Shown here in pieces: positions 1-64,000 of a stretch of DNA of 64,000 nucleotides. The notes below the pieces were generated by a model that worked only from the letters and a program-made list of their open reading frames with translations, made no database searches and had not been told where the DNA came from. The DNA is from Naegleria gruberi (lineage: Eukaryota): the NCBI GenBank assembly GCA_000004985.1, contig GG738870.1, one strand, 5' to 3'. Each line of letters opens with the position of its first letter. The stretch's first letter is position 1. The position numbers and the translations under genes are program-made.

Positions 1-431
1 ACCCAAACCCAAACCCAAACCCAAACCCAAACCCAAACCCAAACCCAACCCAAACCCAAACCCAAACCCAAACCCAAACCCAAACCCAAACCCAAACCCA
101 AACCCAAACCCAAACCCAAACCCAAACCCAAACCCAAACCCAAACCCAACCCAAACCCAAACCCAAACCCAAACCCAAACCCAAACCCAAACCCAAACCC
201 AAACCCAAACCCAAACCCAAACCCAAACCCCAACCCAAACCCAAACCCAAACCCAAACCCAAACCCAAACCCAAACCCAAACCCAAACCCAAACCCAACC
301 CAAACCCAAACCCAAACCCAAACCCAAACCCAAACCCAAACCCAAACCCAAACCCAAACCCAAACCCAAACCCAAACCCAAACCCAAACCCAAACCCAAA
401 CCCAAACCCAAACCCAAACCCAAACCCAAAC
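1..431. repeat. Terminal telomeric repeat array (CCCAAA)n on the + strand, G-strand unit TTTGGG, about 70 units with a few variant units (CCCAA, CCCCAA).
   Basis: Direct reading: a perfect hexamer tandem array begins at base 1 and ends abruptly at 431. The C-rich strand reads 5' to 3' into the chromosome, as expected for a left chromosome end. Confidence 0.9.
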
Positions 432-706
432 ACTTTTCACATCAACTTGAATCTATTTTTAACTTTTCCGCGCGTTTTTCGGTTTGATCAACCGGCAAAA
501 ATAATTTTGATCAAGTGATTTTATTGCCACTAGCCACCATCATAACTTGATATATATAAATATTTAACAATTTCACATCAGCCGTATATTGTGCCCCATT
601 ACCATCACCATCTTTTGACATCATTTGTGATATATATTGTTAATGTATTTAAGGAGAAAAGCTTAATAAATAGGGGTTGACATGGGATCCAAACCCATTT
701 TGACAT

Positions 707-977
707 TCATCCATATCATACATGGTACATGGCTGATCCACTTGATACCTACAGGGATGTGACAATGACATCTACTATACAGATCATTATGTAATTGATA
801 CAGTACCTTACTGATGGTGAATAAACACTACTGTATCAGTTTCATGACAACTTGATATCATTCAACATGTCAGGAGTGTAATCATGGGAATAATGAATAT
901 CAAGATAATGAAATCATATTAATTTTGAAATCTTTCAATTATAATATCATTTATAGATCAATTAATCAAGGTATTTC
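707..977. repeat. Subtelomeric repeat A, copy 1 (about 270 bp)
   Basis: About 90% identical by eye to 2011..2280. Shared string: tcatccatatcatacatggtacatggctgatccacttgatacctacagggatgtgacaatgacatctactatacagatcat. Confidence 0.8.
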
Positions 978-1139
978 ATTAATTGGTATTGAATTTCATA
1001 TCAATTCATTTAAACCTTAATGACCTATCCTTAGATGACCAACTCAATTTTTAAACTATCATGAATCAAATAACTATTGATACCATTGTNNNNNNNNNNN
1101 NNNNNNNNNNNNNNNNNNNNNNNNNNNNNNNNNNNNNNN

Positions 1140-1590
1140 AACCCAAACCCAAACCCAAACCCAAACCCAAACCCAAACCCAAACCCAAACCCAAACCGAA
1201 ACCCAAACCCAAACCCAAACCCAAACCCAAACCCAAACCCAAACCCAAACCCAACCCAAACCCAAACCCAAACCCAAACCCAAACCCAAACCCAAACCCA
1301 AACCCAAACCCAAACCCAAACCCAAACCCAAACCCAAACCCAAACCCAAACCCAAACCCAAACCCAACCCAAACCCAAACCCAAACCCAAACCCAAACCC
1401 AAACCCAAACCCAAACCCAAACCCAAACCCAAACCCAAACCCAAACCAACCCAAACCCAAACCCAAACCCAAACCCAAACCCAAACCCAAACCCAAACCC
1501 AAACCCAAACCCAAACCCAAACCCAAACCCAAACCCAAACCCAAACCCAAACCCAAACCCAAACCCAAACCCAAACCCAAACCCAAACCC
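1140..1590. repeat. Second (internal) telomeric array (CCCAAA)n, same orientation as the terminal array
   Basis: A tandem hexamer array begins just after a 50-N gap and ends at ...cccaaacccacgactaagg. Variant units include a CCGAAA. It may be a true interstitial telomeric sequence or an assembly artefact next to the gap. Confidence 0.8.
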
Positions 1591-2010
1591 ACGACTAAGG
1601 TCAGACCCAATATTTTGACTTTTATTCATCTTAATTAATTATCTCAATAAATACTCATTATAAATCAATATATTATATATCAATATACTCCAAATTGAAT
1701 ATATAATCATATTATAACATAATATTACATCATTATAATGACTTATGTAAGTTAATTTCATATAATAGATTAGACAATTAGAATATCAATGAAAACATTT
1801 CAGAATCAATTCAAATCAATATATCATCTTATAAATCATGTTTATAACAATATATATCAATTTCAAATACTTTGGTATCTTTTCAAGAAATTTACTATTC
1901 AACTTGTCAACTGACCTATACTAACATTGAAGATAGAAATATATACCACTTCAATTCACTTCTAATACATCTATACATGATAATTAAATATATATATATG
2001 ATTTAGAAGA

Positions 2011-2280
2011 TCATCCATATCATACATGGTACATGGCTGATCCACTTGATACCTACAGGGATGTGACAATGACATCTACTATACAGATCATCATGAAACT
2101 GGTACAGGACCTTACTAGTGGTGTATAAACACTACTGTATCAGTTTCATGACAATTTGAAATCATTCAACATGCCAGGAGTGTAATCATGAGAATTATGA
2201 ATATCAAGATAATGAAATCATATTAATTTTAAAATCTTTCAATTATAACATCATATATAGATCAATTAATCATGGTATTT
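2011..2280. repeat. Subtelomeric repeat A, copy 2, truncated by a 984-N gap
   Basis: Aligns with 707..977 and runs into the N run at 2281..3264. Confidence 0.8.
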
Positions 2281-3264
2281 NNNNNNNNNNNNNNNNNNNN
2301 NNNNNNNNNNNNNNNNNNNNNNNNNNNNNNNNNNNNNNNNNNNNNNNNNNNNNNNNNNNNNNNNNNNNNNNNNNNNNNNNNNNNNNNNNNNNNNNNNNNN
2401 NNNNNNNNNNNNNNNNNNNNNNNNNNNNNNNNNNNNNNNNNNNNNNNNNNNNNNNNNNNNNNNNNNNNNNNNNNNNNNNNNNNNNNNNNNNNNNNNNNNN
2501 NNNNNNNNNNNNNNNNNNNNNNNNNNNNNNNNNNNNNNNNNNNNNNNNNNNNNNNNNNNNNNNNNNNNNNNNNNNNNNNNNNNNNNNNNNNNNNNNNNNN
2601 NNNNNNNNNNNNNNNNNNNNNNNNNNNNNNNNNNNNNNNNNNNNNNNNNNNNNNNNNNNNNNNNNNNNNNNNNNNNNNNNNNNNNNNNNNNNNNNNNNNN
2701 NNNNNNNNNNNNNNNNNNNNNNNNNNNNNNNNNNNNNNNNNNNNNNNNNNNNNNNNNNNNNNNNNNNNNNNNNNNNNNNNNNNNNNNNNNNNNNNNNNNN
2801 NNNNNNNNNNNNNNNNNNNNNNNNNNNNNNNNNNNNNNNNNNNNNNNNNNNNNNNNNNNNNNNNNNNNNNNNNNNNNNNNNNNNNNNNNNNNNNNNNNNN
2901 NNNNNNNNNNNNNNNNNNNNNNNNNNNNNNNNNNNNNNNNNNNNNNNNNNNNNNNNNNNNNNNNNNNNNNNNNNNNNNNNNNNNNNNNNNNNNNNNNNNN
3001 NNNNNNNNNNNNNNNNNNNNNNNNNNNNNNNNNNNNNNNNNNNNNNNNNNNNNNNNNNNNNNNNNNNNNNNNNNNNNNNNNNNNNNNNNNNNNNNNNNNN
3101 NNNNNNNNNNNNNNNNNNNNNNNNNNNNNNNNNNNNNNNNNNNNNNNNNNNNNNNNNNNNNNNNNNNNNNNNNNNNNNNNNNNNNNNNNNNNNNNNNNNN
3201 NNNNNNNNNNNNNNNNNNNNNNNNNNNNNNNNNNNNNNNNNNNNNNNNNNNNNNNNNNNNNNNN
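2281..3264. other. Assembly gap (N run). Other gaps lie at 1090..1139, 4264..4315, 6017..6066, 10658..10715 and 31802..31851.
   Basis: Runs of n. The poly-X ORFs the track lists across them are artefacts. Confidence 0.99.
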
Positions 3265-3457
3265 AACGTTCTCGTCGCAGAGATAATAGATATACTAGGC
3301 ATTTTTGAGTTGACCATTTTTGATTATCTCAATAACTACGGGGAGTTTTTTCACGTGTATTATAGAATAGATATATTAATGTATTTAATAATACATATAT
3401 AAGAACTGGATAGCCAATATTAGCGGTTCGTTTTATGTGATTAGGTTTTCGCCATAC
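3265..3457. repeat. Subtelomeric repeat B, copy 1 (at least 193 bp; 5' end hidden by the gap)
   Basis: Nearly identical to 7688..7889 (aacgttctcgtcgcagagataatagatatacta...gttttcgccatac). Confidence 0.85.
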
Positions 3458-3472
3458 CCAAACCCAACCCCA
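3457..3472. repeat. Short telomere-like remnant cccaaacccaacccca (about 2.5 units) at the junction of repeat B copy 1 and a 1-kb insertion
   Basis: Direct reading. It is absent from the B2-C2 junction at 7889/7890, where B and C abut. Confidence 0.6.
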
Positions 3473-3474
3473 GA

Positions 3475-4035
3475 ATGCCAAACTTGTTAGAAATCATTAA
3501 GCTATTTCAAAACAAGTTGGAAAGGATACGAAAATCACGAAATGATAATTCTCAATTATCTGTACAAGAAATACATGGGTTGTTTACCAACTTTATTCAT
3601 GGTAAAAGTCTTGCTCATCGTAGAATGACGAAAAGACGTAATCAACTCAAGGTTGGAGGAAGGGACTTGGTTCTTGACACCACCCCTCCCCCAGTGAACC
3701 CTCCAACCAACTACCCAATAGTGAACTCCTTTAACCAATCCAGGTTAAGAAACGAAACTATTGGAATTCATTCCAATATACTAAGTAGAATTACAGAACT
3801 AGGAACAGATCCTAAAAAGAGGAAAGTTCCTGATTCAAATCTGAATTCTAAAGATTCAAAGATCAGTAAAAGGAATGAACCTACTACCTTGAAACGTTCC
3901 CAACAGACTACTCTTCAATTTGGCAAGAAGCCAAAGAAGAATGAACTCAATGAAGGAAGTTCATCGTCAGTTGAAGATGCGAATCTTAACAACGGTCAAG
4001 ATTCGAATCAAGGCAACGTTCACGATTCACAGTAA
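3475..4035 (+). CDS. Hypothetical basic, low-complexity protein (186 aa). ATG sits 2 bp after the telomere-like remnant. No recognisable domain.
   Basis: ORF with ATG at 3475 and TAA stop. Lys/Arg/Ser/Asn-rich. Possibly a subtelomeric orphan gene or a spurious ORF. Confidence 0.3.
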   Translation: MPNLLEIIKLFQNKLERIRKSRNDNSQLSVQEIHGLFTNFIHGKSLAHRRMTKRRNQLKVGGRDLVLDTTPPPVNPPTNYPIVNSFNQSRLRNETIGIHSNILSRITELGTDPKKRKVPDSNLNSKDSKISKRNEPTTLKRSQQTTLQFGKKPKKNELNEGSSSSVEDANLNNGQDSNQGNVHDSQ

Positions 4036-4431
4036 TAAGGTCAAGTGAACTTCCACTTGACTCTATTACAGTAGAGCGAGATTAGTATAAATACTAAGCT
4101 AGCTCAATATATTTTTCAATAAAAATTACAAACACAGCCCTAGATTGGCTCGCAAGTTTTCTGGTTTTTATTGTTTTTTCAAAGGGAATAGTTCAAACTC
4201 ATCATCATCATCTTTCTGAACAAGATATTCATCAGTGGAGCCTTCGGGACCCATAACAACAAANCNNNNNNNNNNNNNNNNNNNNNNNNNNNNNNNNNNN
4301 NNNNNNNNNNNNNNNTTTCACTGAAATTGATTTCATGACATGTAGACACTCTAATTAGTATATGGTATCAATTTCATGAATATTGGTTCAGCAGATGTCG
4401 ACTTGTCAACTCTATCACAATACTATAGACA

Positions 4432-6016
4432 TTTGATATAAAATCAAAGATTATGCTCCAACTCGCTCATTTTATATGAAATTAGTCTGGAACTGATAAC
4501 ACACATTCTATACATCAATTTAATACATCTATATATGTTTAGAAACAATTCGTGATACTTTCATTCAGCTAATCGGAACATGTTCAATGTCATAAGTGAA
4601 TATATTCAAGTGTACACTCTATCTCAGTGAAAGTACATCCAATCATTCTGTAACTTTACCAAATACCTTTAATCACACTATTATACATCTGATATCAATT
4701 TTATAGTGTTAGAATTGAATTCAATATGATAATAATAACAATCTGTCAAATTGTCAGAGTTCAACATATAGAATGTAAACCATCTCAGTCATTTTACAAA
4801 ATATCACACTAGTGTCAAATATGAATACACTTCCCTTCATGAGGAGAACAATATGAGAAAGTTTCACATTGATGGCTCAGTATCTTCAAGTCAACTAAGG
4901 AACATCTAAGGTAATCAATAGGGAAGAATCTTATTTCCAAAATTAAATTTTACCATCATATCAAAATCATTGAATAATGAATTATTTATAATATTCAATT
5001 ATTATATTCATGTCAGTAATCAGTGAAGGTGACACTTCTTCAACCTTAGTATACACATCTCAATATCTAGACTGTCAATTCCACTGAACCTTGAAATACT
5101 ACCTATTTAGATGATGGTATGACGACTCTCCATAGTACCATATATGTGAAATTGAATATTGACACTTTTCATCTAGCTATGTTTATAGAGATGGTATCCA
5201 GCAGAGTCAGTTCATAATATCAAATATTGAAATTAGTTCTTTATGGCATATGCGATGTCTAGAAGTGTTTTTGATTATACCAATCTAGTTTAAAGCACTT
5301 TGGCGGAGTTGACACTGTTTAGTTACAAATACATGACATTTGAACCATAGTTTACATTCCATCTCAGTCATTTCAACGATTTATTGATTAATTCCACCAC
5401 CATTATGTTTCTCATACATTGTAGTACAGTTTATATTTCAAGAGTGATTTCTGTGTAGATTATTATAAATCGTAATACTATTCAATACCATTAAAACTCA
5501 ATAGAAGTCAATTCTTCTCATTTTCAAATAGATTATTCAATATAGAAACACATCTAGATAGTTTCCATATCATAAAAGTCAAGCTACTATATATGGTCTT
5601 TGATTAAATTTAAAAATAGACTGCCGTTGATTACTGGAATATTAATTCAAAGCTTGATGATCAAGTTATTGATTGAAAATCAAACCGATTATTGAATATT
5701 GATTATTGAATTGGTGAATAATCAATATTGATAATGTTACTTATTCATATTGCAAATCAACCAGATTCAATCTACAAAGGTTGGTAGTTGCACCACTACG
5801 TGGCGAAACTACCATTCCACGATCAATCAACATAAGAATCACTTCCATTCAACTCAATTTGACCGTTATAATCAATAAATCAATGAAATGTTCCTTTATT
5901 AGCAATACCTATTCAATCTAATCAGTAGATTCACGTCCCANACATTTGACTTCTAAAAGTCCATAATTCAAAAGTTAGTACTGACCTGACCTTTAAATAT
6001 CTATCAATACAAGAAA
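4432..6016. repeat. Subtelomeric repeat C, copy 1 (about 1.6 kb, non-coding, ends at a gap)
   Basis: About 88-90% identical by eye to 7890..9486 (ctatagacatttgatataaaatcaaagattatgctcc ... ctttaaatatctatcaatacaagaaa). No ORF over 70 codons. Confidence 0.8.
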
Positions 6017-7687
6017 NNNNNNNNNNNNNNNNNNNNNNNNNNNNNNNNNNNNNNNNNNNNNNNNNNTCAATTTTGAAAAACTAAGAGTAGCTATATATAA
6101 TATCTAATAAATCATATTTAAATATCAAAACTGATATCAAAATGCTTCAAATAACATATATAACATGATACAATTGAAATAAATATCATATCTCATATTA
6201 AATATTGAGATAGTCAATTAAGGTACCTCAATAGCGAAGTACCCTAAGGACAATGAGATTCATTACCAAATTGATACAACATGTTATTAACCTCATATAA
6301 TGAGGTTCCTATCAATTTCATATCATTTGGACATCATTCAATATTCATGTCATTCAACCATGTCAGCAACTACTCATGGCAATATGACAAGTCAATATCA
6401 AGAGTTGAAACAAGATAGTATATCATACCACTACTCTTATAAATGATATTTATAACGTTTCTGAGTGGTAGAAATCAATATCTATATAATTGGAATATCT
6501 GTCAAGCTACTGTCCTAATTGACCAAAGGTAACATTCTTACATGTCATGAATGGTAAGAATCACTTCCAATTCATTACTATCATGTTATAATCATCAAAT
6601 ACTACCATAATATCAGTTATGGAATGATTTCAATATCATCTTAGATAGTTGTCATATGACAAAGTTACTACCTTAGTGAACTACCCATGTCATTAAGAAA
6701 TATCAAAGTTGAAAAATTTCAATTATATATTCATATTTACATCAAATAGAGTCTATAATATCAGTTTCATAACATATAATCAATAATTGGTGTTATGGCA
6801 ATAATTCTATTGAGATTAGACATTGCAACATTTCCCAAATTGGAAATATAGAATATTAAATCATGAAACCAATTATCTGTCGATAAAATGCATAGATAAA
6901 CGATATTATCAAATAAAATATATAGGTCCCTATTGAAAGTGTTTACCTGGTAAAAAGTGAGCGTAATTTCCCCTACTTTCATCCTAATTGGTTATCTCCC
7001 TATATATATGATAAATTTCAATTATTTCAATTGAATATCATAAATCATGATAATTAGACATGTATCAATGAGTGGAATTAAGTCATGTAAGATATTCATC
7101 CTTCAATAACCAATATTGTCAATTTCACACAAGTTGACTTCCTACAGTCTGAATATTGATCCAATAATGATTATTTCAATTATATATGATTATATTTGAC
7201 ATTTACTACAATATCTATGAGTTAATATAAATGGGAGAGTATTTCCATAGTATGGCTCAATATCTTGGTCAATTAAGGTAGAATGATTACAGTATACTAA
7301 GGATATCATATATTATACTTCAAACACTTCTAAAAGGTAGATATTATCATAATGCATCATATATATGAGATTGGTGATGATTCTAATAACATTCATATAA
7401 TAGTACAATAAATGTTGAAAAGTTAATTTTTAGACATGTTGTAGTTTATTTAATATACCGATTCAACAAGTTTAATTGATAATGTCATCTATTCATATAT
7501 ATATCTACAATATATCAAAAGTTTCATTCTGGCCCAACTTTGAAATTTTCAACTTTGTCAGACCCAAGGGAGGTTCAACCCATGGGGTCACTTTAGGACT
7601 CAATTATCTCGGGAACGGCGAATTAAAAAAATTAGTATTTTCTATCATTTCTTCCATAACTCGTATAGATTGATATTTGAGTGAATC

Positions 7688-7889
7688 ATAATCCGGAACG
7701 TTCTCGTCGCAGAGATAATAGATATACTAAGAATTTTTGAGTTGACCATTTTTGATTATCTCAATAACTACGGGGAGTTTTTTCACGTGTATTACAGAAT
7801 AGATATATTAATGTATTTAATAATACATATATAAGAACTGGATAGCCAATATTAGCCGTTCGTTTTATGTGATTAGGTTTTCGCCATAC
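7688..7889. repeat. Subtelomeric repeat B, copy 2
   Basis: Matches 3265..3457. Followed directly by repeat C copy 2. Confidence 0.85.
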
Positions 7890-9486
7890 TATAGAACTTT
7901 GACATAAAATCAAAGATTATGCTCCAAATCACTTATTTTATATGTAATTAGTCTAGAATTGATAACACACATTCTATACGCCATGTATATACATCTATAC
8001 AAGTTTAAAAACAATTCATAATACTTTAATTCAGTCAATCAGTAAATGTTCAATGTCAACAGTATATATATCCAAGTGTACGCTCTATCTCAGCGAAAGT
8101 ACATCCAACCATCATGTAACTTTACCAGATACATTTAATCACACTATTATACATATGGTATCAATTACATACTGTTAGAACTGAATTCAGTAGGATAATA
8201 ATAACAATCTGTCAAATTGTCACATTTCAACATATAGATTGTATACCATCTCAGTCAATTTACAAAATATCATACAAGTGTCAAACATGAATACACTTCC
8301 CTTGATGAGGACAACAATCTGAGAAAGTTTCATGTTGATGGCTCAATATCTTCAAGTCAACAAAGGAACATCTAAGGTTGTCAATAGGGAAGAATCATAT
8401 TTCCAAAATTAAATTTTACCATCATATCACAATCATTGAACAATGAATTATTGATACAAGAATCATATGTTCAATTGTTATATTCATGTCACTAATCAGT
8501 GAAGGTGACACTTCTTAAACCTTAGAATACACATCTCAATATGTAGACAGTCAATTCCACCGAAACTTGAAATGCTATCTGTCTAGATGATACAATGATG
8601 ACACTCCATATGTGTAATTGAATGTTGACACTTTTCATCTTGTTATATTTATAGGGATGGTATCCAACAGAGTCAGTTCACAATATTAAATATTGAAACT
8701 CATTCCATAGGACAGGTTTGATGTATAGAACGGTTTATTATTGAATGTATCAGTTTGATATAATTTGATGAAATTGACACTGTCAAGTCACCATTACATG
8801 ACAAATAGACCATAGTTTACATTCCATCTCAGTCATTTCAACGAGTCGTTGAATAATTCTACCACCATTATGTTTCGCATACATTATAGTACAGTTTATA
8901 TTTCAAGAGTGATTTCTGTGTAGATTATTATAATCGTAATACCATGCAATACCAATAAAACTCAATAGAAGAGTTAATTCTTCTCATTTACAAATAGATT
9001 ATTCAATATAGAACACATCTAGATAGTTTCCAGATCATAAAAGTCAAGATACTATATATGGTCTTTGATTAAATTTAAAAATAGACTGCCGTTAATTACT
9101 GGAATATTAATTCAAAGCTTGTTGATCAAGCTATTGATTGAAATCAAACCGATTATTGAATATTGAATATTGAATTGGTGAATAATCACTCTTGATAATG
9201 TTACTTATTCATATTGCATGCAAATCAACCAGATTCAATCTACAAAGGTTGGTAGTTGCACCACTTCGTGGCGAAACTACCCATCCACGATCAATCAACA
9301 TGTGATTCACTTCCATTCAACTCAATTTGACCGTTATATTCAATAAATCAATGAAATGTTCCTTTATTAGCAATACATATTCAATCTAACGAGTAGATTC
9401 ACGTCCCAAACATTTGAATTTTCTCAAAGTCCATAATTCAAAAGTTAGTACTGACCGGACCTTTAAATATCTATCAATATAAGAAA
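7890..9486. repeat. Subtelomeric repeat C, copy 2
   Basis: Collinear with 4432..6016, including the conserved hairpin ggtagttgcaccac(t/a)(a/t)cgtggcgaaactacc. Confidence 0.8.
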
Positions 9487-10032
9487 TGAAAACATCAAAT
9501 TTACATCATTAATAGATGATAAGAATTATAATCAATGATATGAATCTTCACTAAGTAATCTCTTAAATAACCCAAATAAATCAACTCTGAATCCTAACCA
9601 AACCCAATAAAATGAGGAGAGATTCATGCTATGATTAATTGGAAGAGCCACATAGATTTTGGGTACTATCTGAACTGAAATGAGGTAGAAAGAGTACAAT
9701 CTTCAAGAGCAAACAATTTAGGTCCTATTTATGTTGGATTTCTGATGGTTAGGTTCTCCCGGGCAATCCTAAAGTCACCTCACACAATAAAGTAGATGAT
9801 AATATTTCTATTTTGAGGTTGTTCATTTATTTTTTTTGCCAATTAAATATTTTCTAGCTCTCTAATTTCAATCGTTGCCTTCCCCATAACTACTTTACAA
9901 TTTACAAAGATTCAAACACCTGCCCACAAACAAACCATGTAGATTCCTAAAATCAAGTCATTTTTGAAAAATTCATTTAAATTACAGATTTATTTTTACA
10001 GAGCTCGACAGTTGACTATACAAAGTGCCAAT

Positions 10033-10985
10033 TTAGAAACACTTTCTGTGAACGATACCTGGACCGGCATCCTCATATTCTTCCTTTGTGATCCACATCT
10101 GCTGAAAGGTCGAAAGGCTCGCTAAGATGGAACCACCAATCCAGACAGAGTATTTTCTTTCTGGTGGAGCAACAACCTTAATCTTCATAGAGGCTGGAGC
10201 CATAGCAGTCAATTCCTTGGTCATTCTTTCAGCAATACCTTCGAACATGGTAGTACCACCAGACAAGACAACGTTACCGTACAAGTCCTTTCTGATATCA
10301 ATATCACATTTACCAATTGAATTGAAAGTAGTTTCATGAACACCAGCAGCTTCCATACCAATGAAGTTAGGTTGGAACAAGACTTCTGGACATCTGAATC
10401 TTTCATTACCAACAGTAATGACATTACCGTCTGGCAATTCGTATGACTTTTCAACTGATGATGATTCAGCAGCAACCTTCATTTCAGCTTCAAAGTCCAA
10501 AGCAATATAACAGAGCTTTTCCTTAATATCTCTGACAATTTCTCTTTCAGCAGTAGTATTGAATGAGTAACCTCTTTCCATCAAAATCTTCATCAAATAA
10601 TCAGTCAAGTCACGACCAGCCAAATCCAATCTCAAAATAGCGTGTGGCAAAGCATAANNNNNNNNNNNNNNNNNNNNNNNNNNNNNNNNNNNNNNNNNNN
10701 NNNNNNNNNNNNNNNGGTGATGCCAGATCTTTTCATATCATCCCAATTGGTAACAATACCGTGTTCAATTGGATACTTCAAAGTCAAGATACCTCTCTTT
10801 GATTGAGCTTCATCACCAACATAGGCATCCTTGTTACCCATACCAACCATAATTGATTTTTGCTTTGGTCTACCAATAATTGAAGGGAAGACAGCTCTTG
10901 GAGCATCATCACCAGCAAAACCAGCTTTACACATACCAGAACCGTTGTCAACAACGAGGGCTTGAACGTCTTCACAGAAGGACAT
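10033..10985 (-). CDS. Actin (conventional, highly conserved). The CDS is interrupted by a 58-N assembly gap that hides about 60 codons and breaks the frame.
   Basis: N-terminal part [41 protein letters not shown]...[16 protein letters not shown] (ATG at 10983..10985). C-terminal part [20 protein letters not shown]...[37 protein letters not shown]...IVHRKCF, with stop TAA at 10033. The C-terminal track ORF actually starts at a TTG; the real frame continues into the gap. Confidence 0.95.
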
Positions 10986-11199
10986 GTTTAATTATTTGTT
11001 TTTTTTGTTTGTGAATTTTGTCAAGTCATCGGAATGTGAGTTAAATAATAATTGTGTGATGACAGGTTCAATGATTTGTTCAAGTTGGGTTGATGGGTGA
11101 ATGACTTGTTTACAAAACATGAAGGTCAACTAGTCACTTGACTTCAAAAACCTTATTAGAGATACTGTGATTGAGTAGGTATTTCTTGCAATTCGTTTT

Positions 11200-14100
11200 T
11201 TATTTTCTCTTTTTAAATTCTGAAAGCATTGGATTTGAAAGAATATCTTGTGCTTGTGGTCTAGTTAAATTATCCTTCTCAAGCATACTCAATACCAACT
11301 CAATCACTTGTTCAGAATATCTTTCTCCAAGTGTTTTCCGCAATACTTGAACAACCTCTTTCTGATCTTTATGTCCATACAGTTCAGAAATTGAAGTTAC
11401 AACGTCCTTTGTCATTATTTGATATAAAACTACTCCTAAACTGAATATGTCAGTGTTGAAATAATATTTGTAACCAGAAACCATTTCAGGAGATGCAAAT
11501 ATTGGATCAATATTATTCTCAAAACAATTCAGTCCAAAATCTGTGATAACACTTTCAATAGCATCAGTAGTCAAACTCTTGATCAGTAAATTGGATGTTT
11601 TGATGTTGCCGTGAATACTTTTCTCGGTACAATGAGCAAATTCCAAGGCTAAACATAATTGGTAAATTAATTGTTTGATTAAGTTTTCTGATAGATTGAA
11701 ATTTCTATTGGTCAGCTTTGAGAAATCTCCCATTTCAAAGTAATCCATATCAATAAAAAGCTTTGGATCTTCTGTACTAATAAACATTTCATTAATTTTA
11801 GAGATATGAGGATTGTTGGTATTCATAAGATGCACTGCTTCTTTTAGGAATTTGTTCAAGTCATCCTCTGATTTGTAATTGACAATCTTAATGGTTTTTG
11901 GATATGTTTTGACTGTATCAATTACCTTAAATGTTCTTCCACTTCCTATTCTTGCAATATTGGTATATCTCAAATGAGGATTGAAAACCTCACTAATATA
12001 GGCACTGTCTAATTTGAAACTGTATGCACTTGTTGGTTTGACATATTTGGCTTGGGATGGCAAGTTATCATAGAATAGCTCAATATCTCCACTTTTCACA
12101 TTAGCTACACTTGTTGAAGAATCTGCTGCTTTTTTCTTTCTCATCATCCATACAATAATCAACACAACAATAACGATAATGGTAACTATAATTAAAATAC
12201 CCAGAATCGGAACAATAACAGCTGCTGCTATTGCTCCATCATTTGTGCCTTGTTGAGTATTATCAATTTGTCTCAGATCACTGGATTGGCTAGTTGGTGG
12301 TGGATTTGGTGGAATAATTATTGAATTAATATATGGTAACTCTTGGATGGTGAACAAACTTAAATGAGATACTTGACATTCTAAATCAAAATACATCAAA
12401 TCACCCACTCGTTTGGTAATAGAAAGGAATGTTTTGATTCCTGATTGAGACCAATTATTGGAAGAGTCAAGGTAAACACATGATGCATTGATAGAGGTTT
12501 TGTTACTTGTTGATAAACCTTCAAATTTGAAAATGATTGGATTAATCAAGTTATCAACCTTAACCAAATTACTATCCTTGTTAAAAATGGATAATTCCAA
12601 AGAAGGTCTATTACTCATTATATTTCCATTGTCAGTATCATTATTAATCATGGTTAATGCATAGAATATTATAGAATTGTACCCTACAGTTTGAATTTGT
12701 GTTGAAAAATCATTTGGGAATGATATTTTGACATTGATTCCATTTTTAGAAATGTCAAATGTTTTGGAATTGAATTGATTTACAAGAGGTAACACTTGAC
12801 TGAAAATAGATCCATCAGATGATGACTGTCTGGTAAGTTTGTAATATTCGAAATGATATCTTGCCATTTCACTTTGCTTTGTTGCGTTATTAGAATAAAT
12901 ATTGGAAAGCAGAGTTTTCAAATTAGCAATTTCCTCAAAATGATTTGAATCCAAAAGAGTTTTGAAAATACTTGTAGAATAGTATTGTCCTGCATTGCTC
13001 ATTGATGTAAATATCCAATTTAACCACCATTCCAATTCTGAACTTGTTGAAATATTAGAAACGTTATTCAATAATTTGAAAATATTCGAAAGTGAAGGAA
13101 TAATTAATTGAACAACCTTTTCATCAACTTGATAGGTTAGTGAAGGAATATCTTTCATCATTACCAACATGTCAACAAGCAGTGAAACAAATTTGTTAAT
13201 TGTACCACCATTCAAAGTAAGAATGTTTTCACTCACTTGAGTTAATGAACCATTTTGAATAATCAAAGATAGCAAAGCATTCAGTGAGTTAATTGTGTCA
13301 ATAGTGAGTGGCTTGGATTGTTTTAGAATTGTTAATTCATCTCTTACATAATCAATTCTTGAAACTAAATTATTGGAATACCATGAAATTCTTTCTGGTA
13401 AGTTCATTGTTAAATTCCTTGTAAATTCACTGATTGATCCAAACTCATTCACCATTTTGACTCTTAATATTAAATTACCATCATAAAATGGAAATGAGGT
13501 TACAATTGTCTTTTTCAAAGTATTCGAAATAATGAATAACCTTTCATATTGTGGAGTGTCTATTTCCATAACAATAGAGGATACTCTGTCTTGTGGGAGA
13601 TTAATACAATTAATTGCAATTAAACTCTCATAAGCAGTGTTATCTGAATTCTTTAAATTGTCAACTGAACAAGTAAATCTTGGTTTAAAATCAATTCTTG
13701 TGGAAAGAGATAATTTTGATGATCCAACTGAATTTTTAACAGTCAATTCAAATTCATACCATTCTCCTTCTATCAAATATGTTGAATCAATATTCAAATA
13801 AATTTCAAATGAGTTTTCAATAAGAGGTTTGAAACTTGTAAATGATCCAAGACTTGGAATAGCATTTCTCAATTTTCCTGAAGCCAATTTCCATCCATAT
13901 TCCACAACTGCACTGTCAGATTCAACAATACAATGTAAACTTAAAGAACTGCCAGATGGATAAATAGTTGGAATGTAATCTGGTGTTATTTTCGGTGCTG
14001 AAATATCTGAATTCACAAGTTCAATAAAACCAAAGTATGAGTAAACATTTTCTGAAATGGTAACATTAACACCAATCATAAACATTCCTACTGATAATCC

Positions 14101-17100
14101 CATACTGTTAAAATCTACTTGTAATTGATTTAAATTTTGAGCATTACATAAATTTTGTGCAATGATAGTTGACTTGTCCGAACTAGTTCTGTAACAATAC
14201 CAAGAATAAGAAGTAGGTGATAAGGACTTGACAAATGAATCATCACTTTCTAAGCCAATAGTTAATTTGTTCAAGCTCAAGGAATAAGTTCTATTGACAT
14301 TTGTTAATCTAAAATCAATTGTCGGAATTTTGGTTGGAATTGAAAAAGGATAACTGATTTGTACTGTTGATTGAGTGTTAGTTTGAGTAGAAGTTACTTT
14401 CAAATTGGATGATGATGTACTATTTGTAATAATTCTAAACAGCTGCTTATTCAATAATTCTGATCTAATACCACCAAATAATTCAAACGAAAGTGAACTA
14501 TTCACACTAATTGATTGTATTTCAAATAAACAATCATTCTTTCCAACGCAATTCTCTTCTCTTGAAGTCAAAATGTTAAATGAAGGAAGTGATGATTCAC
14601 CTAACTTGATAGTTTTTGAAATTGAAGAAATAGAATTCATATCATTTGAACTTTTCAGTGAAATATCAAATGTGTTAATACCTGTCAAAATTGAACTGTA
14701 AGGAATTCTAATTACTGTCTTGTTTGAGTAATTATTCAACCATGAATTAACAGAACTGGTTGGTGAAGTCCAGTATTGAGATATTCTCTTGAAATGATGA
14801 TAGGTTGAGGGAATGACTGACCTAATTATTAAATCTTGGGATGATGGAATGAATTCAGGTAAATCCATAATTGCTGGGAATGATGCACCTGTCTCTGACA
14901 AGTCAACTCTAATTGAGAAACCAAACTGGGCCTTAATAATAGAACCGTTCGTAATAGAGTGTTCATATCCCAAAAAGAGTTTAAAATTATTTCTTCTCCA
15001 TTGACATTTGGTCAACTCAACTTGTCCAAGCTTAGCAATCTCATTCTTTTCAATTATCTTGTCGCAGCCATCAATCACAGAATCATTCAAATAGGTATTC
15101 AGAACATCAGAATATGAATAAATTAATGCATTTTCAATATCCAAATTAACACTAATTAATTCGCACTCCTTTCCAACATAATCCTTTGCACATTTGCAAT
15201 TATTTGGAGAAACACATTGACCCTTACTTGAACAAACATTTGGATCTGTTTGTATCTTTCCATAACATTCACTGTATTGACATTCATTGCCTGAAGATCC
15301 ATTTTGACAGTTGCATTGATTTGTTCTTAGACAGATTCCTTTTCCTGAACACACACTTGCATTATTTGAAAGAATTCCATAGCATTTGATGAGTGAACAG
15401 TCAAATCCATAATAATCCTTATTACATGTACAATTATTGTATCCTGAACAAACTCCATGACCTGAACAAACAGTGGCATTGTCAAATGTAATGGAATAAC
15501 ATTTCACCTTGTCACATTTATCTCCTCCCCATTCATATGAGCACAAACAACGTCCAGTAGTGGCAGAACATTGATTTCCATTCTTACAAACTGTCTGATT
15601 TCCAGCTCTAGAGCAATTGAATGTCTCACAATTTGATCCAGAGTATCCTAATTGACAAGAACAAATATTTGGAGAAATACAAGAACCAACAGAAGAACAG
15701 ACACTTGCATTCAATCTTGACTTTCCAAAACAATCAAACAATTCACAATTCGATCCATAAAATTCTGATTTACATCCACACTTATTGAACTGAGTACAAT
15801 TTCCTGAACTTGAACAAACAGTTGAGTTGAGTGAACTCACACCAAAGCAATCAAACTTTTCGCATTCCTTACCATAATATCCTTGTGAACAAGTGCAGTT
15901 ATCAATTGAAGAGCAAACACCTCTGGAAGAACAAACATTGGATGAATTAACAGCCTTTCCATAACAATCATAAATTTCACAATTACGTCCATAATAATTT
16001 TTGGTACAGTTGCAAGTGTCAACGTTTGAACAATTACCAACTGAGGAGCAAACATTTTTCAGATCATTCCTTACTCCAAAACAATTATAGTATTGACAAT
16101 TAGTTCCATAAAATCCTGTCTGACAAGTACAATTATTCAATGAACTGCAAACTCCCTTTCCAGAACAAACAAGTGTAGAATTCTTTAACACTCCATAACA
16201 TGAATATTGTTCACAGTCTCTTCCACTATATCCATCTTCACATGAACAATTATTTGGAGCAATACATTGACCATTCGAATTGCAAACTTGATTATTATTT
16301 GCTAAAATATTCGAACATTTTGGAAATTCACAATTAGGTCCTCCATACTGTTGTGGATTTGTGCAATTACAAACATTTGCATCAATGCATGAACCCCTTC
16401 CAGAACAAACTCCATTGCCATTTGCTAAAATGTTTGCACATTTTGGAATGTCACAATATTGACCTCCCCAGGAATTTTGACATGTGCAATTATTTGTGCC
16501 AATACATGCTCCTCTTCCTGAACAAACAGATGAATTACTTGCTAGAATGTTCTTACACATTGGAAATTGACAATTTTCTCCTCCCCACAAAGTATTATTA
16601 AAACATGTGCAATTGTCAGGTGTAAAACAAGATCCTCTACCTGAACAAACATCTGCTTGACCCTGAACCACTCCAAAACAAACAGGAATACACTCATTCA
16701 ATGTTACATTATAGAAATATGTCGAATTACAATAAGGTGTCAACTTTCTAATTCTATTATTTCCACTATCAAGAATAAAAACTTCCTTCTGTGAATTGAC
16801 AGCAACATCAACAGGACTATTCAATCTCAAAGTATCATTTCCTGAAGATTTTGCAATACCTGATATCACAGAAACAGTTCCACTCATTCCAACAAATTCA
16901 ATCATACGAATGACATGATTCATTTTGTCGGCAATGTAAATTTCCTTACTAGGTCCATAAGCAACACCAGTTGGTGAATTAAATTTTGCAATTGTTGTGT
17001 TTCCATCAATATAATCTGCAGTTACACCTCCTATGGTTGTAGAAGTACCAGATACATTCCTGGATAGTCTATGCAAGTCAGTTTCGGATATAAACATTTC

Positions 17101-17703
17101 AGTTGAGGAAAAGACTGCTAATCCATTTGGTTGAGTGGCTGCTATTGGCTGTGTTGTAATTATTCCCGATGAAACTTTTCTAATTTTAAGAAATTCACTA
17201 AAGTAAATGTCACCATTCGAAAGTGTGGAAATATATTTTGGACTGAAAATGTTAGTGGATGTGGCATTAACATTATCTTTGGTAGTACCAGATATTCCAA
17301 CCGTTCCAGCTATTGTCCTAATTATTCCATTGCTGACTTCTCTAATAGCATGATTCGAAGTGTCAGCAATCAATAATTTGCCATCAATTGTGACAGCTAA
17401 ACCACTGGGAGAATAAAGCTTGGCAGATGTTGCATTCGTATTAGTATCAGATCCAAAAGCTCCAGTTCCAGCCACAATTGTTATTGCCCCACTATTCGAA
17501 TCTATTCGTTTTACTAAATGATTTTTCGTATCTGAAACGTAAATTTCACCACTATTTCCCAAAGCAATTCCTTCAGGTTGATTAAACCCTACCAAACTAA
17601 TATGTTTCACAGTATACGAAGGTTGAATCGACAATACGAAACACAAATTCACAACTATTAGAAACAACAATACTAAACTCCTCACACCAACATGTTTCGT
17701 CAT
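11200..17703 (-). CDS. Giant type-I membrane receptor (2167 aa). Signal peptide, then NHL-repeat beta-propeller, then about 20 tenascin/EGF-like Cys repeats, then a long extracellular domain, one TM helix, and a cytoplasmic protein-kinase-like domain predicted to be a pseudokinase.
   Basis: ATG at 17701..17703, N-terminal hydrophobic signal (LVLLFLIVVNLCFVLS). NHL-like repeats (YVSDTKNHLVKRID, LLIADTSNHAIREV, IYIADKMNHVIRMI, VFILDSGNNRIRKL). Repeated CSGRGSC...C.C...G.NC modules. TM segment AIAAAVIVPILGILIIVTIIVIVVLIIVWMM followed by RKKK. Kinase motifs IGSGRTF, KTIKIV, DFG and SPE are present, but the catalytic loop reads HGNIKTSN instead of HRDLKxxN, so the catalytic Asp is absent. Confidence 0.8.
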   Translation of the reverse strand: MTKHVGVRSLVLLFLIVVNLCFVLSIQPSYTVKHISLVGFNQPEGIALGNSGEIYVSDTKNHLVKRIDSNSGAITIVAGTGAFGSDTNTNATSAKLYSPSGLAVTIDGKLLIADTSNHAIREVSNGIIRTIAGTVGISGTTKDNVNATSTNIFSPKYISTLSNGDIYFSEFLKIRKVSSGIITTQPIAATQPNGLAVFSSTEMFISETDLHRLSRNVSGTSTTIGGVTADYIDGNTTIAKFNSPTGVAYGPSKEIYIADKMNHVIRMIEFVGMSGTVSVISGIAKSSGNDTLRLNSPVDVAVNSQKEVFILDSGNNRIRKLTPYCNSTYFYNVTLNECIPVCFGVVQGQADVCSGRGSCFTPDNCTCFNNTLWGGENCQFPMCKNILASNSSVCSGRGACIGTNNCTCQNSWGGQYCDIPKCANILANGNGVCSGRGSCIDANVCNCTNPQQYGGPNCEFPKCSNILANNNQVCNSNGQCIAPNNCSCEDGYSGRDCEQYSCYGVLKNSTLVCSGKGVCSSLNNCTCQTGFYGTNCQYYNCFGVRNDLKNVCSSVGNCSNVDTCNCTKNYYGRNCEIYDCYGKAVNSSNVCSSRGVCSSIDNCTCSQGYYGKECEKFDCFGVSSLNSTVCSSSGNCTQFNKCGCKSEFYGSNCELFDCFGKSRLNASVCSSVGSCISPNICSCQLGYSGSNCETFNCSRAGNQTVCKNGNQCSATTGRCLCSYEWGGDKCDKVKCYSITFDNATVCSGHGVCSGYNNCTCNKDYYGFDCSLIKCYGILSNNASVCSGKGICLRTNQCNCQNGSSGNECQYSECYGKIQTDPNVCSSKGQCVSPNNCKCAKDYVGKECELISVNLDIENALIYSYSDVLNTYLNDSVIDGCDKIIEKNEIAKLGQVELTKCQWRRNNFKLFLGYEHSITNGSIIKAQFGFSIRVDLSETGASFPAIMDLPEFIPSSQDLIIRSVIPSTYHHFKRISQYWTSPTSSVNSWLNNYSNKTVIRIPYSSILTGINTFDISLKSSNDMNSISSISKTIKLGESSLPSFNILTSREENCVGKNDCLFEIQSISVNSSLSFELFGGIRSELLNKQLFRIITNSTSSSNLKVTSTQTNTQSTVQISYPFSIPTKIPTIDFRLTNVNRTYSLSLNKLTIGLESDDSFVKSLSPTSYSWYCYRTSSDKSTIIAQNLCNAQNLNQLQVDFNSMGLSVGMFMIGVNVTISENVYSYFGFIELVNSDISAPKITPDYIPTIYPSGSSLSLHCIVESDSAVVEYGWKLASGKLRNAIPSLGSFTSFKPLIENSFEIYLNIDSTYLIEGEWYEFELTVKNSVGSSKLSLSTRIDFKPRFTCSVDNLKNSDNTAYESLIAINCINLPQDRVSSIVMEIDTPQYERLFIISNTLKKTIVTSFPFYDGNLILRVKMVNEFGSISEFTRNLTMNLPERISWYSNNLVSRIDYVRDELTILKQSKPLTIDTINSLNALLSLIIQNGSLTQVSENILTLNGGTINKFVSLLVDMLVMMKDIPSLTYQVDEKVVQLIIPSLSNIFKLLNNVSNISTSSELEWWLNWIFTSMSNAGQYYSTSIFKTLLDSNHFEEIANLKTLLSNIYSNNATKQSEMARYHFEYYKLTRQSSSDGSIFSQVLPLVNQFNSKTFDISKNGINVKISFPNDFSTQIQTVGYNSIIFYALTMINNDTDNGNIMSNRPSLELSIFNKDSNLVKVDNLINPIIFKFEGLSTSNKTSINASCVYLDSSNNWSQSGIKTFLSITKRVGDLMYFDLECQVSHLSLFTIQELPYINSIIIPPNPPPTSQSSDLRQIDNTQQGTNDGAIAAAVIVPILGILIIVTIIVIVVLIIVWMMRKKKAADSSTSVANVKSGDIELFYDNLPSQAKYVKPTSAYSFKLDSAYISEVFNPHLRYTNIARIGSGRTFKVIDTVKTYPKTIKIVNYKSEDDLNKFLKEAVHLMNTNNPHISKINEMFISTEDPKLFIDMDYFEMGDFSKLTNRNFNLSENLIKQLIYQLCLALEFAHCTEKSIHGNIKTSNLLIKSLTTDAIESVITDFGLNCFENNIDPIFASPEMVSGYKYYFNTDIFSLGVVLYQIMTKDVVTSISELYGHKDQKEVVQVLRKTLGERYSEQVIELVLSMLEKDNLTRPQAQDILSNPMLSEFKKRK

Positions 17704-18097
17704 TTTTTTGTGCTAATCGTAACCACGCTTTCATTGCGACATACGGATCACACCCCTTTCGAATAGTCATCAAGCCTTTCAAGCAACCAATATTCTGTGC
17801 ATTTGGTTTTAACATTTTACGTTTCATGCACAACATTGAAAGATCGTAATGACATTGTGGGCTGGAAGGACCAATAGGATTTTTAAATATTCAAATATGG
17901 CAATAGATGCGCATCGAGATTTACTTTTACAATAGATGTTATTGGTGGATCTGCCCAATTGCAGAGTTGATGAAAATATCTTGCATTGTTGTAAAGTGTT
18001 AAAAAATTGCTATTCGAAACGGGTATTAGAATGTGTGTTGATGACTTCCTTTTGTGAAAATAAGCGATTTTGATTCGTTCATTTATGTTGGAAAAAA

Positions 18098-19195
18098 ATG
18101 CAGCATATTGTAGAGATTCTTCCACTTGAAATAATCGAAACTATTCTTGCCTATTTGCCACTTGTCGAATTGTTATTTTGTGCTTCAAATGTTTGCAAAC
18201 AATTTCGGGAGGCTGCCTTTCCTAGTCTTTCCATCAATTTTCTTCAAGAAATTTCGCTGTTGGCCACAGATGAAACTCTGGAAGAAATTAAAACTTTGCA
18301 ATTGAACGGATTCAATGAATATTCCCAAATATTTACCAACAAGTTTGGAAGAATAATTATCAGAAAAATTATGAGAGAACATGTTTTTGAATTGGCAAAG
18401 ACATTAGTGAAAGCAAATAAGGAATTGTGCAAAATTGCTGATGCGAATTCAGATATCAAGCCGAAAGATAAGGATTTCAGTTCAGTTCTGGCTGATGATC
18501 ATGAATTGATGTCTGAATTCGAAGTGACTTGTCAGTTTTTTACATATTTCAAAGGTGCTGAACCAAAAGAACGTATGGAAACAAATCAAAGCAAAACTTC
18601 AATATTTAGCAAATTCACTTCACTTTTTAAAAAAGAAAATTCTCAAGAAAAATCAACTGTTGTTGCTAGTTCAAAAGAAAGAGAACAATCGTTTAAGTGT
18701 ATTATGCTTGGTGATTCAGCTGTTGGAAAGTCATCTTTAATAGACAATTGTATTTTGAGGAATAGACCAGGTACTGATAGAACTATTGCAAGTGGATTTC
18801 CAACATATACTGAACTTTCGTACAAGTTGAAAGAGAAAGTTGTTTTGAAAATGTGGGAAATTACAGGAATAATGAAAGCTGAAACAATTTCTCTTTATAG
18901 TGCAAAGATTAATTTGCAAATCTTCATGTTTGATTTTGGAACTTATTTCACAAGTTCATTTCCAAAAGTAGAAGAATATTTGAAAATGATGAAAACAGAA
19001 TGTGAAACAATATTGATTGGAAATAAGAAAGATCTTTTGGAGGATGAGAATTGTAGTAAAACAGCTCGTGAATTTGCTTTGAAAAAGATGAAGGGAACTC
19101 TATATGTTGAAATGGATACAATAGATATTCAAATGGCACATAGTGTGATATTATATTCTGCATTGATATTGTTTTTTACGAATAATAAATTGTAA
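18098..19195 (+). CDS. F-box protein with a C-terminal atypical Ras-superfamily small-GTPase-like domain (365 aa)
   Basis: ATG at 18098. N-terminal F-box ILPLEIIETILAYLPLVELLFCASNVCKQFREAA. C-terminal G-domain motifs: G1 LGDSAVGKSS, G4 GNKKDL. G3 is the degenerate WEITG (no DxxGQ) and G5 is non-canonical. Confidence 0.55.
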   Translation: MQHIVEILPLEIIETILAYLPLVELLFCASNVCKQFREAAFPSLSINFLQEISLLATDETLEEIKTLQLNGFNEYSQIFTNKFGRIIIRKIMREHVFELAKTLVKANKELCKIADANSDIKPKDKDFSSVLADDHELMSEFEVTCQFFTYFKGAEPKERMETNQSKTSIFSKFTSLFKKENSQEKSTVVASSKEREQSFKCIMLGDSAVGKSSLIDNCILRNRPGTDRTIASGFPTYTELSYKLKEKVVLKMWEITGIMKAETISLYSAKINLQIFMFDFGTYFTSSFPKVEEYLKMMKTECETILIGNKKDLLEDENCSKTAREFALKKMKGTLYVEMDTIDIQMAHSVILYSALILFFTNNKL

Positions 19196-20078
19196 TTGTA
19201 TTTATTATTGAAGTTAAACAATATGAATTGTTGTTTTATTGTTGTTTGATTTGAAATTGGGCTATGAATCCACTGACTGATGAAATATCGGAACTTGGTA
19301 AATTGACAAAATAATGAAAATATGATAATCAATATGATGTTTATTATCTATTTAAATAGTAGTATTAAGACATGATTAGAGTTGGTGAAGTACATGTTTA
19401 GTTATGGTCCATGTACTTTTGCAAAATTTACATGTACCTATCTCTATCATAACTTGACCAAAATTGCTAAGAGAAATTCCCATACCTACTATTGACCATT
19501 CCGAACAATACTACATTGACAGTTTTCCAACTTGTTCAGTAGATCCAACAGTGATGATGAATTTAGTGAAAATTTTGATATTTCATCAAAATAAAATTAC
19601 TAAAAATTAATTTCCACAAATACTATTATAATATTGATGAAAAACAATTATGATGATGTTGGTGAATGATAGGATGATGACAACACCAGCTTGTAATTTC
19701 CCATCATGAAAAATAAATTCCAATTTCATGATGATAATCCACCAATAAAAACTACTATTATTACTACTATTTAGATGATGTTGAGATGATGATGTGAAAG
19801 TTTGGTGCTTTCATCACGTAAACCCACTCCGAGAACCATCATGCCTGCATAGAATTGTTTGCTGAATATTTTTTATCTCGTTTTTTTTAAAACAAAAAAA
19901 TCATCCAAATCTTTTACTCCAACAAAATCATCATAATTTTTCTTCAATTCACATCATATTTTGATGAGTATCAACAAATCTCGACAAACAACAAAATATT
20001 AATGGAATTATTTTACACCAACATCTTTAAAACATAGCCAACCTCATCATCCGAAGCAAACATATATTAATATTTATT

Positions 20079-20603
20079 TTAAACATTTGCTCCCGAACTC
20101 TTTGATGATGAACCAAACACTTCAGGCATAATTTCCTTCAAATGCCCAACAGCAGTAAATCCATTGAAAACAGCAAGACCCAACAAGACTAGATTGAAAA
20201 TTACAGCAAAACTTGGATTAATATAAGTCAATGCTTGAGCCTGTGTTGTTGTTGTTACAGTTGTGGATCCGATAGTGAGGAGGAAGATGAAGATGTTATG
20301 GGCTGAGAATTCAGTGGTCCATTGAAGGAAGAGCATAAAGCAAATGGCTGGCACACCAAAGAGACTGGCTCCTCCATGGAAGAGAGACCACAATTTCTCG
20401 TTCGCCACCTTTCCAATAGAAAGTAATATTCCTAAAATTCCCACCAACACGATGAAAATATCAGCAAAGAGAAGGAAAATATTGAAGACTCCGTAAGGGA
20501 GCATTCCGTAGACAAACCATGCAACCATGGTGGCAAAGTGAGAGAGAATGAGAAAGGCACCGAAAATAATTAATAATATATTCGAAACCTTGAAGAGAAC
20601 CAT
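20079..20603 (-). CDS. Small polytopic membrane protein (about 174 aa, 4-5 TM helices), function unknown
   Basis: The track ORF starts at a TTG (20664..20666). The first ATG is at 20601..20603 (MVLFKVSNILLIIFGAFLIL...). Hydrophobic segments alternate with short loops. Confidence 0.45.
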   Translation of the reverse strand: MVLFKVSNILLIIFGAFLILSHFATMVAWFVYGMLPYGVFNIFLLFADIFIVLVGILGILLSIGKVANEKLWSLFHGGASLFGVPAICFMLFLQWTTEFSAHNIFIFLLTIGSTTVTTTTQAQALTYINPSFAVIFNLVLLGLAVFNGFTAVGHLKEIMPEVFGSSSKSSGANV

Positions 20604-20861
20604 TGTGAAGAACGTTGAATTTTTTCTGTTTGGACAAAACAAGATTGGGAACGAAACGGTCTTCAATCAACATTCCAATACCTAATCAGTCTTGAAATCT
20701 TATATGGTGACAGCAAGTCAAATATTAGACCATATTGATCCATTTCACCAAGTTGTAAACTTCTCATATTGGCAATTAGAAACATAAACGAAACGATATA
20801 AGGAACAGCTTCCACAATAACTGACCCATTCAAACATGCAAATAATTCGAGTTTATTGTAG

Positions 20862-23800
20862 TTATGGCTGCTGATTTGTTATGTGAAACACAACCCATAT
20901 TATTGGCAGGAATGATAATAGAATGATGCTGAATAAGATTTTAAGGGTGAGATAGAGCTTGTCCCAGAATGAATCCTCCTTTTGTTCAACCCTTCCATCA
21001 TACTCTTTATCTGGTAGTAAGGAGCCGTACTGTTTTGTTGGTTCAACTATGAAAGTTCTGAATGAATAGGGAGCGAGATATACGCTAGATGAATCTGAAA
21101 TAATATTGGAGAGTTGTCTTGAACCAGACAAGTTTGTTTCATTCAATGAAGATCCTCTCAACAATCCATTACTGAACATTTTCTCTAAATTGACAGGATA
21201 TTCCTCATTCTTGATTTCACAATTGGTTAATCCTAAATGTTGAAGCTGAAGCAATAGATGAGGTTTGGAAGACTTGTACTTTCTCATTTCAAAATTTGAC
21301 AAGTGAATACATTTTGATTCTTGAGCTATTCCACTAAATTCCAAGTTTCCTTCTCCTAACTTATCAGCAACTATTGGCACAATCAAAGGTTTAAAATGAT
21401 TGGTGAGAGATTCTCTTGCATGTAGAATTCCTCTTCTCACATTTTCTTCATCCCAGGATCGATCTTGATCTATTCTCACTTTCACATTTACTACGACAGT
21501 CGAAGCATCTCTCAGATTTTCTGCAACACCTCTATTATCATCATGATTGGTTCTTCTGTGCAACATGATTTCAAATTCTCCATTGTGAAGACTTGCAGCT
21601 CCATGAGTTTCTGAAACAAAGAAGGTGACTCTTGTTTGTCGGTGTCTATCTCTGATGAAACAATTGTAAACTATTGGCAAGTAGGAACTTTGTGGACTCT
21701 TTCTAGATCTGAATTTACTAGTTTCCAATCCATTCTTATCACAATAGAACTCTCCATTAGAAGTGATGAAACTGGAAGCATTGAATCTTACAATAATTTC
21801 CTCATTCTCTGGAAGCTCTCCAACTTTGAAAAGGTATTCCAGATCAAAGCCTTGTGATGAAGCAATTTCTGGATTGTATAACCTAACAAATGTGGTTGCA
21901 TAATTATTAATTCGTTGCTCCACTTGTGTGAAAATTTGCATATTCGAATCTTGCATAGAGTGAACTCGGAGCTTTCTCGAAGATTCTTCTTGTTCCAATA
22001 ATTCAGGAGTTGGACTTTGAGGACGGAAAATATAGGCTCCACTGTTTTGTTCTTCAAAACTAGTTGTCTTAAATCCAAAATATCTCATCAAGTGATGTGA
22101 AAATTCATAGTTTTGAGAATTCTTTGTGTAGGAACACAATGTGGTGCCCTTTCCAGTCTCACAGAATGAAACAGAAGTTTTGGAATTGTTGGAAGTAAAA
22201 TTGTCAAAGGCTGAAATTGAATTCAAAGACACTGTACAACTTTCAACCGAAATGGTTGTATATCCAAGTGGAGGAATTATTGGAATTAAAACGTGAATAT
22301 CATAAGCTTCTTTCTTATTCAAGGATGGTACGTATTGAGTTGACAATCTGTTTCTATTCTTGTCAAAAAAGCAAAGTCTTTCAACTTGACTAGTGACAAC
22401 ACCTGATATCTCAATAACATAATTCGTTAATTTCCAAGCCAAGCTATTAAAAACAACCAAACTTCCCTTCATGTTTCCAATCACCTCTTCGACAGAACAT
22501 TTCACATTACTCAAATCATTAGTCTTCATTAAATACGAAAGTGAATGCGAAGCAACAATCATTGACTTGTTCACAGCATTCTCCAACAATCTCAAATACT
22601 CCACATTTACAAAACTCCTCGATGTTCCTGTAATTGCATCGTGATGAGTCAAATCAGCAATGGTCACAGAAAGTTCATCAAGGATTTTCAAATCCTCACC
22701 AATTGAATAATTTCTCAAAGGAGCACTCAATGCAAGAAGTGTTTTTACATTTCTGTACTGAGCTTCTCCTTTTCTAATTGACTGTTTCAAAATTGGATAG
22801 GAAGTGAAGAATCCAGTCCAGAAAGATTCATCATTATCTGAATAAGGCATGAACTCTCTATCAAATATTGGAGAGAATTTCAAATTCTTTGGATTTTTCA
22901 ATTGAGCATAATGATCTTTCCATTCCTTTGGTTTACTTTCTTTGAAAAATTCTCCCAAAGTTGAAAATTTAACCTTGTAAGGATATATTTGAGGATTTTC
23001 ATTGATATATTGCATCGCATTCTCTATCCTTCTAAACCTAATAGAAGCATCCATGAAAGTAAAATCACAACCAGCAGGAATTAGAATATCTTGACTTCCC
23101 ATTCTAATCTCCTCAACGAATTCCCCATTTTCTTTCCACTTTCTTGACTCACTGACATTTCTAAATCCAAGCGAATACTTTACAATCTGTTCATGTAGCA
23201 TCTGAGCTGAAATCTCTGGTGGTGCAATACTAAATTGACTAGAATCGTCAAAGAATAGAGATATGCAATATTGATAATCCAAAATTTGTGAATAGGAAAC
23301 TGTGCCATCAGTCTGTTTCCAGAAGAAGGCTAACTTCTTTTCATATCTCAATTTCTGTTGCAATGAATGTGGAGTTCTCATTACAATTTGGTCAATTAGT
23401 CCACTTTCCTTATAAAGTCTGGTCATGGTTGAAGTACTTCCAAAAGGATCGATACGAAAGGCATTCGTAGGAAGGAAATTAAACTCTCTTTCGTTTAAAT
23501 ATTCATTCACAAATTGATGACCTCTTGTCAATGTGTGAATAATAGACGAATAGGTATTCGAAGCTTCGTCTGACATTGTCATTCCTGCTAAACTTAATTC
23601 TATCTGTGAATTTTTCAATAATTTGATAAATTGTTGACGTTCTTTTTTGGAGGCATCATGTAGAAAGAAATATTCAATAAAACTCATTTCGACGAAAGTA
23701 AATTTTCTATTCGAATCTTGCGAAAGAGCTTTAAGAACCGCACGAATAATTGGCTTTACATCTTCTTGATAGTAATCTTGTTTAGTTTTCAACCAACCAA

Positions 23801-23996
23801 CATCCCAATGACTATGCGGAAGTAAATGAACAGTTTTGAAGAATAAATTGTCGGTGTTAATATTCTTAAATGTCCTCTGTGGTATGTTTAAATTATTACT
23901 ATTTAAATTTGATGGTGTAACTTGTTGATGTGAAGAAGAAAAATGTTGTACGAAGAAGAAAACAAACAAGAATAATATTGTTGATGGACCCTTCAT
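20862..23996 (-). CDS. Alpha-mannosidase, glycoside hydrolase family 38 (lysosomal/class II type), with signal peptide and a C-terminal hydrophobic segment
   Basis: GH38 signatures LLPHSHWDVGWLKT and THHDAITGTS. The track ORF begins at a GTG. The first ATG is at 23994..23996, giving the signal-peptide-like MKGPSTILFLFVFFFVQHFSSS. Confidence 0.85.
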   Translation of the reverse strand: MKGPSTILFLFVFFFVQHFSSSHQQVTPSNLNSNNLNIPQRTFKNINTDNLFFKTVHLLPHSHWDVGWLKTKQDYYQEDVKPIIRAVLKALSQDSNRKFTFVEMSFIEYFFLHDASKKERQQFIKLLKNSQIELSLAGMTMSDEASNTYSSIIHTLTRGHQFVNEYLNEREFNFLPTNAFRIDPFGSTSTMTRLYKESGLIDQIVMRTPHSLQQKLRYEKKLAFFWKQTDGTVSYSQILDYQYCISLFFDDSSQFSIAPPEISAQMLHEQIVKYSLGFRNVSESRKWKENGEFVEEIRMGSQDILIPAGCDFTFMDASIRFRRIENAMQYINENPQIYPYKVKFSTLGEFFKESKPKEWKDHYAQLKNPKNLKFSPIFDREFMPYSDNDESFWTGFFTSYPILKQSIRKGEAQYRNVKTLLALSAPLRNYSIGEDLKILDELSVTIADLTHHDAITGTSRSFVNVEYLRLLENAVNKSMIVASHSLSYLMKTNDLSNVKCSVEEVIGNMKGSLVVFNSLAWKLTNYVIEISGVVTSQVERLCFFDKNRNRLSTQYVPSLNKKEAYDIHVLIPIIPPLGYTTISVESCTVSLNSISAFDNFTSNNSKTSVSFCETGKGTTLCSYTKNSQNYEFSHHLMRYFGFKTTSFEEQNSGAYIFRPQSPTPELLEQEESSRKLRVHSMQDSNMQIFTQVEQRINNYATTFVRLYNPEIASSQGFDLEYLFKVGELPENEEIIVRFNASSFITSNGEFYCDKNGLETSKFRSRKSPQSSYLPIVYNCFIRDRHRQTRVTFFVSETHGAASLHNGEFEIMLHRRTNHDDNRGVAENLRDASTVVVNVKVRIDQDRSWDEENVRRGILHARESLTNHFKPLIVPIVADKLGEGNLEFSGIAQESKCIHLSNFEMRKYKSSKPHLLLQLQHLGLTNCEIKNEEYPVNLEKMFSNGLLRGSSLNETNLSGSRQLSNIISDSSSVYLAPYSFRTFIVEPTKQYGSLLPDKEYDGRVEQKEDSFWDKLYLTLKILFSIILLSFLPIIWVVFHITNQQP

Positions 23997-24187
23997 TGTC
24001 AATGAGATTGGCAGATCACTGACAGCTGGCGTTTTTTTTGAATTTCGTTTTTGATGATTTGAGACATAAGATAAGCATAACACCTCTTAACTAGAAAGAT
24101 GGAAATAGATTACAAAAAAACTTCTTTGTTTTTTTACTTGGCGCCAAAAATGTAATTTAAAATTAAATTAATTTTAAATTAAAAAAA

Positions 24188-25399
24188 ATGCTCAAACTCT
24201 TCCCTCATCATCAGCCACCAACAAATACTCCTCCGAAAAAGCATTATCACTCGGCTTCGTCATTTTACTTGTTATTGCTGGGAACGGTGCGAATTTCTTC
24301 ATCAACAAATATTTATAAACATGATCCGAATATTGGAAGGAGTTTGAACAAATTAAAGCCTTTTTTGTTTGAATCAGAGGTGATTAGGATGGAAATTGAG
24401 AGGATTGGTATTCGGAAGATTGTTGGTGGAAGACAACATTTGTTTTTCTTGTTGAATAATGGAACAGCTTATGGAAATGGTTCAAATGAATATTCACAAT
24501 TAATGAATGGAAAGGTTGGTTGTGAGCAGCAATTGGAAAAAGTTATATTGGAGAATATTTGTGATATTTATTGTGGAGATGCCTTTACATATTGTTTAGT
24601 GAAGGAAAGTGGACAATTTGCCATGTATTCTTCAGGATGTAATAGAAATAATGCTTGTGCACAAGGTTCGAAAATGAATATTGTTCAGAATTTATTCTGT
24701 AATTTGAATAGAGTATTTTATTTTGATTCAGATTCAAACATGGAGCTATCGTTTCCACCACAAAACGAAACAGTTTTGGATGTGAAATGTACCAGCACTA
24801 AAGTAGCAATTCTAACAGTGGATAATTTGAATACTAAATATCTCTATTTTACTGGGATGATAGAAGGTATATCTAATCATAACAACTACTTACACAGAAT
24901 GCTTTTAGCACAATTTCAATTCACTGAATTTACTAATCTTTTCTTTAGAAGGTCACAATTATTCTTTACAACTAGAGATGGGAAAGCTTTTGATATTGGG
25001 TTAAATCAAAGCAAATACAAGATGGTTAGTTATTTATTTGGATTACAAGAGAGTGGACAACTGGTTGCTTTAGATGATCATGCAACGATACCTCTTTTAA
25101 ATGGAGTTTGCTTTGATTCGATAGCGTTGAGAAGAAGAATGATGGCCCTCTCTACCACTGGCGATATTTATGTGGAAAAGGATAGTTCGTTGACTATTGT
25201 CAAGATTGAGTTGGAAAATTATCTCTCTTACATTGACAGAAAGAAATATCTTTCGAATAGAGCAAACTTTAATATTCAGATAGCCTCAACTGATGATATT
25301 GGACTCATACTTGTAACAAGAAACGAAGACCCAACCAAATTTAGGAATTTATTAGCTAAATTTCCAAGTGATTTATCATTTATTTTTCAGGAAGAATAA
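24188..25399 (+). CDS. Protein with degenerate RCC1-like (beta-propeller) repeats, 403 aa
   Basis: ATG at 24188. Motifs such as IVGGRQHLFFLLNNGTAYGNGSNEYSQL and CGDAFTYCLVKESGQFAMYSSGCN resemble RCC1 blades. Weak call. Confidence 0.35.
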   Translation: MLKLFPHHQPPTNTPPKKHYHSASSFYLLLLGTVRISSSTNIYKHDPNIGRSLNKLKPFLFESEVIRMEIERIGIRKIVGGRQHLFFLLNNGTAYGNGSNEYSQLMNGKVGCEQQLEKVILENICDIYCGDAFTYCLVKESGQFAMYSSGCNRNNACAQGSKMNIVQNLFCNLNRVFYFDSDSNMELSFPPQNETVLDVKCTSTKVAILTVDNLNTKYLYFTGMIEGISNHNNYLHRMLLAQFQFTEFTNLFFRRSQLFFTTRDGKAFDIGLNQSKYKMVSYLFGLQESGQLVALDDHATIPLLNGVCFDSIALRRRMMALSTTGDIYVEKDSSLTIVKIELENYLSYIDRKKYLSNRANFNIQIASTDDIGLILVTRNEDPTKFRNLLAKFPSDLSFIFQEE

Positions 25400-25405
25400 G
25401 TTTAT

Positions 25406-27391
25406 TCAAAGGTCCAAAAAAAATGGACTGGCATTTACCTCTGGTTCGAAAAGTCTGTGGAACTTTAGACCTTGTGCAATACTCATAACATCTTGATAAT
25501 ATTGAATGCAATGGAGCATGTGGAAGTGATATAATAGATCCACTTGTTGTGTAGGTCTTTCGTCTTGCCAATCCCTTAAAAATTCAACATATTTCGTTAC
25601 AGAGCTGTTGGAAAAGGAAGCAGTAGAAAGTTCAATAATATGTTCCCTTATGAAGGATTGAACATTCATGATTGTCTTTTCCCATGAAATGTTTTCAAAT
25701 GGATTTGACCTGAATATGCTATTTGGATCTGATTGATGACTGGAAGGAATAATAATATTCGCACTTATTAATAAGGCAAAGAAGTCAGTTGACAAGTCGT
25801 TAGGGAATTTGCATATTCTATGATTAGACTGAGGGTTAATTCTATTTTTCAATAATTTGGTAAAATCAAGGTGAGGAATATTTTCAATGGACGAAAACGT
25901 ATTGTAATAGTTATCCAACAAAACAAAATGTAGCCCCAACATAACATCGTCCGAAACTATATCGAAAGAATGATTTAAGGATTGTTCAATAAAGTATTTT
26001 GCTTTCTCTGCCATTTTTTCAATTACATATTGCAATTCTCTCATTGAGCGTGGATCCAAACTATGAAGGAGATTAATGTTTTTCAACTTAGTAGCTAATA
26101 CACTCAAATATTCCAAATATATTGGAATTCCTTTTTCGAAATTAACAGAAAACTCGCTTCTATTACAACTAATCAGTGGAGCAGAAACAATAGAACGAAT
26201 TACAGATTCAGGGGAAGAGAGGTTTTCAATCTTGTTGGTAACAGTTGCATACATAGAAGCAGATCCAATTGCAATAATTTTCTTTCTTTTTTGATTGATC
26301 AATTGTAGTATAGCTTCATTGGTTACCAGTATTTTTGGATCCAAAATCAAGTATAGCATTTGATACCCAATAAATCGAAAATCGCCACTAGTTTTTTGGG
26401 ATAACTCAAAAACTTGAGATATCTCTTGTTTGAAATTTTCTAAAAAAATCATTCCACTCAACAAGTAAAACTCTAGCCAAGAGTTGCAATGATGGAATTC
26501 CTTGAATTGTAAAATATCTTGATATTCTACTTTCAAATTATGCAATTTACAAAAATTAAAAATTCTTCCTCCATAAATTTGATCTCCTGTTTCTTGATCA
26601 TAAATGAGCAGTTCATGGAAAAGAGGACAAACTGATGCTACAGTGTTGACCAAGGTCAAAGTGTCAATAAACTCAAATATGGTTGCAATTACGTCCTTAT
26701 TCTCCAATAATTTACAACCTCTTTGTGTGGAAGGACTTTGAAGAGTATCCTTTGGTAATTTCGAACAGGGTACAGTGAAATTGTTAATTAATGAGCTAAT
26801 CAAAAGCTGGTGAAAGTATGCATCTCTTTCAGCCTTAGGAATATCATTTTCATACTCTGGAGAATCAAATGGAGTGGAGAGACCATTAAGACCACCAACT
26901 CCATTAATGATGGAATTCAAGTTAATGGTCATTTTTCCAAATTTACCATATAACACTGAACTTCTTTCAGTCTCATTCTTTGCATTATCGAGCAATAGTT
27001 GATCATTTCTACTCAGTCCATTATTGACCGTAATTGCTTGCTGACACTGATCTACGTTAGTAACAGCTCCTCTAGAATTATCAAAATATCTCGGATGGAA
27101 ATTATCATCAAGACGAGGAATAAAACTCATCTGAAGTGGATTTGCTCCTAAGCTATTTAACAAGAATACTCTTCTCAATAATTCTTGATTATCTGCAATA
27201 CTCTTATAAACTCCCAATCTCTCTTTCATTTGCATGGCTTGCACAATTTCCTCACTGCCAGCCATCACAGAGGTATTTTCATGATGCAATCCGAGAATCA
27301 AAGCAAGACCATTCTGAACATCCATTTCCAAGATCTTACTCGATGGGTAATATTTGTAAGTAGAGAAATCAACATCACATCTGCACGGCAT
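25406..27391 (-). CDS. F-box-like protein of unknown function (661 aa). Paralog of the 27737..29366 gene.
   Basis: ATG at 27389..27391. Internal F-box-like motif ATIFEFIDTLTLVNTVASVCPLFHELL. Shares DVMLGLHFVLLDNYYNTF / FIREHIIELS / YHFHMLHCIQYYQDV blocks with its neighbour. Confidence 0.6.
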   Translation of the reverse strand: MPCRCDVDFSTYKYYPSSKILEMDVQNGLALILGLHHENTSVMAGSEEIVQAMQMKERLGVYKSIADNQELLRRVFLLNSLGANPLQMSFIPRLDDNFHPRYFDNSRGAVTNVDQCQQAITVNNGLSRNDQLLLDNAKNETERSSVLYGKFGKMTINLNSIINGVGGLNGLSTPFDSPEYENDIPKAERDAYFHQLLISSLINNFTVPCSKLPKDTLQSPSTQRGCKLLENKDVIATIFEFIDTLTLVNTVASVCPLFHELLIYDQETGDQIYGGRIFNFCKLHNLKVEYQDILQFKEFHHCNSWLEFYLLSGMIFLENFKQEISQVFELSQKTSGDFRFIGYQMLYLILDPKILVTNEAILQLINQKRKKIIAIGSASMYATVTNKIENLSSPESVIRSIVSAPLISCNRSEFSVNFEKGIPIYLEYLSVLATKLKNINLLHSLDPRSMRELQYVIEKMAEKAKYFIEQSLNHSFDIVSDDVMLGLHFVLLDNYYNTFSSIENIPHLDFTKLLKNRINPQSNHRICKFPNDLSTDFFALLISANIIIPSSHQSDPNSIFRSNPFENISWEKTIMNVQSFIREHIIELSTASFSNSSVTKYVEFLRDWQDERPTQQVDLLYHFHMLHCIQYYQDVMSIAQGLKFHRLFEPEVNASPFFLDL

Positions 27392-27736
27392 TTTTTTGTT
27401 ATGTTATTTGGATGTAGTTCATCAAAATACATCAATTCCAATCACTCCGATTTTGTTTTTCATCATTATTATAATAGTGTTTATCAATATTAGTAATTTA
27501 ATTTTTTTGAAAAGTTAAATTCATCATCACTGCTGGAAAACTTTCAATGTTCGGAATGGTCAATAGTAGGAGAACTTTCTCTAATCAATTTTCCAACTTA
27601 TAGAGCTAGGAAAAGGTTCATGTATCTCAACATGACTTTGATTATATTATTATTTAAATAAATATTAAACATCATCAAATGTTTAATTTACCAAGTATTC
27701 CTGTATTTATATTATCTAATATTTGAAAATCAAAAA

Positions 27737-29366
27737 ATGCCATGCACATCAGCAGGTTACGACTTGGACTTTGTCCATCAACAACACAAACACGAGCAAC
27801 AGAAAAACCAAGTTAAATATAATGAAGGTGTTCTATTGAAAAAGATACTTTCCGATAATTTCTTTGCCTTGAATGGAGATACCAATGATGAAACAAATGT
27901 AAAGAAGGAATTGACCAAGTTTGTAATTGGAATGTCTTTTCCGATACATCAGTATACACTGATACCTTTGGAGATGTATTTTGTTTGTAGGAGATTTGTG
28001 AAATTTCCTGTAAAGAGTGTAAAAATTGATTATTTGTATTATGATTTGGAAACAATTCGGAAAGAGGTTGAGATTAATGTTGGACAAAAGTTGGTGGTGG
28101 TGTCTGATTCGTGTGTTGATAAATCGTCATTATCAAATGGGACGAAATAAGGAATTTTACACAAATCATGTAATGATTAGTGTATTTGAATTTTTGGATA
28201 CGAAAACAATTGTTGAATCGTGTTTGAGAACTTGTAAAGATTGGATTAATTTGATATTATTTGATGAGGATTTTGTGTCACGTGTCGTGATTAAAAGAAT
28301 TAGAAAATCCATTGGTTATTCTAACCTTTCAATTGACAATTTGAAAGCAATTTATAGAAATATGACTTGGATTGAGATTTACATTTCGAGTGGCATTTAT
28401 CATTTGGAAATTTGTGAGGAGCATATTAGAAAAATTATTTTTAATGATTCTAACAAATTATTTTCTTTATTGAAATTGAATCCATTACAATTTTTCAATC
28501 TTTCAGAAAATCATATTCTCTACAAGAGATTATCAAATATTTCAAAGAATATAGTGATTACTAACACATATATAATTAAGGATGTTGCAGAGATTACTGG
28601 AATTGTAAAAATGGCAAGTGATAATGATATTTTGGAGATTATTGCCATTCCTATTGATTTTCCAAATAGACCATTAGGATTTTCAATTAATTTCCGAACA
28701 GAATTGAAAAATTACTTGCTATTACTCAAAGAAATTACTGCCGAGCTCTCTCCATTGGTAACTAATGATAATCAGGCCAACACTATTGCTTTCTATTTGG
28801 ATAACATGAGAACCAAGGCAGATCGATTCATCACTAGAAAGCATCCACTTTACGATTATTCACTTGGAAAGGATGTATTAATTGGACTTCATCTCCTACT
28901 ATTGGATTCATTCTACACAAACACCATCACTACTCCAACACCAAATGTTACAATTTCAAGATTATTAGAAACTAGAAATAGTTCCATTGAAATGCCTTCC
29001 AAATTTTATCCAAAAAATTACAGAGCCGATTTTTATAATAATTTAATTGACTCACTTACTGTGGGAAAGAAAATGAAGTGGAATTCATCGTCAACTTTCA
29101 AAAAAGCTTTCAATGGAATTGAATTTCTGAGAGAACATATTTTTGAGCTTTCTCAAGTTGGAGAGAAATTATTGCAAGATGAACGAATTTTATTGGAAAC
29201 CATTCACAAATATCATGAATTTCTCAAAATCAAGGAAGTTTCCTCCCCAAGTAAGGAAATTGACTTTATTTACCACAATCATTTACTTAATCCTCACAAC
29301 TTTATTCAAGATTGTAAACGAATTTCAGGTTTCATCAAAGTTCACAATTTCAACTTTCAACCTTAA
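27737..29366 (+). CDS. Second F-box-like paralog, divergently oriented to the first. The reading frame switches between the 27737..28150 and 28026..29366 track ORFs.
   Basis: Both paralogs start MPC... (ATG at 27737). F-box ISVFEFLDTKTIVESCLRTCKDWINLI sits in the second frame. The first frame is open only to 28150. Joining the two needs a short intron (for example 28126..28180 or 28115..28151, both of length 3n+1) or a 1-bp indel. Confidence 0.5.
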
Positions 29367-29465
29367 CATTATTTCTCAATAAATATATATTGAAGAAATA
29401 ATAAATTGTAATTTTATTATAGTCTCTTTTATCATAACGACCTTAGAGACTAGCTGTTCAACCAT

Positions 29466-32337
29466 CTAGTTCTGTTCAGTGTTTGGACGAGTTTGGTTCG
29501 GGCTAAGTGGTTGGGACAGCTGTTGCCTTTGGTAAGCAGAAGTGTATTTTTTGTTTTTGATGAAGGAGTCGGTGGGACGATTGTACCATGATGAATTTTT
29601 GTAGCAGTTACTAACATATACTGCGAGAGCTTTGTAGATATCTAGGGCCACAGCCTTGGGGAGTCGTTTGTGATTGGCCCAAATGGACCAATTATGCTTT
29701 GTGCATCGACCGTCATATTCAATGTTAAGGCAATTTGGAATGGAAGATTCAGGTGGGAAACGGATCTTGCTTAGGTTGTATTTATGAGAGATATCGTCCC
29801 AAGTGGCATATAGTTCTTGCTTTTCAGGTAAGCATTTTGGACAGGATTGGAAGACATGGGTCCAGGTTTCTTCCTTGTGACATATGTCACATTCACTATT
29901 AATGCCTAGATATATGGCATGGTGTAGGTTGTAAAATAGTAGACGTTGTTGGTAGTACGAGAGTTGGTGGTTTCTCCAAAGAGACAACACACAGTGGTGC
30001 CAGTTGAACTCGTTGTCAAGTTGGCCCATTATTGTTATTTCTTTTTTTTTACGTTCATTGTTTAGAACGAGTTGTCTGATGTTTTGGACAGGTTTGTGAC
30101 TATTGCGGTGGCACAACACCCATCCACTTTCGGTGGATTTGAAGTATAAATTCAATTCTTTCATAGTAATACTAGTTTGTTTCCATAAAGAATCTGTTGC
30201 ATCATTGTTGGGTTGTTTCATCATGTTTCTAGCTATATTTCTGGTTAAGGGAGATGTAGAATTAACAAATCTGCATACAGCTGCCATTCTCTCAACGCTA
30301 GAGATGTCTACAGGAGACATCAGCCCCATTCCTCCTTGCTGTACATCACCATAGATGATAGCCTTGGATAGTTTGAGGTTGCATCCTATTTTGGATTTAA
30401 TTGTTACACTAATTTTAGTTTCTAAACTCTGTAAAGTGGATTGAGAGACAGCATCTACACTGGAGAGGTATCTGGGTACGGAAAGTACCTTTGATAACAA
30501 TACAGTTCTAACTGTATTGAGTCTGAGATGTCTGGGTCTGAAATTATTAAGTCGGGAGTTAATCTTATCTATCAATTTATCTTGAGAGGGCGACCATTTC
30601 AGGTTATTAAGAAGTCTGGAACCAAGATATTCGAGGGTATCTTTAGGGTTGTTGATATTGACGTTATTAAGGAATACTTTGGCGGTAGACTTTTTACCAG
30701 ATGCAGTGACACCAAATACTTTGCATTTATGAGTAGCAAAGTGCATGCCTAATTGGTTGGCAGTTGAGTTGAGTTTGTGGAGGATGTTTGTCATTTCGTT
30801 GGATGATTCTGAAAGGACAATGATGTCATCTGCATACAACAACATTACAATTTTGTCTCCTAATAGAGAGACTCCTTTAAAGCCATCAACGATACTCGTG
30901 ATGGCATTGAAATAAATATTGAACACAAGTGGACTCAATGGGTCTCCTTGTGGGACTCCAAAAGTAGCATCAAACGCCGGTGATGTGGAACCATTAGCAA
31001 ACACTTTCACAGAATGTTCACTAATCATATTCATGATTAAATCGCATACTGATTGATTGAAACCTTGATATTTCAAGATTTCTTTCAGTTTGCTATGGAC
31101 AACGCTGCCATATGCATTTTTAATATCAAGGGTGCACATAAATAAAGGTTTCTTTTTGTGCCTGTAGTTGGCAACGACTGATTTCACTATCACGAGCTGG
31201 TCTGTCGTGGATGCTAGTCTTCTGAAGCCTCTTTGGGCTGGATGAATTAAATTATCCTTTTCCACCCTTTCCATGAGGTGGTAATTGACGTACGAAGAAA
31301 AAATTCTGTAAATAATTGGTAGAACTACTATAGGTCTAAAATCTGATAGACGTTTAGGGCAATTGGTTTTAGGTAAGGGAAGTAATAACCCCTCTTTCCA
31401 AGAGGACGGAATGGGATTTCCATCCACAAGGATCTTGTTGAAAGCTTGGCAGACTATGTCTAATGCCTCATCATTCATGCTCTTAAATACCAACATTGGG
31501 ATTTTGTCCCATCCGGGCATTGTATGTTTCATCTTTCCAATAATATTGGAGAGAGAACTTACACAGGCAGGTGGGATTTTGAACCCATTAAGGGAATCTA
31601 TGGATTGATAGTTTTGTAGGTTTAGTTTGGTAGATCCTAGATCAGTATTGAACATTTTGTTGAAATGTTCAAACACATTATCTGGGACGGATTCAACATC
31701 AAACACTGAACTTGAGTTCCTTTCTTTTTTAAATGCATATCTATAGGGAGTGTTGAGTTTGAGGTTGTTAACTGCAATTTTGAATGCTTCTTTTCTTTGT
31801 TNNNNNNNNNNNNNNNNNNNNNNNNNNNNNNNNNNNNNNNNNNNNNNNNNNCCCAAAATACAAATTAATATTGAGATCTCCAAGTATGAAAATGTGCTCC
31901 GAGTGAAACATGCATTCTGTAACTAGATCTGTAACTTTTGAAAGGATCTTGTGAAATTCACTTGAGACTCGGTGGACACCATACCAGTTGATTATATTGA
32001 TGATACCATCACTTGTTTCCAATTTTAGGCATGTCAATCTGCCTTGATAGAGTTCTTCAAATGATAGTACCTTTCTTTGAAGAGTACCTTTGATAATCGT
32101 AATGACACCGGCTGCTTTATCATCCTTATTACAGTGTGATCCAAATATGGAGCACGGTTGAAAGAATTTGGCAGCTTTTGAAACTTGATCCTTGAATTCA
32201 TTGTGTGACCAATGAGTTTCTTGGACATTCACTACATTAAGTCCTTCTCTATTAATGTGTTGGAGTAGAATGGCTTGTTTGTCTAGAGAGAAGGACGACA
32301 GATTACAAGAGGCCATTCTAATGCGAGGGGAGACCAT
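29466..32337 (-). CDS. LINE ORF2 protein (APE endonuclease, RT, zinc knuckle; about 960 aa, split in the track by the 31802..31851 gap)
   Basis: See the mobile_element entry. The frames of the two track ORFs differ only because of the arbitrary gap length. Confidence 0.8.
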
Positions 32338-33800
32338 TATTGTTGGTCGGAAGCTCCGTTCATATCCGTATCATCGTCGGATAGAGTGAGAGCTTCTTTG
32401 CCTTGTTTTCTTTGTTTTCTAGGCTTGTGACTTGAGCCAGAAGGTAAAAAGGTTTGCACATCTGTTGACAATTCAGTCAACTTATCGTCTAATGCACCAA
32501 TCATAGTATAAGTATTTTCATAGTCCGTATCTAGTTCGGCAAGCATTTCTTGTACTTGAGTATTCCTTTTGTTGCTATCTTCACTGAGTGTATTAATTTT
32601 AGTTTCAGTGGTAGTGAAGGAGGATTGCAACTGACTGAGTTGGATTTGGAGGGAAGTAATTTCATCCAAAAGACCGTCAATTTTAGCAACTTTAACTTTC
32701 ATTTCATTATTTTCTTTAGAGTGGTTGCTAAGAGTAACTGATTTGTCCAAGACGTTCTTATCGAGGTTAGTGTAGTGGGTTCTAATATTATTAATACTAG
32801 TATTGAGTTCCTTAAAATCATTTGTGTGTATAGTATTGATATTTGTAATGGATTTTTCTAACTCATCATTCTTAGTCTTCAGAGCCTGATTTTCTTTGAC
32901 TAATGAATCAACCCGAGATTGCAGCTCAGTGTATGCACTGGCAAGAACAAATCTGGTAGGATCTACGAGGGAAGCTTCTGAGATGGCGTGTTGAACCAAC
33001 TCCTTCACTTTGGTGATGAGGGAAGGTTTGTTGAGTCTAGGATTGAAGGAGAGATTTGTGACAACGACATCTCCAACGTAGATAATTTTGGTGAGTGTGC
33101 TTTTTTTCAGCTCTTCACGTTTGACTTTAACATAAGCGGTGTTGTTGTTAATGTCAAGTTCAGGATTAAGTTTCCACGCACTAATAATGACCTTTTTGAG
33201 TGCATCGATTTGTAGTTTTCTATCCGAATCCCAAGTGAGACGTAGAGTAGTGGTACTGACGTCTATTTCAGATAGAAAGTTGGGTTTATTATCTAATAGA
33301 TTTTCAACATTAACAGCCCAGAAATTATTCGAAGGGGAATAATTCATGCTAACAACTGACTTCACCTCACCGATCACCTTTTTAAGGTTTGGAATATTGA
33401 ATGGAAGGTCTACCTTATAGCGATACAGAGTGGAGACTCTTTGAAGAAACATAAATGAGTCTGTACCTTTCCACTCCTTAACAGCATTAAGTGCCATTTC
33501 ATGGCTCACAAAGTAAGCAAAGGCTACTCCTTTGAGGCCCAATGGAATGTGAACACCATTAACCCAACTCAGGTTAATGTTGTAGTGTTCTAAAATTTGT
33601 TGCTGGCTGCTGTTATCAGGATGACCCGCAAGAAGGACCCTGAATCTACGCTTATAAGATGGGAAGATGTGGCGTACCTGTCTACCATCTTTAGCTTCTG
33701 CTTTGGATGTGGCAGGTGTGTTGGCCTTCCTTGCTGATGTGTTGTTGTTGCTTGGAGACTGGTCAAGTTTTCCTCCGGGAGTCGGAGGAGTTTTGCCCAT
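32337..33800 (-). CDS. LINE ORF1 protein (about 487 aa from the first ATG): RRM-like domain followed by a long coiled-coil region
   Basis: The track ORF starts at a TTG (33857). The first ATG is at 33798..33800 (MGKTPPTPGG...). RNP1-like KGVAFAYF. Heptad-rich C-terminal half (LVKENQALKTKNDELEKSITNINT...). Confidence 0.7.
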   Translation of the reverse strand: MGKTPPTPGGKLDQSPSNNNTSARKANTPATSKAEAKDGRQVRHIFPSYKRRFRVLLAGHPDNSSQQQILEHYNINLSWVNGVHIPLGLKGVAFAYFVSHEMALNAVKEWKGTDSFMFLQRVSTLYRYKVDLPFNIPNLKKVIGEVKSVVSMNYSPSNNFWAVNVENLLDNKPNFLSEIDVSTTTLRLTWDSDRKLQIDALKKVIISAWKLNPELDINNNTAYVKVKREELKKSTLTKIIYVGDVVVTNLSFNPRLNKPSLITKVKELVQHAISEASLVDPTRFVLASAYTELQSRVDSLVKENQALKTKNDELEKSITNINTIHTNDFKELNTSINNIRTHYTNLDKNVLDKSVTLSNHSKENNEMKVKVAKIDGLLDEITSLQIQLSQLQSSFTTTETKINTLSEDSNKRNTQVQEMLAELDTDYENTYTMIGALDDKLTELSTDVQTFLPSGSSHKPRKQRKQGKEALTLSDDDTDMNGASDQQ

Positions 33801-33945
33801 TTTTTTTGAACCCCATATATATTGAAGAAAACCCAATCTCAATATCTTTTGACTCAAATTCTTCCCTCAAACTACTGTAAGGACATTAAATTTCCAAAAT
33901 AGTATTAAAAAACGCCAATTTTTCAAGTTCATTTAAGGCACGCTA

Positions 33946-35055
33946 ATGTGCGATCGGATGAATAAGAAAAACAACAATAAAAAAATGGAAACAATCACAG
34001 CGCTTATTCCCTCCTCCGTGAAGGATCATTTTGAAACTCTGTTATCTTGCACGGTGAAGAGTAGTGATAAGATGAATAGGGTGATCTCTTACGGATTTTT
34101 GGGAAGTTTAATGTTGTACTTGGGGCGAAGATTTTTCAGAGGAACTTTCGTTTCTTCCGAATTGATGAATAAGAAGGATTTGAGTGGACAAGTTGTGCTG
34201 GTTACTGGATGTAGTAGAGGAGGAATTGGTTATGAAACTGTAAAGGCTTTGTATTTAAGAGGAGCTCAAGTTGTTGTTGCTGTTAGAGATAAAGCAAGAA
34301 GTGAGAAGGAATTCTTTGAATTGTTGAATCAACATAAGGGAGAACAGAGAGGATTTATTGTTGTAATGAAGGTGGATTTGGATGATTTGGAAAGTGTTAG
34401 AGAATTTGCAAAGGAATTTTTACAGAGATTTAATCGATTGGATATTTTGATTAATAATGCTGGATTGGGAGGAGCTGATGGTGTTTCTAAACAGGGATAC
34501 GAAACTCATTTTGCTGTAAATCACTTGAGCCACTTTTTATTGGTTCATTATTTGAGACAATTGATTTTGGATACTAGTGTTAAATATTATAAGGAATGTA
34601 AAATTATCAATGTTGGATCGGCTGCTCACATGTTTGTTAGAAAGGAGGAACACTTGAATTTTACAAAGGAAAGAATTAGTAAGGCTGACCCTACCATGTT
34701 TGCTTATGGTCAATCCAAGCTCTGTAACTTGTTATTTACAAAATCCCTTGCTAGACAATTACAAGATTCAAAGGTTGGAGTATATGTTATACATCCAGGA
34801 GCTGTGCAAACAAACTTTTTCCGCAGAATGCCAATCATGTCCATTTTGAATTGGATTGTTTGGTACTTTTTCAAGACTCCAGAAGGAGGTGCTCAAACTC
34901 AAATCCATGTTGCCTTGGAAAGTATGGATAAGTTACGTAGTGGAGGATATTATTCAGATTGTGGACTGGCTAGAGAAACCTCTCTTGCAAATAATGTCGA
35001 CATTCAAGACAAGTTATGGAACTTCAGTGAAGAATTGTGCAAGGATTATATGTAA
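33946..35055 (+). CDS. Short-chain dehydrogenase/reductase, retinol-dehydrogenase-like (RDH11/12/WWOX-type), 369 aa
   Basis: Rossmann motif VVLVTGCSRGGIGYET. NNAG motif ILINNAGLGG. Catalytic YGQSKLCN. The true start may be a later Met (MNKKNN.. or METITA..). Confidence 0.8.
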   Translation: MCDRMNKKNNNKKMETITALIPSSVKDHFETLLSCTVKSSDKMNRVISYGFLGSLMLYLGRRFFRGTFVSSELMNKKDLSGQVVLVTGCSRGGIGYETVKALYLRGAQVVVAVRDKARSEKEFFELLNQHKGEQRGFIVVMKVDLDDLESVREFAKEFLQRFNRLDILINNAGLGGADGVSKQGYETHFAVNHLSHFLLVHYLRQLILDTSVKYYKECKIINVGSAAHMFVRKEEHLNFTKERISKADPTMFAYGQSKLCNLLFTKSLARQLQDSKVGVYVIHPGAVQTNFFRRMPIMSILNWIVWYFFKTPEGGAQTQIHVALESMDKLRSGGYYSDCGLARETSLANNVDIQDKLWNFSEELCKDYM

Positions 35056-35554
35056 TGAATGTCATTTCAGAATTTACATTAAAATAATTACAATTAAATG
35101 TTCAAGATAGAAATTTGAAGTCTCTTCGAAACTATTAGGTTAATAATTTATTCATTCCATTTATTTAGAGTGTGAAATATAAGGAATATCCTTTAACTAT
35201 TAAGGAACTTTGAACGGATGTGTATATTAATAAACAGTGCAGCCCCTACCAATTTCTGACCTTCCTCCTTCACTACTGGGTGTATAATCTTAACACAATT
35301 AAATTAGCACATGTCCACCTTGTTAAGGCAGGCACATTTTGTATTACTGGGGATTTATGTTAGGCAAAATCGCCTTATCAGAATGGAAGGAACCTATTTT
35401 GTCTCCTCCTTGGTCTTCTAGAACCACTAAAACACTAGACACAGCACCAGATCGCGTTTCATCAACAACTTCAAATCGTTGTTTAACATCCATGGAACCT
35501 TCTCTCAACAACCACACGAAAAAAAAACAGATGATTCTTCATCGTCATCATTCC

Positions 35555-38500
35555 ATGAAAAACCTCTGCGCATTGCCACTGCTACTAATATTATGCTTTC
35601 AAACAGTATTGCTATTCTTCCATTCATCATGCATTCAGCCAGTCAGAGGTGAAACATGTTTTGGAATTGCATCGAGCAGTTCAAAAACTTGTTCTGGAAG
35701 AGGTGTTTGCACACCAGATAATTTGTGCACATGTAATGTGGATTCATCATTGGGTTCTTCCTCTCCCTATTCTGGATTGAACTGTGAAGTAGATTTGTGT
35801 TTTCCTAATGCAATTATTTCTTATAATTGCAATGGAAATGGACAGTGTGAAAATGGTGTTTGTAAATGTAAGGAGGGAACTTCTGGATTCATGTGCCATT
35901 TGAATAGTACCAAATTGATGTGTTTTGGTGTGAGTGGAGGTGATTCAAGAGTTTGTTCTGGTCATGGAAAATGTTTGGACACGAACGTGTGCTCATGCCA
36001 AGATGGTTATACAGGAACTGAATGTCAAATTCCACTATGTTATGGTATTCCATCAACTTTGACATCAAGCGTTTGCTCTGGTAAAGGTACATGCAAGGGA
36101 CAAGATACATGCGAATGTCAATCAGGTTTTTCTGGAGCTAATTGTGAAGTACTTGGTTCAGTATCTTCGCAAGGCTCATCTATTGCAATTCCAGCATCAT
36201 TTTGTGGATCAATAATTGATAGTGATAACAGAACATGTAATGGAAGAGGAAAATGTATTGCCAATGACACATGTCTATGTATGGAAGGTTACAATGACCA
36301 TGACATGTGTCAGAGTACATTCTGCTTTTCAATTCCACAATATGATGCACTGGTTTGCAGTGGACATGGCAACTGCATCGATTACAATACATGTAATTGT
36401 ACTTCTTCTGGAAATTCTTCATTGAACTTTATTGGAAATGAATGTGAAATAGTTCAATGTTTAGGAAGAAATTTCCATTTTTACAATAGCACAGATTCAA
36501 ATGTTTGCAATGGAAATGGTTTCTGTTCCTCTACCAATGATGGTTGCATTTGTAAGGATGGTTATTACGGAGATGCATGTGAACAATTTTCCTGTTTTGG
36601 TATTTCATCAACAAGTGAAATTTCTTGTTCTGGAAATGGACAATGTTTAGATATTGACACTTGCTCATGCTACTCAAATTTACAACAAGGTTATTGGAGT
36701 GGAGAAAATTGTGATATCTGTGATGAAAATTACTCTGGAACGCATTGTAACGAAACAGTAACTTGTCAATCTGAAACTTTTTGTAATCTTTTAGGATCTT
36801 GCTTTAACAATACATGTCAATGTGAAGAACAATACTCGGGACCATCCTGTAGTTTGTGTCAGGGTGGTTTCTATGGTCCATTCTGTAACCATAGCTGTTC
36901 CAGAGTGGACACATGTCATGGACATGGAGAATGTTCAAGAGATGGAATTTTCTGTGAATGTGATCAATCTAATGAGGATGGTTATTGGGATGATTTGTCA
37001 ATGTGTCAAAAATGTAAGAATGGATATTTTGGATCAAGCTGTTTATTGAGAATCGGTGAAAGTTTCGGTTTAAATTCATTGGGAAATGAAATTGTAATTC
37101 CATTAGTGATTCGTCCAAATAATTTGCAGAATTTACTGAATTGCTCTTTGATATTGGTTTTGGAAAGTAGAAGAATGCTTGGATCCTTCCCTGAATGCTG
37201 GATTGATTCGAATAATATGTTGAGAATTACCATTCCAAAAGATTCGACATTTTCTCCAATTCTTAATTCTGATAGAATTGTTATAATTCCAAGTGGTTTT
37301 GAAAATGGTATTCAGAAAAACGAAACCATTTCCCTTCCTTTTGATTCTATCAATACGAAACTTGTCCTTCCAGTTGCCAAAATCTATTCGAATTCAACTT
37401 ATATTCTTCCAAATAGTGATTTAACTTTAATTGGTTCAAATTTACTAAGAATTGAAAGAGAAAGAAATCTGACATTTGAATGGTCTTTGAAGAGTAGTGA
37501 TTCTGATTTTGCCTTATTTCAATCGAATTTGAATTCAAGAATTTCGAGTGGAAAATTTGGTCAACTGACAATTACAAAATCTGACATTCCATCAACTGTT
37601 ACTACATTCCAGATCCAATTGATTGTTAGAAATCAAATTAATAATATTTCCAGTAATCCTACTCATATGACATTCACTGTATTGAAATCTACAACTTTAC
37701 AACAAGTTTACAATGGAGCTTACAATTTGAAATTCAATTTACCAACTCAAATTCTTTATGTACATAATGACATGTTACCATACAAGTTAAAATACTCTCT
37801 ATTACAAGATAATTCACCTATTTCACTTCCAAACTCTAGTTATTCCATTCAATTTTCAATTAGTCCAACACCTTCGGATAACACTTTCGTTACTTTACAG
37901 AATTCGAATGGTATTTTAACAATTTCCTCAGCGTATAACTATGACAATCAGAATAATGTTTATGAAGGATTCGATGGTCAAGTGTTTAACTCTTCCAAGT
38001 TTTATCAAATTATTGGAACTGTCACTCATGTGCCAAGTGGAAAAATTGTCACTCAAAAATCAATCAAATCATTCTTTATTAACAGAAATAGTGGAGCGAG
38101 ACCTGATTTTGATACTGGTAGTCTAAATCCTCTTCCAACACAAGCAGGTCCCGCAGCCATAACCATCCTAACCAATGGACACACTTTTGATTCAGTTGAC
38201 TGGGATTGTTTCGAATGGTCTGGAGTTGGTGGAAAGTGCAGTAATGAATGGATGGCAGCAATTGCAGCATCCAAAGATTCCAACATCCTAAACGTTCCAC
38301 TCGACACTTTTTTCCTTGCTAAGAATCCTCTTTACGTCAGAGCTAAGGTTGTGATTGCTGGCATTCCCTATTATCTCCAAAGCTCAGTAACCCCATCTCA
38401 GGGATTTGGTTTCAAGACTTTGAATGGAGCAACTTTGTACAGTATCATTGCTGGAATGCAGTTGGCCAAAATTGATCGAACCAATTCTCACACAGCTGTC

Positions 38501-39202
38501 TATTCTTGGATGGATTACCAATTTAAGGATACTGTGAATGGAGCCACACTTACTTATGAAGTTAGAGATCAAGATAATAACTTATTAACGCCAACATCGT
38601 CATATATTACACTGGATACTAATCAGAGAAAGTTTACAATTTCTGGTTCAAATATTCCAACAAGTGTTAAAGTATTGAAAATCTCAGTTCGTTTTACAGT
38701 TCCTAATTTTACCAATTTTAAATATAGAGCTTATCTTTATTTGGTTCCAGATGCAATTACCCAACCTAGTCCAACATCAGTGTTGAATTATACTGTTTTG
38801 GAAAATGGATTGAGAAAGTATACGTTAAATTATCAATTGACCAAAACATATGTTGCTGCCATGTCATCCATTTCATTAAAAATTGGAAGTCATAAGATTA
38901 GTATTGCCAATGTCGGTCCAAGTCAACTTGTGAAATTTATACTTCCACCCCTCTTGGATGCCAGCTCAATAATTGCTGATGTGACATATGTCGATAATAG
39001 ATATGTCGGTGGTGCTAGCTCCATTACACAACAATTCACATTACATTCTCTACCTGCCGAAAGTCAATCATCTGATTCTTTTATTCGTTCCATGCAAGAA
39101 TCCATTCGAACAGATGCCACAACTTATTTAGGTACTAATTTTGTAATGTTAATAATGAATATTAGATATTTGGGTGAGGAATATGATTTCCCTACCATGT
39201 AA
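35555..39202 (+). CDS. Secreted or surface EGF/tenascin-repeat protein (about 1215 aa from the signal-peptide Met). About 15 Cys-rich EGF-like modules plus a large Cys-poor C-terminal domain.
   Basis: The track ORF starts at a TTG (35339). Signal peptide MKNLCALPLLLILCFQTVLLFFHSSC begins at the ATG at 35555..35557 (an alternative ATG lies at 35531). Repeated CSGRGVC..C.C..G..G..C modules are like those of the 11200..17703 receptor. No kinase, and no clear TM. Confidence 0.75.
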   Translation: MKNLCALPLLLILCFQTVLLFFHSSCIQPVRGETCFGIASSSSKTCSGRGVCTPDNLCTCNVDSSLGSSSPYSGLNCEVDLCFPNAIISYNCNGNGQCENGVCKCKEGTSGFMCHLNSTKLMCFGVSGGDSRVCSGHGKCLDTNVCSCQDGYTGTECQIPLCYGIPSTLTSSVCSGKGTCKGQDTCECQSGFSGANCEVLGSVSSQGSSIAIPASFCGSIIDSDNRTCNGRGKCIANDTCLCMEGYNDHDMCQSTFCFSIPQYDALVCSGHGNCIDYNTCNCTSSGNSSLNFIGNECEIVQCLGRNFHFYNSTDSNVCNGNGFCSSTNDGCICKDGYYGDACEQFSCFGISSTSEISCSGNGQCLDIDTCSCYSNLQQGYWSGENCDICDENYSGTHCNETVTCQSETFCNLLGSCFNNTCQCEEQYSGPSCSLCQGGFYGPFCNHSCSRVDTCHGHGECSRDGIFCECDQSNEDGYWDDLSMCQKCKNGYFGSSCLLRIGESFGLNSLGNEIVIPLVIRPNNLQNLLNCSLILVLESRRMLGSFPECWIDSNNMLRITIPKDSTFSPILNSDRIVIIPSGFENGIQKNETISLPFDSINTKLVLPVAKIYSNSTYILPNSDLTLIGSNLLRIERERNLTFEWSLKSSDSDFALFQSNLNSRISSGKFGQLTITKSDIPSTVTTFQIQLIVRNQINNISSNPTHMTFTVLKSTTLQQVYNGAYNLKFNLPTQILYVHNDMLPYKLKYSLLQDNSPISLPNSSYSIQFSISPTPSDNTFVTLQNSNGILTISSAYNYDNQNNVYEGFDGQVFNSSKFYQIIGTVTHVPSGKIVTQKSIKSFFINRNSGARPDFDTGSLNPLPTQAGPAAITILTNGHTFDSVDWDCFEWSGVGGKCSNEWMAAIAASKDSNILNVPLDTFFLAKNPLYVRAKVVIAGIPYYLQSSVTPSQGFGFKTLNGATLYSIIAGMQLAKIDRTNSHTAVYSWMDYQFKDTVNGATLTYEVRDQDNNLLTPTSSYITLDTNQRKFTISGSNIPTSVKVLKISVRFTVPNFTNFKYRAYLYLVPDAITQPSPTSVLNYTVLENGLRKYTLNYQLTKTYVAAMSSISLKIGSHKISIANVGPSQLVKFILPPLLDASSIIADVTYVDNRYVGGASSITQQFTLHSLPAESQSSDSFIRSMQESIRTDATTYLGTNFVMLIMNIRYLGEEYDFPTM

Positions 39203-39796
39203 AAATATCATCAACTACATACCTTTAAATCCTCATGAGGATATGAAACAAATTCATTCTTTGGTGTTTCTTCCGAATAAATCAAAATTATGGAAATGTT
39301 CAGGTGTTTGTTTACAACATCAACATCAGTCAACCAAGATTTCTACCTCTACATTATCAGATGGGTGTTCAATCCATGTACTATTCAGCTCCTGTATACG
39401 AAAGAAAGATTGAAGTGATGAATATATCAAAAATCAACACCATTCATCTATGTTTACAGAGATTAGAAATATTTATAACAGCTTGACAGATACAGTTCAG
39501 TGGTTGAATGAGTTTTAAACAATTTCTTGGCTGAGAGCATTTCTTAATCATTTCCTCAGAAATGCTCTCAGCCAAGAAACGATTATTCGAAAGTTTAACC
39601 AACTATCACTCAACCATTGGCATTACCACCAAATCCTTTCTCTCCTTTAACTCAATCCATCCTGCACATTGTCACCTCGCACATTTGCTTACAAAATATT
39701 TAAATTCCACCAAAATCCAGAACATCTGCAACAATAAAAAATTCAAAACTTGTTCGATAGAAGAAAAGTATTCGGAAAATTAAAACACATTAAACA

Positions 39797-40498
39797 ATGC
39801 ATCGCTACGTTCTACTCTTGAGAGGAATCAATGTCGGAGGAAGTAAATCCATCAAAATGGCTGATTTGAAAAAGACGCTGAGTAATATTAAATTTAAGCC
39901 TTCTGATGATAATAATAAGTCATCATCAAATAATTCATCAAATACTTCATCATTGAATAATTCTAATAATTCTGATGATTCTGCTGGTGCGGTTGATAAT
40001 ATTCAAAAATTGCAAAATATTAAAAGTTATTTAGCGAGTGGCAATGTAATTTTCGATTTGAATTTAAAATTGCTTTCCAATGATGAGAGAAGACTGGAGG
40101 AGGAAATTACCAATATTCTGATGAAGGAATTTACCTTTGATGTACCAGTAATGATTAGACATGCCACAGAATTTCATCAAATTATTGCCAATAATCCATT
40201 CTACTCGGTGAAGGAGAAGAAGATTGATGATTTGTACATTTGCCTGTTGATTTCAAAACCACAAGGTGAATTGGTGGAGAACATGATGAAGGATAATAAG
40301 GATTCCTATTCACCTGATGAATTTGAAATTGTGGATTCAACAGATGCTGCTGATGCTACTTGTTGCATTTACCTTCGATTGAAAAGTGGTGCTGCAAAAA
40401 CTAAATTGACCAATAACATGTTGGAGAAAAAGTTCAAAGTGAATGCAACAAGTAGGAACTGGAAAACAATGTTGGAATTGAAGAAGTTACTACAGTAA
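39797..40498 (+). CDS. DUF1697-family protein (a bacterial-type domain) with an inserted Asn/Ser-rich low-complexity loop, 233 aa
   Basis: N-terminus MHRYVLLLRGINVGGSKSIKMADLKK matches the DUF1697 hallmark (Y.ALLRGVNVGG.NK..MAEL). An internal SGNVIF and a C-terminal ATSRNWKTMLELKKLL also fit the family. The NNKSSSNNSSNTSSLNNSNNSDD insert looks eukaryotic in style. Confidence 0.6.
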   Translation: MHRYVLLLRGINVGGSKSIKMADLKKTLSNIKFKPSDDNNKSSSNNSSNTSSLNNSNNSDDSAGAVDNIQKLQNIKSYLASGNVIFDLNLKLLSNDERRLEEEITNILMKEFTFDVPVMIRHATEFHQIIANNPFYSVKEKKIDDLYICLLISKPQGELVENMMKDNKDSYSPDEFEIVDSTDAADATCCIYLRLKSGAAKTKLTNNMLEKKFKVNATSRNWKTMLELKKLLQ

Positions 40499-40699
40499 TT
40501 AACTACAGTTACAAGTCGGCAACAATTTGCATTGTGTTTGATGTCCTTAGTTCACATCGGCTGGTGGTTATATACATAATTGGACAACTTTAAAGCAAAA
40601 AGAGTCGAGTACGAAAGAGGAAAGGTTTTTCGCATTAACACTTGGGGTTTTTATTGAAATAAGATTTCAAGAGTCTTCTGTTTTTGGGGGTGATGTAGT

Positions 40700-41680
40700 T
40701 TATTTGAAAATGATAAACTTTCCTTTTGGATTGGACTTTTTAAACTCAATTTCCTCGAACTTGTTGTGTGAAAACCTTACTCGATAGTTTGGCATGTTAT
40801 TATTGCTGCTTGATGAAGATCTCCTTTTCTTTGAAACCTTCTTGTCATCATTATATGATGTAAAGTTAGAAAAACTAGATTCTGGTTGATGGAAAGATAT
40901 GCAATATGATAATTCTTCATTATTCGAAACTAATTGTTTCTTCATTGGAGAAGAGGAAGCTTTCATTTTCTGCTTTTTAGCAATTTTGCTAGGACTGCCA
41001 GTATACGATAATGAACCATTGAATGGTTTCATACCGTTGCTGTTATTGCATTGGAGGTGTAAATCAGGTTGTTGTGAATTTTCCAAACTAGGAAGGATAA
41101 CGAAATTGGAGGAATCAGGAACAGATGTAATCGGTGTGCTGGATGGTTCCCACACGTTATTGCCGGCAAGAAGTGGAGAGGTTGTTGTGGTTGAGTATTG
41201 ATTCTCATTGTTTGATGAGAAACTATTGAATAATGTATTAGAATTGCTACATGCACTAGTTGTGGTAGTAGTAGTAGGGGAAGATGAAGTTGAAGATTGG
41301 GTGATGGTTCTAGCATTGAATTGAAATTCATTGGTAGTGGAGGAAAGTTTACTCCAAACTAAACCTAATGTGGATGGCACATTTCTCAACTCGAGATCAA
41401 TGAGTTGATGAATATAACTTTCATCGAGAGTGATCATGTCTGATGGTGAAGAGATGGTGGATTGGATCATTTGGCATTCTTGAGGTTTTTGAGGATGAAA
41501 AGTACATGAATTATTGGAAGAATTGAAAGGTTTAGTCGAGGAATCTTCAACAACTTGATCGAGCAAAGACATGAAATCATGTCTGTTCATCAAGTCAATT
41601 AGCACTTCATTGGTCACTTCATCAACAATACTATTACTAGCACTATGATTAGCGAACAACATCAAGTTGGCAGCTGACAT
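40700..41680 (-). CDS. Ser/Thr/Asn-rich low-complexity protein (326 aa), unknown function
   Basis: ATG at 41678..41680. Long S/T/N tracts. No recognisable domain. Confidence 0.4.
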   Translation of the reverse strand: MSAANLMLFANHSASNSIVDEVTNEVLIDLMNRHDFMSLLDQVVEDSSTKPFNSSNNSCTFHPQKPQECQMIQSTISSPSDMITLDESYIHQLIDLELRNVPSTLGLVWSKLSSTTNEFQFNARTITQSSTSSSPTTTTTTSACSNSNTLFNSFSSNNENQYSTTTTSPLLAGNNVWEPSSTPITSVPDSSNFVILPSLENSQQPDLHLQCNNSNGMKPFNGSLSYTGSPSKIAKKQKMKASSSPMKKQLVSNNEELSYCISFHQPESSFSNFTSYNDDKKVSKKRRSSSSSNNNMPNYRVRFSHNKFEEIEFKKSNPKGKFIIFK

Positions 41681-43065
41681 TCTATTTTACGTTATTTTTT
41701 TTTGCTTGGTTGGTGTAGACTGGACAAATGGGAGCATGTTTTATAATCCTCTTCAATATTTGGTGGGTTTGACTCAAAGATGTCAAGAAAGATTGTGGCG
41801 ACAATATATATGGAAACAAACCATTGTAGCTAGACACCCAACAACAACATTGGTATTCGTATTGCCGTTAGGTTGTCAGATTGTCGTAATGAAATTGTCA
41901 TGAACAAAGAGAACGCCCATTGATCCTTGTAATGAAAAAAATCATTGAAAATTGACAAATTGTTTAACTGGGGGATTTGATCCTGATTTATGTTGATGCC
42001 AAACAATTAATTTCAATGAATTTGGTAGTTACAAATTGCATATCAGCATTATCTTGCGCAATCAAAAGATTGATATAGTGAGAGTTGTTGCCATAAAATC
42101 TGTGGAGATATTGAAGTAAGTTACAGGAACAGACTAGAATTGACAATTTTTAAAAGACACGTAACACAATTTTGATTTGCAATCAATCTTATGGAAAGGT
42201 TGTTCACTGGTTTTGAATTATTGTTGTCTTCAGTAAGAGAACAACAATCGATAGAGAACTAGAGTATCCGAAATTTACAATTTACTACGACAATTTAGAG
42301 CATCTGAAAAAGAATGGAAACAATTACAACATGTTCCATTTTCGAATGTTGAAACCAAATCCTTTGACCTTAGTCGTAATCCATTCACACAAATCCTAAA
42401 ACATGTTTTTATTGGCGGAAAGTCAATTGTAAAGTCTTCAAAGATACCGATATGAAATCGTACTTTCAAACGCATTTTCAATGTCTAAAACCAATGGGAG
42501 ACATCTTTGAAAATGATGTTTACAACGGTAGTGTGTATTTATTGACAGATTTGAATAACACTTGACAGTAGTGCACTATGATATGCGTTGATGGTAAATT
42601 ATTTGTCACCATTTCAATCAAAACAACAAATCTAGAGCGAAAACGAACTAATTTGCTACTTTCCTTCATTGTGTAATTTGCCCCTGATTGTTCATAGCTC
42701 TTTATCCTGAGTTTCGTACAAAAACTGGTTTCGCATATAGGACAAGTACACGATGACAGTGAAAGTTGGGGAATTTGATTTAGCCTCTCAAGAATCTAAT
42801 AACATATTCGATTAGATGTTGCTATTTTATGGTTGAAACACATCTCTTTGAGTTATTCCTGTGTAATCATTTCACATAATGGAAAGTTGGATGTTTAGAG
42901 GATCATCCTAATCAAATTACAATAAGTTTTTGATCATCTACAATTAATTATCGTCATGGTTCACTATTAATACCTCAAAAACAATCTACAGTTTTTTTTC
43001 TGAAACAAACTCTAAGATGTTGGACGACGTCAAAAATCAAACTGTCAAAAATTAACAGCAAAAAA

Positions 43066-45474
43066 ATGAAGAATTTATTCAAAAGAAAGAAGGACTCATC
43101 ACAAAGTGGTCAGTCATCTGCTTCATCATCTACATCAACGCTGGAAATTAGTGGTCCTTTCAATGTCAGATTAGAACATCACGTTGACTTTGACAGAGAA
43201 TTTGGTCTGTCAGGTGTTCCTAAAGATTGGGATTTATCAAATATTCAAGGAATTAACTATACTGTTGATGATGTTAATTCTGAACAGCAACAACAACAAC
43301 AACAATCATTAGATAGAACTATGAGTGAACCTGTCATGGTGTCAACATCAACAACAAATAATAATTCATCAAATTCTACAAGTGTTGCTACTCCTAGTAC
43401 TTCTGCATCATCATTATTTTTCAACAAACTCAGGAATAGAAACAAGGCTGCTCATCAATCCCTTTCAACCTCACCTGTCAATATTTCAACAAATTCTACA
43501 CCAACTTTGACACCAGAAATTGATTCAACAAGTCCAACAACACCTACAAGCACTTCCATTGGTGCTAATTCTAATAATTTAGCAAATTCAAATGTTACAG
43601 AAATGACAATTTCTACCAATTCAGTTTCAACTCCTCAACATGATCGTCAACATTCGCAAAGTTTCTTTTCTAAAATATTTACAAAAAAGAATAGTACAGC
43701 TACACCTCAATCAAATGATGAATCATCAGTTAAAAATGGTCAATTTGTTATGGGATTTACAAATATGAAAAAAACTCAAGCTGGTTACTATGTAGAAGTT
43801 TCACAATTAGAAAATTCAAATCAAAATTCGAAATTTAAAAAGGACAAGTTGTTAATTGATTTGATTAGTCCAGAAAATCCATTTCGTCTATTCACCAAAA
43901 TGAAGAAAATTGGTACAGGAAGTACAGCTGATGTTTACAAGGCAATTCACGTACCAAGTGGAAAGAAAGTTGCCATCAAAGTCATGCCACTGACAAGTGT
44001 GAAAAACACCAATTTTGACATGATTGAAAATGAAATTTTCATGATGAAACATGCCTGCAAATCTTATAATAACATTTTTGAATATGATATTACAAGTGAC
44101 AAGACGTTGATGGTTCAGTATTTTGGAACTTACATGACAGTGAATAATGGAATTTATGAACATATTGGAAGATATTTGGCAGCTTCAAAGAGAAAGAATT
44201 ATCATGATTCAGCTGCTAACAAACCAAACAAGCAAAACGAGAAACCAACACAAGCAAATAATCCATACATGCAACAACAAGTGATTAACAATTCACCGGC
44301 AGCTAAGGAATTGGAAAATATGGCAGAACATCAAAGAAAATCAAATGATGAATTGTGGGTCACTATGGAATACGTTTCTGGGGGTAAATTAACTGATTTA
44401 CTCCACACTAGATTTATGGAAAGTGAAATTGCTGCAATGTTACAACCAATTTTGAAGGGTTTACACATGCTTCATGTAAAATATGGCGTCATTCACAGAG
44501 ATGTCAAATCAGACAATGTACTCATTACAAAAGATGGTAAAATCAAGTTGGCCGACTTTGGTTTTTGTGCTGAAAATACTGGAAGAAGAAGATCAGTTGT
44601 GGGAACACCTTATTGGATGAGTCCTGAAGTTGTTTCTGGAGCTGAATATGATGAAAAGTCAGATGTTTGGTCATTGGGTATTTTAACATTGGAACTGGCA
44701 GATGGTGAAGTGCCACTCATTGAACATCCACCAATCAAGGCACTCTTCTTGATTCGTTCACAAGATCCACCAACCTTTAAGAGTTCATCAGAGTGGTCTG
44801 ATGTATTCCATGATTTCTTGAAGAGATGTTTAGAAAAGGATCCAACCAAACGTGCCACCATTGATGAATTATTGGAACATGAATTTATCAAGAAGGCCTG
44901 TAAATTAGATTTCCTAGCTCCACTCTTGACTAAGATTAGAGCTGAAAAGAAGAAGAAGAATATTAAGGAGAGTGATATTGGTCTCCAAGTGATAAAGCTC
45001 AGAACAGAGGAAGAGCAAGAGGAAGAAGAATATCAGGAACAAAAGAAAAAGAAGAAGGGTATTGGTATTATGGGATTGGTGACATCCTTCTCTGAAATGC
45101 AATCATCTTCATCGAATAATAATGCGGATGATGCTGATAATGCTGAACAAGGTGATTATGATTTGGGAGGTGGAGGTGGTAATTCAGGAATTGATGCCTA
45201 TGATCCAGATTTAATTGATGATCCAGACATGTATTGTGGAGGAGGTGATTATGGTGGATATGATTATGATCAACCACCACAAGAAGAACAACAACAGGAA
45301 GAAGGAGAAGGAAATGAAAATAATGGAGATTGGAATCATGAAGATGCAGTTATAATTGATGACCAAGATCAGAAAGATGAACATCCAGAACAAGAAGGAG
45401 AACATGCTGAAGAAGAGGATGACCATTATGGATCTGGACAATACTATGATAATGATGATGAAATGTTGGTATAA
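43066..45474 (+). CDS. p21-activated kinase (PAK/STE20 family). N-terminal CRIB/PBD motif, then a Ser/Thr/Asn-rich linker, then a kinase domain with a roughly 75-aa insertion, then an acidic Gly/Asp/Tyr-rich tail.
   Basis: ATG at 43066. CRIB ISGPFNVRLEHHVDFDREFGLSGVPKDW. Kinase motifs IGTGSTADVYKA, VAIKVM, HRDVKSDNVLI, DFGFCA, GTPYWMSPEV. Poly-Q run near the CRIB. Confidence 0.85.
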   Translation: MKNLFKRKKDSSQSGQSSASSSTSTLEISGPFNVRLEHHVDFDREFGLSGVPKDWDLSNIQGINYTVDDVNSEQQQQQQQSLDRTMSEPVMVSTSTTNNNSSNSTSVATPSTSASSLFFNKLRNRNKAAHQSLSTSPVNISTNSTPTLTPEIDSTSPTTPTSTSIGANSNNLANSNVTEMTISTNSVSTPQHDRQHSQSFFSKIFTKKNSTATPQSNDESSVKNGQFVMGFTNMKKTQAGYYVEVSQLENSNQNSKFKKDKLLIDLISPENPFRLFTKMKKIGTGSTADVYKAIHVPSGKKVAIKVMPLTSVKNTNFDMIENEIFMMKHACKSYNNIFEYDITSDKTLMVQYFGTYMTVNNGIYEHIGRYLAASKRKNYHDSAANKPNKQNEKPTQANNPYMQQQVINNSPAAKELENMAEHQRKSNDELWVTMEYVSGGKLTDLLHTRFMESEIAAMLQPILKGLHMLHVKYGVIHRDVKSDNVLITKDGKIKLADFGFCAENTGRRRSVVGTPYWMSPEVVSGAEYDEKSDVWSLGILTLELADGEVPLIEHPPIKALFLIRSQDPPTFKSSSEWSDVFHDFLKRCLEKDPTKRATIDELLEHEFIKKACKLDFLAPLLTKIRAEKKKKNIKESDIGLQVIKLRTEEEQEEEEYQEQKKKKKGIGIMGLVTSFSEMQSSSSNNNADDADNAEQGDYDLGGGGGNSGIDAYDPDLIDDPDMYCGGGDYGGYDYDQPPQEEQQQEEGEGNENNGDWNHEDAVIIDDQDQKDEHPEQEGEHAEEEDDHYGSGQYYDNDDEMLV

Positions 45475-45687
45475 ACAGTAAACAGAACTCTTCTCGGTAA
45501 TCTTGGGATGTTCATCTTTCTGATCTTGTTTTGGCCTATTCCAACGTAGATCTCTCCTTGTTTCAGATCTCATATCAGCTATTAAGCACATGTGTATTAT
45601 ATACACATGTATTTATTTGTAATATAATTTGAAAACACGAGTTTATCTAACAGATCACAATTTTAGCAATCCTAGTTGATTTATTAA

Positions 45688-46866
45688 TCATTGCTTTTTA
45701 TTCCGTTGTTTACGAAAGTATTTCTGTGCATGACTAGCAATTTGAGTTCTCGATCTCGAAGGCACATATTCATCAGCAATCTTTGACCAATTCTTTCCAC
45801 ATTCCTCATATCCCAACATGAAGAGATCATGTTCTTCCTCAGTCCATGGTCCTTCGCTCACATTCACCTTCTTTGGTTTTGGTTTTCTTCCACGATTTGA
45901 TTTTCTCTTTGGTGTTACAAATTCAACATTCTCAAATGATGGATTTTTCTTACATGTCGTTGTAAGAGATGAGTTTGTTAATGACCTTTCCAGTGCTTCA
46001 TCATCTTCCTCATCTTCATGTGAAAAATTTGATGATTCAGTCGAACTACAACTATGATTATTTACAGAATGCGATCCATTATTATTAGGCTGCAGCATGG
46101 ATGCATCCATCATGGATGTGATAACTATTTGCTCATCCGTACTCGTTGATGTTTGCAATGTTGTAGGTGAACTTAATGCACCATTTTCACTACAACATGT
46201 AAGCAGTGGAACCACATGTAAAATAGTAGCATTAGCACCTGACCTCGTATTTGGCAATTTAAGAGTTCCCCTTTCAGCCAACAACAAATTATCATCATCT
46301 GTTTCCAATTGATCTTCACGTTGTTTTTTACATGGTGATATTGGCCTTGCACATTTCCTTTTTAAATTTGATTCGCTTGATTCAATTTCACCAAACAAAT
46401 CAAGAGACCCATTTCTAGTCTTTTTTTCGATCATTGTTTTGTATTGCATCTCAGTATGATGTTCATTGTCTTGATTATTTTGTACATTGTTCTTTAATTC
46501 GGACGATAATGCCTCTTTAAGATGTTGGTGATGAAGGTGATGCTGTTTGAATGTTATTTGTTGTCTTGGAAGTGAATCATTATTTAAATATAATTGATGA
46601 TGAGCAAGTGAAGAAGTTGAAGAACAAACATCATTTGTACATGAACAGTAAGGTTTTCTTCTATTGTTGGGAGAAGATATCTTCACCTTGTTGTTATGGA
46701 GTGGGAATAATTCATTCGTATTGGAGAAGGGTTCCAAACATATCGAAGGTTCCATCAATACATGATGTTGTTGCTGATGATGATGAAACCCATTATTCTT
46801 TCTATTTGATGCATCATTATTAGAAAACTTGTTGTTTGCATACTGATGATGATGCTGACCATACAT
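45688..46866 (-). CDS. Single-repeat Myb/SANT transcription factor of the SHAQKYF class (392 aa)
   Basis: ATG at 46864..46866. C-terminal [48 protein letters not shown]-terminal His/Gln-rich low complexity. Confidence 0.7.
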
Positions 46867-48109
46867 TTTCTGAATAACACTATTTCCACTTTTTCCAATA
46901 TGTCAACACTCAAAAGAATTGGAGAATGGTTGCCCAGTGAGAAGAGTTGGTTTGTTTTTTTCTAATTGTACAGTTTCATTATGGCCGATTTTGAATATGG
47001 TGAGCCAGGTGTGAATAAGTGTTGCTGATGTGTTCGGTTGCTGGTGGAGTTCTTAATTGATTCACACTAAACATTTGATCCTCTATAGGATGTTGTGGGA
47101 CCTATACGATGAATGCTAGTCTGATATTTCATCATGTTGGTGGAGGAGGTGTTGAGGAGTCTCATATGAAACTGATATAATTCGCTTGCAGATATGGAAG
47201 TGATCTTAAGAAAACGACAGTTTTTCAGAGCGCATAGTCCTGTAATGGAGTTGCTTTAGTGGATCTTGATATTAAGGAAATAAGAGACAGATTTTGGAAA
47301 TTGGTAGCTACACTACAAATTAGCCCCTCATTTCTGTGAGGTCGTGCTTTTGTATCACTCAATAATTGAGGTGGATCCTTAATTGATCTCGATTTATTTT
47401 TAAGGCGATTAGGAACGAACAGAAAATGGTGCTGGAAAATGTGTTATTGAGTTTATAAGAAAAAAAAGGAGGATTGATCTGCGTGCTTGCTCATCGTTTT
47501 TCTATATACTGCGCACTTGTAAAAGCAGATGCTGCGAAATGTTATGGGTATTATCCCTTCATCATGTGAAAAACAATTGAGGACTCACAATATCAACAAC
47601 AAGATGTGAATCAACAATTGAAATATTAAGGAAAGATTGAGAGAGATGTTTTCACATACATTTCATGGCTGGCTTACACGTTTGCTTATAACATGCCAAA
47701 AGACAACAAGATAACATTAATCGCACAAACCATATACATGTGAGAAGGACCTCTCATCATAGAATAGACCAAACCCGTGGCATGTCCATACAACAGAATC
47801 CCAATCTCTTCTCTCTCCCTTACATGTGGTTCTCTCTCACCATAATATTCACATGTGGTTGAATCACTAAACACACAACATGGAATCAATGAGAATATAG
47901 TACTGGAGAGTTCTCAAGAAGAATTAAAAAGAAATACTGAGGTATATAATATCAAAATCCATCTTCATCTAACATGTTACTTCCTTACTACATGTTCAAT
48001 CAGACCACATCAACAACAACAACATTACATGTTTTCCATGTTTTCCTTACTTCTCATTCAATGTGATCTCATTCACAACATGTTCAACCAAAATAACAAA
48101 TTTTAAAAA

Positions 48110-49807
48110 ATGAAAAGAAAACAAGATGAAAATATTGTTGAAAATGATGAAGAAGAAACATTAGAATTGACAAATCAAGAGGAGGAATACCATGAGGGAG
48201 AAGAGGAGGCAAATAATCAACAACGAGAATTTACTCCTATTGAATTTTCTGCTTCCGAATTGATGCAAGATATGAAGAAGAAAAAGAAGAGAAGGAAAAA
48301 GCAGCAACAACAGAAAAATTCAGATGACGATGAACAAGCAGGACAAGCTAGCACTACACAAAAACCATTCTTTGTGGTTGATAAAAAGACAATAGAAAAG
48401 ATTGATTGGAAACCTCCTTCCGATAAGAATTGGTTGAAAGGCTTTTTCCATTCATCGAATGAACAACAACATGACAATCATCATGCTTCATCATCAACAG
48501 GACAACAAATAGCAGAAGAAACAGCATCCACAACATCAGAATTGGACAATGAATATATGGACGATTTGGATGTGGAAGCTCAAAAGTACTTGTTGAATGT
48601 AAGATTTGAGGCACAAAACTTTTGTGTAGGAACTGTTGTTGCTTCCAACATTGATTCCAAGGATTTTGAGAGTAATAGATCGAGCATGAGGGACATGGAT
48701 CAATCCTTGTATAGTACCATACATTTATTTGATGAAAGTAGTGGTAGTATTAATGTGAGCTCGAGTTGGGAAGAGAGTTTCATGAGAAGTTTCAAATCTC
48801 AAAGAAATACTGTACAGACAGATATTGATAAAAGATTGAGAGGATACACAACTGCATCAGCCAGTAGTGGAAATGCAAAGAAATTTCAACATGCCTATCC
48901 ACCATTGAATGGACATTTTGATAAGTGGAAACATGCATGTCTTGGAGAGGAGAATGTATACATCTTGTGGGAACAATACATTAATAAGCAAAATGCTGCA
49001 GATGCATCCAATAAGGAACATCATGTTAAAGATCAAGATCAGAATGAAATTGAGACTACATCTTTGCATGACACTCCTCCGATCGATGAAACAACACATG
49101 CTCCTTCCTCTTCATCATCAACAGCCAACAGCAACAACAGCAGCATGGATGAAACAAGTGATAATCAAACCAATGATACCACCTGTAATACTACAAAAAA
49201 GAAGAATAGGAGAGGAGGTAGAAAGAGACAAAAAAAGGATGCATCCGAAAAAGATGCATCATTAATGGATACTACCTTAGATACTAAAATACCAACTTAT
49301 GCACTCTTGACTGATTATTTGGATTATTTGACGATTCATGCATTGTTCAGCAAGATGATCCATTGGACTGTCAGTAATTTCCACAATAATTCAATTTTGA
49401 GAAGAAAGCCCTCTCTGGTGGCCTCTCTTTTCAATTCCAATAGTGATGATGAAGAAGAGGAGAATGAGGACAAGTCAGAACAATCCACAAACAAGGAAAA
49501 GTGGATTACCAATTATCTCATTAATGAATCAGCCAACTCTGATAATATTTCTCGTTGTAATTGGTTATATCACTTATTCTTGGCAATTGACAAGCCACCA
49601 AATGATACCATCGGTGCCAATATGAATCAACTTTTAGTTTGGATATTGGAACACTTTTCCACATTTACACCAGAAGAAAAGGAAGAATTTAAGAAATTGG
49701 TAATCATTATTATCAAATATTTTGGTCAAGGAAGTCCATCCATAATCAAATATCAAGATGAGACAAATTCCTCTGGTAATCATACAAAAACTTCTCTACT
49801 TGTTTAA
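48110..49807 (+). CDS. Acidic, Lys-rich nuclear-type protein of unknown function (565 aa)
   Basis: ATG at 48110. Long ORF with acidic, K/R and Ser-rich tracts. No recognisable domain. Confidence 0.45.
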   Translation: MKRKQDENIVENDEEETLELTNQEEEYHEGEEEANNQQREFTPIEFSASELMQDMKKKKKRRKKQQQQKNSDDDEQAGQASTTQKPFFVVDKKTIEKIDWKPPSDKNWLKGFFHSSNEQQHDNHHASSSTGQQIAEETASTTSELDNEYMDDLDVEAQKYLLNVRFEAQNFCVGTVVASNIDSKDFESNRSSMRDMDQSLYSTIHLFDESSGSINVSSSWEESFMRSFKSQRNTVQTDIDKRLRGYTTASASSGNAKKFQHAYPPLNGHFDKWKHACLGEENVYILWEQYINKQNAADASNKEHHVKDQDQNEIETTSLHDTPPIDETTHAPSSSSSTANSNNSSMDETSDNQTNDTTCNTTKKKNRRGGRKRQKKDASEKDASLMDTTLDTKIPTYALLTDYLDYLTIHALFSKMIHWTVSNFHNNSILRRKPSLVASLFNSNSDDEEEENEDKSEQSTNKEKWITNYLINESANSDNISRCNWLYHLFLAIDKPPNDTIGANMNQLLVWILEHFSTFTPEEKEEFKKLVIIIIKYFGQGSPSIIKYQDETNSSGNHTKTSLLV

Positions 49808-50625
49808 TTAAAATTACATCGAGTAAGGTAAAATTTATCTTTGTTGTGAATTGGAAATTATCGAAGCAGCATCTAAATAATTTGAAACACAATTTTCGAT
49901 ACAAATCTTGTCATCTATAATGTTTCATGTCAATAAATTATAAATTCATCATTTTCATCAATAATTAATAGTTCCGATAATTATCCAAAGTAATAATATG
50001 AATTCATTCCGATAAACAAAATTCCGAAGAAATTAAAATTTCATCCTCACCATCATAATACTAACATTTAACTAATCCTTTAGTATTTGGATTTGCAACG
50101 CAAGCTTCAAAGCATTTTTTAGTCAAATCAATAATTTGTTTAGTGACTTGAGTTTTCATCACCAATTCCAATTCTTGTCTTTGCGCTTCCGACATTTTTT
50201 TTTCAAGTTGGGTTTAATTTCTAACATCATAAATAATATTTAATAAGTATTAAATTAATAATCAATTTAATAATAATTAATATTAAGCAACACATTAGTC
50301 AATACGTTCATGATTGAATTCATTTATTTCATCATCAAATCCAAAAAAAGATTACAAAAAAATTTAAAACTAACGCCTCTTTGCATCGTTATAAAATTTT
50401 TATTACATGCTCTTTTCATATTATCACCAAATAATTTAACTACAAACACCATTATTTAAATATCAACAAAGCATTAATTCAATATATCAACAAGATAAAC
50501 GTTAAATATCGGTGATTGGCGCCATTTTAAAAAAACATTTTGAAAAAAAAGAAAATAAGATTCTTTTTTTTTCTTTTGCAATAACATCATATATTATTAA
50601 TTTAAACAACCTCTAAGTGAGCATT

Positions 50626-52725
50626 ATGCTACAAAAGAATAGTCATCAACAACAGCTGCAGCAGCAACATACACATACAACAAATCCAACACCTTCCATT
50701 CTTAGGAGGGTTAATAATCCCCTACGTCCACCATCAACACCACCAAATAACAATAATAATAATAGGTTTTCCTCTCCTTCCTCATCTATAACTACACCAC
50801 CACCTCCTTCTCTAAATTCACCACGAGTTGCAAATTCTTCAATAACACCTCCTCCTCCACCTAGAAGTGGAGTCACACCTTCCCCTCCTAATCCAAATTT
50901 ATTACTTCCAGGAGAAACAAAAATTAATAATAATATTGTCGTTAAAAGGAAGAGGAATAGACGTAGTAAAAATTTCGATACAGTCACAACACCCTCCCCT
51001 ACGAGGTACATCTATCCACAGCCAACATTTCCGACATGTTATTATCCAATTCCTCAAATACCTGTTCATCCAATTCCATCACTTCCTCTAGGTATTAAGG
51101 GACTTTATTCAAATCCCTACTCTGCAACAAATTATTATCCTACTCATCCTTCTTTTCCTCTTCAACAACAACAACTTCAACAACAGCAACAACCTAGGTA
51201 CAATACCACAATACCAGCAACACCACCATCAAAACAAGACTCACATAATAAAACCTCAGCAAGCAAAGAGGAAGTTCTGGCAGAGGGTAACTGTATAATA
51301 GACGATGAAAATGGTTTTAATACTTCCGATATTTGTATGTCTAACGATTCGGAAAATTCAGGGCATAAGAGGAGAAGTATTGTGACCAAGTTGAGGCACC
51401 TTGTCAACAAGACAGGTGAATGTTTGACAAAAACAAGACTTAAGGAAATAGAGAATAGAGAAAAAGAGGAAAAGGAAGAAATACTTGCTTACTTTAAAGA
51501 TGACTCGCCAAAACCAATTCCCGAGAAGGCCCTACTGCCAGAAAATAAGGATAGAAAGAAAATTTTGGATTTGGAATTTTCTCAATTAGTATCCATCTCT
51601 AGGTCAGCATTTTCCCATCTTGCAAGAGAGTATTCAAAAATTGGGATTGATATTTCAATGAATAGATTTGTAAAACCAGAAAAATCATCGGAATCTACCA
51701 TTCCAAGTCTCTTAAGTGATACATCCCACTTCTTCTCAATGGTAGAGTCTTTGGTGGAGGCAAGTAGGAAGGAAATACCACAACAAGATCAAATGGGATC
51801 GACAGTTTTAAATGTTCTTAAAACAATGGAGTCTGTATTGTTGGACGATACAGACACGAGAATACTTTTAAGCCATCCTTCAACATCTGTCTATCCAATT
51901 GAAAATGATTCGGAGGTATATTATGAAGATATTGTACCACAATATCTCTTTTATAATAATAATAATAGTAATGGAATTAAGGAAACAGACTCATTGAATA
52001 GCAGTTTAATTGCAGTAGAAAGATCAGATTTTGCCCAACAAGCAGACGTGAATTGTAGCTCAATAACTATTCAAACAGATGATAAGTCTGTTGAGGAGGT
52101 TTCCCTACAGACCTCACCTATTGAATCAAGTTCTGTCGATATTCAAACAGATGAAGAGCACACGACTAGATCATCAATAGATATTCAAACAGAACATGCT
52201 GTGAATCAGTTATTATCGACTGATGTTCAAACAGAACCAGTTAATTTTGCTGCCCCTAGGAAGCAACATGTCACTATTGAGACCCAAACTGATAGTGTGG
52301 AGAAGATTTGTATTTCTACAATGACTGATGAATTACCAGTTGAAAAATCAGTAATTGAAAAACCAGTAATTGAAACACCAGTCGTTACACCAGAGGTAGA
52401 ACAGGAATCCAACTCTTCAAAAAAGAGGAAAAAGGATGATACCTCTTCATCTTCATCATCAAGCTCGGAAGACTCAGAATCGGAGGAAGAACAAACAAAA
52501 CCAAAACGAAAACTCAGGAAACGAACTATCATCACAACCAAAACAACAACTAAGAAGAAAGATGAACCTGTCTATTTCGTTGAAAAAGTTGTCAAACATG
52601 ACAATATTGATGGCAAGCATTGGTTCTATGTGAAATGGGAAGGTTTTTCTTCTAGGTTTAACTCTTGGGTTGAAGAACATGATATTCTTGATAAGTCCTT
52701 AATACGGAAATATATTAAAAAATAA
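50626..52725 (+). CDS. Chromodomain protein (about 699 aa). Pro/Asn/Gln-rich N-terminus, repeated ...IQTD/IQTE motifs, and a C-terminal chromo domain.
   Basis: The track start at 50617 is a GTG. The first ATG is at 50626. C-terminus EPVYFVEKVVKHDNIDGKHWFYVKWEGFSSRFNSWVEEHDILDKSLIRKYI fits the chromo-domain consensus (Y.VEKI...Y.VKWKG....TWEPE..L). Confidence 0.65.
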   Translation: MLQKNSHQQQLQQQHTHTTNPTPSILRRVNNPLRPPSTPPNNNNNNRFSSPSSSITTPPPPSLNSPRVANSSITPPPPPRSGVTPSPPNPNLLLPGETKINNNIVVKRKRNRRSKNFDTVTTPSPTRYIYPQPTFPTCYYPIPQIPVHPIPSLPLGIKGLYSNPYSATNYYPTHPSFPLQQQQLQQQQQPRYNTTIPATPPSKQDSHNKTSASKEEVLAEGNCIIDDENGFNTSDICMSNDSENSGHKRRSIVTKLRHLVNKTGECLTKTRLKEIENREKEEKEEILAYFKDDSPKPIPEKALLPENKDRKKILDLEFSQLVSISRSAFSHLAREYSKIGIDISMNRFVKPEKSSESTIPSLLSDTSHFFSMVESLVEASRKEIPQQDQMGSTVLNVLKTMESVLLDDTDTRILLSHPSTSVYPIENDSEVYYEDIVPQYLFYNNNNSNGIKETDSLNSSLIAVERSDFAQQADVNCSSITIQTDDKSVEEVSLQTSPIESSSVDIQTDEEHTTRSSIDIQTEHAVNQLLSTDVQTEPVNFAAPRKQHVTIETQTDSVEKICISTMTDELPVEKSVIEKPVIETPVVTPEVEQESNSSKKRKKDDTSSSSSSSSEDSESEEEQTKPKRKLRKRTIITTKTTTKKKDEPVYFVEKVVKHDNIDGKHWFYVKWEGFSSRFNSWVEEHDILDKSLIRKYIKK

Positions 52726-52893
52726 TTTTCTCCCCAACCCTTTTCTCATTATAATTTGCATAGCAAATCTGTACTTTACAATCAATTTAGTTTATTAACA
52801 AAATAAATTGAATGGTAGAAGATAGAGAATCATTTCCCGCCTTCTCTGTGGTTGGCGCCAATTAATTTGTTAAAAACAAGCAAATTAAAAAAA

Positions 52894-54141
52894 ATGTCCA
52901 ACTCTCACGACGAAGAACTTGCTGATTTCGAAGAAGATATCGAAGAAACAACAACAACAACAGCTACTGCTACTGCTGCGGAAGTAGATGGTGAAGAAGA
53001 TATCGAAGATGAAGAAGAACATGAAGAAGGTTCTGCTTCTGCCACTCACGATGAAGTCCCATTAGAAGAACATCTCGTTATGAATCAAGATGATATCGTA
53101 AAGGCAATCGGATACTATGAAGAATATAAAACTAGAAAGAATGCTTCAGCCATTGAATTAGTAGGTGAAGAATTACAAGAAGCCTTGTCATTGCTCGATG
53201 AAGGAATTGAATTGTTGGGCAATAACGTTGTGAGGGATAGAGAAGAACAATACGGAGAATCATCCATTGAATGTGCTGAAGTTTTAATTGTCTATGCTGA
53301 AATGTTAATTGAAAGAGGACGTTATCAAGTTGATAATATTATTTCCGGAAGCTTGAAAAAGGCTATTAAAAAGAACATGGATATGCGTAATGAAGAGGAA
53401 GTTGGAGAAGAAGAAGAGGAAGAAGATGAAGATTGTTTTGAACTTGCTTGGGGAGTTTTGGAATTGGCCAGAGTTGCATTTGTTAGAATCCTTGTTTCTG
53501 GAAAGGTATTGTCACCAAGTGAATTGCAATTGAATTATAGATTGAAATTGGCTCGTGTTCATACCTTGTTGGCTGTCTTGAATTCTGAAAATGATAACTT
53601 TAATTCTGCAGTTGTTGAATATCAAAATGCTTTAAAGCTTTATGATATTGTTCTTAAGGATTCTGATAATTTGTGTCTTGGTCTATTTAGAGTTGCTGCC
53701 AATATTTTCCATAAGAGAGATGACTTGAAGGTTGACTTGTTACAAAAGATTGCTGAAACACATCTCGAAATTGCCACATGTCTTTCGATGGGTGGTTCTG
53801 ATGTTCCACCAGTTTTGGAAGCATACAAATTGGCAGAAACTGCTCTCGAAAACTCTGTCAAACTCAGAGAAAAGGCCATTGATAATGACAAGTCAATCAT
53901 TGTTGACTTGAAGGAAAGAATAGCTGAACTTAATGGACCATCAGTGCCTCAGGAAGAAGTTAGCAGAGTCATTAATCAAGTTGTAACCAACAGAATGGGT
54001 TCAGTACAATCAGGATTTGCACCATCTTCTTCTGAACCAACTAAGGAAGTTCACATTCTTCAACCAAGAAAGAGAAAGATTGAACAAAGCACCATCCAAA
54101 ATGCCAACTCTTCTGAAACCAAAAAGACCAAAGAAGAATAA
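52894..54141 (+). CDS. NASP/Sim3/Hif1-family (SHNi-TPR) histone H3-H4 chaperone-like protein
   Basis: The track start at 52852 is a TTG. The first ATG is at 52894 (MSNSHDEEL...). Acidic N-terminus, TPR-like helices interrupted by an acidic EEEEEEDED stretch, then FELAWGVLELARVAF (NASP hallmark DLQLAWEMLELAK-like), and a C-terminal basic KRK tail. Confidence 0.55.
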   Translation: MSNSHDEELADFEEDIEETTTTTATATAAEVDGEEDIEDEEEHEEGSASATHDEVPLEEHLVMNQDDIVKAIGYYEEYKTRKNASAIELVGEELQEALSLLDEGIELLGNNVVRDREEQYGESSIECAEVLIVYAEMLIERGRYQVDNIISGSLKKAIKKNMDMRNEEEVGEEEEEEDEDCFELAWGVLELARVAFVRILVSGKVLSPSELQLNYRLKLARVHTLLAVLNSENDNFNSAVVEYQNALKLYDIVLKDSDNLCLGLFRVAANIFHKRDDLKVDLLQKIAETHLEIATCLSMGGSDVPPVLEAYKLAETALENSVKLREKAIDNDKSIIVDLKERIAELNGPSVPQEEVSRVINQVVTNRMGSVQSGFAPSSSEPTKEVHILQPRKRKIEQSTIQNANSSETKKTKEE

Positions 54142-54471
54142 TTTTGTACAAACACCATCCAAACAACCAACACTAAGATAATCTTTATTGTCACTCTCTA
54201 AGAGGATGTGAAAAAAGATTCTAATTATATTATTTCAATAACAACATTATTTATTATCCAAACTAAACATCCATCAAGATATTAAATATGATGTGTTACT
54301 ATTTGATATCAAGCCAAGGGACCAAATATCCTTGTGTTGATGGTTAAATTCAACCTTCCAAATTGCAAAACCATCACCACATCAACTCATTAAATTTCAC
54401 GTGTTAAAAAATCCCGATATTCTTCTTGATCAAATATCACATCATCAACTCGAACAGAAGAATTACTCACA

Positions 54472-57156
54472 ATGAAATATCGACAAGAACGATCGTTGAT
54501 ATCATCACCAACATGGACTTTATCCCTTCTTCTATTATTTATTGTAATTTTATACTATTGTAAACATGATGTTTCATCAACGACAATTATCACAGATGAT
54601 TACCAAAGGATGTTGAATATTAATGATGATGATCAATTGGGAAGTATTGGATCGGGGAAAACAAATCCTACCAACATTAAAACTGTTGGTGAATATTCAC
54701 AACCATTTTCAAGTCATCAATCATTAGATTTGACACGACTTGTTGAGGATGATGATGCATCAACAAATCAAGTTGCAGCATCAAACAGTTCTCAGCACGT
54801 TTGTCCTTTCATATTATATGGAAAACATTGGGATGAATATAAAACAAATTCAAAGAATAGAAATACGAAATTTAATTCCGAAAGAGAACGAATGTTTAAT
54901 GAGAGAGTTTTTCTGTTTAATCAGACAGAGTGGACTTTTAAATTTCCAGAACAGAAAAATCCACTAACATGCCCAAAGTTTACATTAAACAAGTGGAGAA
55001 GATATGTGCCAATGGTCAACCCAGATGAAAATATTCTTTACTATTTAGGAAAGGAGGTTGAATTTTGTAAATCATATGATAAATGGACCTATGAACAAAA
55101 ATTTCTAATTAATGGAACAATAGTTGTGAAGAATGTGACTGAATATTTCAATTTTGGGCAAGTTTGTGATAAATTGTTTTGCTTTCCACAGAATTTACTA
55201 GATTTAGTAAGAAATGACAATTTTAGATATGGATTGAATTTTACAGAACTCATTACCAATTCTACCATTTTCTTGAACATGTTTCCACAACGTGTAGTGT
55301 TACAATTTTTAGAAAAATGGGCCATCAGTTATGATGACAATTTGGAACACGATTTTGATCCTCAAACATTGGAAGTTTCACAACAATTGAACAAGATAAT
55401 GCATCAAATCGTTCCATTCCTACCTTTTAATTTTACAAATTTGAATCAAATTGCAGAATATTATACTGCTTGTAATACTTGCAGAGATTACAACAAGTAT
55501 CCAGTTTTGCCATCGAGAGATGTTTGTATTGCTATAGATTTTCCATTTGAATGTAATTATGGAAATCGAAATTCGACCAATCATTTAAGAGATGGATATC
55601 CACTCATTGAAATGGTCTCTAGAAGAAATAGTATTTTCAGAAATGTCATGAACATGACAGCAGAACCTTTGTGTTATTGTCCAAGGCCTGGCTCTGTAAA
55701 AGTGAATGCTTTAGGAAATGATGTAATATTCTCTGAAGTAAGCTTCTTTTCCACAAAGGTTGCTTCACAATGTGATGTTTTTACTCAATTTTGGTATCCA
55801 TTGCATGATTCAAAATTCTTGAGTATTATTCTGGTCATGTTGGAAATACTTTTGAATTTTCTCTTATTTGGAATTGTATTGGTTCCATTGTTGATTCAAT
55901 TTACTAAGGAAGTATTCATGAAATTGAGAGGAAAACCTTTCAAAATTCCAAAACTGAGGTCAATCCTGTCAAATCATGATAAAACATTTGCCAAAATTAT
56001 TGAGAAGAATAGTCAAGCAAGAAATGCCAACAAGTCAACTGAATTTTCCAATACTCTATTCATGTTCACTACCTCTGCATATAATAAGAGATCTTGGAAG
56101 AGAATTTTGTTTGATTTGAGACTCTACTCTGCATTGGCATTGCAAATGGGCTATTTGTGCTTTTTGGCATCTGACATTCTTGGAACTTCTTCCACCATTG
56201 AAAGTCCTACTGAAATTAATACATCAGAATCAGTCATGTTCTTAACAGGATCTGGATTTACACTTATTGGAACCATGCCAATCCTAGCCATGTGGGTCGA
56301 TGTAATGAAAAAGACTGAAAACAATTCTGAAAGAATTTCACTCAAGATTAGTATTCCTCTCTTTCTATTCATGACATTTGGAGTTGCTGGAGTGGTTGCC
56401 TATGCCATTACTGATTATTTCAGTTCATTCTTCTCCTCTGCTGTTTTCATGTTGTGTTTGGTTGTAATTTTTGTTTGCGTAATTATTGGACTTTTCATTT
56501 ATGGATTTAAAATTTATTGGAATTTGAGAAAGGTTTCGAGAATTAATTTTTTCCAATTCAGATTTACTAGATTTTTGGTGGCTTCCTCATTCTTTGTAAT
56601 CTTTCCAGCATTTTACATGGTTTTTGATATTGCCACAAGTATTTATCAGAGTGAGAGTGGTCTGTATCCAAGTAATCGATTCTATTACTTGTATTCTCCA
56701 TTTATTACAAGTATTTTCCTTCTAGCTTATGGATCTTCATTGATTTATGTTTTGTTTCCATCAATGAAATTATTAATGGAAAGTTACCGATTGTTTGTGT
56801 ATTGTACATTGTGTTGTTGTGGAAAATCACCAAGAGTTAAGGCATTTATGAAGAAACATCAAGAATATAGAGATGAATATGAAGGTTCTTGGGATAATTT
56901 GTCTGAAAATGGAAGTGTACAAGTTGGAAGATTACCTTATTTAGTAACTAAGAGTCAAAAATCCTTAAAATCAGTTGAAGGAACAACATTTGACGATCTG
57001 AGCATTAATTTGAATCATTCCAGTATTACAATTAATGGAGAAAATTTACAAAATTTGGATGCCATTCCAGTAGATGATTCAATTTATTATGAAAATCAAA
57101 TTGATTCATCTCCAAAAACTGAAAAACAAAAAGAACTTTCACAACCACTTCTCTAA
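54472..57156 (+). CDS. Seven-transmembrane receptor-like protein (894 aa) with a large Cys-containing N-terminal ectodomain
   Basis: ATG at 54472. N-terminal signal/anchor, then about 430 aa extracellular with many Cys and N-glycosylation sites, then seven hydrophobic helices (FLSIILVMLEILLNFLLFGIVLV ... YYLYSPFITSIFLLAYGSSLIYVLF) and a cytoplasmic tail. The family is not identifiable by eye. Confidence 0.55.
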   Translation: MKYRQERSLISSPTWTLSLLLLFIVILYYCKHDVSSTTIITDDYQRMLNINDDDQLGSIGSGKTNPTNIKTVGEYSQPFSSHQSLDLTRLVEDDDASTNQVAASNSSQHVCPFILYGKHWDEYKTNSKNRNTKFNSERERMFNERVFLFNQTEWTFKFPEQKNPLTCPKFTLNKWRRYVPMVNPDENILYYLGKEVEFCKSYDKWTYEQKFLINGTIVVKNVTEYFNFGQVCDKLFCFPQNLLDLVRNDNFRYGLNFTELITNSTIFLNMFPQRVVLQFLEKWAISYDDNLEHDFDPQTLEVSQQLNKIMHQIVPFLPFNFTNLNQIAEYYTACNTCRDYNKYPVLPSRDVCIAIDFPFECNYGNRNSTNHLRDGYPLIEMVSRRNSIFRNVMNMTAEPLCYCPRPGSVKVNALGNDVIFSEVSFFSTKVASQCDVFTQFWYPLHDSKFLSIILVMLEILLNFLLFGIVLVPLLIQFTKEVFMKLRGKPFKIPKLRSILSNHDKTFAKIIEKNSQARNANKSTEFSNTLFMFTTSAYNKRSWKRILFDLRLYSALALQMGYLCFLASDILGTSSTIESPTEINTSESVMFLTGSGFTLIGTMPILAMWVDVMKKTENNSERISLKISIPLFLFMTFGVAGVVAYAITDYFSSFFSSAVFMLCLVVIFVCVIIGLFIYGFKIYWNLRKVSRINFFQFRFTRFLVASSFFVIFPAFYMVFDIATSIYQSESGLYPSNRFYYLYSPFITSIFLLAYGSSLIYVLFPSMKLLMESYRLFVYCTLCCCGKSPRVKAFMKKHQEYRDEYEGSWDNLSENGSVQVGRLPYLVTKSQKSLKSVEGTTFDDLSINLNHSSITINGENLQNLDAIPVDDSIYYENQIDSSPKTEKQKELSQPLL

Positions 57157-57369
57157 TATTTACTTTTTTGATAAAAAAGGCAATAAATATATTAGAAATT
57201 AGAAAATTATTAAAAAAATTCAAATAATTAAATAATTTTAAAATCATCAAATCTTCAAAAAATCAATAATTTTATAACAGTAAAATATTACACAATAATT
57301 ACTTGTTAAATATTCCTTCAATATCAGTGGAAATGGCCACATTTAGTAAAAAACAAAATCTAAAAAAAA

Positions 57370-57819
57370 ATGCAGCAAGACAATCAACATGACGATGAAG
57401 TGGATCCATTCGCTCCTCCACCACCTCCACCATCATCAACACCAACACCAACAAACGGAAGACAACAACATCAAGAAATTGATGACGATGGACCAATGGA
57501 AGTTTTAGTAGAATATTCGTTTAGAGACTTTGAACGTTTTACTCATGTTACTCCGAATGATATGATTTCTTATCAATCGGGTAAAAAGAGTTTTTATGAT
57601 GTGTTGTATGATATCAAGACACCTTGTGGAGAAATTTATAATAACATGATGAATTATGTTCATAATATGGCCATTGCACAACAAAAGGATATTTCTGTGG
57701 ATGATATTAGAGATTCTGTTGAGAGAAAAACATTTTTGGAATGTATTGATTTCCATTCCCATTTATATGAAGTTCGTACAAAGAATTTGGTTCTCAATAT
57801 TGAAGGTAATTCAAAATAA
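57370..57819 (+). CDS. Small hypothetical protein (149 aa) with an N-terminal poly-Pro stretch
   Basis: ATG at 57370. No domain recognised. The stop falls inside an aggtaat string. Confidence 0.35.
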   Translation: MQQDNQHDDEVDPFAPPPPPPSSTPTPTNGRQQHQEIDDDGPMEVLVEYSFRDFERFTHVTPNDMISYQSGKKSFYDVLYDIKTPCGEIYNNMMNYVHNMAIAQQKDISVDDIRDSVERKTFLECIDFHSHLYEVRTKNLVLNIEGNSK

Positions 57820-58025
57820 GTGTTGTAATGTTTGATATTGTGTTAATACGTGGATAATTTCATCTTGTTGTATTTATATTGAAACGACAATATTAAAGTG
57901 TCAATTAGGATTTGTTTTTTTAATTATTACCATTTCAGCATTGTTTTATATATTATTAATTAATTATTTTTGTCATTCCTCAATATTTTAAATTCAAGAA
58001 TATTCGAATTAGTGTGAAATTAAAA

Positions 58026-59113
58026 ATGCTTCAACAACAATTGGTTACTTCATCATCGTATCATTCCATTCAACAATTAAATCATCAAGCTCTTTTGAAT
58101 ATTTGCCAATATTTTGTCGATTTATCATCTTTATATTCCTTCCGATTGTCATGTAAATATATTCATGAGGAAATTTCCAATAACATTGAAGAGGAATTTT
58201 ACAAGTTTTATATTCAACACACCCTTTCAAAATTCCACTTTTCCAAAATTACTTCTCTATTCGATGAGGAAGAAGATAGGACGTTCGGAATCGAGTTGAA
58301 AAATTGTAGGAAATTACTGCAGGATTTTCTGAGAGAACCATTCATTAATGTTCAATATGATGAAAATGATTCTGATTTTAAAAGATATTTGGGATTGGGA
58401 GGTGTTGTTAGAGTGAGCATGTTTAAACCATGTGAATTGTTACAGATATTGATGAGAAATTTACACATCAAGGAGTGTGAGAAAATTCACAAAGTGCCAT
58501 TCCACAAGTATTTACTCATTTCTTCTCTATTTCCAGTATTGGATTGTCATGGGATTCAAATCAGAATGGATTGAGTGAATGGAATCAAGCTTATTCCAAT
58601 TCTAATAATTGTAATAGTGAAATTGAAAATGAAATTGCAGAGCTAAAAGTTTCACCTGGAAAATTACTCCTCTGGATGTGTAATCGTCCAGTGCATCCAA
58701 ATGATGAATTGGAGGGATCTAGCGATGAGGAGGAAATTTACATAGATGGAGAGTATGAGAGTAGTAGCAGTGATGATGAGGAATATGCCTATGTGGAGAC
58801 TATCGAGAATATCAAATATAATCCTCCATGTGAAATATCTTTCAAACTAAAAGATGCTAAATGGAATCCATATGGAGAGAAATCATTGAAATACCACTTG
58901 ATTTCCAATAAGCCACATGAGGAAAGAGTGGAAGATTACAAAATGTGTGACATTTTTACATTTTGCTCAAGACCTCCAAGTAGTAACTATGTTAGGAAGG
59001 GTCATGAAAAGAATTTTGAATTGGCTGTCAAGAAATTGAGAAGTAACTTGTTCAATAACTTTGAGAATATCTATACTCTCGATTGGTCTGGTACTATTTC
59101 AAGAAATAGGTAA
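58026..59113 (+). CDS. F-box-like protein encoded by two exons joined by a candidate 29-nt intron (58508..58536). Spliced product is about 350 aa.
   Basis: Track ORFs 58014..58574 and 58544..59113 overlap in different frames. Removing gtatttactcatttcttctctatttccag (GT...polypyrimidine...AG, length 3n+2) fuses them in frame (...KVPFHN|IGLSWDSNQNG...). N-terminal F-box-like LLNICQYFVDLSSLYSFRLSCKYIHEEI. The first ATG is 58026 (58014 is a GTG). Confidence 0.5.
58508..58536 (+). other. Candidate ultra-short spliceosomal intron (29 nt; the alternative is a frameshift)
   Basis: GTATTT donor, pyrimidine tract, CAG acceptor. It restores a single reading frame across the 58014/58544 ORF overlap. Confidence 0.45.
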
Positions 59114-59162
59114 GTTGCATTGTATTATTTCAATGTCATACAAAGTACATTTCTAATATATT

Positions 59163-59633
59163 TTGGAATGTTTTGGAATAGATGCTGGAGTATCTTTTGG
59201 CAAAAAGGATTGGAATGGTGGGGTTGTTTTGCCTTTACCTTATACAATATTGAAAAGGGTGTATTCATTGTTACTCTTGCATCAGAATCTGACTAAGTTT
59301 TCAATTCAATTTGGATCTATTATTTCCAACCTTGCCAAGTTCATTCCCATCTCAGATTTGATATTCTTATTTAAGGAAACCATCTACGGACGGTATTATC
59401 TCAACAAGCATTTGCATCTCTCATATTCGAAATTTGTATTCAAATGTAAATCTTACTCAACCCAATTTACAATCATTCCATTCAAATATAATTCCATTCC
59501 TTCCAATATTAACTCTCCACTAGTGCTAGTATTGAACTTGCTCCAACGACTATCTGATATCAGACGATTCTACGTATGTGTTGACTTGATTAAAAGAGCA
59601 GTCGTCAACCATCATATGATACATGAACAGTAG
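59163..59633 (+). CDS. Hypothetical ORF (156 aa; TTG in the track, first ATG at 59168). It may be a 3' exon of the upstream gene or spurious.
   Basis: Open frame only. The upstream gene's stop lies within a perfect AG|GTAAGT donor-like string at 59108..59115, but I found no in-phase acceptor. Confidence 0.2.
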   Translation: MECFGIDAGVSFGKKDWNGGVVLPLPYTILKRVYSLLLLHQNLTKFSIQFGSIISNLAKFIPISDLIFLFKETIYGRYYLNKHLHLSYSKFVFKCKSYSTQFTIIPFKYNSIPSNINSPLVLVLNLLQRLSDIRRFYVCVDLIKRAVVNHHMIHEQ

Positions 59634-60413
59634 ACTCACCAACATCAACTAATAACACCTTTCAAAACAATAAAACAACATCAGTACAAGTAGGCTTGTT
59701 GTCTTTGTGGTTACAAGCAAGCCTTGGTTTTGGATTCTTCATCATATTATCGACATTCCTTTTTCTTCCAATTCCTTCAAAAAGCATTAATTTGCCATCT
59801 ATTATCATTCTCGGTCGGTTCATTCTCTATCCATCGATTACTAGTAGGCTTTCTGAAAAACAATCATCAAAGCCTTTTCCCATTCATTGAACTTATAATA
59901 TTCAAAAAGGCTTTTTCTCTCTTTTTCTATTATTATTATTATTAATTAATCTAATATTTAAATATTTATATTATTCATCCTTAATTCTCATCATCGGCTC
60001 AAAAAGCTTCCATCAAATAACTACAAAAACAACGTTGAGAGTTTTTTTCCTTTTGTTTGTTGTTGGCCCGACCTCTGTTTTCAACAAACTTTAAAAAAAA
60101 CCAAGAAATTATTATTCAGCAATACAACTCTTCGGCTTTGTGTTCAGAAAAACAGCGAAGAAGAATATTCAGAGAGTAGTACATTATTCCATATTATTAT
60201 TATATAATTTGAGGAGGATAACAAAGATATCGTATTGTTGTGGTGTACTGAACAATTATTGGCGAAATAGATCGTTTTTAATAATCAATACATATTTAAA
60301 CATTAATAGGAGATAAATATCATCATCATCAGTAAAGAAAATAATAACAAACTTCATCATCAAAATATAATACCTATTACTAATAATAATAGTAACACAA
60401 AAGACAAAATATA

Positions 60414-61951
60414 ATGGGCAATCATAATTCTAGCCACAAAGGAGCACCTCCAAATAATGCCAATCGACAGGATAATAACATACCCAGACCTGGTTCATCA
60501 CACGCTTTTCCAATCGTTATTGATGATTCTGGTAAGTTTTCAAAATAACAAGTATTGACAGCAAACAATAATAATATTAATATTTTCTTCTTCTTTTAAT
60601 ACAATGATAATGATGAACTAATTATACAGGACAAAGAAGGAGTACAATAGCGTCTGGTGGAAACTTGATGGCAACATCTCAAGGCAGGTCTCACTCACTT
60701 GTCAATACAGGACAAAATGGTAGTTTACCAAACAATTCTTTCCACTTGCAAATTAATAATAACACTAATGGAGCTCAAGGTAACTCTGCCGGTACACCTC
60801 ATTCTCCAACAACACCAAATCAAACAATACCTACAACTACAAATAATACAACAACAGCAACACAACCATCAACAAATCCAACTGGTCCTTATCCTGTGGG
60901 ATTGGTGATATCTGGAAAGTATAGATTGATGAGTAAAATAGGAAATGGAGCTTTTGGAGAAGTGTTTTTAGCTGTAAATTCACAAACATCAGACCAACAA
61001 CAAACAACAACAGAATACTATGCTGTCAAATTGGAATTAATGCCAACACGTAACCAACAAAATATGGCAGGAAAACAACAATTGATCTATGAAGCTAAGG
61101 TTATTAATTATTTATTCGGAACACACAGTAGTAATAACAGTAGCAATATGCCACAAACACCAGTTGTGGGAATACCGAGAGTCTATTGGTATGGATCTGA
61201 AGGAGCATACAATATCATGGTTATGGATCTTTTAGGACCATCTCTTGAAAGTCTTTTCAAGAAATGTAATCGTAAATTCTCCTTAAAGACTGTACTCATG
61301 TTAGCTGACCAAATGATTCAACGAGTTGAATTTACACACCGTAGGAATTTTGTCCATCGTGATATTAAACCAGATAACTTTTTAATGGGAAGAAAACCAT
61401 CATCTAGCGGACAAGTTTCTTCATCCACCAGCACGACAGCAAATGGAAACTTGTCAAGTGATAACACTGTGTATATGATAGACTTTGGATTATCTAAAAT
61501 GTACATTAGCGATAAAGGACACATTCCTTTAAGGAAAGATAAACACCTCACAGGTACTGCTCGTTATGCTAGTTTGAATAATCACAAAGGATATGAACAA
61601 TCAAGAAGAGACGATTTGGAATCACTGGGATATGTATTATTGTATTTCCTCCGAGGAACACTTCCATGGCAAGGTTTGACAGGAAAGACTAAAGAAGATC
61701 ACTATAACAATATTTATAACAAGAAGAAGAATATCAAGGTTGTTTCTCTTTGTAAGGGTTTACCTATTGAGTTTGCTACTTATTTGAATTATACCAGAGG
61801 TTTGAAGTTTTTCCAAGAACCTGACTATTTGTATCTGAGGAATTTATTCCTTAATTTATTCGTGAGAGAAAGATACTCATTGGATTATGAATGGGATTGG
61901 ATAGTTCAAGAACGAAAGCAACGCACGGAACAACAATCACAACAAAGATAA
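60414..61951 (+). CDS. Casein kinase 1 family Ser/Thr kinase, two exons (60414..60531 and 60630..61951). Exon 1 supplies an N-myristoylation-type N-terminus.
   Basis: Kinase motifs [32 protein letters not shown] and CK1-specific [29 protein letters not shown]. Upstream ATG at 60414 encodes [13 protein letters not shown]... The donor GTAAGT at 60532 and acceptor ATACAG ending at 60629 join in phase with the track ORF (...VIDDSG|[17 protein letters not shown]...). Confidence 0.8.
60532..60629 (+). other. Spliceosomal intron (98 nt, GTAAGT...CAG, about 80% AT)
   Basis: Canonical splice signals, with exon phases matching (phase 1). Confidence 0.65.
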
Positions 61952-63022
61952 TTGAATAATGCTATGGCTGTAAATATAGTTCTTAATGCGCGTTATATTC
62001 TCCATGACAATCAAACCCCTAAATCCCTTCCTTTCTCCCCTTTACCACCTTATTGTAATATCAATATAACTCACTTTGTGTTTTGTATTTTATTGTAAAA
62101 TTAAGCTAATTGCTTCTACAGTTCAAGTTGACTGAATCAATTTTGTTTGGTGAGATTGACATGTAATCTTCGACAAGATTTCAGTGATGAATTGACATGA
62201 TAACCTTCCAAACGAATCAACCTTTTGACATGTTTAGTTTATCATCTCGGATTGGATGGAGAACATTTCTTCCTGCTTCTCCGTTGGCTTTTTATAGTAT
62301 CTCATGCTTTGACTTTGTAAAATTAAGCGCAAAACTAATTTGTCCTTAGATTACCAAGATATTCGTTCTCAATCTAGAAAAAGTTGGTGCGAAAGGATTC
62401 GTGAACTTCTAATATGTAAATGTAAATGTAATACAATTACAATTTATTCGAATATTTTGTAATAATTTACAACTATTGAAAAAAGGCCACTTTATATCAT
62501 TATCGATTTTCTATTGCCCCATTTGAACCTGTAAAAACAGGAAATATTTACAGAACCAACCCTATCTCATTAATTTTTTGACACTTTCGTATTTGTGTTG
62601 AGTTTCGGCAACCTCTCTTACCACTAAAACATTTCTCATGCTCATCCATCATTTCCAATATTATCGTAAGAATCGAAAAGCGCCCAAACGTTTAAATCGT
62701 GGTTTCTAAAGGCAGTCCTTTATTCGAAATGGAAGAAACCCTACAATATTAGAGAACAATTTTCGATAACATTCACCAGTCCCGAGTGCACTATTGAAAA
62801 AAAACGAGCTAACTGATCCATCACCACCACATTATCCTCTTCTATTCGAAACTAATTCTCTCTGATTCAATAGAAGAAGAAAAAATCACAAGGTATTTTC
62901 CTACTCCGAGAAGAACAATTATACAGTTTGCCTTGTTTTCCAAATTCACTCTTCATCCCATACAAACATAGTACCGTATTGTGTTTCACCGTAAAGTCTC
63001 CAACTTCATACAAAATCACACA

Positions 63023-64000
63023 ATGAGCATCACCATCGACACGCTGCCTCAACAGCAACAACCTCATCATCAAATCGGCAGCACAAACACTCCAACAACA
63101 CCACAAGCACAAATAACTCCCGCCATTATTACAACACCCACAAACAACGAATCACACCAACAACAACAAACAAACAACTCGACGCCAAATGGTAATACAA
63201 CAAATAACAACAAACATCATCATCACTATACAAGTAGTGGGGGTGGAAATGGTGGATTACTTTCAGTGGCTACTCTGACAACAAATAGTTTCATGTTGAA
63301 TAATACACCATGTACGCCTTCGGTGGTTTCATCAGTGAATACATTGAGTAAGTCTCAATCGAATGGAAATTTGGGCATGTCGACGGCTATTGGTGGAAAT
63401 AGTAATATTGGAATGATGAATATTGGAAATGGTATTCATAATGGTCAACCTCCTGCTTCTACCAATAATCCACAAATGAATTTATGTGGATTTTTACTGA
63501 AAAACAGATGGAAAATTCAAGGTTTATTGGGACAAGGTAGTTTTGGAAGTATTTATTCGGCACACGATTTGGTGACTTCTGAGGAGGTTGCTATTAAAAT
63601 TGAGAAGGTTCAGTCAACGAGTAATCAACCACAAAATGGTCAACCAGTTACACCACAGGCTTCTTCACTGAAGGTTGAAGTTTGTGCATTGAAAAATTTA
63701 CAAAATTGTCGTTATGTTGTCACTTATATTCACAGTGGAAGACAGTACATTACTTATGGCAGTGAAAATGTAGCTCTCAACTTTTTGGTAATGGAAAGAT
63801 TGGGAGAAAATTTAGCAGAATTGAGAAGAAAAAACGCTAATGGTGTTTTTAATCTTGCCACAACAATGAGATGTGGTGTTCAAATGATTGATTGTATAGA
63901 GGAAATTCACAAGTCAGGATTTTTGCACAGAGATGTTAAACCTGCTAATTTTGTTACTGGTAGAACAAGAAATGCGAGAGGAAGAATATTCGTTATTGAT
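63023..64000 (+). CDS. Second CK1-superfamily kinase (CK1/TTBK-like), 5'-complete and running off the window end. It is absent from the ORF track because no stop lies within the window.
   Basis: ATG at 63023 (MSITIDTLPQQQQPHH...). Open frame to base 64000. Asn/Thr/Gln-rich N-terminus, then a kinase domain with LGQGSFGSIYSA, VAIKIEK and LHRDVKPANFV. Confidence 0.75.
   Translation, partial: MSITIDTLPQQQQPHHQIGSTNTPTTPQAQITPAIITTPTNNESHQQQQTNNSTPNGNTTNNNKHHHHYTSSGGGNGGLLSVATLTTNSFMLNNTPCTPSVVSSVNTLSKSQSNGNLGMSTAIGGNSNIGMMNIGNGIHNGQPPASTNNPQMNLCGFLLKNRWKIQGLLGQGSFGSIYSAHDLVTSEEVAIKIEKVQSTSNQPQNGQPVTPQASSLKVEVCALKNLQNCRYVVTYIHSGRQYITYGSENVALNFLVMERLGENLAELRRKNANGVFNLATTMRCGVQMIDCIEEIHKSGFLHRDVKPANFVTGRTRNARGRIFVID

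What the first reader, a model, noticed from the sequence alone, without database searches (positions are those of the whole stretch)
39797..40498. Bacterial-type DUF1697 gene in a eukaryotic chromosome arm, a candidate horizontal acquisition
The N-terminus (YVLLLRGINVGG...KMADL), the central SGNVIF and the C-terminal T.RNW.T..ELKKLL reproduce the signature of the mostly bacterial DUF1697 family. The gene carries an Asn/Ser-rich low-complexity insertion and has AT-rich codon usage like its neighbours, so it looks like an old, domesticated transfer, not contamination.
Basis: partly seen in the sequence, partly recalled or inferred. Interest (0 to 1): 0.5.

Follow-up and report, generated by a model that had tools for sequence, protein, structure and literature searches.

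The report
Bacterial DUF1697 gene in Naegleria
The amoeba Naegleria gruberi carries an intact gene of a bacterial family of unknown function (DUF1697), most likely acquired once from a Bacteroidota-like bacterium before the genus diversified; this is a sound but ordinary case of bacterium-to-protist gene transfer, and the gene is already in the databases.

Summary

The horizontal-transfer reading is supported and can be sharpened. Copies also exist in N. lovaniensis, in N. fowleri and on a contig from an unidentified eukaryote. Quartet tests and likelihood placement group these copies together. Their nearest relatives are ~180-aa Bacteroidota-type proteins (30-36% full-length BLASTP identity; 40-45% over matched stretches). 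No other eukaryotic or viral relative appeared.

'Domesticated' holds only in part:
- dN/dS of about 0.2 shows long-term purifying selection.
- The N. fowleri copy has a 32-residue core deletion and a premature stop.
- A 98%-identical N. gruberi-like contig has an 11-bp frameshift.
- Neither expression nor function is known.

A DUF1697 transfer from Bacteroidetes into a ciliate is already published. Verdict: real, a new member of a known kind, low to moderate interest.

The parts
39797..40498 (+). Complete DUF1697 coding sequence (233 aa plus stop). Single exon. Identical to N. gruberi XP_002676686.1 / EFC43942.1 (NAEGRDRAFT_67934).
   Evidence: ORF list and sequence. Pfam PF08002 at 105 bits. 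Exact-sequence look-up. No GTRNGT splice-donor motif in the CDS.
39812..39841 (+). N-terminal family signature LLLRGINVGG (residues 6-15). Contains invariant R9, I11 and N12.
   Evidence: Invariant and nearly invariant columns in the 100-sequence alignment A2.
39896..40012 (+). Insertion specific to N. gruberi (residues 34-72, KPSDDNNKSSSNNSSNTSSLNNSNNSDDSAGAVDNIQKL). It is low-complexity, Asn/Ser-rich and predicted disordered, and sits in a loop between helix 1 and strand 2.
   Evidence: Absent from more than 90% of bacterial homologs, from N. lovaniensis and from P0128. pLDDT is about 51 here against 88 overall. In frame. The L001 relative differs by an in-frame 3-bp indel here.
40037..40048 (+). 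Invariant SGN(V) motif (residues 81-84).
   Evidence: S81, G82 and N83 are invariant in A2.
40265..40275 (+). Site of an 11-bp deletion (GGTGAATTGGT, codons 157-160) in the 98%-identical metagenome relative L001. The deletion shifts the reading frame there. The sequence is intact in this window.
   Evidence: Pairwise alignment of L001 with the window. In L001 the gene was called as two pieces, P0001 (161 aa) and P0122 (71 aa).
40343..40366 (+). Second small insertion specific to N. gruberi (residues 183-190, STDAADAT).
   Evidence: Alignments A1 and A2. pLDDT dips to about 74 in the 181-190 block.
40448..40468 (+). C-terminal family signature TSRNWKT (residues 218-224). Contains invariant R220 and N221.
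   Evidence: Conserved columns in A2.
35339..39202 (+). Context only: upstream eukaryotic neighbour, an EGF-repeat protein (the ORF as listed is 1287 aa).
   Evidence: Pfam EGF_Teneurin E = 6e-24 and EGF_2 E = 2.5e-19.
43066..45474 (+). Context only: downstream eukaryotic neighbour, a PAK/STE20-type protein kinase.
   Evidence: Pfam Pkinase E = 3e-58. Best PDB matches are PAK1 kinase domains at E = 6e-65.

Best explanation
This is a true nuclear gene of Naegleria gruberi that encodes a member of the otherwise bacterial DUF1697 (SP0830-like) family.

Origin. It most likely entered the eukaryotic lineage once, from a Bacteroidota-like bacterium. That happened before N. gruberi split from the N. 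lovaniensis/N. fowleri lineage, and probably before a further, unidentified relative (contig L062) split off. It was then inherited vertically.

Changes in the host. The gene drifted to host base composition. In N. gruberi it gained a disordered Asn/Ser-rich loop and a second small insertion. It stayed under purifying selection for most of its history. It now appears dispensable in some lineages: it is disrupted in N. fowleri and frameshifted in an N. gruberi-like strain.

Mechanism (inferred, low confidence). The product has no N-terminal targeting extension, so it is probably cytosolic. It is a small two-lobed alpha/beta protein built from ferredoxin-like, ACT-like units. The invariant polar residues (R9, N12, S81-G82-N83, R220-N221) most plausibly form a binding or catalytic site for a small molecule, so it would do the same stand-alone job as in bacteria.

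Shown: family membership, fold, eukaryotic integration, grouping of the eukaryotic copies, selective constraint, and the disruptions.
Inferred: direction and single occurrence of the transfer, the donor phylum, the cellular location and ligand binding.

For: Identity and integration. Exact match to N. gruberi XP_002676686.1 on a 418-kb scaffold. Neighbours are eukaryotic. An independent metagenome contig, L001, repeats the gene together with its downstream neighbour at 97.9% identity.

Other eukaryotic copies:
- N. lovaniensis XP_044546048.1 lies between a CFA20 gene and an MTR4 helicase gene.
- The N. fowleri locus FDP41_011050 is syntenic with it, in three assemblies.
- P0128 on L062 lies next to a CTF18 homolog, E = 7e-25, which is a eukaryote-specific gene.

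Distribution. The exhaustive search found 4231 representative clusters. After the Naegleria hits, the best are ~180-aa proteins. The profile of the eukaryotic clade shows a score gap: 338, 325 and 200 bits for clade members, then 197 and below. Of the 20 closest taxon-labelled sequences, 19 are Bacteroidota. The contig of P0290 carries a T9SS Por_Secre_tail gene.

Single origin:
- The eukaryotic clade is recovered by NJ under two distance estimators.
- Quartet support is 93-100%, against a mean of 32% and a maximum of 85% for control bacterial pairs at similar distance.
- ML placement gives likelihood weights of 0.96-1.00 for eukaryote-with-eukaryote positions. The best bacterial branch is 9-16 lnL units worse.

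Constraint. Omega is 0.21 for N. lovaniensis vs N. fowleri (Fisher p = 1.6e-11) and 0.18 for N. gruberi vs L001. All invariant residues are retained.

Precedent. A PF08002 gene in the ciliate Pseudocohnilembus persalinus is listed as a transfer from Bacteroidetes (PMC4614350).
Against: - NJ bootstrap support for the eukaryotic clade is only 56-63%, and 43-51% for the three Naegleria alone.
- The ML placements used my own code, with a rate matrix derived from the Gonnet matrix and NJ reference trees. They are not a standard full tree search.
- N. gruberi is barely closer to N. lovaniensis (132 bits) than N. lovaniensis is to its best bacterial hit (140 bits).
- The N. gruberi and N. lovaniensis loci share no synteny within 10 kb either side.
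- The donor is unresolved. On a phylum-balanced tree the clade's placement is diffuse, and Bacteroidota are not monophyletic in the gene tree.
- The survey of eukaryotes is incomplete. Only top-ranked hits could be inspected, the AFDB library was unavailable, and the ciliate PF08002 protein could not be compared.
- No expression data exist. No function is known for any DUF1697 protein. Bacterial gene neighbourhoods give no clue.
Confidence: 0.78

Rival explanations
1. Independent acquisitions. N. gruberi and the N. lovaniensis/N. fowleri lineage (and the L062 organism) each took up a DUF1697 gene separately from related Bacteroidota prey. The gene would then not be an ancient shared acquisition.
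For: The N. gruberi and N. lovaniensis loci share no synteny. Their identity to each other (46-48%) is close to their identity to the best bacterial hits (44-49% over matched stretches). N. lovaniensis scores 140 bits to bacterial P0290 against 132 bits to N. gruberi. NJ bootstrap support is moderate. The shared-rare-residue test did not discriminate. A ciliate acquired a PF08002 gene independently, so repeated uptake does happen.
Against: Quartets group the eukaryotic copies in 93-100% of cases, well above the controls. ML placement puts each eukaryotic sequence with the others at weights of 0.96-1.00, and bacterial positions are 9-16 lnL units worse. The inferred topology (P0128,(Ng,(Nl,Nf))) is what vertical descent would give. 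The eukaryotic branches are not unusually long: median distance to bacteria is 1.12-1.24 against a bacterial mean of 1.07, so long-branch attraction is not an obvious cause.
Confidence: 0.1
2. Vertical inheritance. DUF1697 was present in an early eukaryote and was lost almost everywhere except Heterolobosea and a few other protists.
For: The eukaryote-wide survey here is incomplete: AFDB was unavailable and only top-ranked hits were seen. At least one other eukaryote, a ciliate, has a PF08002 gene. The gene predates the Naegleria radiation.
Against: No eukaryote-sourced protein other than those of the Naegleria clade appears in the top 120-150 hits of four searches. The eukaryotic clade attaches among crown Bacteroidota-like sequences on a short stem (pendant 0.2-0.3), not on a deep inter-phylum branch. 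The family is very large and diverse in bacteria, with 4231 representative clusters. The ciliate paper's authors report its best hit as Bacteroidetes.
Confidence: 0.05
3. The N. gruberi copy is a neutral relic. It would be an intact-looking but unexpressed or functionless ORF on its way to loss, so not 'domesticated'.
For: The gene is disrupted in N. fowleri by a 32-residue core deletion and a premature stop, seen in three assemblies. It is frameshifted in an N. gruberi-like strain. The N. gruberi protein has acquired two insertions. The conserved Gln before SGN is lost in all eukaryotic copies. The gene lies about 40 kb from telomere-like repeats, among retroelements. No expression data are available.
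Against: The 233-codon ORF is intact and keeps all 9 invariant and 37 of 44 conserved positions after a long divergence. The predicted fold is confident. Omega is 0.18 against L001, though from only six substitutions, and 0.21 in the sister lineage at p = 1.6e-11. The CDS has diverged less than its flanks between the window and L001.
Confidence: 0.15
4. Bacterial contamination or an assembly chimera in the N. gruberi scaffold.
For: Bacterial-type protein family. Single exon. Assembly gaps exist elsewhere in the window.
Against: There are no gaps between 31851 and the end of the window, and the sequence runs continuously into eukaryotic genes on both sides. Composition matches the host, and the low-complexity insertion is of the host's type. 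An independent metagenome contig shows the same junction with the downstream gene. Orthologs lie in eukaryotic context in two other species and several assemblies.
Confidence: 0.01

Closest known systems
SP0830 of Streptococcus pneumoniae (PDB 2hiy), the only solved DUF1697 / PF08002 structure
   Different: Only 24% identity. The N. gruberi protein has a 39-residue disordered insertion and an 8-residue insertion, and it is encoded in a eukaryotic nucleus. Neither protein has a known function.
Bacteroidota DUF1697 proteins, e.g. from Urechidicola, Aquimarina, Fulvivirga and Catalinimonas niigatensis WP_302253766.1
   Same: These are the closest non-eukaryotic relatives: 30-36% full-length BLASTP identity, 40-45% over matched stretches. 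All motifs are shared and the core length is the same, about 180 aa.
   Different: They lack the insertions. They keep the conserved Gln before SGN, which all the eukaryotic copies have replaced. They are bacterial stand-alone genes with variable neighbours.
N. lovaniensis XP_044546048.1 (C9374_007934) and N. fowleri FDP41_011050, named 'DUF1697 domain-containing protein' in UniRef
   Same: Putative orthologs. They group with the N. gruberi protein in the NJ, quartet and ML placement analyses. They are single-exon genes in eukaryotic context.
   Different: They lack the low-complexity insertion. They sit at a different chromosomal location, between CFA20 and MTR4. The N. fowleri copy is truncated by an internal deletion and a premature stop.
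PPERSA_00010290, the 'PF08002 family protein' of the ciliate Pseudocohnilembus persalinus, published as a horizontal transfer from Bacteroidetes (PMC4614350)
   Same: Same family, same proposed donor phylum, and the recipient is likewise a bacterivorous protist.
   Different: The recipient is an unrelated eukaryotic lineage, so this is presumably an independent event.

Membership tests
DUF1697 (Pfam PF08002; SP0830-like) | Score above the Pfam gathering threshold | tested here: met
   105 bits against a 24.4 cut-off, E = 5.4e-30. The match comes in two stretches, split by the insertion.
DUF1697 (Pfam PF08002; SP0830-like) | Conserved signature residues: LLRGINVGG, SGN and TxRNWxT | tested here: met
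   All 9 invariant columns are kept (R9, I11, N12, L24, S81, G82, N83, R220, N221), as are 37 of 44 columns that are at least 80% conserved.
DUF1697 (Pfam PF08002; SP0830-like) | SP0830-like two-lobed alpha/beta fold | tested here: met
DUF1697 (Pfam PF08002; SP0830-like) | Compact stand-alone protein of about 175-190 aa | tested here: met
   The core is about 186 aa once the insertions specific to N. gruberi are removed (residues 34-72 and 183-190). There are no extra domains.
DUF1697 (Pfam PF08002; SP0830-like) | Shared biochemical activity | not testable with these tools
   No function is assigned to the family. NCBIfam, PADLOC and PHROGs gave no match, and bacterial neighbourhoods are not conserved.
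Bacterium-to-eukaryote horizontal gene transfer | Gene physically integrated in a eukaryotic chromosome (not contamination) | tested here: met
   Continuous sequence with eukaryotic genes on both sides. The junction is reproduced in L001. Orthologs lie in eukaryotic context.
Bacterium-to-eukaryote horizontal gene transfer | Eukaryotic sequences nested among bacterial ones in a phylogeny | tested here: inconclusive
   The clade attaches among Bacteroidota-like sequences. On the Bacteroidota-heavy tree the likelihood weight inside Bacteroidota is 1.0, and the best branch outside the Bacteroidota-only ones is 8.8 lnL units worse. On the phylum-balanced, labelled-only tree the placement is diffuse: 0.49 on Bacteroidota-only branches plus 0.45 on a Urechidicola-containing pair. 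No standard rooted ML tree with support values could be built.
Bacterium-to-eukaryote horizontal gene transfer | Patchy, narrow distribution in eukaryotes against a broad one in bacteria | tested here: met
   Only Naegleria species and one unidentified eukaryotic contig appear among the top hits of four searches, against 4231 mostly bacterial clusters. Caveat: only top-ranked hits could be inspected and AFDB was unavailable.
Bacterium-to-eukaryote horizontal gene transfer | Functional retention (purifying selection or expression) in the recipient | tested here: met
   Omega is 0.21 (p = 1.6e-11) for N. lovaniensis vs N. fowleri and 0.18 for N. gruberi vs L001. Expression was not testable. Recent disruptions in two lineages show that retention is not universal.
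ACT domain family (considered because of fold similarity) | Sequence-profile match to ACT models | tested here: not met

The most novel reading that the evidence does not exclude
DUF1697 genes are repeatedly captured from Bacteroidota prey by bacterivorous protists (the Naegleria lineage here, a scuticociliate in the literature) and are kept under selection for long periods. That would imply the protein gives a portable, self-contained benefit to cells that eat or live among bacteria, for example handling a bacterial metabolite or toxin. Its recent decay in the thermophilic pathogen N. fowleri would then reflect a change of lifestyle.
Probability: 0.12. Interest if true: 0.45.

Novelty: new member of a known kind. 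Interest (0 to 1): 0.25.

Why it matters
On its own this adds one well-documented case to the many bacterial genes found in Naegleria and other phagotrophic protists. It also gives a family name to an N. gruberi 'predicted protein'.

Its modest wider value has three parts:
- It shows that a protein of unknown function can stay under purifying selection in a eukaryote across a deep divergence. This suggests DUF1697 has an autonomous activity that needs no bacterial partners, which fits its lack of a conserved operon.
- It gives a small natural series for studying how transferred genes adapt to a host and are later lost: intact and canonical in N. lovaniensis, intact with host-type insertions in N. 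gruberi, frameshifted in an N. gruberi-like strain, and deleted and truncated in N. fowleri.
- The N. fowleri gene model FDP41_011050 should probably be annotated as a pseudogene.

Tried and rejected
- NCBIfam, PADLOC and PHROGs scans gave no match, so no functional name or defence or phage link was obtained.
- Bacterial gene-neighbourhood analysis of 36 loci (70 flanking genes) gave 127 different Pfam families, none in more than 3 genes. It yielded no operon clue.
- A giant-virus or other viral vector was considered. There is no relative in IMG/VR and no BFVD structure at E <= 0.001.
- The metagenome scan with P0128 found nothing above 45% identity, so no further members of the eukaryotic clade turned up.
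- The first word-indexed search missed the N. lovaniensis and N. fowleri orthologs. Absence from that tool's list is not evidence of absence. The exhaustive search and the second and third searches corrected this.
- The first NJ run contained P0128 twice, so its four-way monophyly result was invalid. It was redone.
- The shared-rare-residue test did not discriminate: 5 shared residues for the Naegleria pair against 4 for the best bacterial sequences.
- The first clade-placement test used a taxon set that was 50/56 Bacteroidota-like and so was biased. The balanced rerun gave a diffuse placement, so I do not name a specific donor.
- I considered whether the insertion is an unspliced intron and rejected it. 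It is in frame, has no GTRNGT donor motif, any plausible splice would remove the conserved strand before SGN, and the L001 relative differs there by an in-frame 3-bp indel.
- The AFDB50 fold library was not available.
- The N. gruberi genome paper (PMID 20211133) is not held, so I could not check whether its list of transfer candidates includes this gene.
- The N. fowleri and Naegleria pangenome papers do not mention the gene.

Full report
**1. Observation**

Window 39797..40498 (+) is an uninterrupted 233-codon ORF.
- **Family match.** Pfam PF08002 (DUF1697) matches at E = 5.4e-30, 105 bits against a cut-off of 24.4. NCBIfam has no model for it.
- **Solved relative.** The only solved relative by sequence is 2hiy, matched weakly over the N-terminal motif.
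- **Conserved positions.** In a 100-sequence alignment the protein keeps all nine invariant positions (R9, I11, N12, L24, S81, G82, N83, R220, N221). It also keeps 37 of 44 positions that are at least 80% conserved. Bacterial members average 40.5, with a 5th percentile of 29.
- **Insertions.** Relative to the family it has two insertions, at residues 34-72 (window 39896-40012) and 183-190. The first is 56% Asn+Ser+Thr. It is the only poorly predicted part of an otherwise confident AlphaFold model with mean pLDDT 88.4 and pTM 0.83.

**2. Organism and context**

The protein is identical to Naegleria gruberi XP_002676686.1 / EFC43942.1 (NAEGRDRAFT_67934, UniProt D2VGD1). It is annotated 'predicted protein' and lies on a 418-kb scaffold.

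The window opens with telomere-like (ACCCAA)n arrays at 1-431 and 1140-1591, so the gene lies about 40 kb from a chromosome end.

Its neighbours are eukaryotic:
- an EGF-repeat protein at 35339-39202;
- a low-complexity ORF at 40700-41680 (-);
- a kinase at 43066-45474 whose best solved relatives are PAK1;
- a Myb protein, and reverse-transcriptase and chromodomain ORFs.

No assembly gap lies between 31851 and the end of the window. Gene GC (0.333) and GC3 (0.346) match the host. A 2.9-kb metagenome contig, L001, is 97.9% identical across the gene and its downstream neighbour. Contamination is therefore excluded.

**3. Distribution**

| Search | Query | Main result |
|---|---|---|
| Word-indexed | N. 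gruberi protein | L001's fragment, then ~180-aa proteins at 30-36% identity; the named ones are Bacteroidota |
| Exhaustive HMMER | N. gruberi protein | 4231 clusters; best non-self hit P0126, E = 1.7e-33 |
| Word-indexed | P0126 | N. fowleri FDP41_011050 (P0289) |
| Profile of the four eukaryote-type sequences | Alignment A1 | Clade members at 338, 325 and 200 bits, then a continuum from 197 bits down; all named hits Bacteroidota; no eukaryote-only source |

- P0126 is N. lovaniensis XP_044546048.1, already named 'DUF1697 domain-containing protein' by UniRef.
- P0128 (189 aa) lies on metagenome contig L062 next to a CTF18 homolog (E = 7e-25 to human and yeast CTF18). Its other neighbours are Ser/Thr-rich low-complexity ORFs. 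L062 is therefore from a eukaryote.
- The contigs of two of the closest remaining hits are bacterial. P0290's carries a T9SS Por_Secre_tail protein, and P0002's carries an integrase, AbiEii and DbpA.
- Of the 20 closest taxon-labelled sequences, 19 are Bacteroidota.
- No viral relative exists in IMG/VR or BFVD. The metagenome scan found no further member of the eukaryotic clade.

**4. One acquisition or several?**

The N. lovaniensis and N. fowleri loci are syntenic: PH protein, CFA20, DUF1697, MTR4 helicase, HlyIII. The N. gruberi locus shares nothing with them within 10 kb either side. Raw similarity is also not decisive: N. gruberi scores 132 bits to N. lovaniensis, while N. lovaniensis scores 140 bits to its best bacterial hit. 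I therefore tested the grouping in three ways, using 153 sequences and 180 trimmed columns.
- **NJ trees.** Both distance estimators recover the four eukaryote-type sequences as one clade, with 56-63% bootstrap. The N. lovaniensis + N. fowleri pair gets 100%. One search was flawed by a duplicated sequence.
- **Quartets.** The four-point test groups N. gruberi with N. lovaniensis in 97.6-100% of quartets, N. gruberi with P0128 in 96.5-99.4%, and N. lovaniensis with P0128 in 92.6-97.2%. Control bacterial pairs at similar distance average 32% and reach 85% at most. The eukaryotic branches are not unusually long.
- **ML placement.** I used a reversible rate matrix derived from the Gonnet matrix with four gamma categories, in my own code.

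| Sequence placed | Best position | Likelihood weight | Best bacterial branch (lnL units worse) |
|---|---|---|---|
| N. gruberi | sister of N. lovaniensis | 0.963 (plus 0.037 on the clade stem) | 15.6 |
| N. lovaniensis | sister of N. gruberi | 0.998 | 16.5 |
| P0128 | stem of the two Naegleria | 0.999 | 9.3 |

The topology (P0128,(Ng,(Nl,Nf))) is what a single acquisition followed by vertical descent predicts.

I also placed the clade as a unit on bacteria-only trees. It lands among Bacteroidota-like sequences on a short stem. With a phylum-balanced, labelled-only tree the exact position is diffuse. The donor is therefore 'Bacteroidota-like, unresolved'.

**5. Selection and decay**

| Comparison | Gene | omega |
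|---|---|---|
| N. lovaniensis vs N. fowleri | DUF1697 (dN 0.19, dS 0.93; Fisher p = 1.6e-11) | 0.21 |
| N. lovaniensis vs N. fowleri | MTR4 (control) | 0.06 |
| N. lovaniensis vs N. fowleri | PH-domain protein (control) | 0.20 |
| N. gruberi vs L001 | DUF1697 (six substitutions only) | 0.18 |
| N. gruberi vs L001 | neighbouring gene | 0.13 |

The CDS has also diverged less than its flanks between the window and L001. The gene was therefore maintained by selection for most of its history.

Two lineages nevertheless show recent damage:
- **N. fowleri.** The copy lacks about 32 residues of the conserved core. It also has a premature stop, after which the conserved TTRNW motif still reads in frame. 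The same 134-aa product is on record in three independent assemblies.
- **L001.** The copy has an 11-bp deletion at window 40265-40275. This splits the gene into 161-aa and 71-aa pieces.

The gene thus appears dispensable in at least some settings.

**6. Mechanism**

No DUF1697 protein has a known function.
- Bacterial neighbourhoods are not conserved: 127 families among 70 flanking genes, none in more than 3.
- The PADLOC and PHROGs libraries are silent.

What the data allow is limited. The protein is a stand-alone, two-lobed alpha/beta protein made of ferredoxin-like, ACT-like units. It has a small set of invariant polar and glycine residues. It has no N-terminal extension that could act as a targeting signal, since the conserved first strand starts at residue 2.

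My best guess is a cytosolic small-molecule-binding or small catalytic protein that acts on its own. That would explain why it could work after transfer. This is inference and carries low confidence.

**7. Comparison with what is known, and novelty**

- The gene model is already in NCBI and UniProt, and the N. lovaniensis and N. fowleri orthologs already carry the DUF1697 name.
- Transfer of bacterial genes into Naegleria is a recognised phenomenon, discussed for N. fowleri in PMC8296547.
- A 'PF08002 family protein' of the ciliate Pseudocohnilembus persalinus is published as a transfer from Bacteroidetes (PMC4614350).
- I found no paper that discusses this Naegleria gene. The original N. gruberi genome paper could not be read.

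This is therefore a new, well-supported member of a known kind of event, not a new kind of thing.

**8. Verdict**

'Old' is supported, because the gene predates the Naegleria radiation. 'Domesticated' is supported only in the sense of long-term purifying selection, and recent independent decay tempers it. Interest is low to moderate (0.25).

Noticed in passing
window 1-431 and 1140-1591: Two arrays of about 72-76 copies of the hexamer ACCCAA (that is, TTGGGT on the other strand), 97-98% perfect, at the very start of the window. About 660 bp of unique sequence and an N gap (1090-1139) separate them. They look like telomeric repeats at a scaffold end, possibly with a mis-joined second telomere-bearing piece. 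The DUF1697 gene would then be subtelomeric, about 40 kb in.
   Followed up: partly
window 1090-1139, 2281-3264, 4266-4315, 6017-6066, 10658-10715, 31802-31851: Runs of N (assembly gaps). The very low GC at 2-3 kb and the long 'ORFs' on both strands at about 2262-3402 are artefacts of the 984-base gap.
   Followed up: yes
L064 6001-6480 (N. fowleri VFQX01000007.1); also L065 and L066: The N. fowleri DUF1697 gene model FDP41_011050 (134 aa) looks like a pseudogene. It has a ~32-residue in-frame deletion of the conserved core. It also has a premature stop, after which the conserved ...KFKTSSTTRNWNTILELETL continues in frame. The 134-aa product is identical in three independent assemblies.
   Followed up: yes
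L001 (ENA ERZ929261 k127_478971), equivalent to window 39674-42042: A metagenome contig from an N. gruberi-like organism, 97.9% identical to the window. It carries an 11-bp frameshifting deletion in the DUF1697 gene and a 3-bp in-frame deletion in the low-complexity insertion. An assembly error cannot be excluded from a single contig.
   Followed up: partly
L062 (ENA ERZ27315067 k141_1499168), gene at 5001-5570: A fourth eukaryote-type DUF1697 copy (P0128) from an unidentified eukaryote with GC 0.39. Its neighbours are a CTF18 homolog that appears to be split by an intron (ORFs at 707-1243 and 1270-1899), a GBBH-like_N protein and a 639-aa low-complexity ORF. ML places it just outside the Naegleria pair, so it may come from another heterolobosean. 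The organism was not identified.
   Followed up: partly
window 29466-31883 (-), 31768-32337 (-) and 50617-52725 (+): Retroelement-type ORFs near the gene: a reverse transcriptase (RVT_1, E = 1e-33), interrupted by an N gap at 31802-31851, and a 702-aa ORF ending in a chromodomain. They suggest a repeat-rich subtelomeric region.
   Followed up: no
alignment A2, column before the SGN motif (N. gruberi A80): The Gln in 'YIQSGN' is 94% conserved in bacteria. All three intact eukaryotic copies have replaced it, each with a different residue: Ala in N. gruberi, Thr in N. lovaniensis and Val in P0128. This is either relaxed constraint or a functional shift common to the eukaryotic clade.
   Followed up: no
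P0159 (404 aa, Logan metagenome) and the P0134 cluster (275 aa; Saprospiraceae, Urechidicola and Roseivirga MAGs): Some bacterial DUF1697 proteins carry N-terminal extensions. P0159 has about 250 residues that look like ankyrin repeats by eye. The P0134 cluster has a ~95-residue extension with a hydrophobic segment. Such fusions might hint at the family's function. The domains were not checked with a profile search.
   Followed up: no
P0326 ('Chloroflexota bacterium' MAG) in the tree: A DUF1697 protein labelled Chloroflexota pairs tightly with the Flavobacteriaceae (Urechidicola) sequence, and Bacteroidota are not monophyletic in the gene tree. Either the family moves between bacterial phyla or some MAGs are mis-binned. 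This limits how precisely a donor can be named.
   Followed up: no
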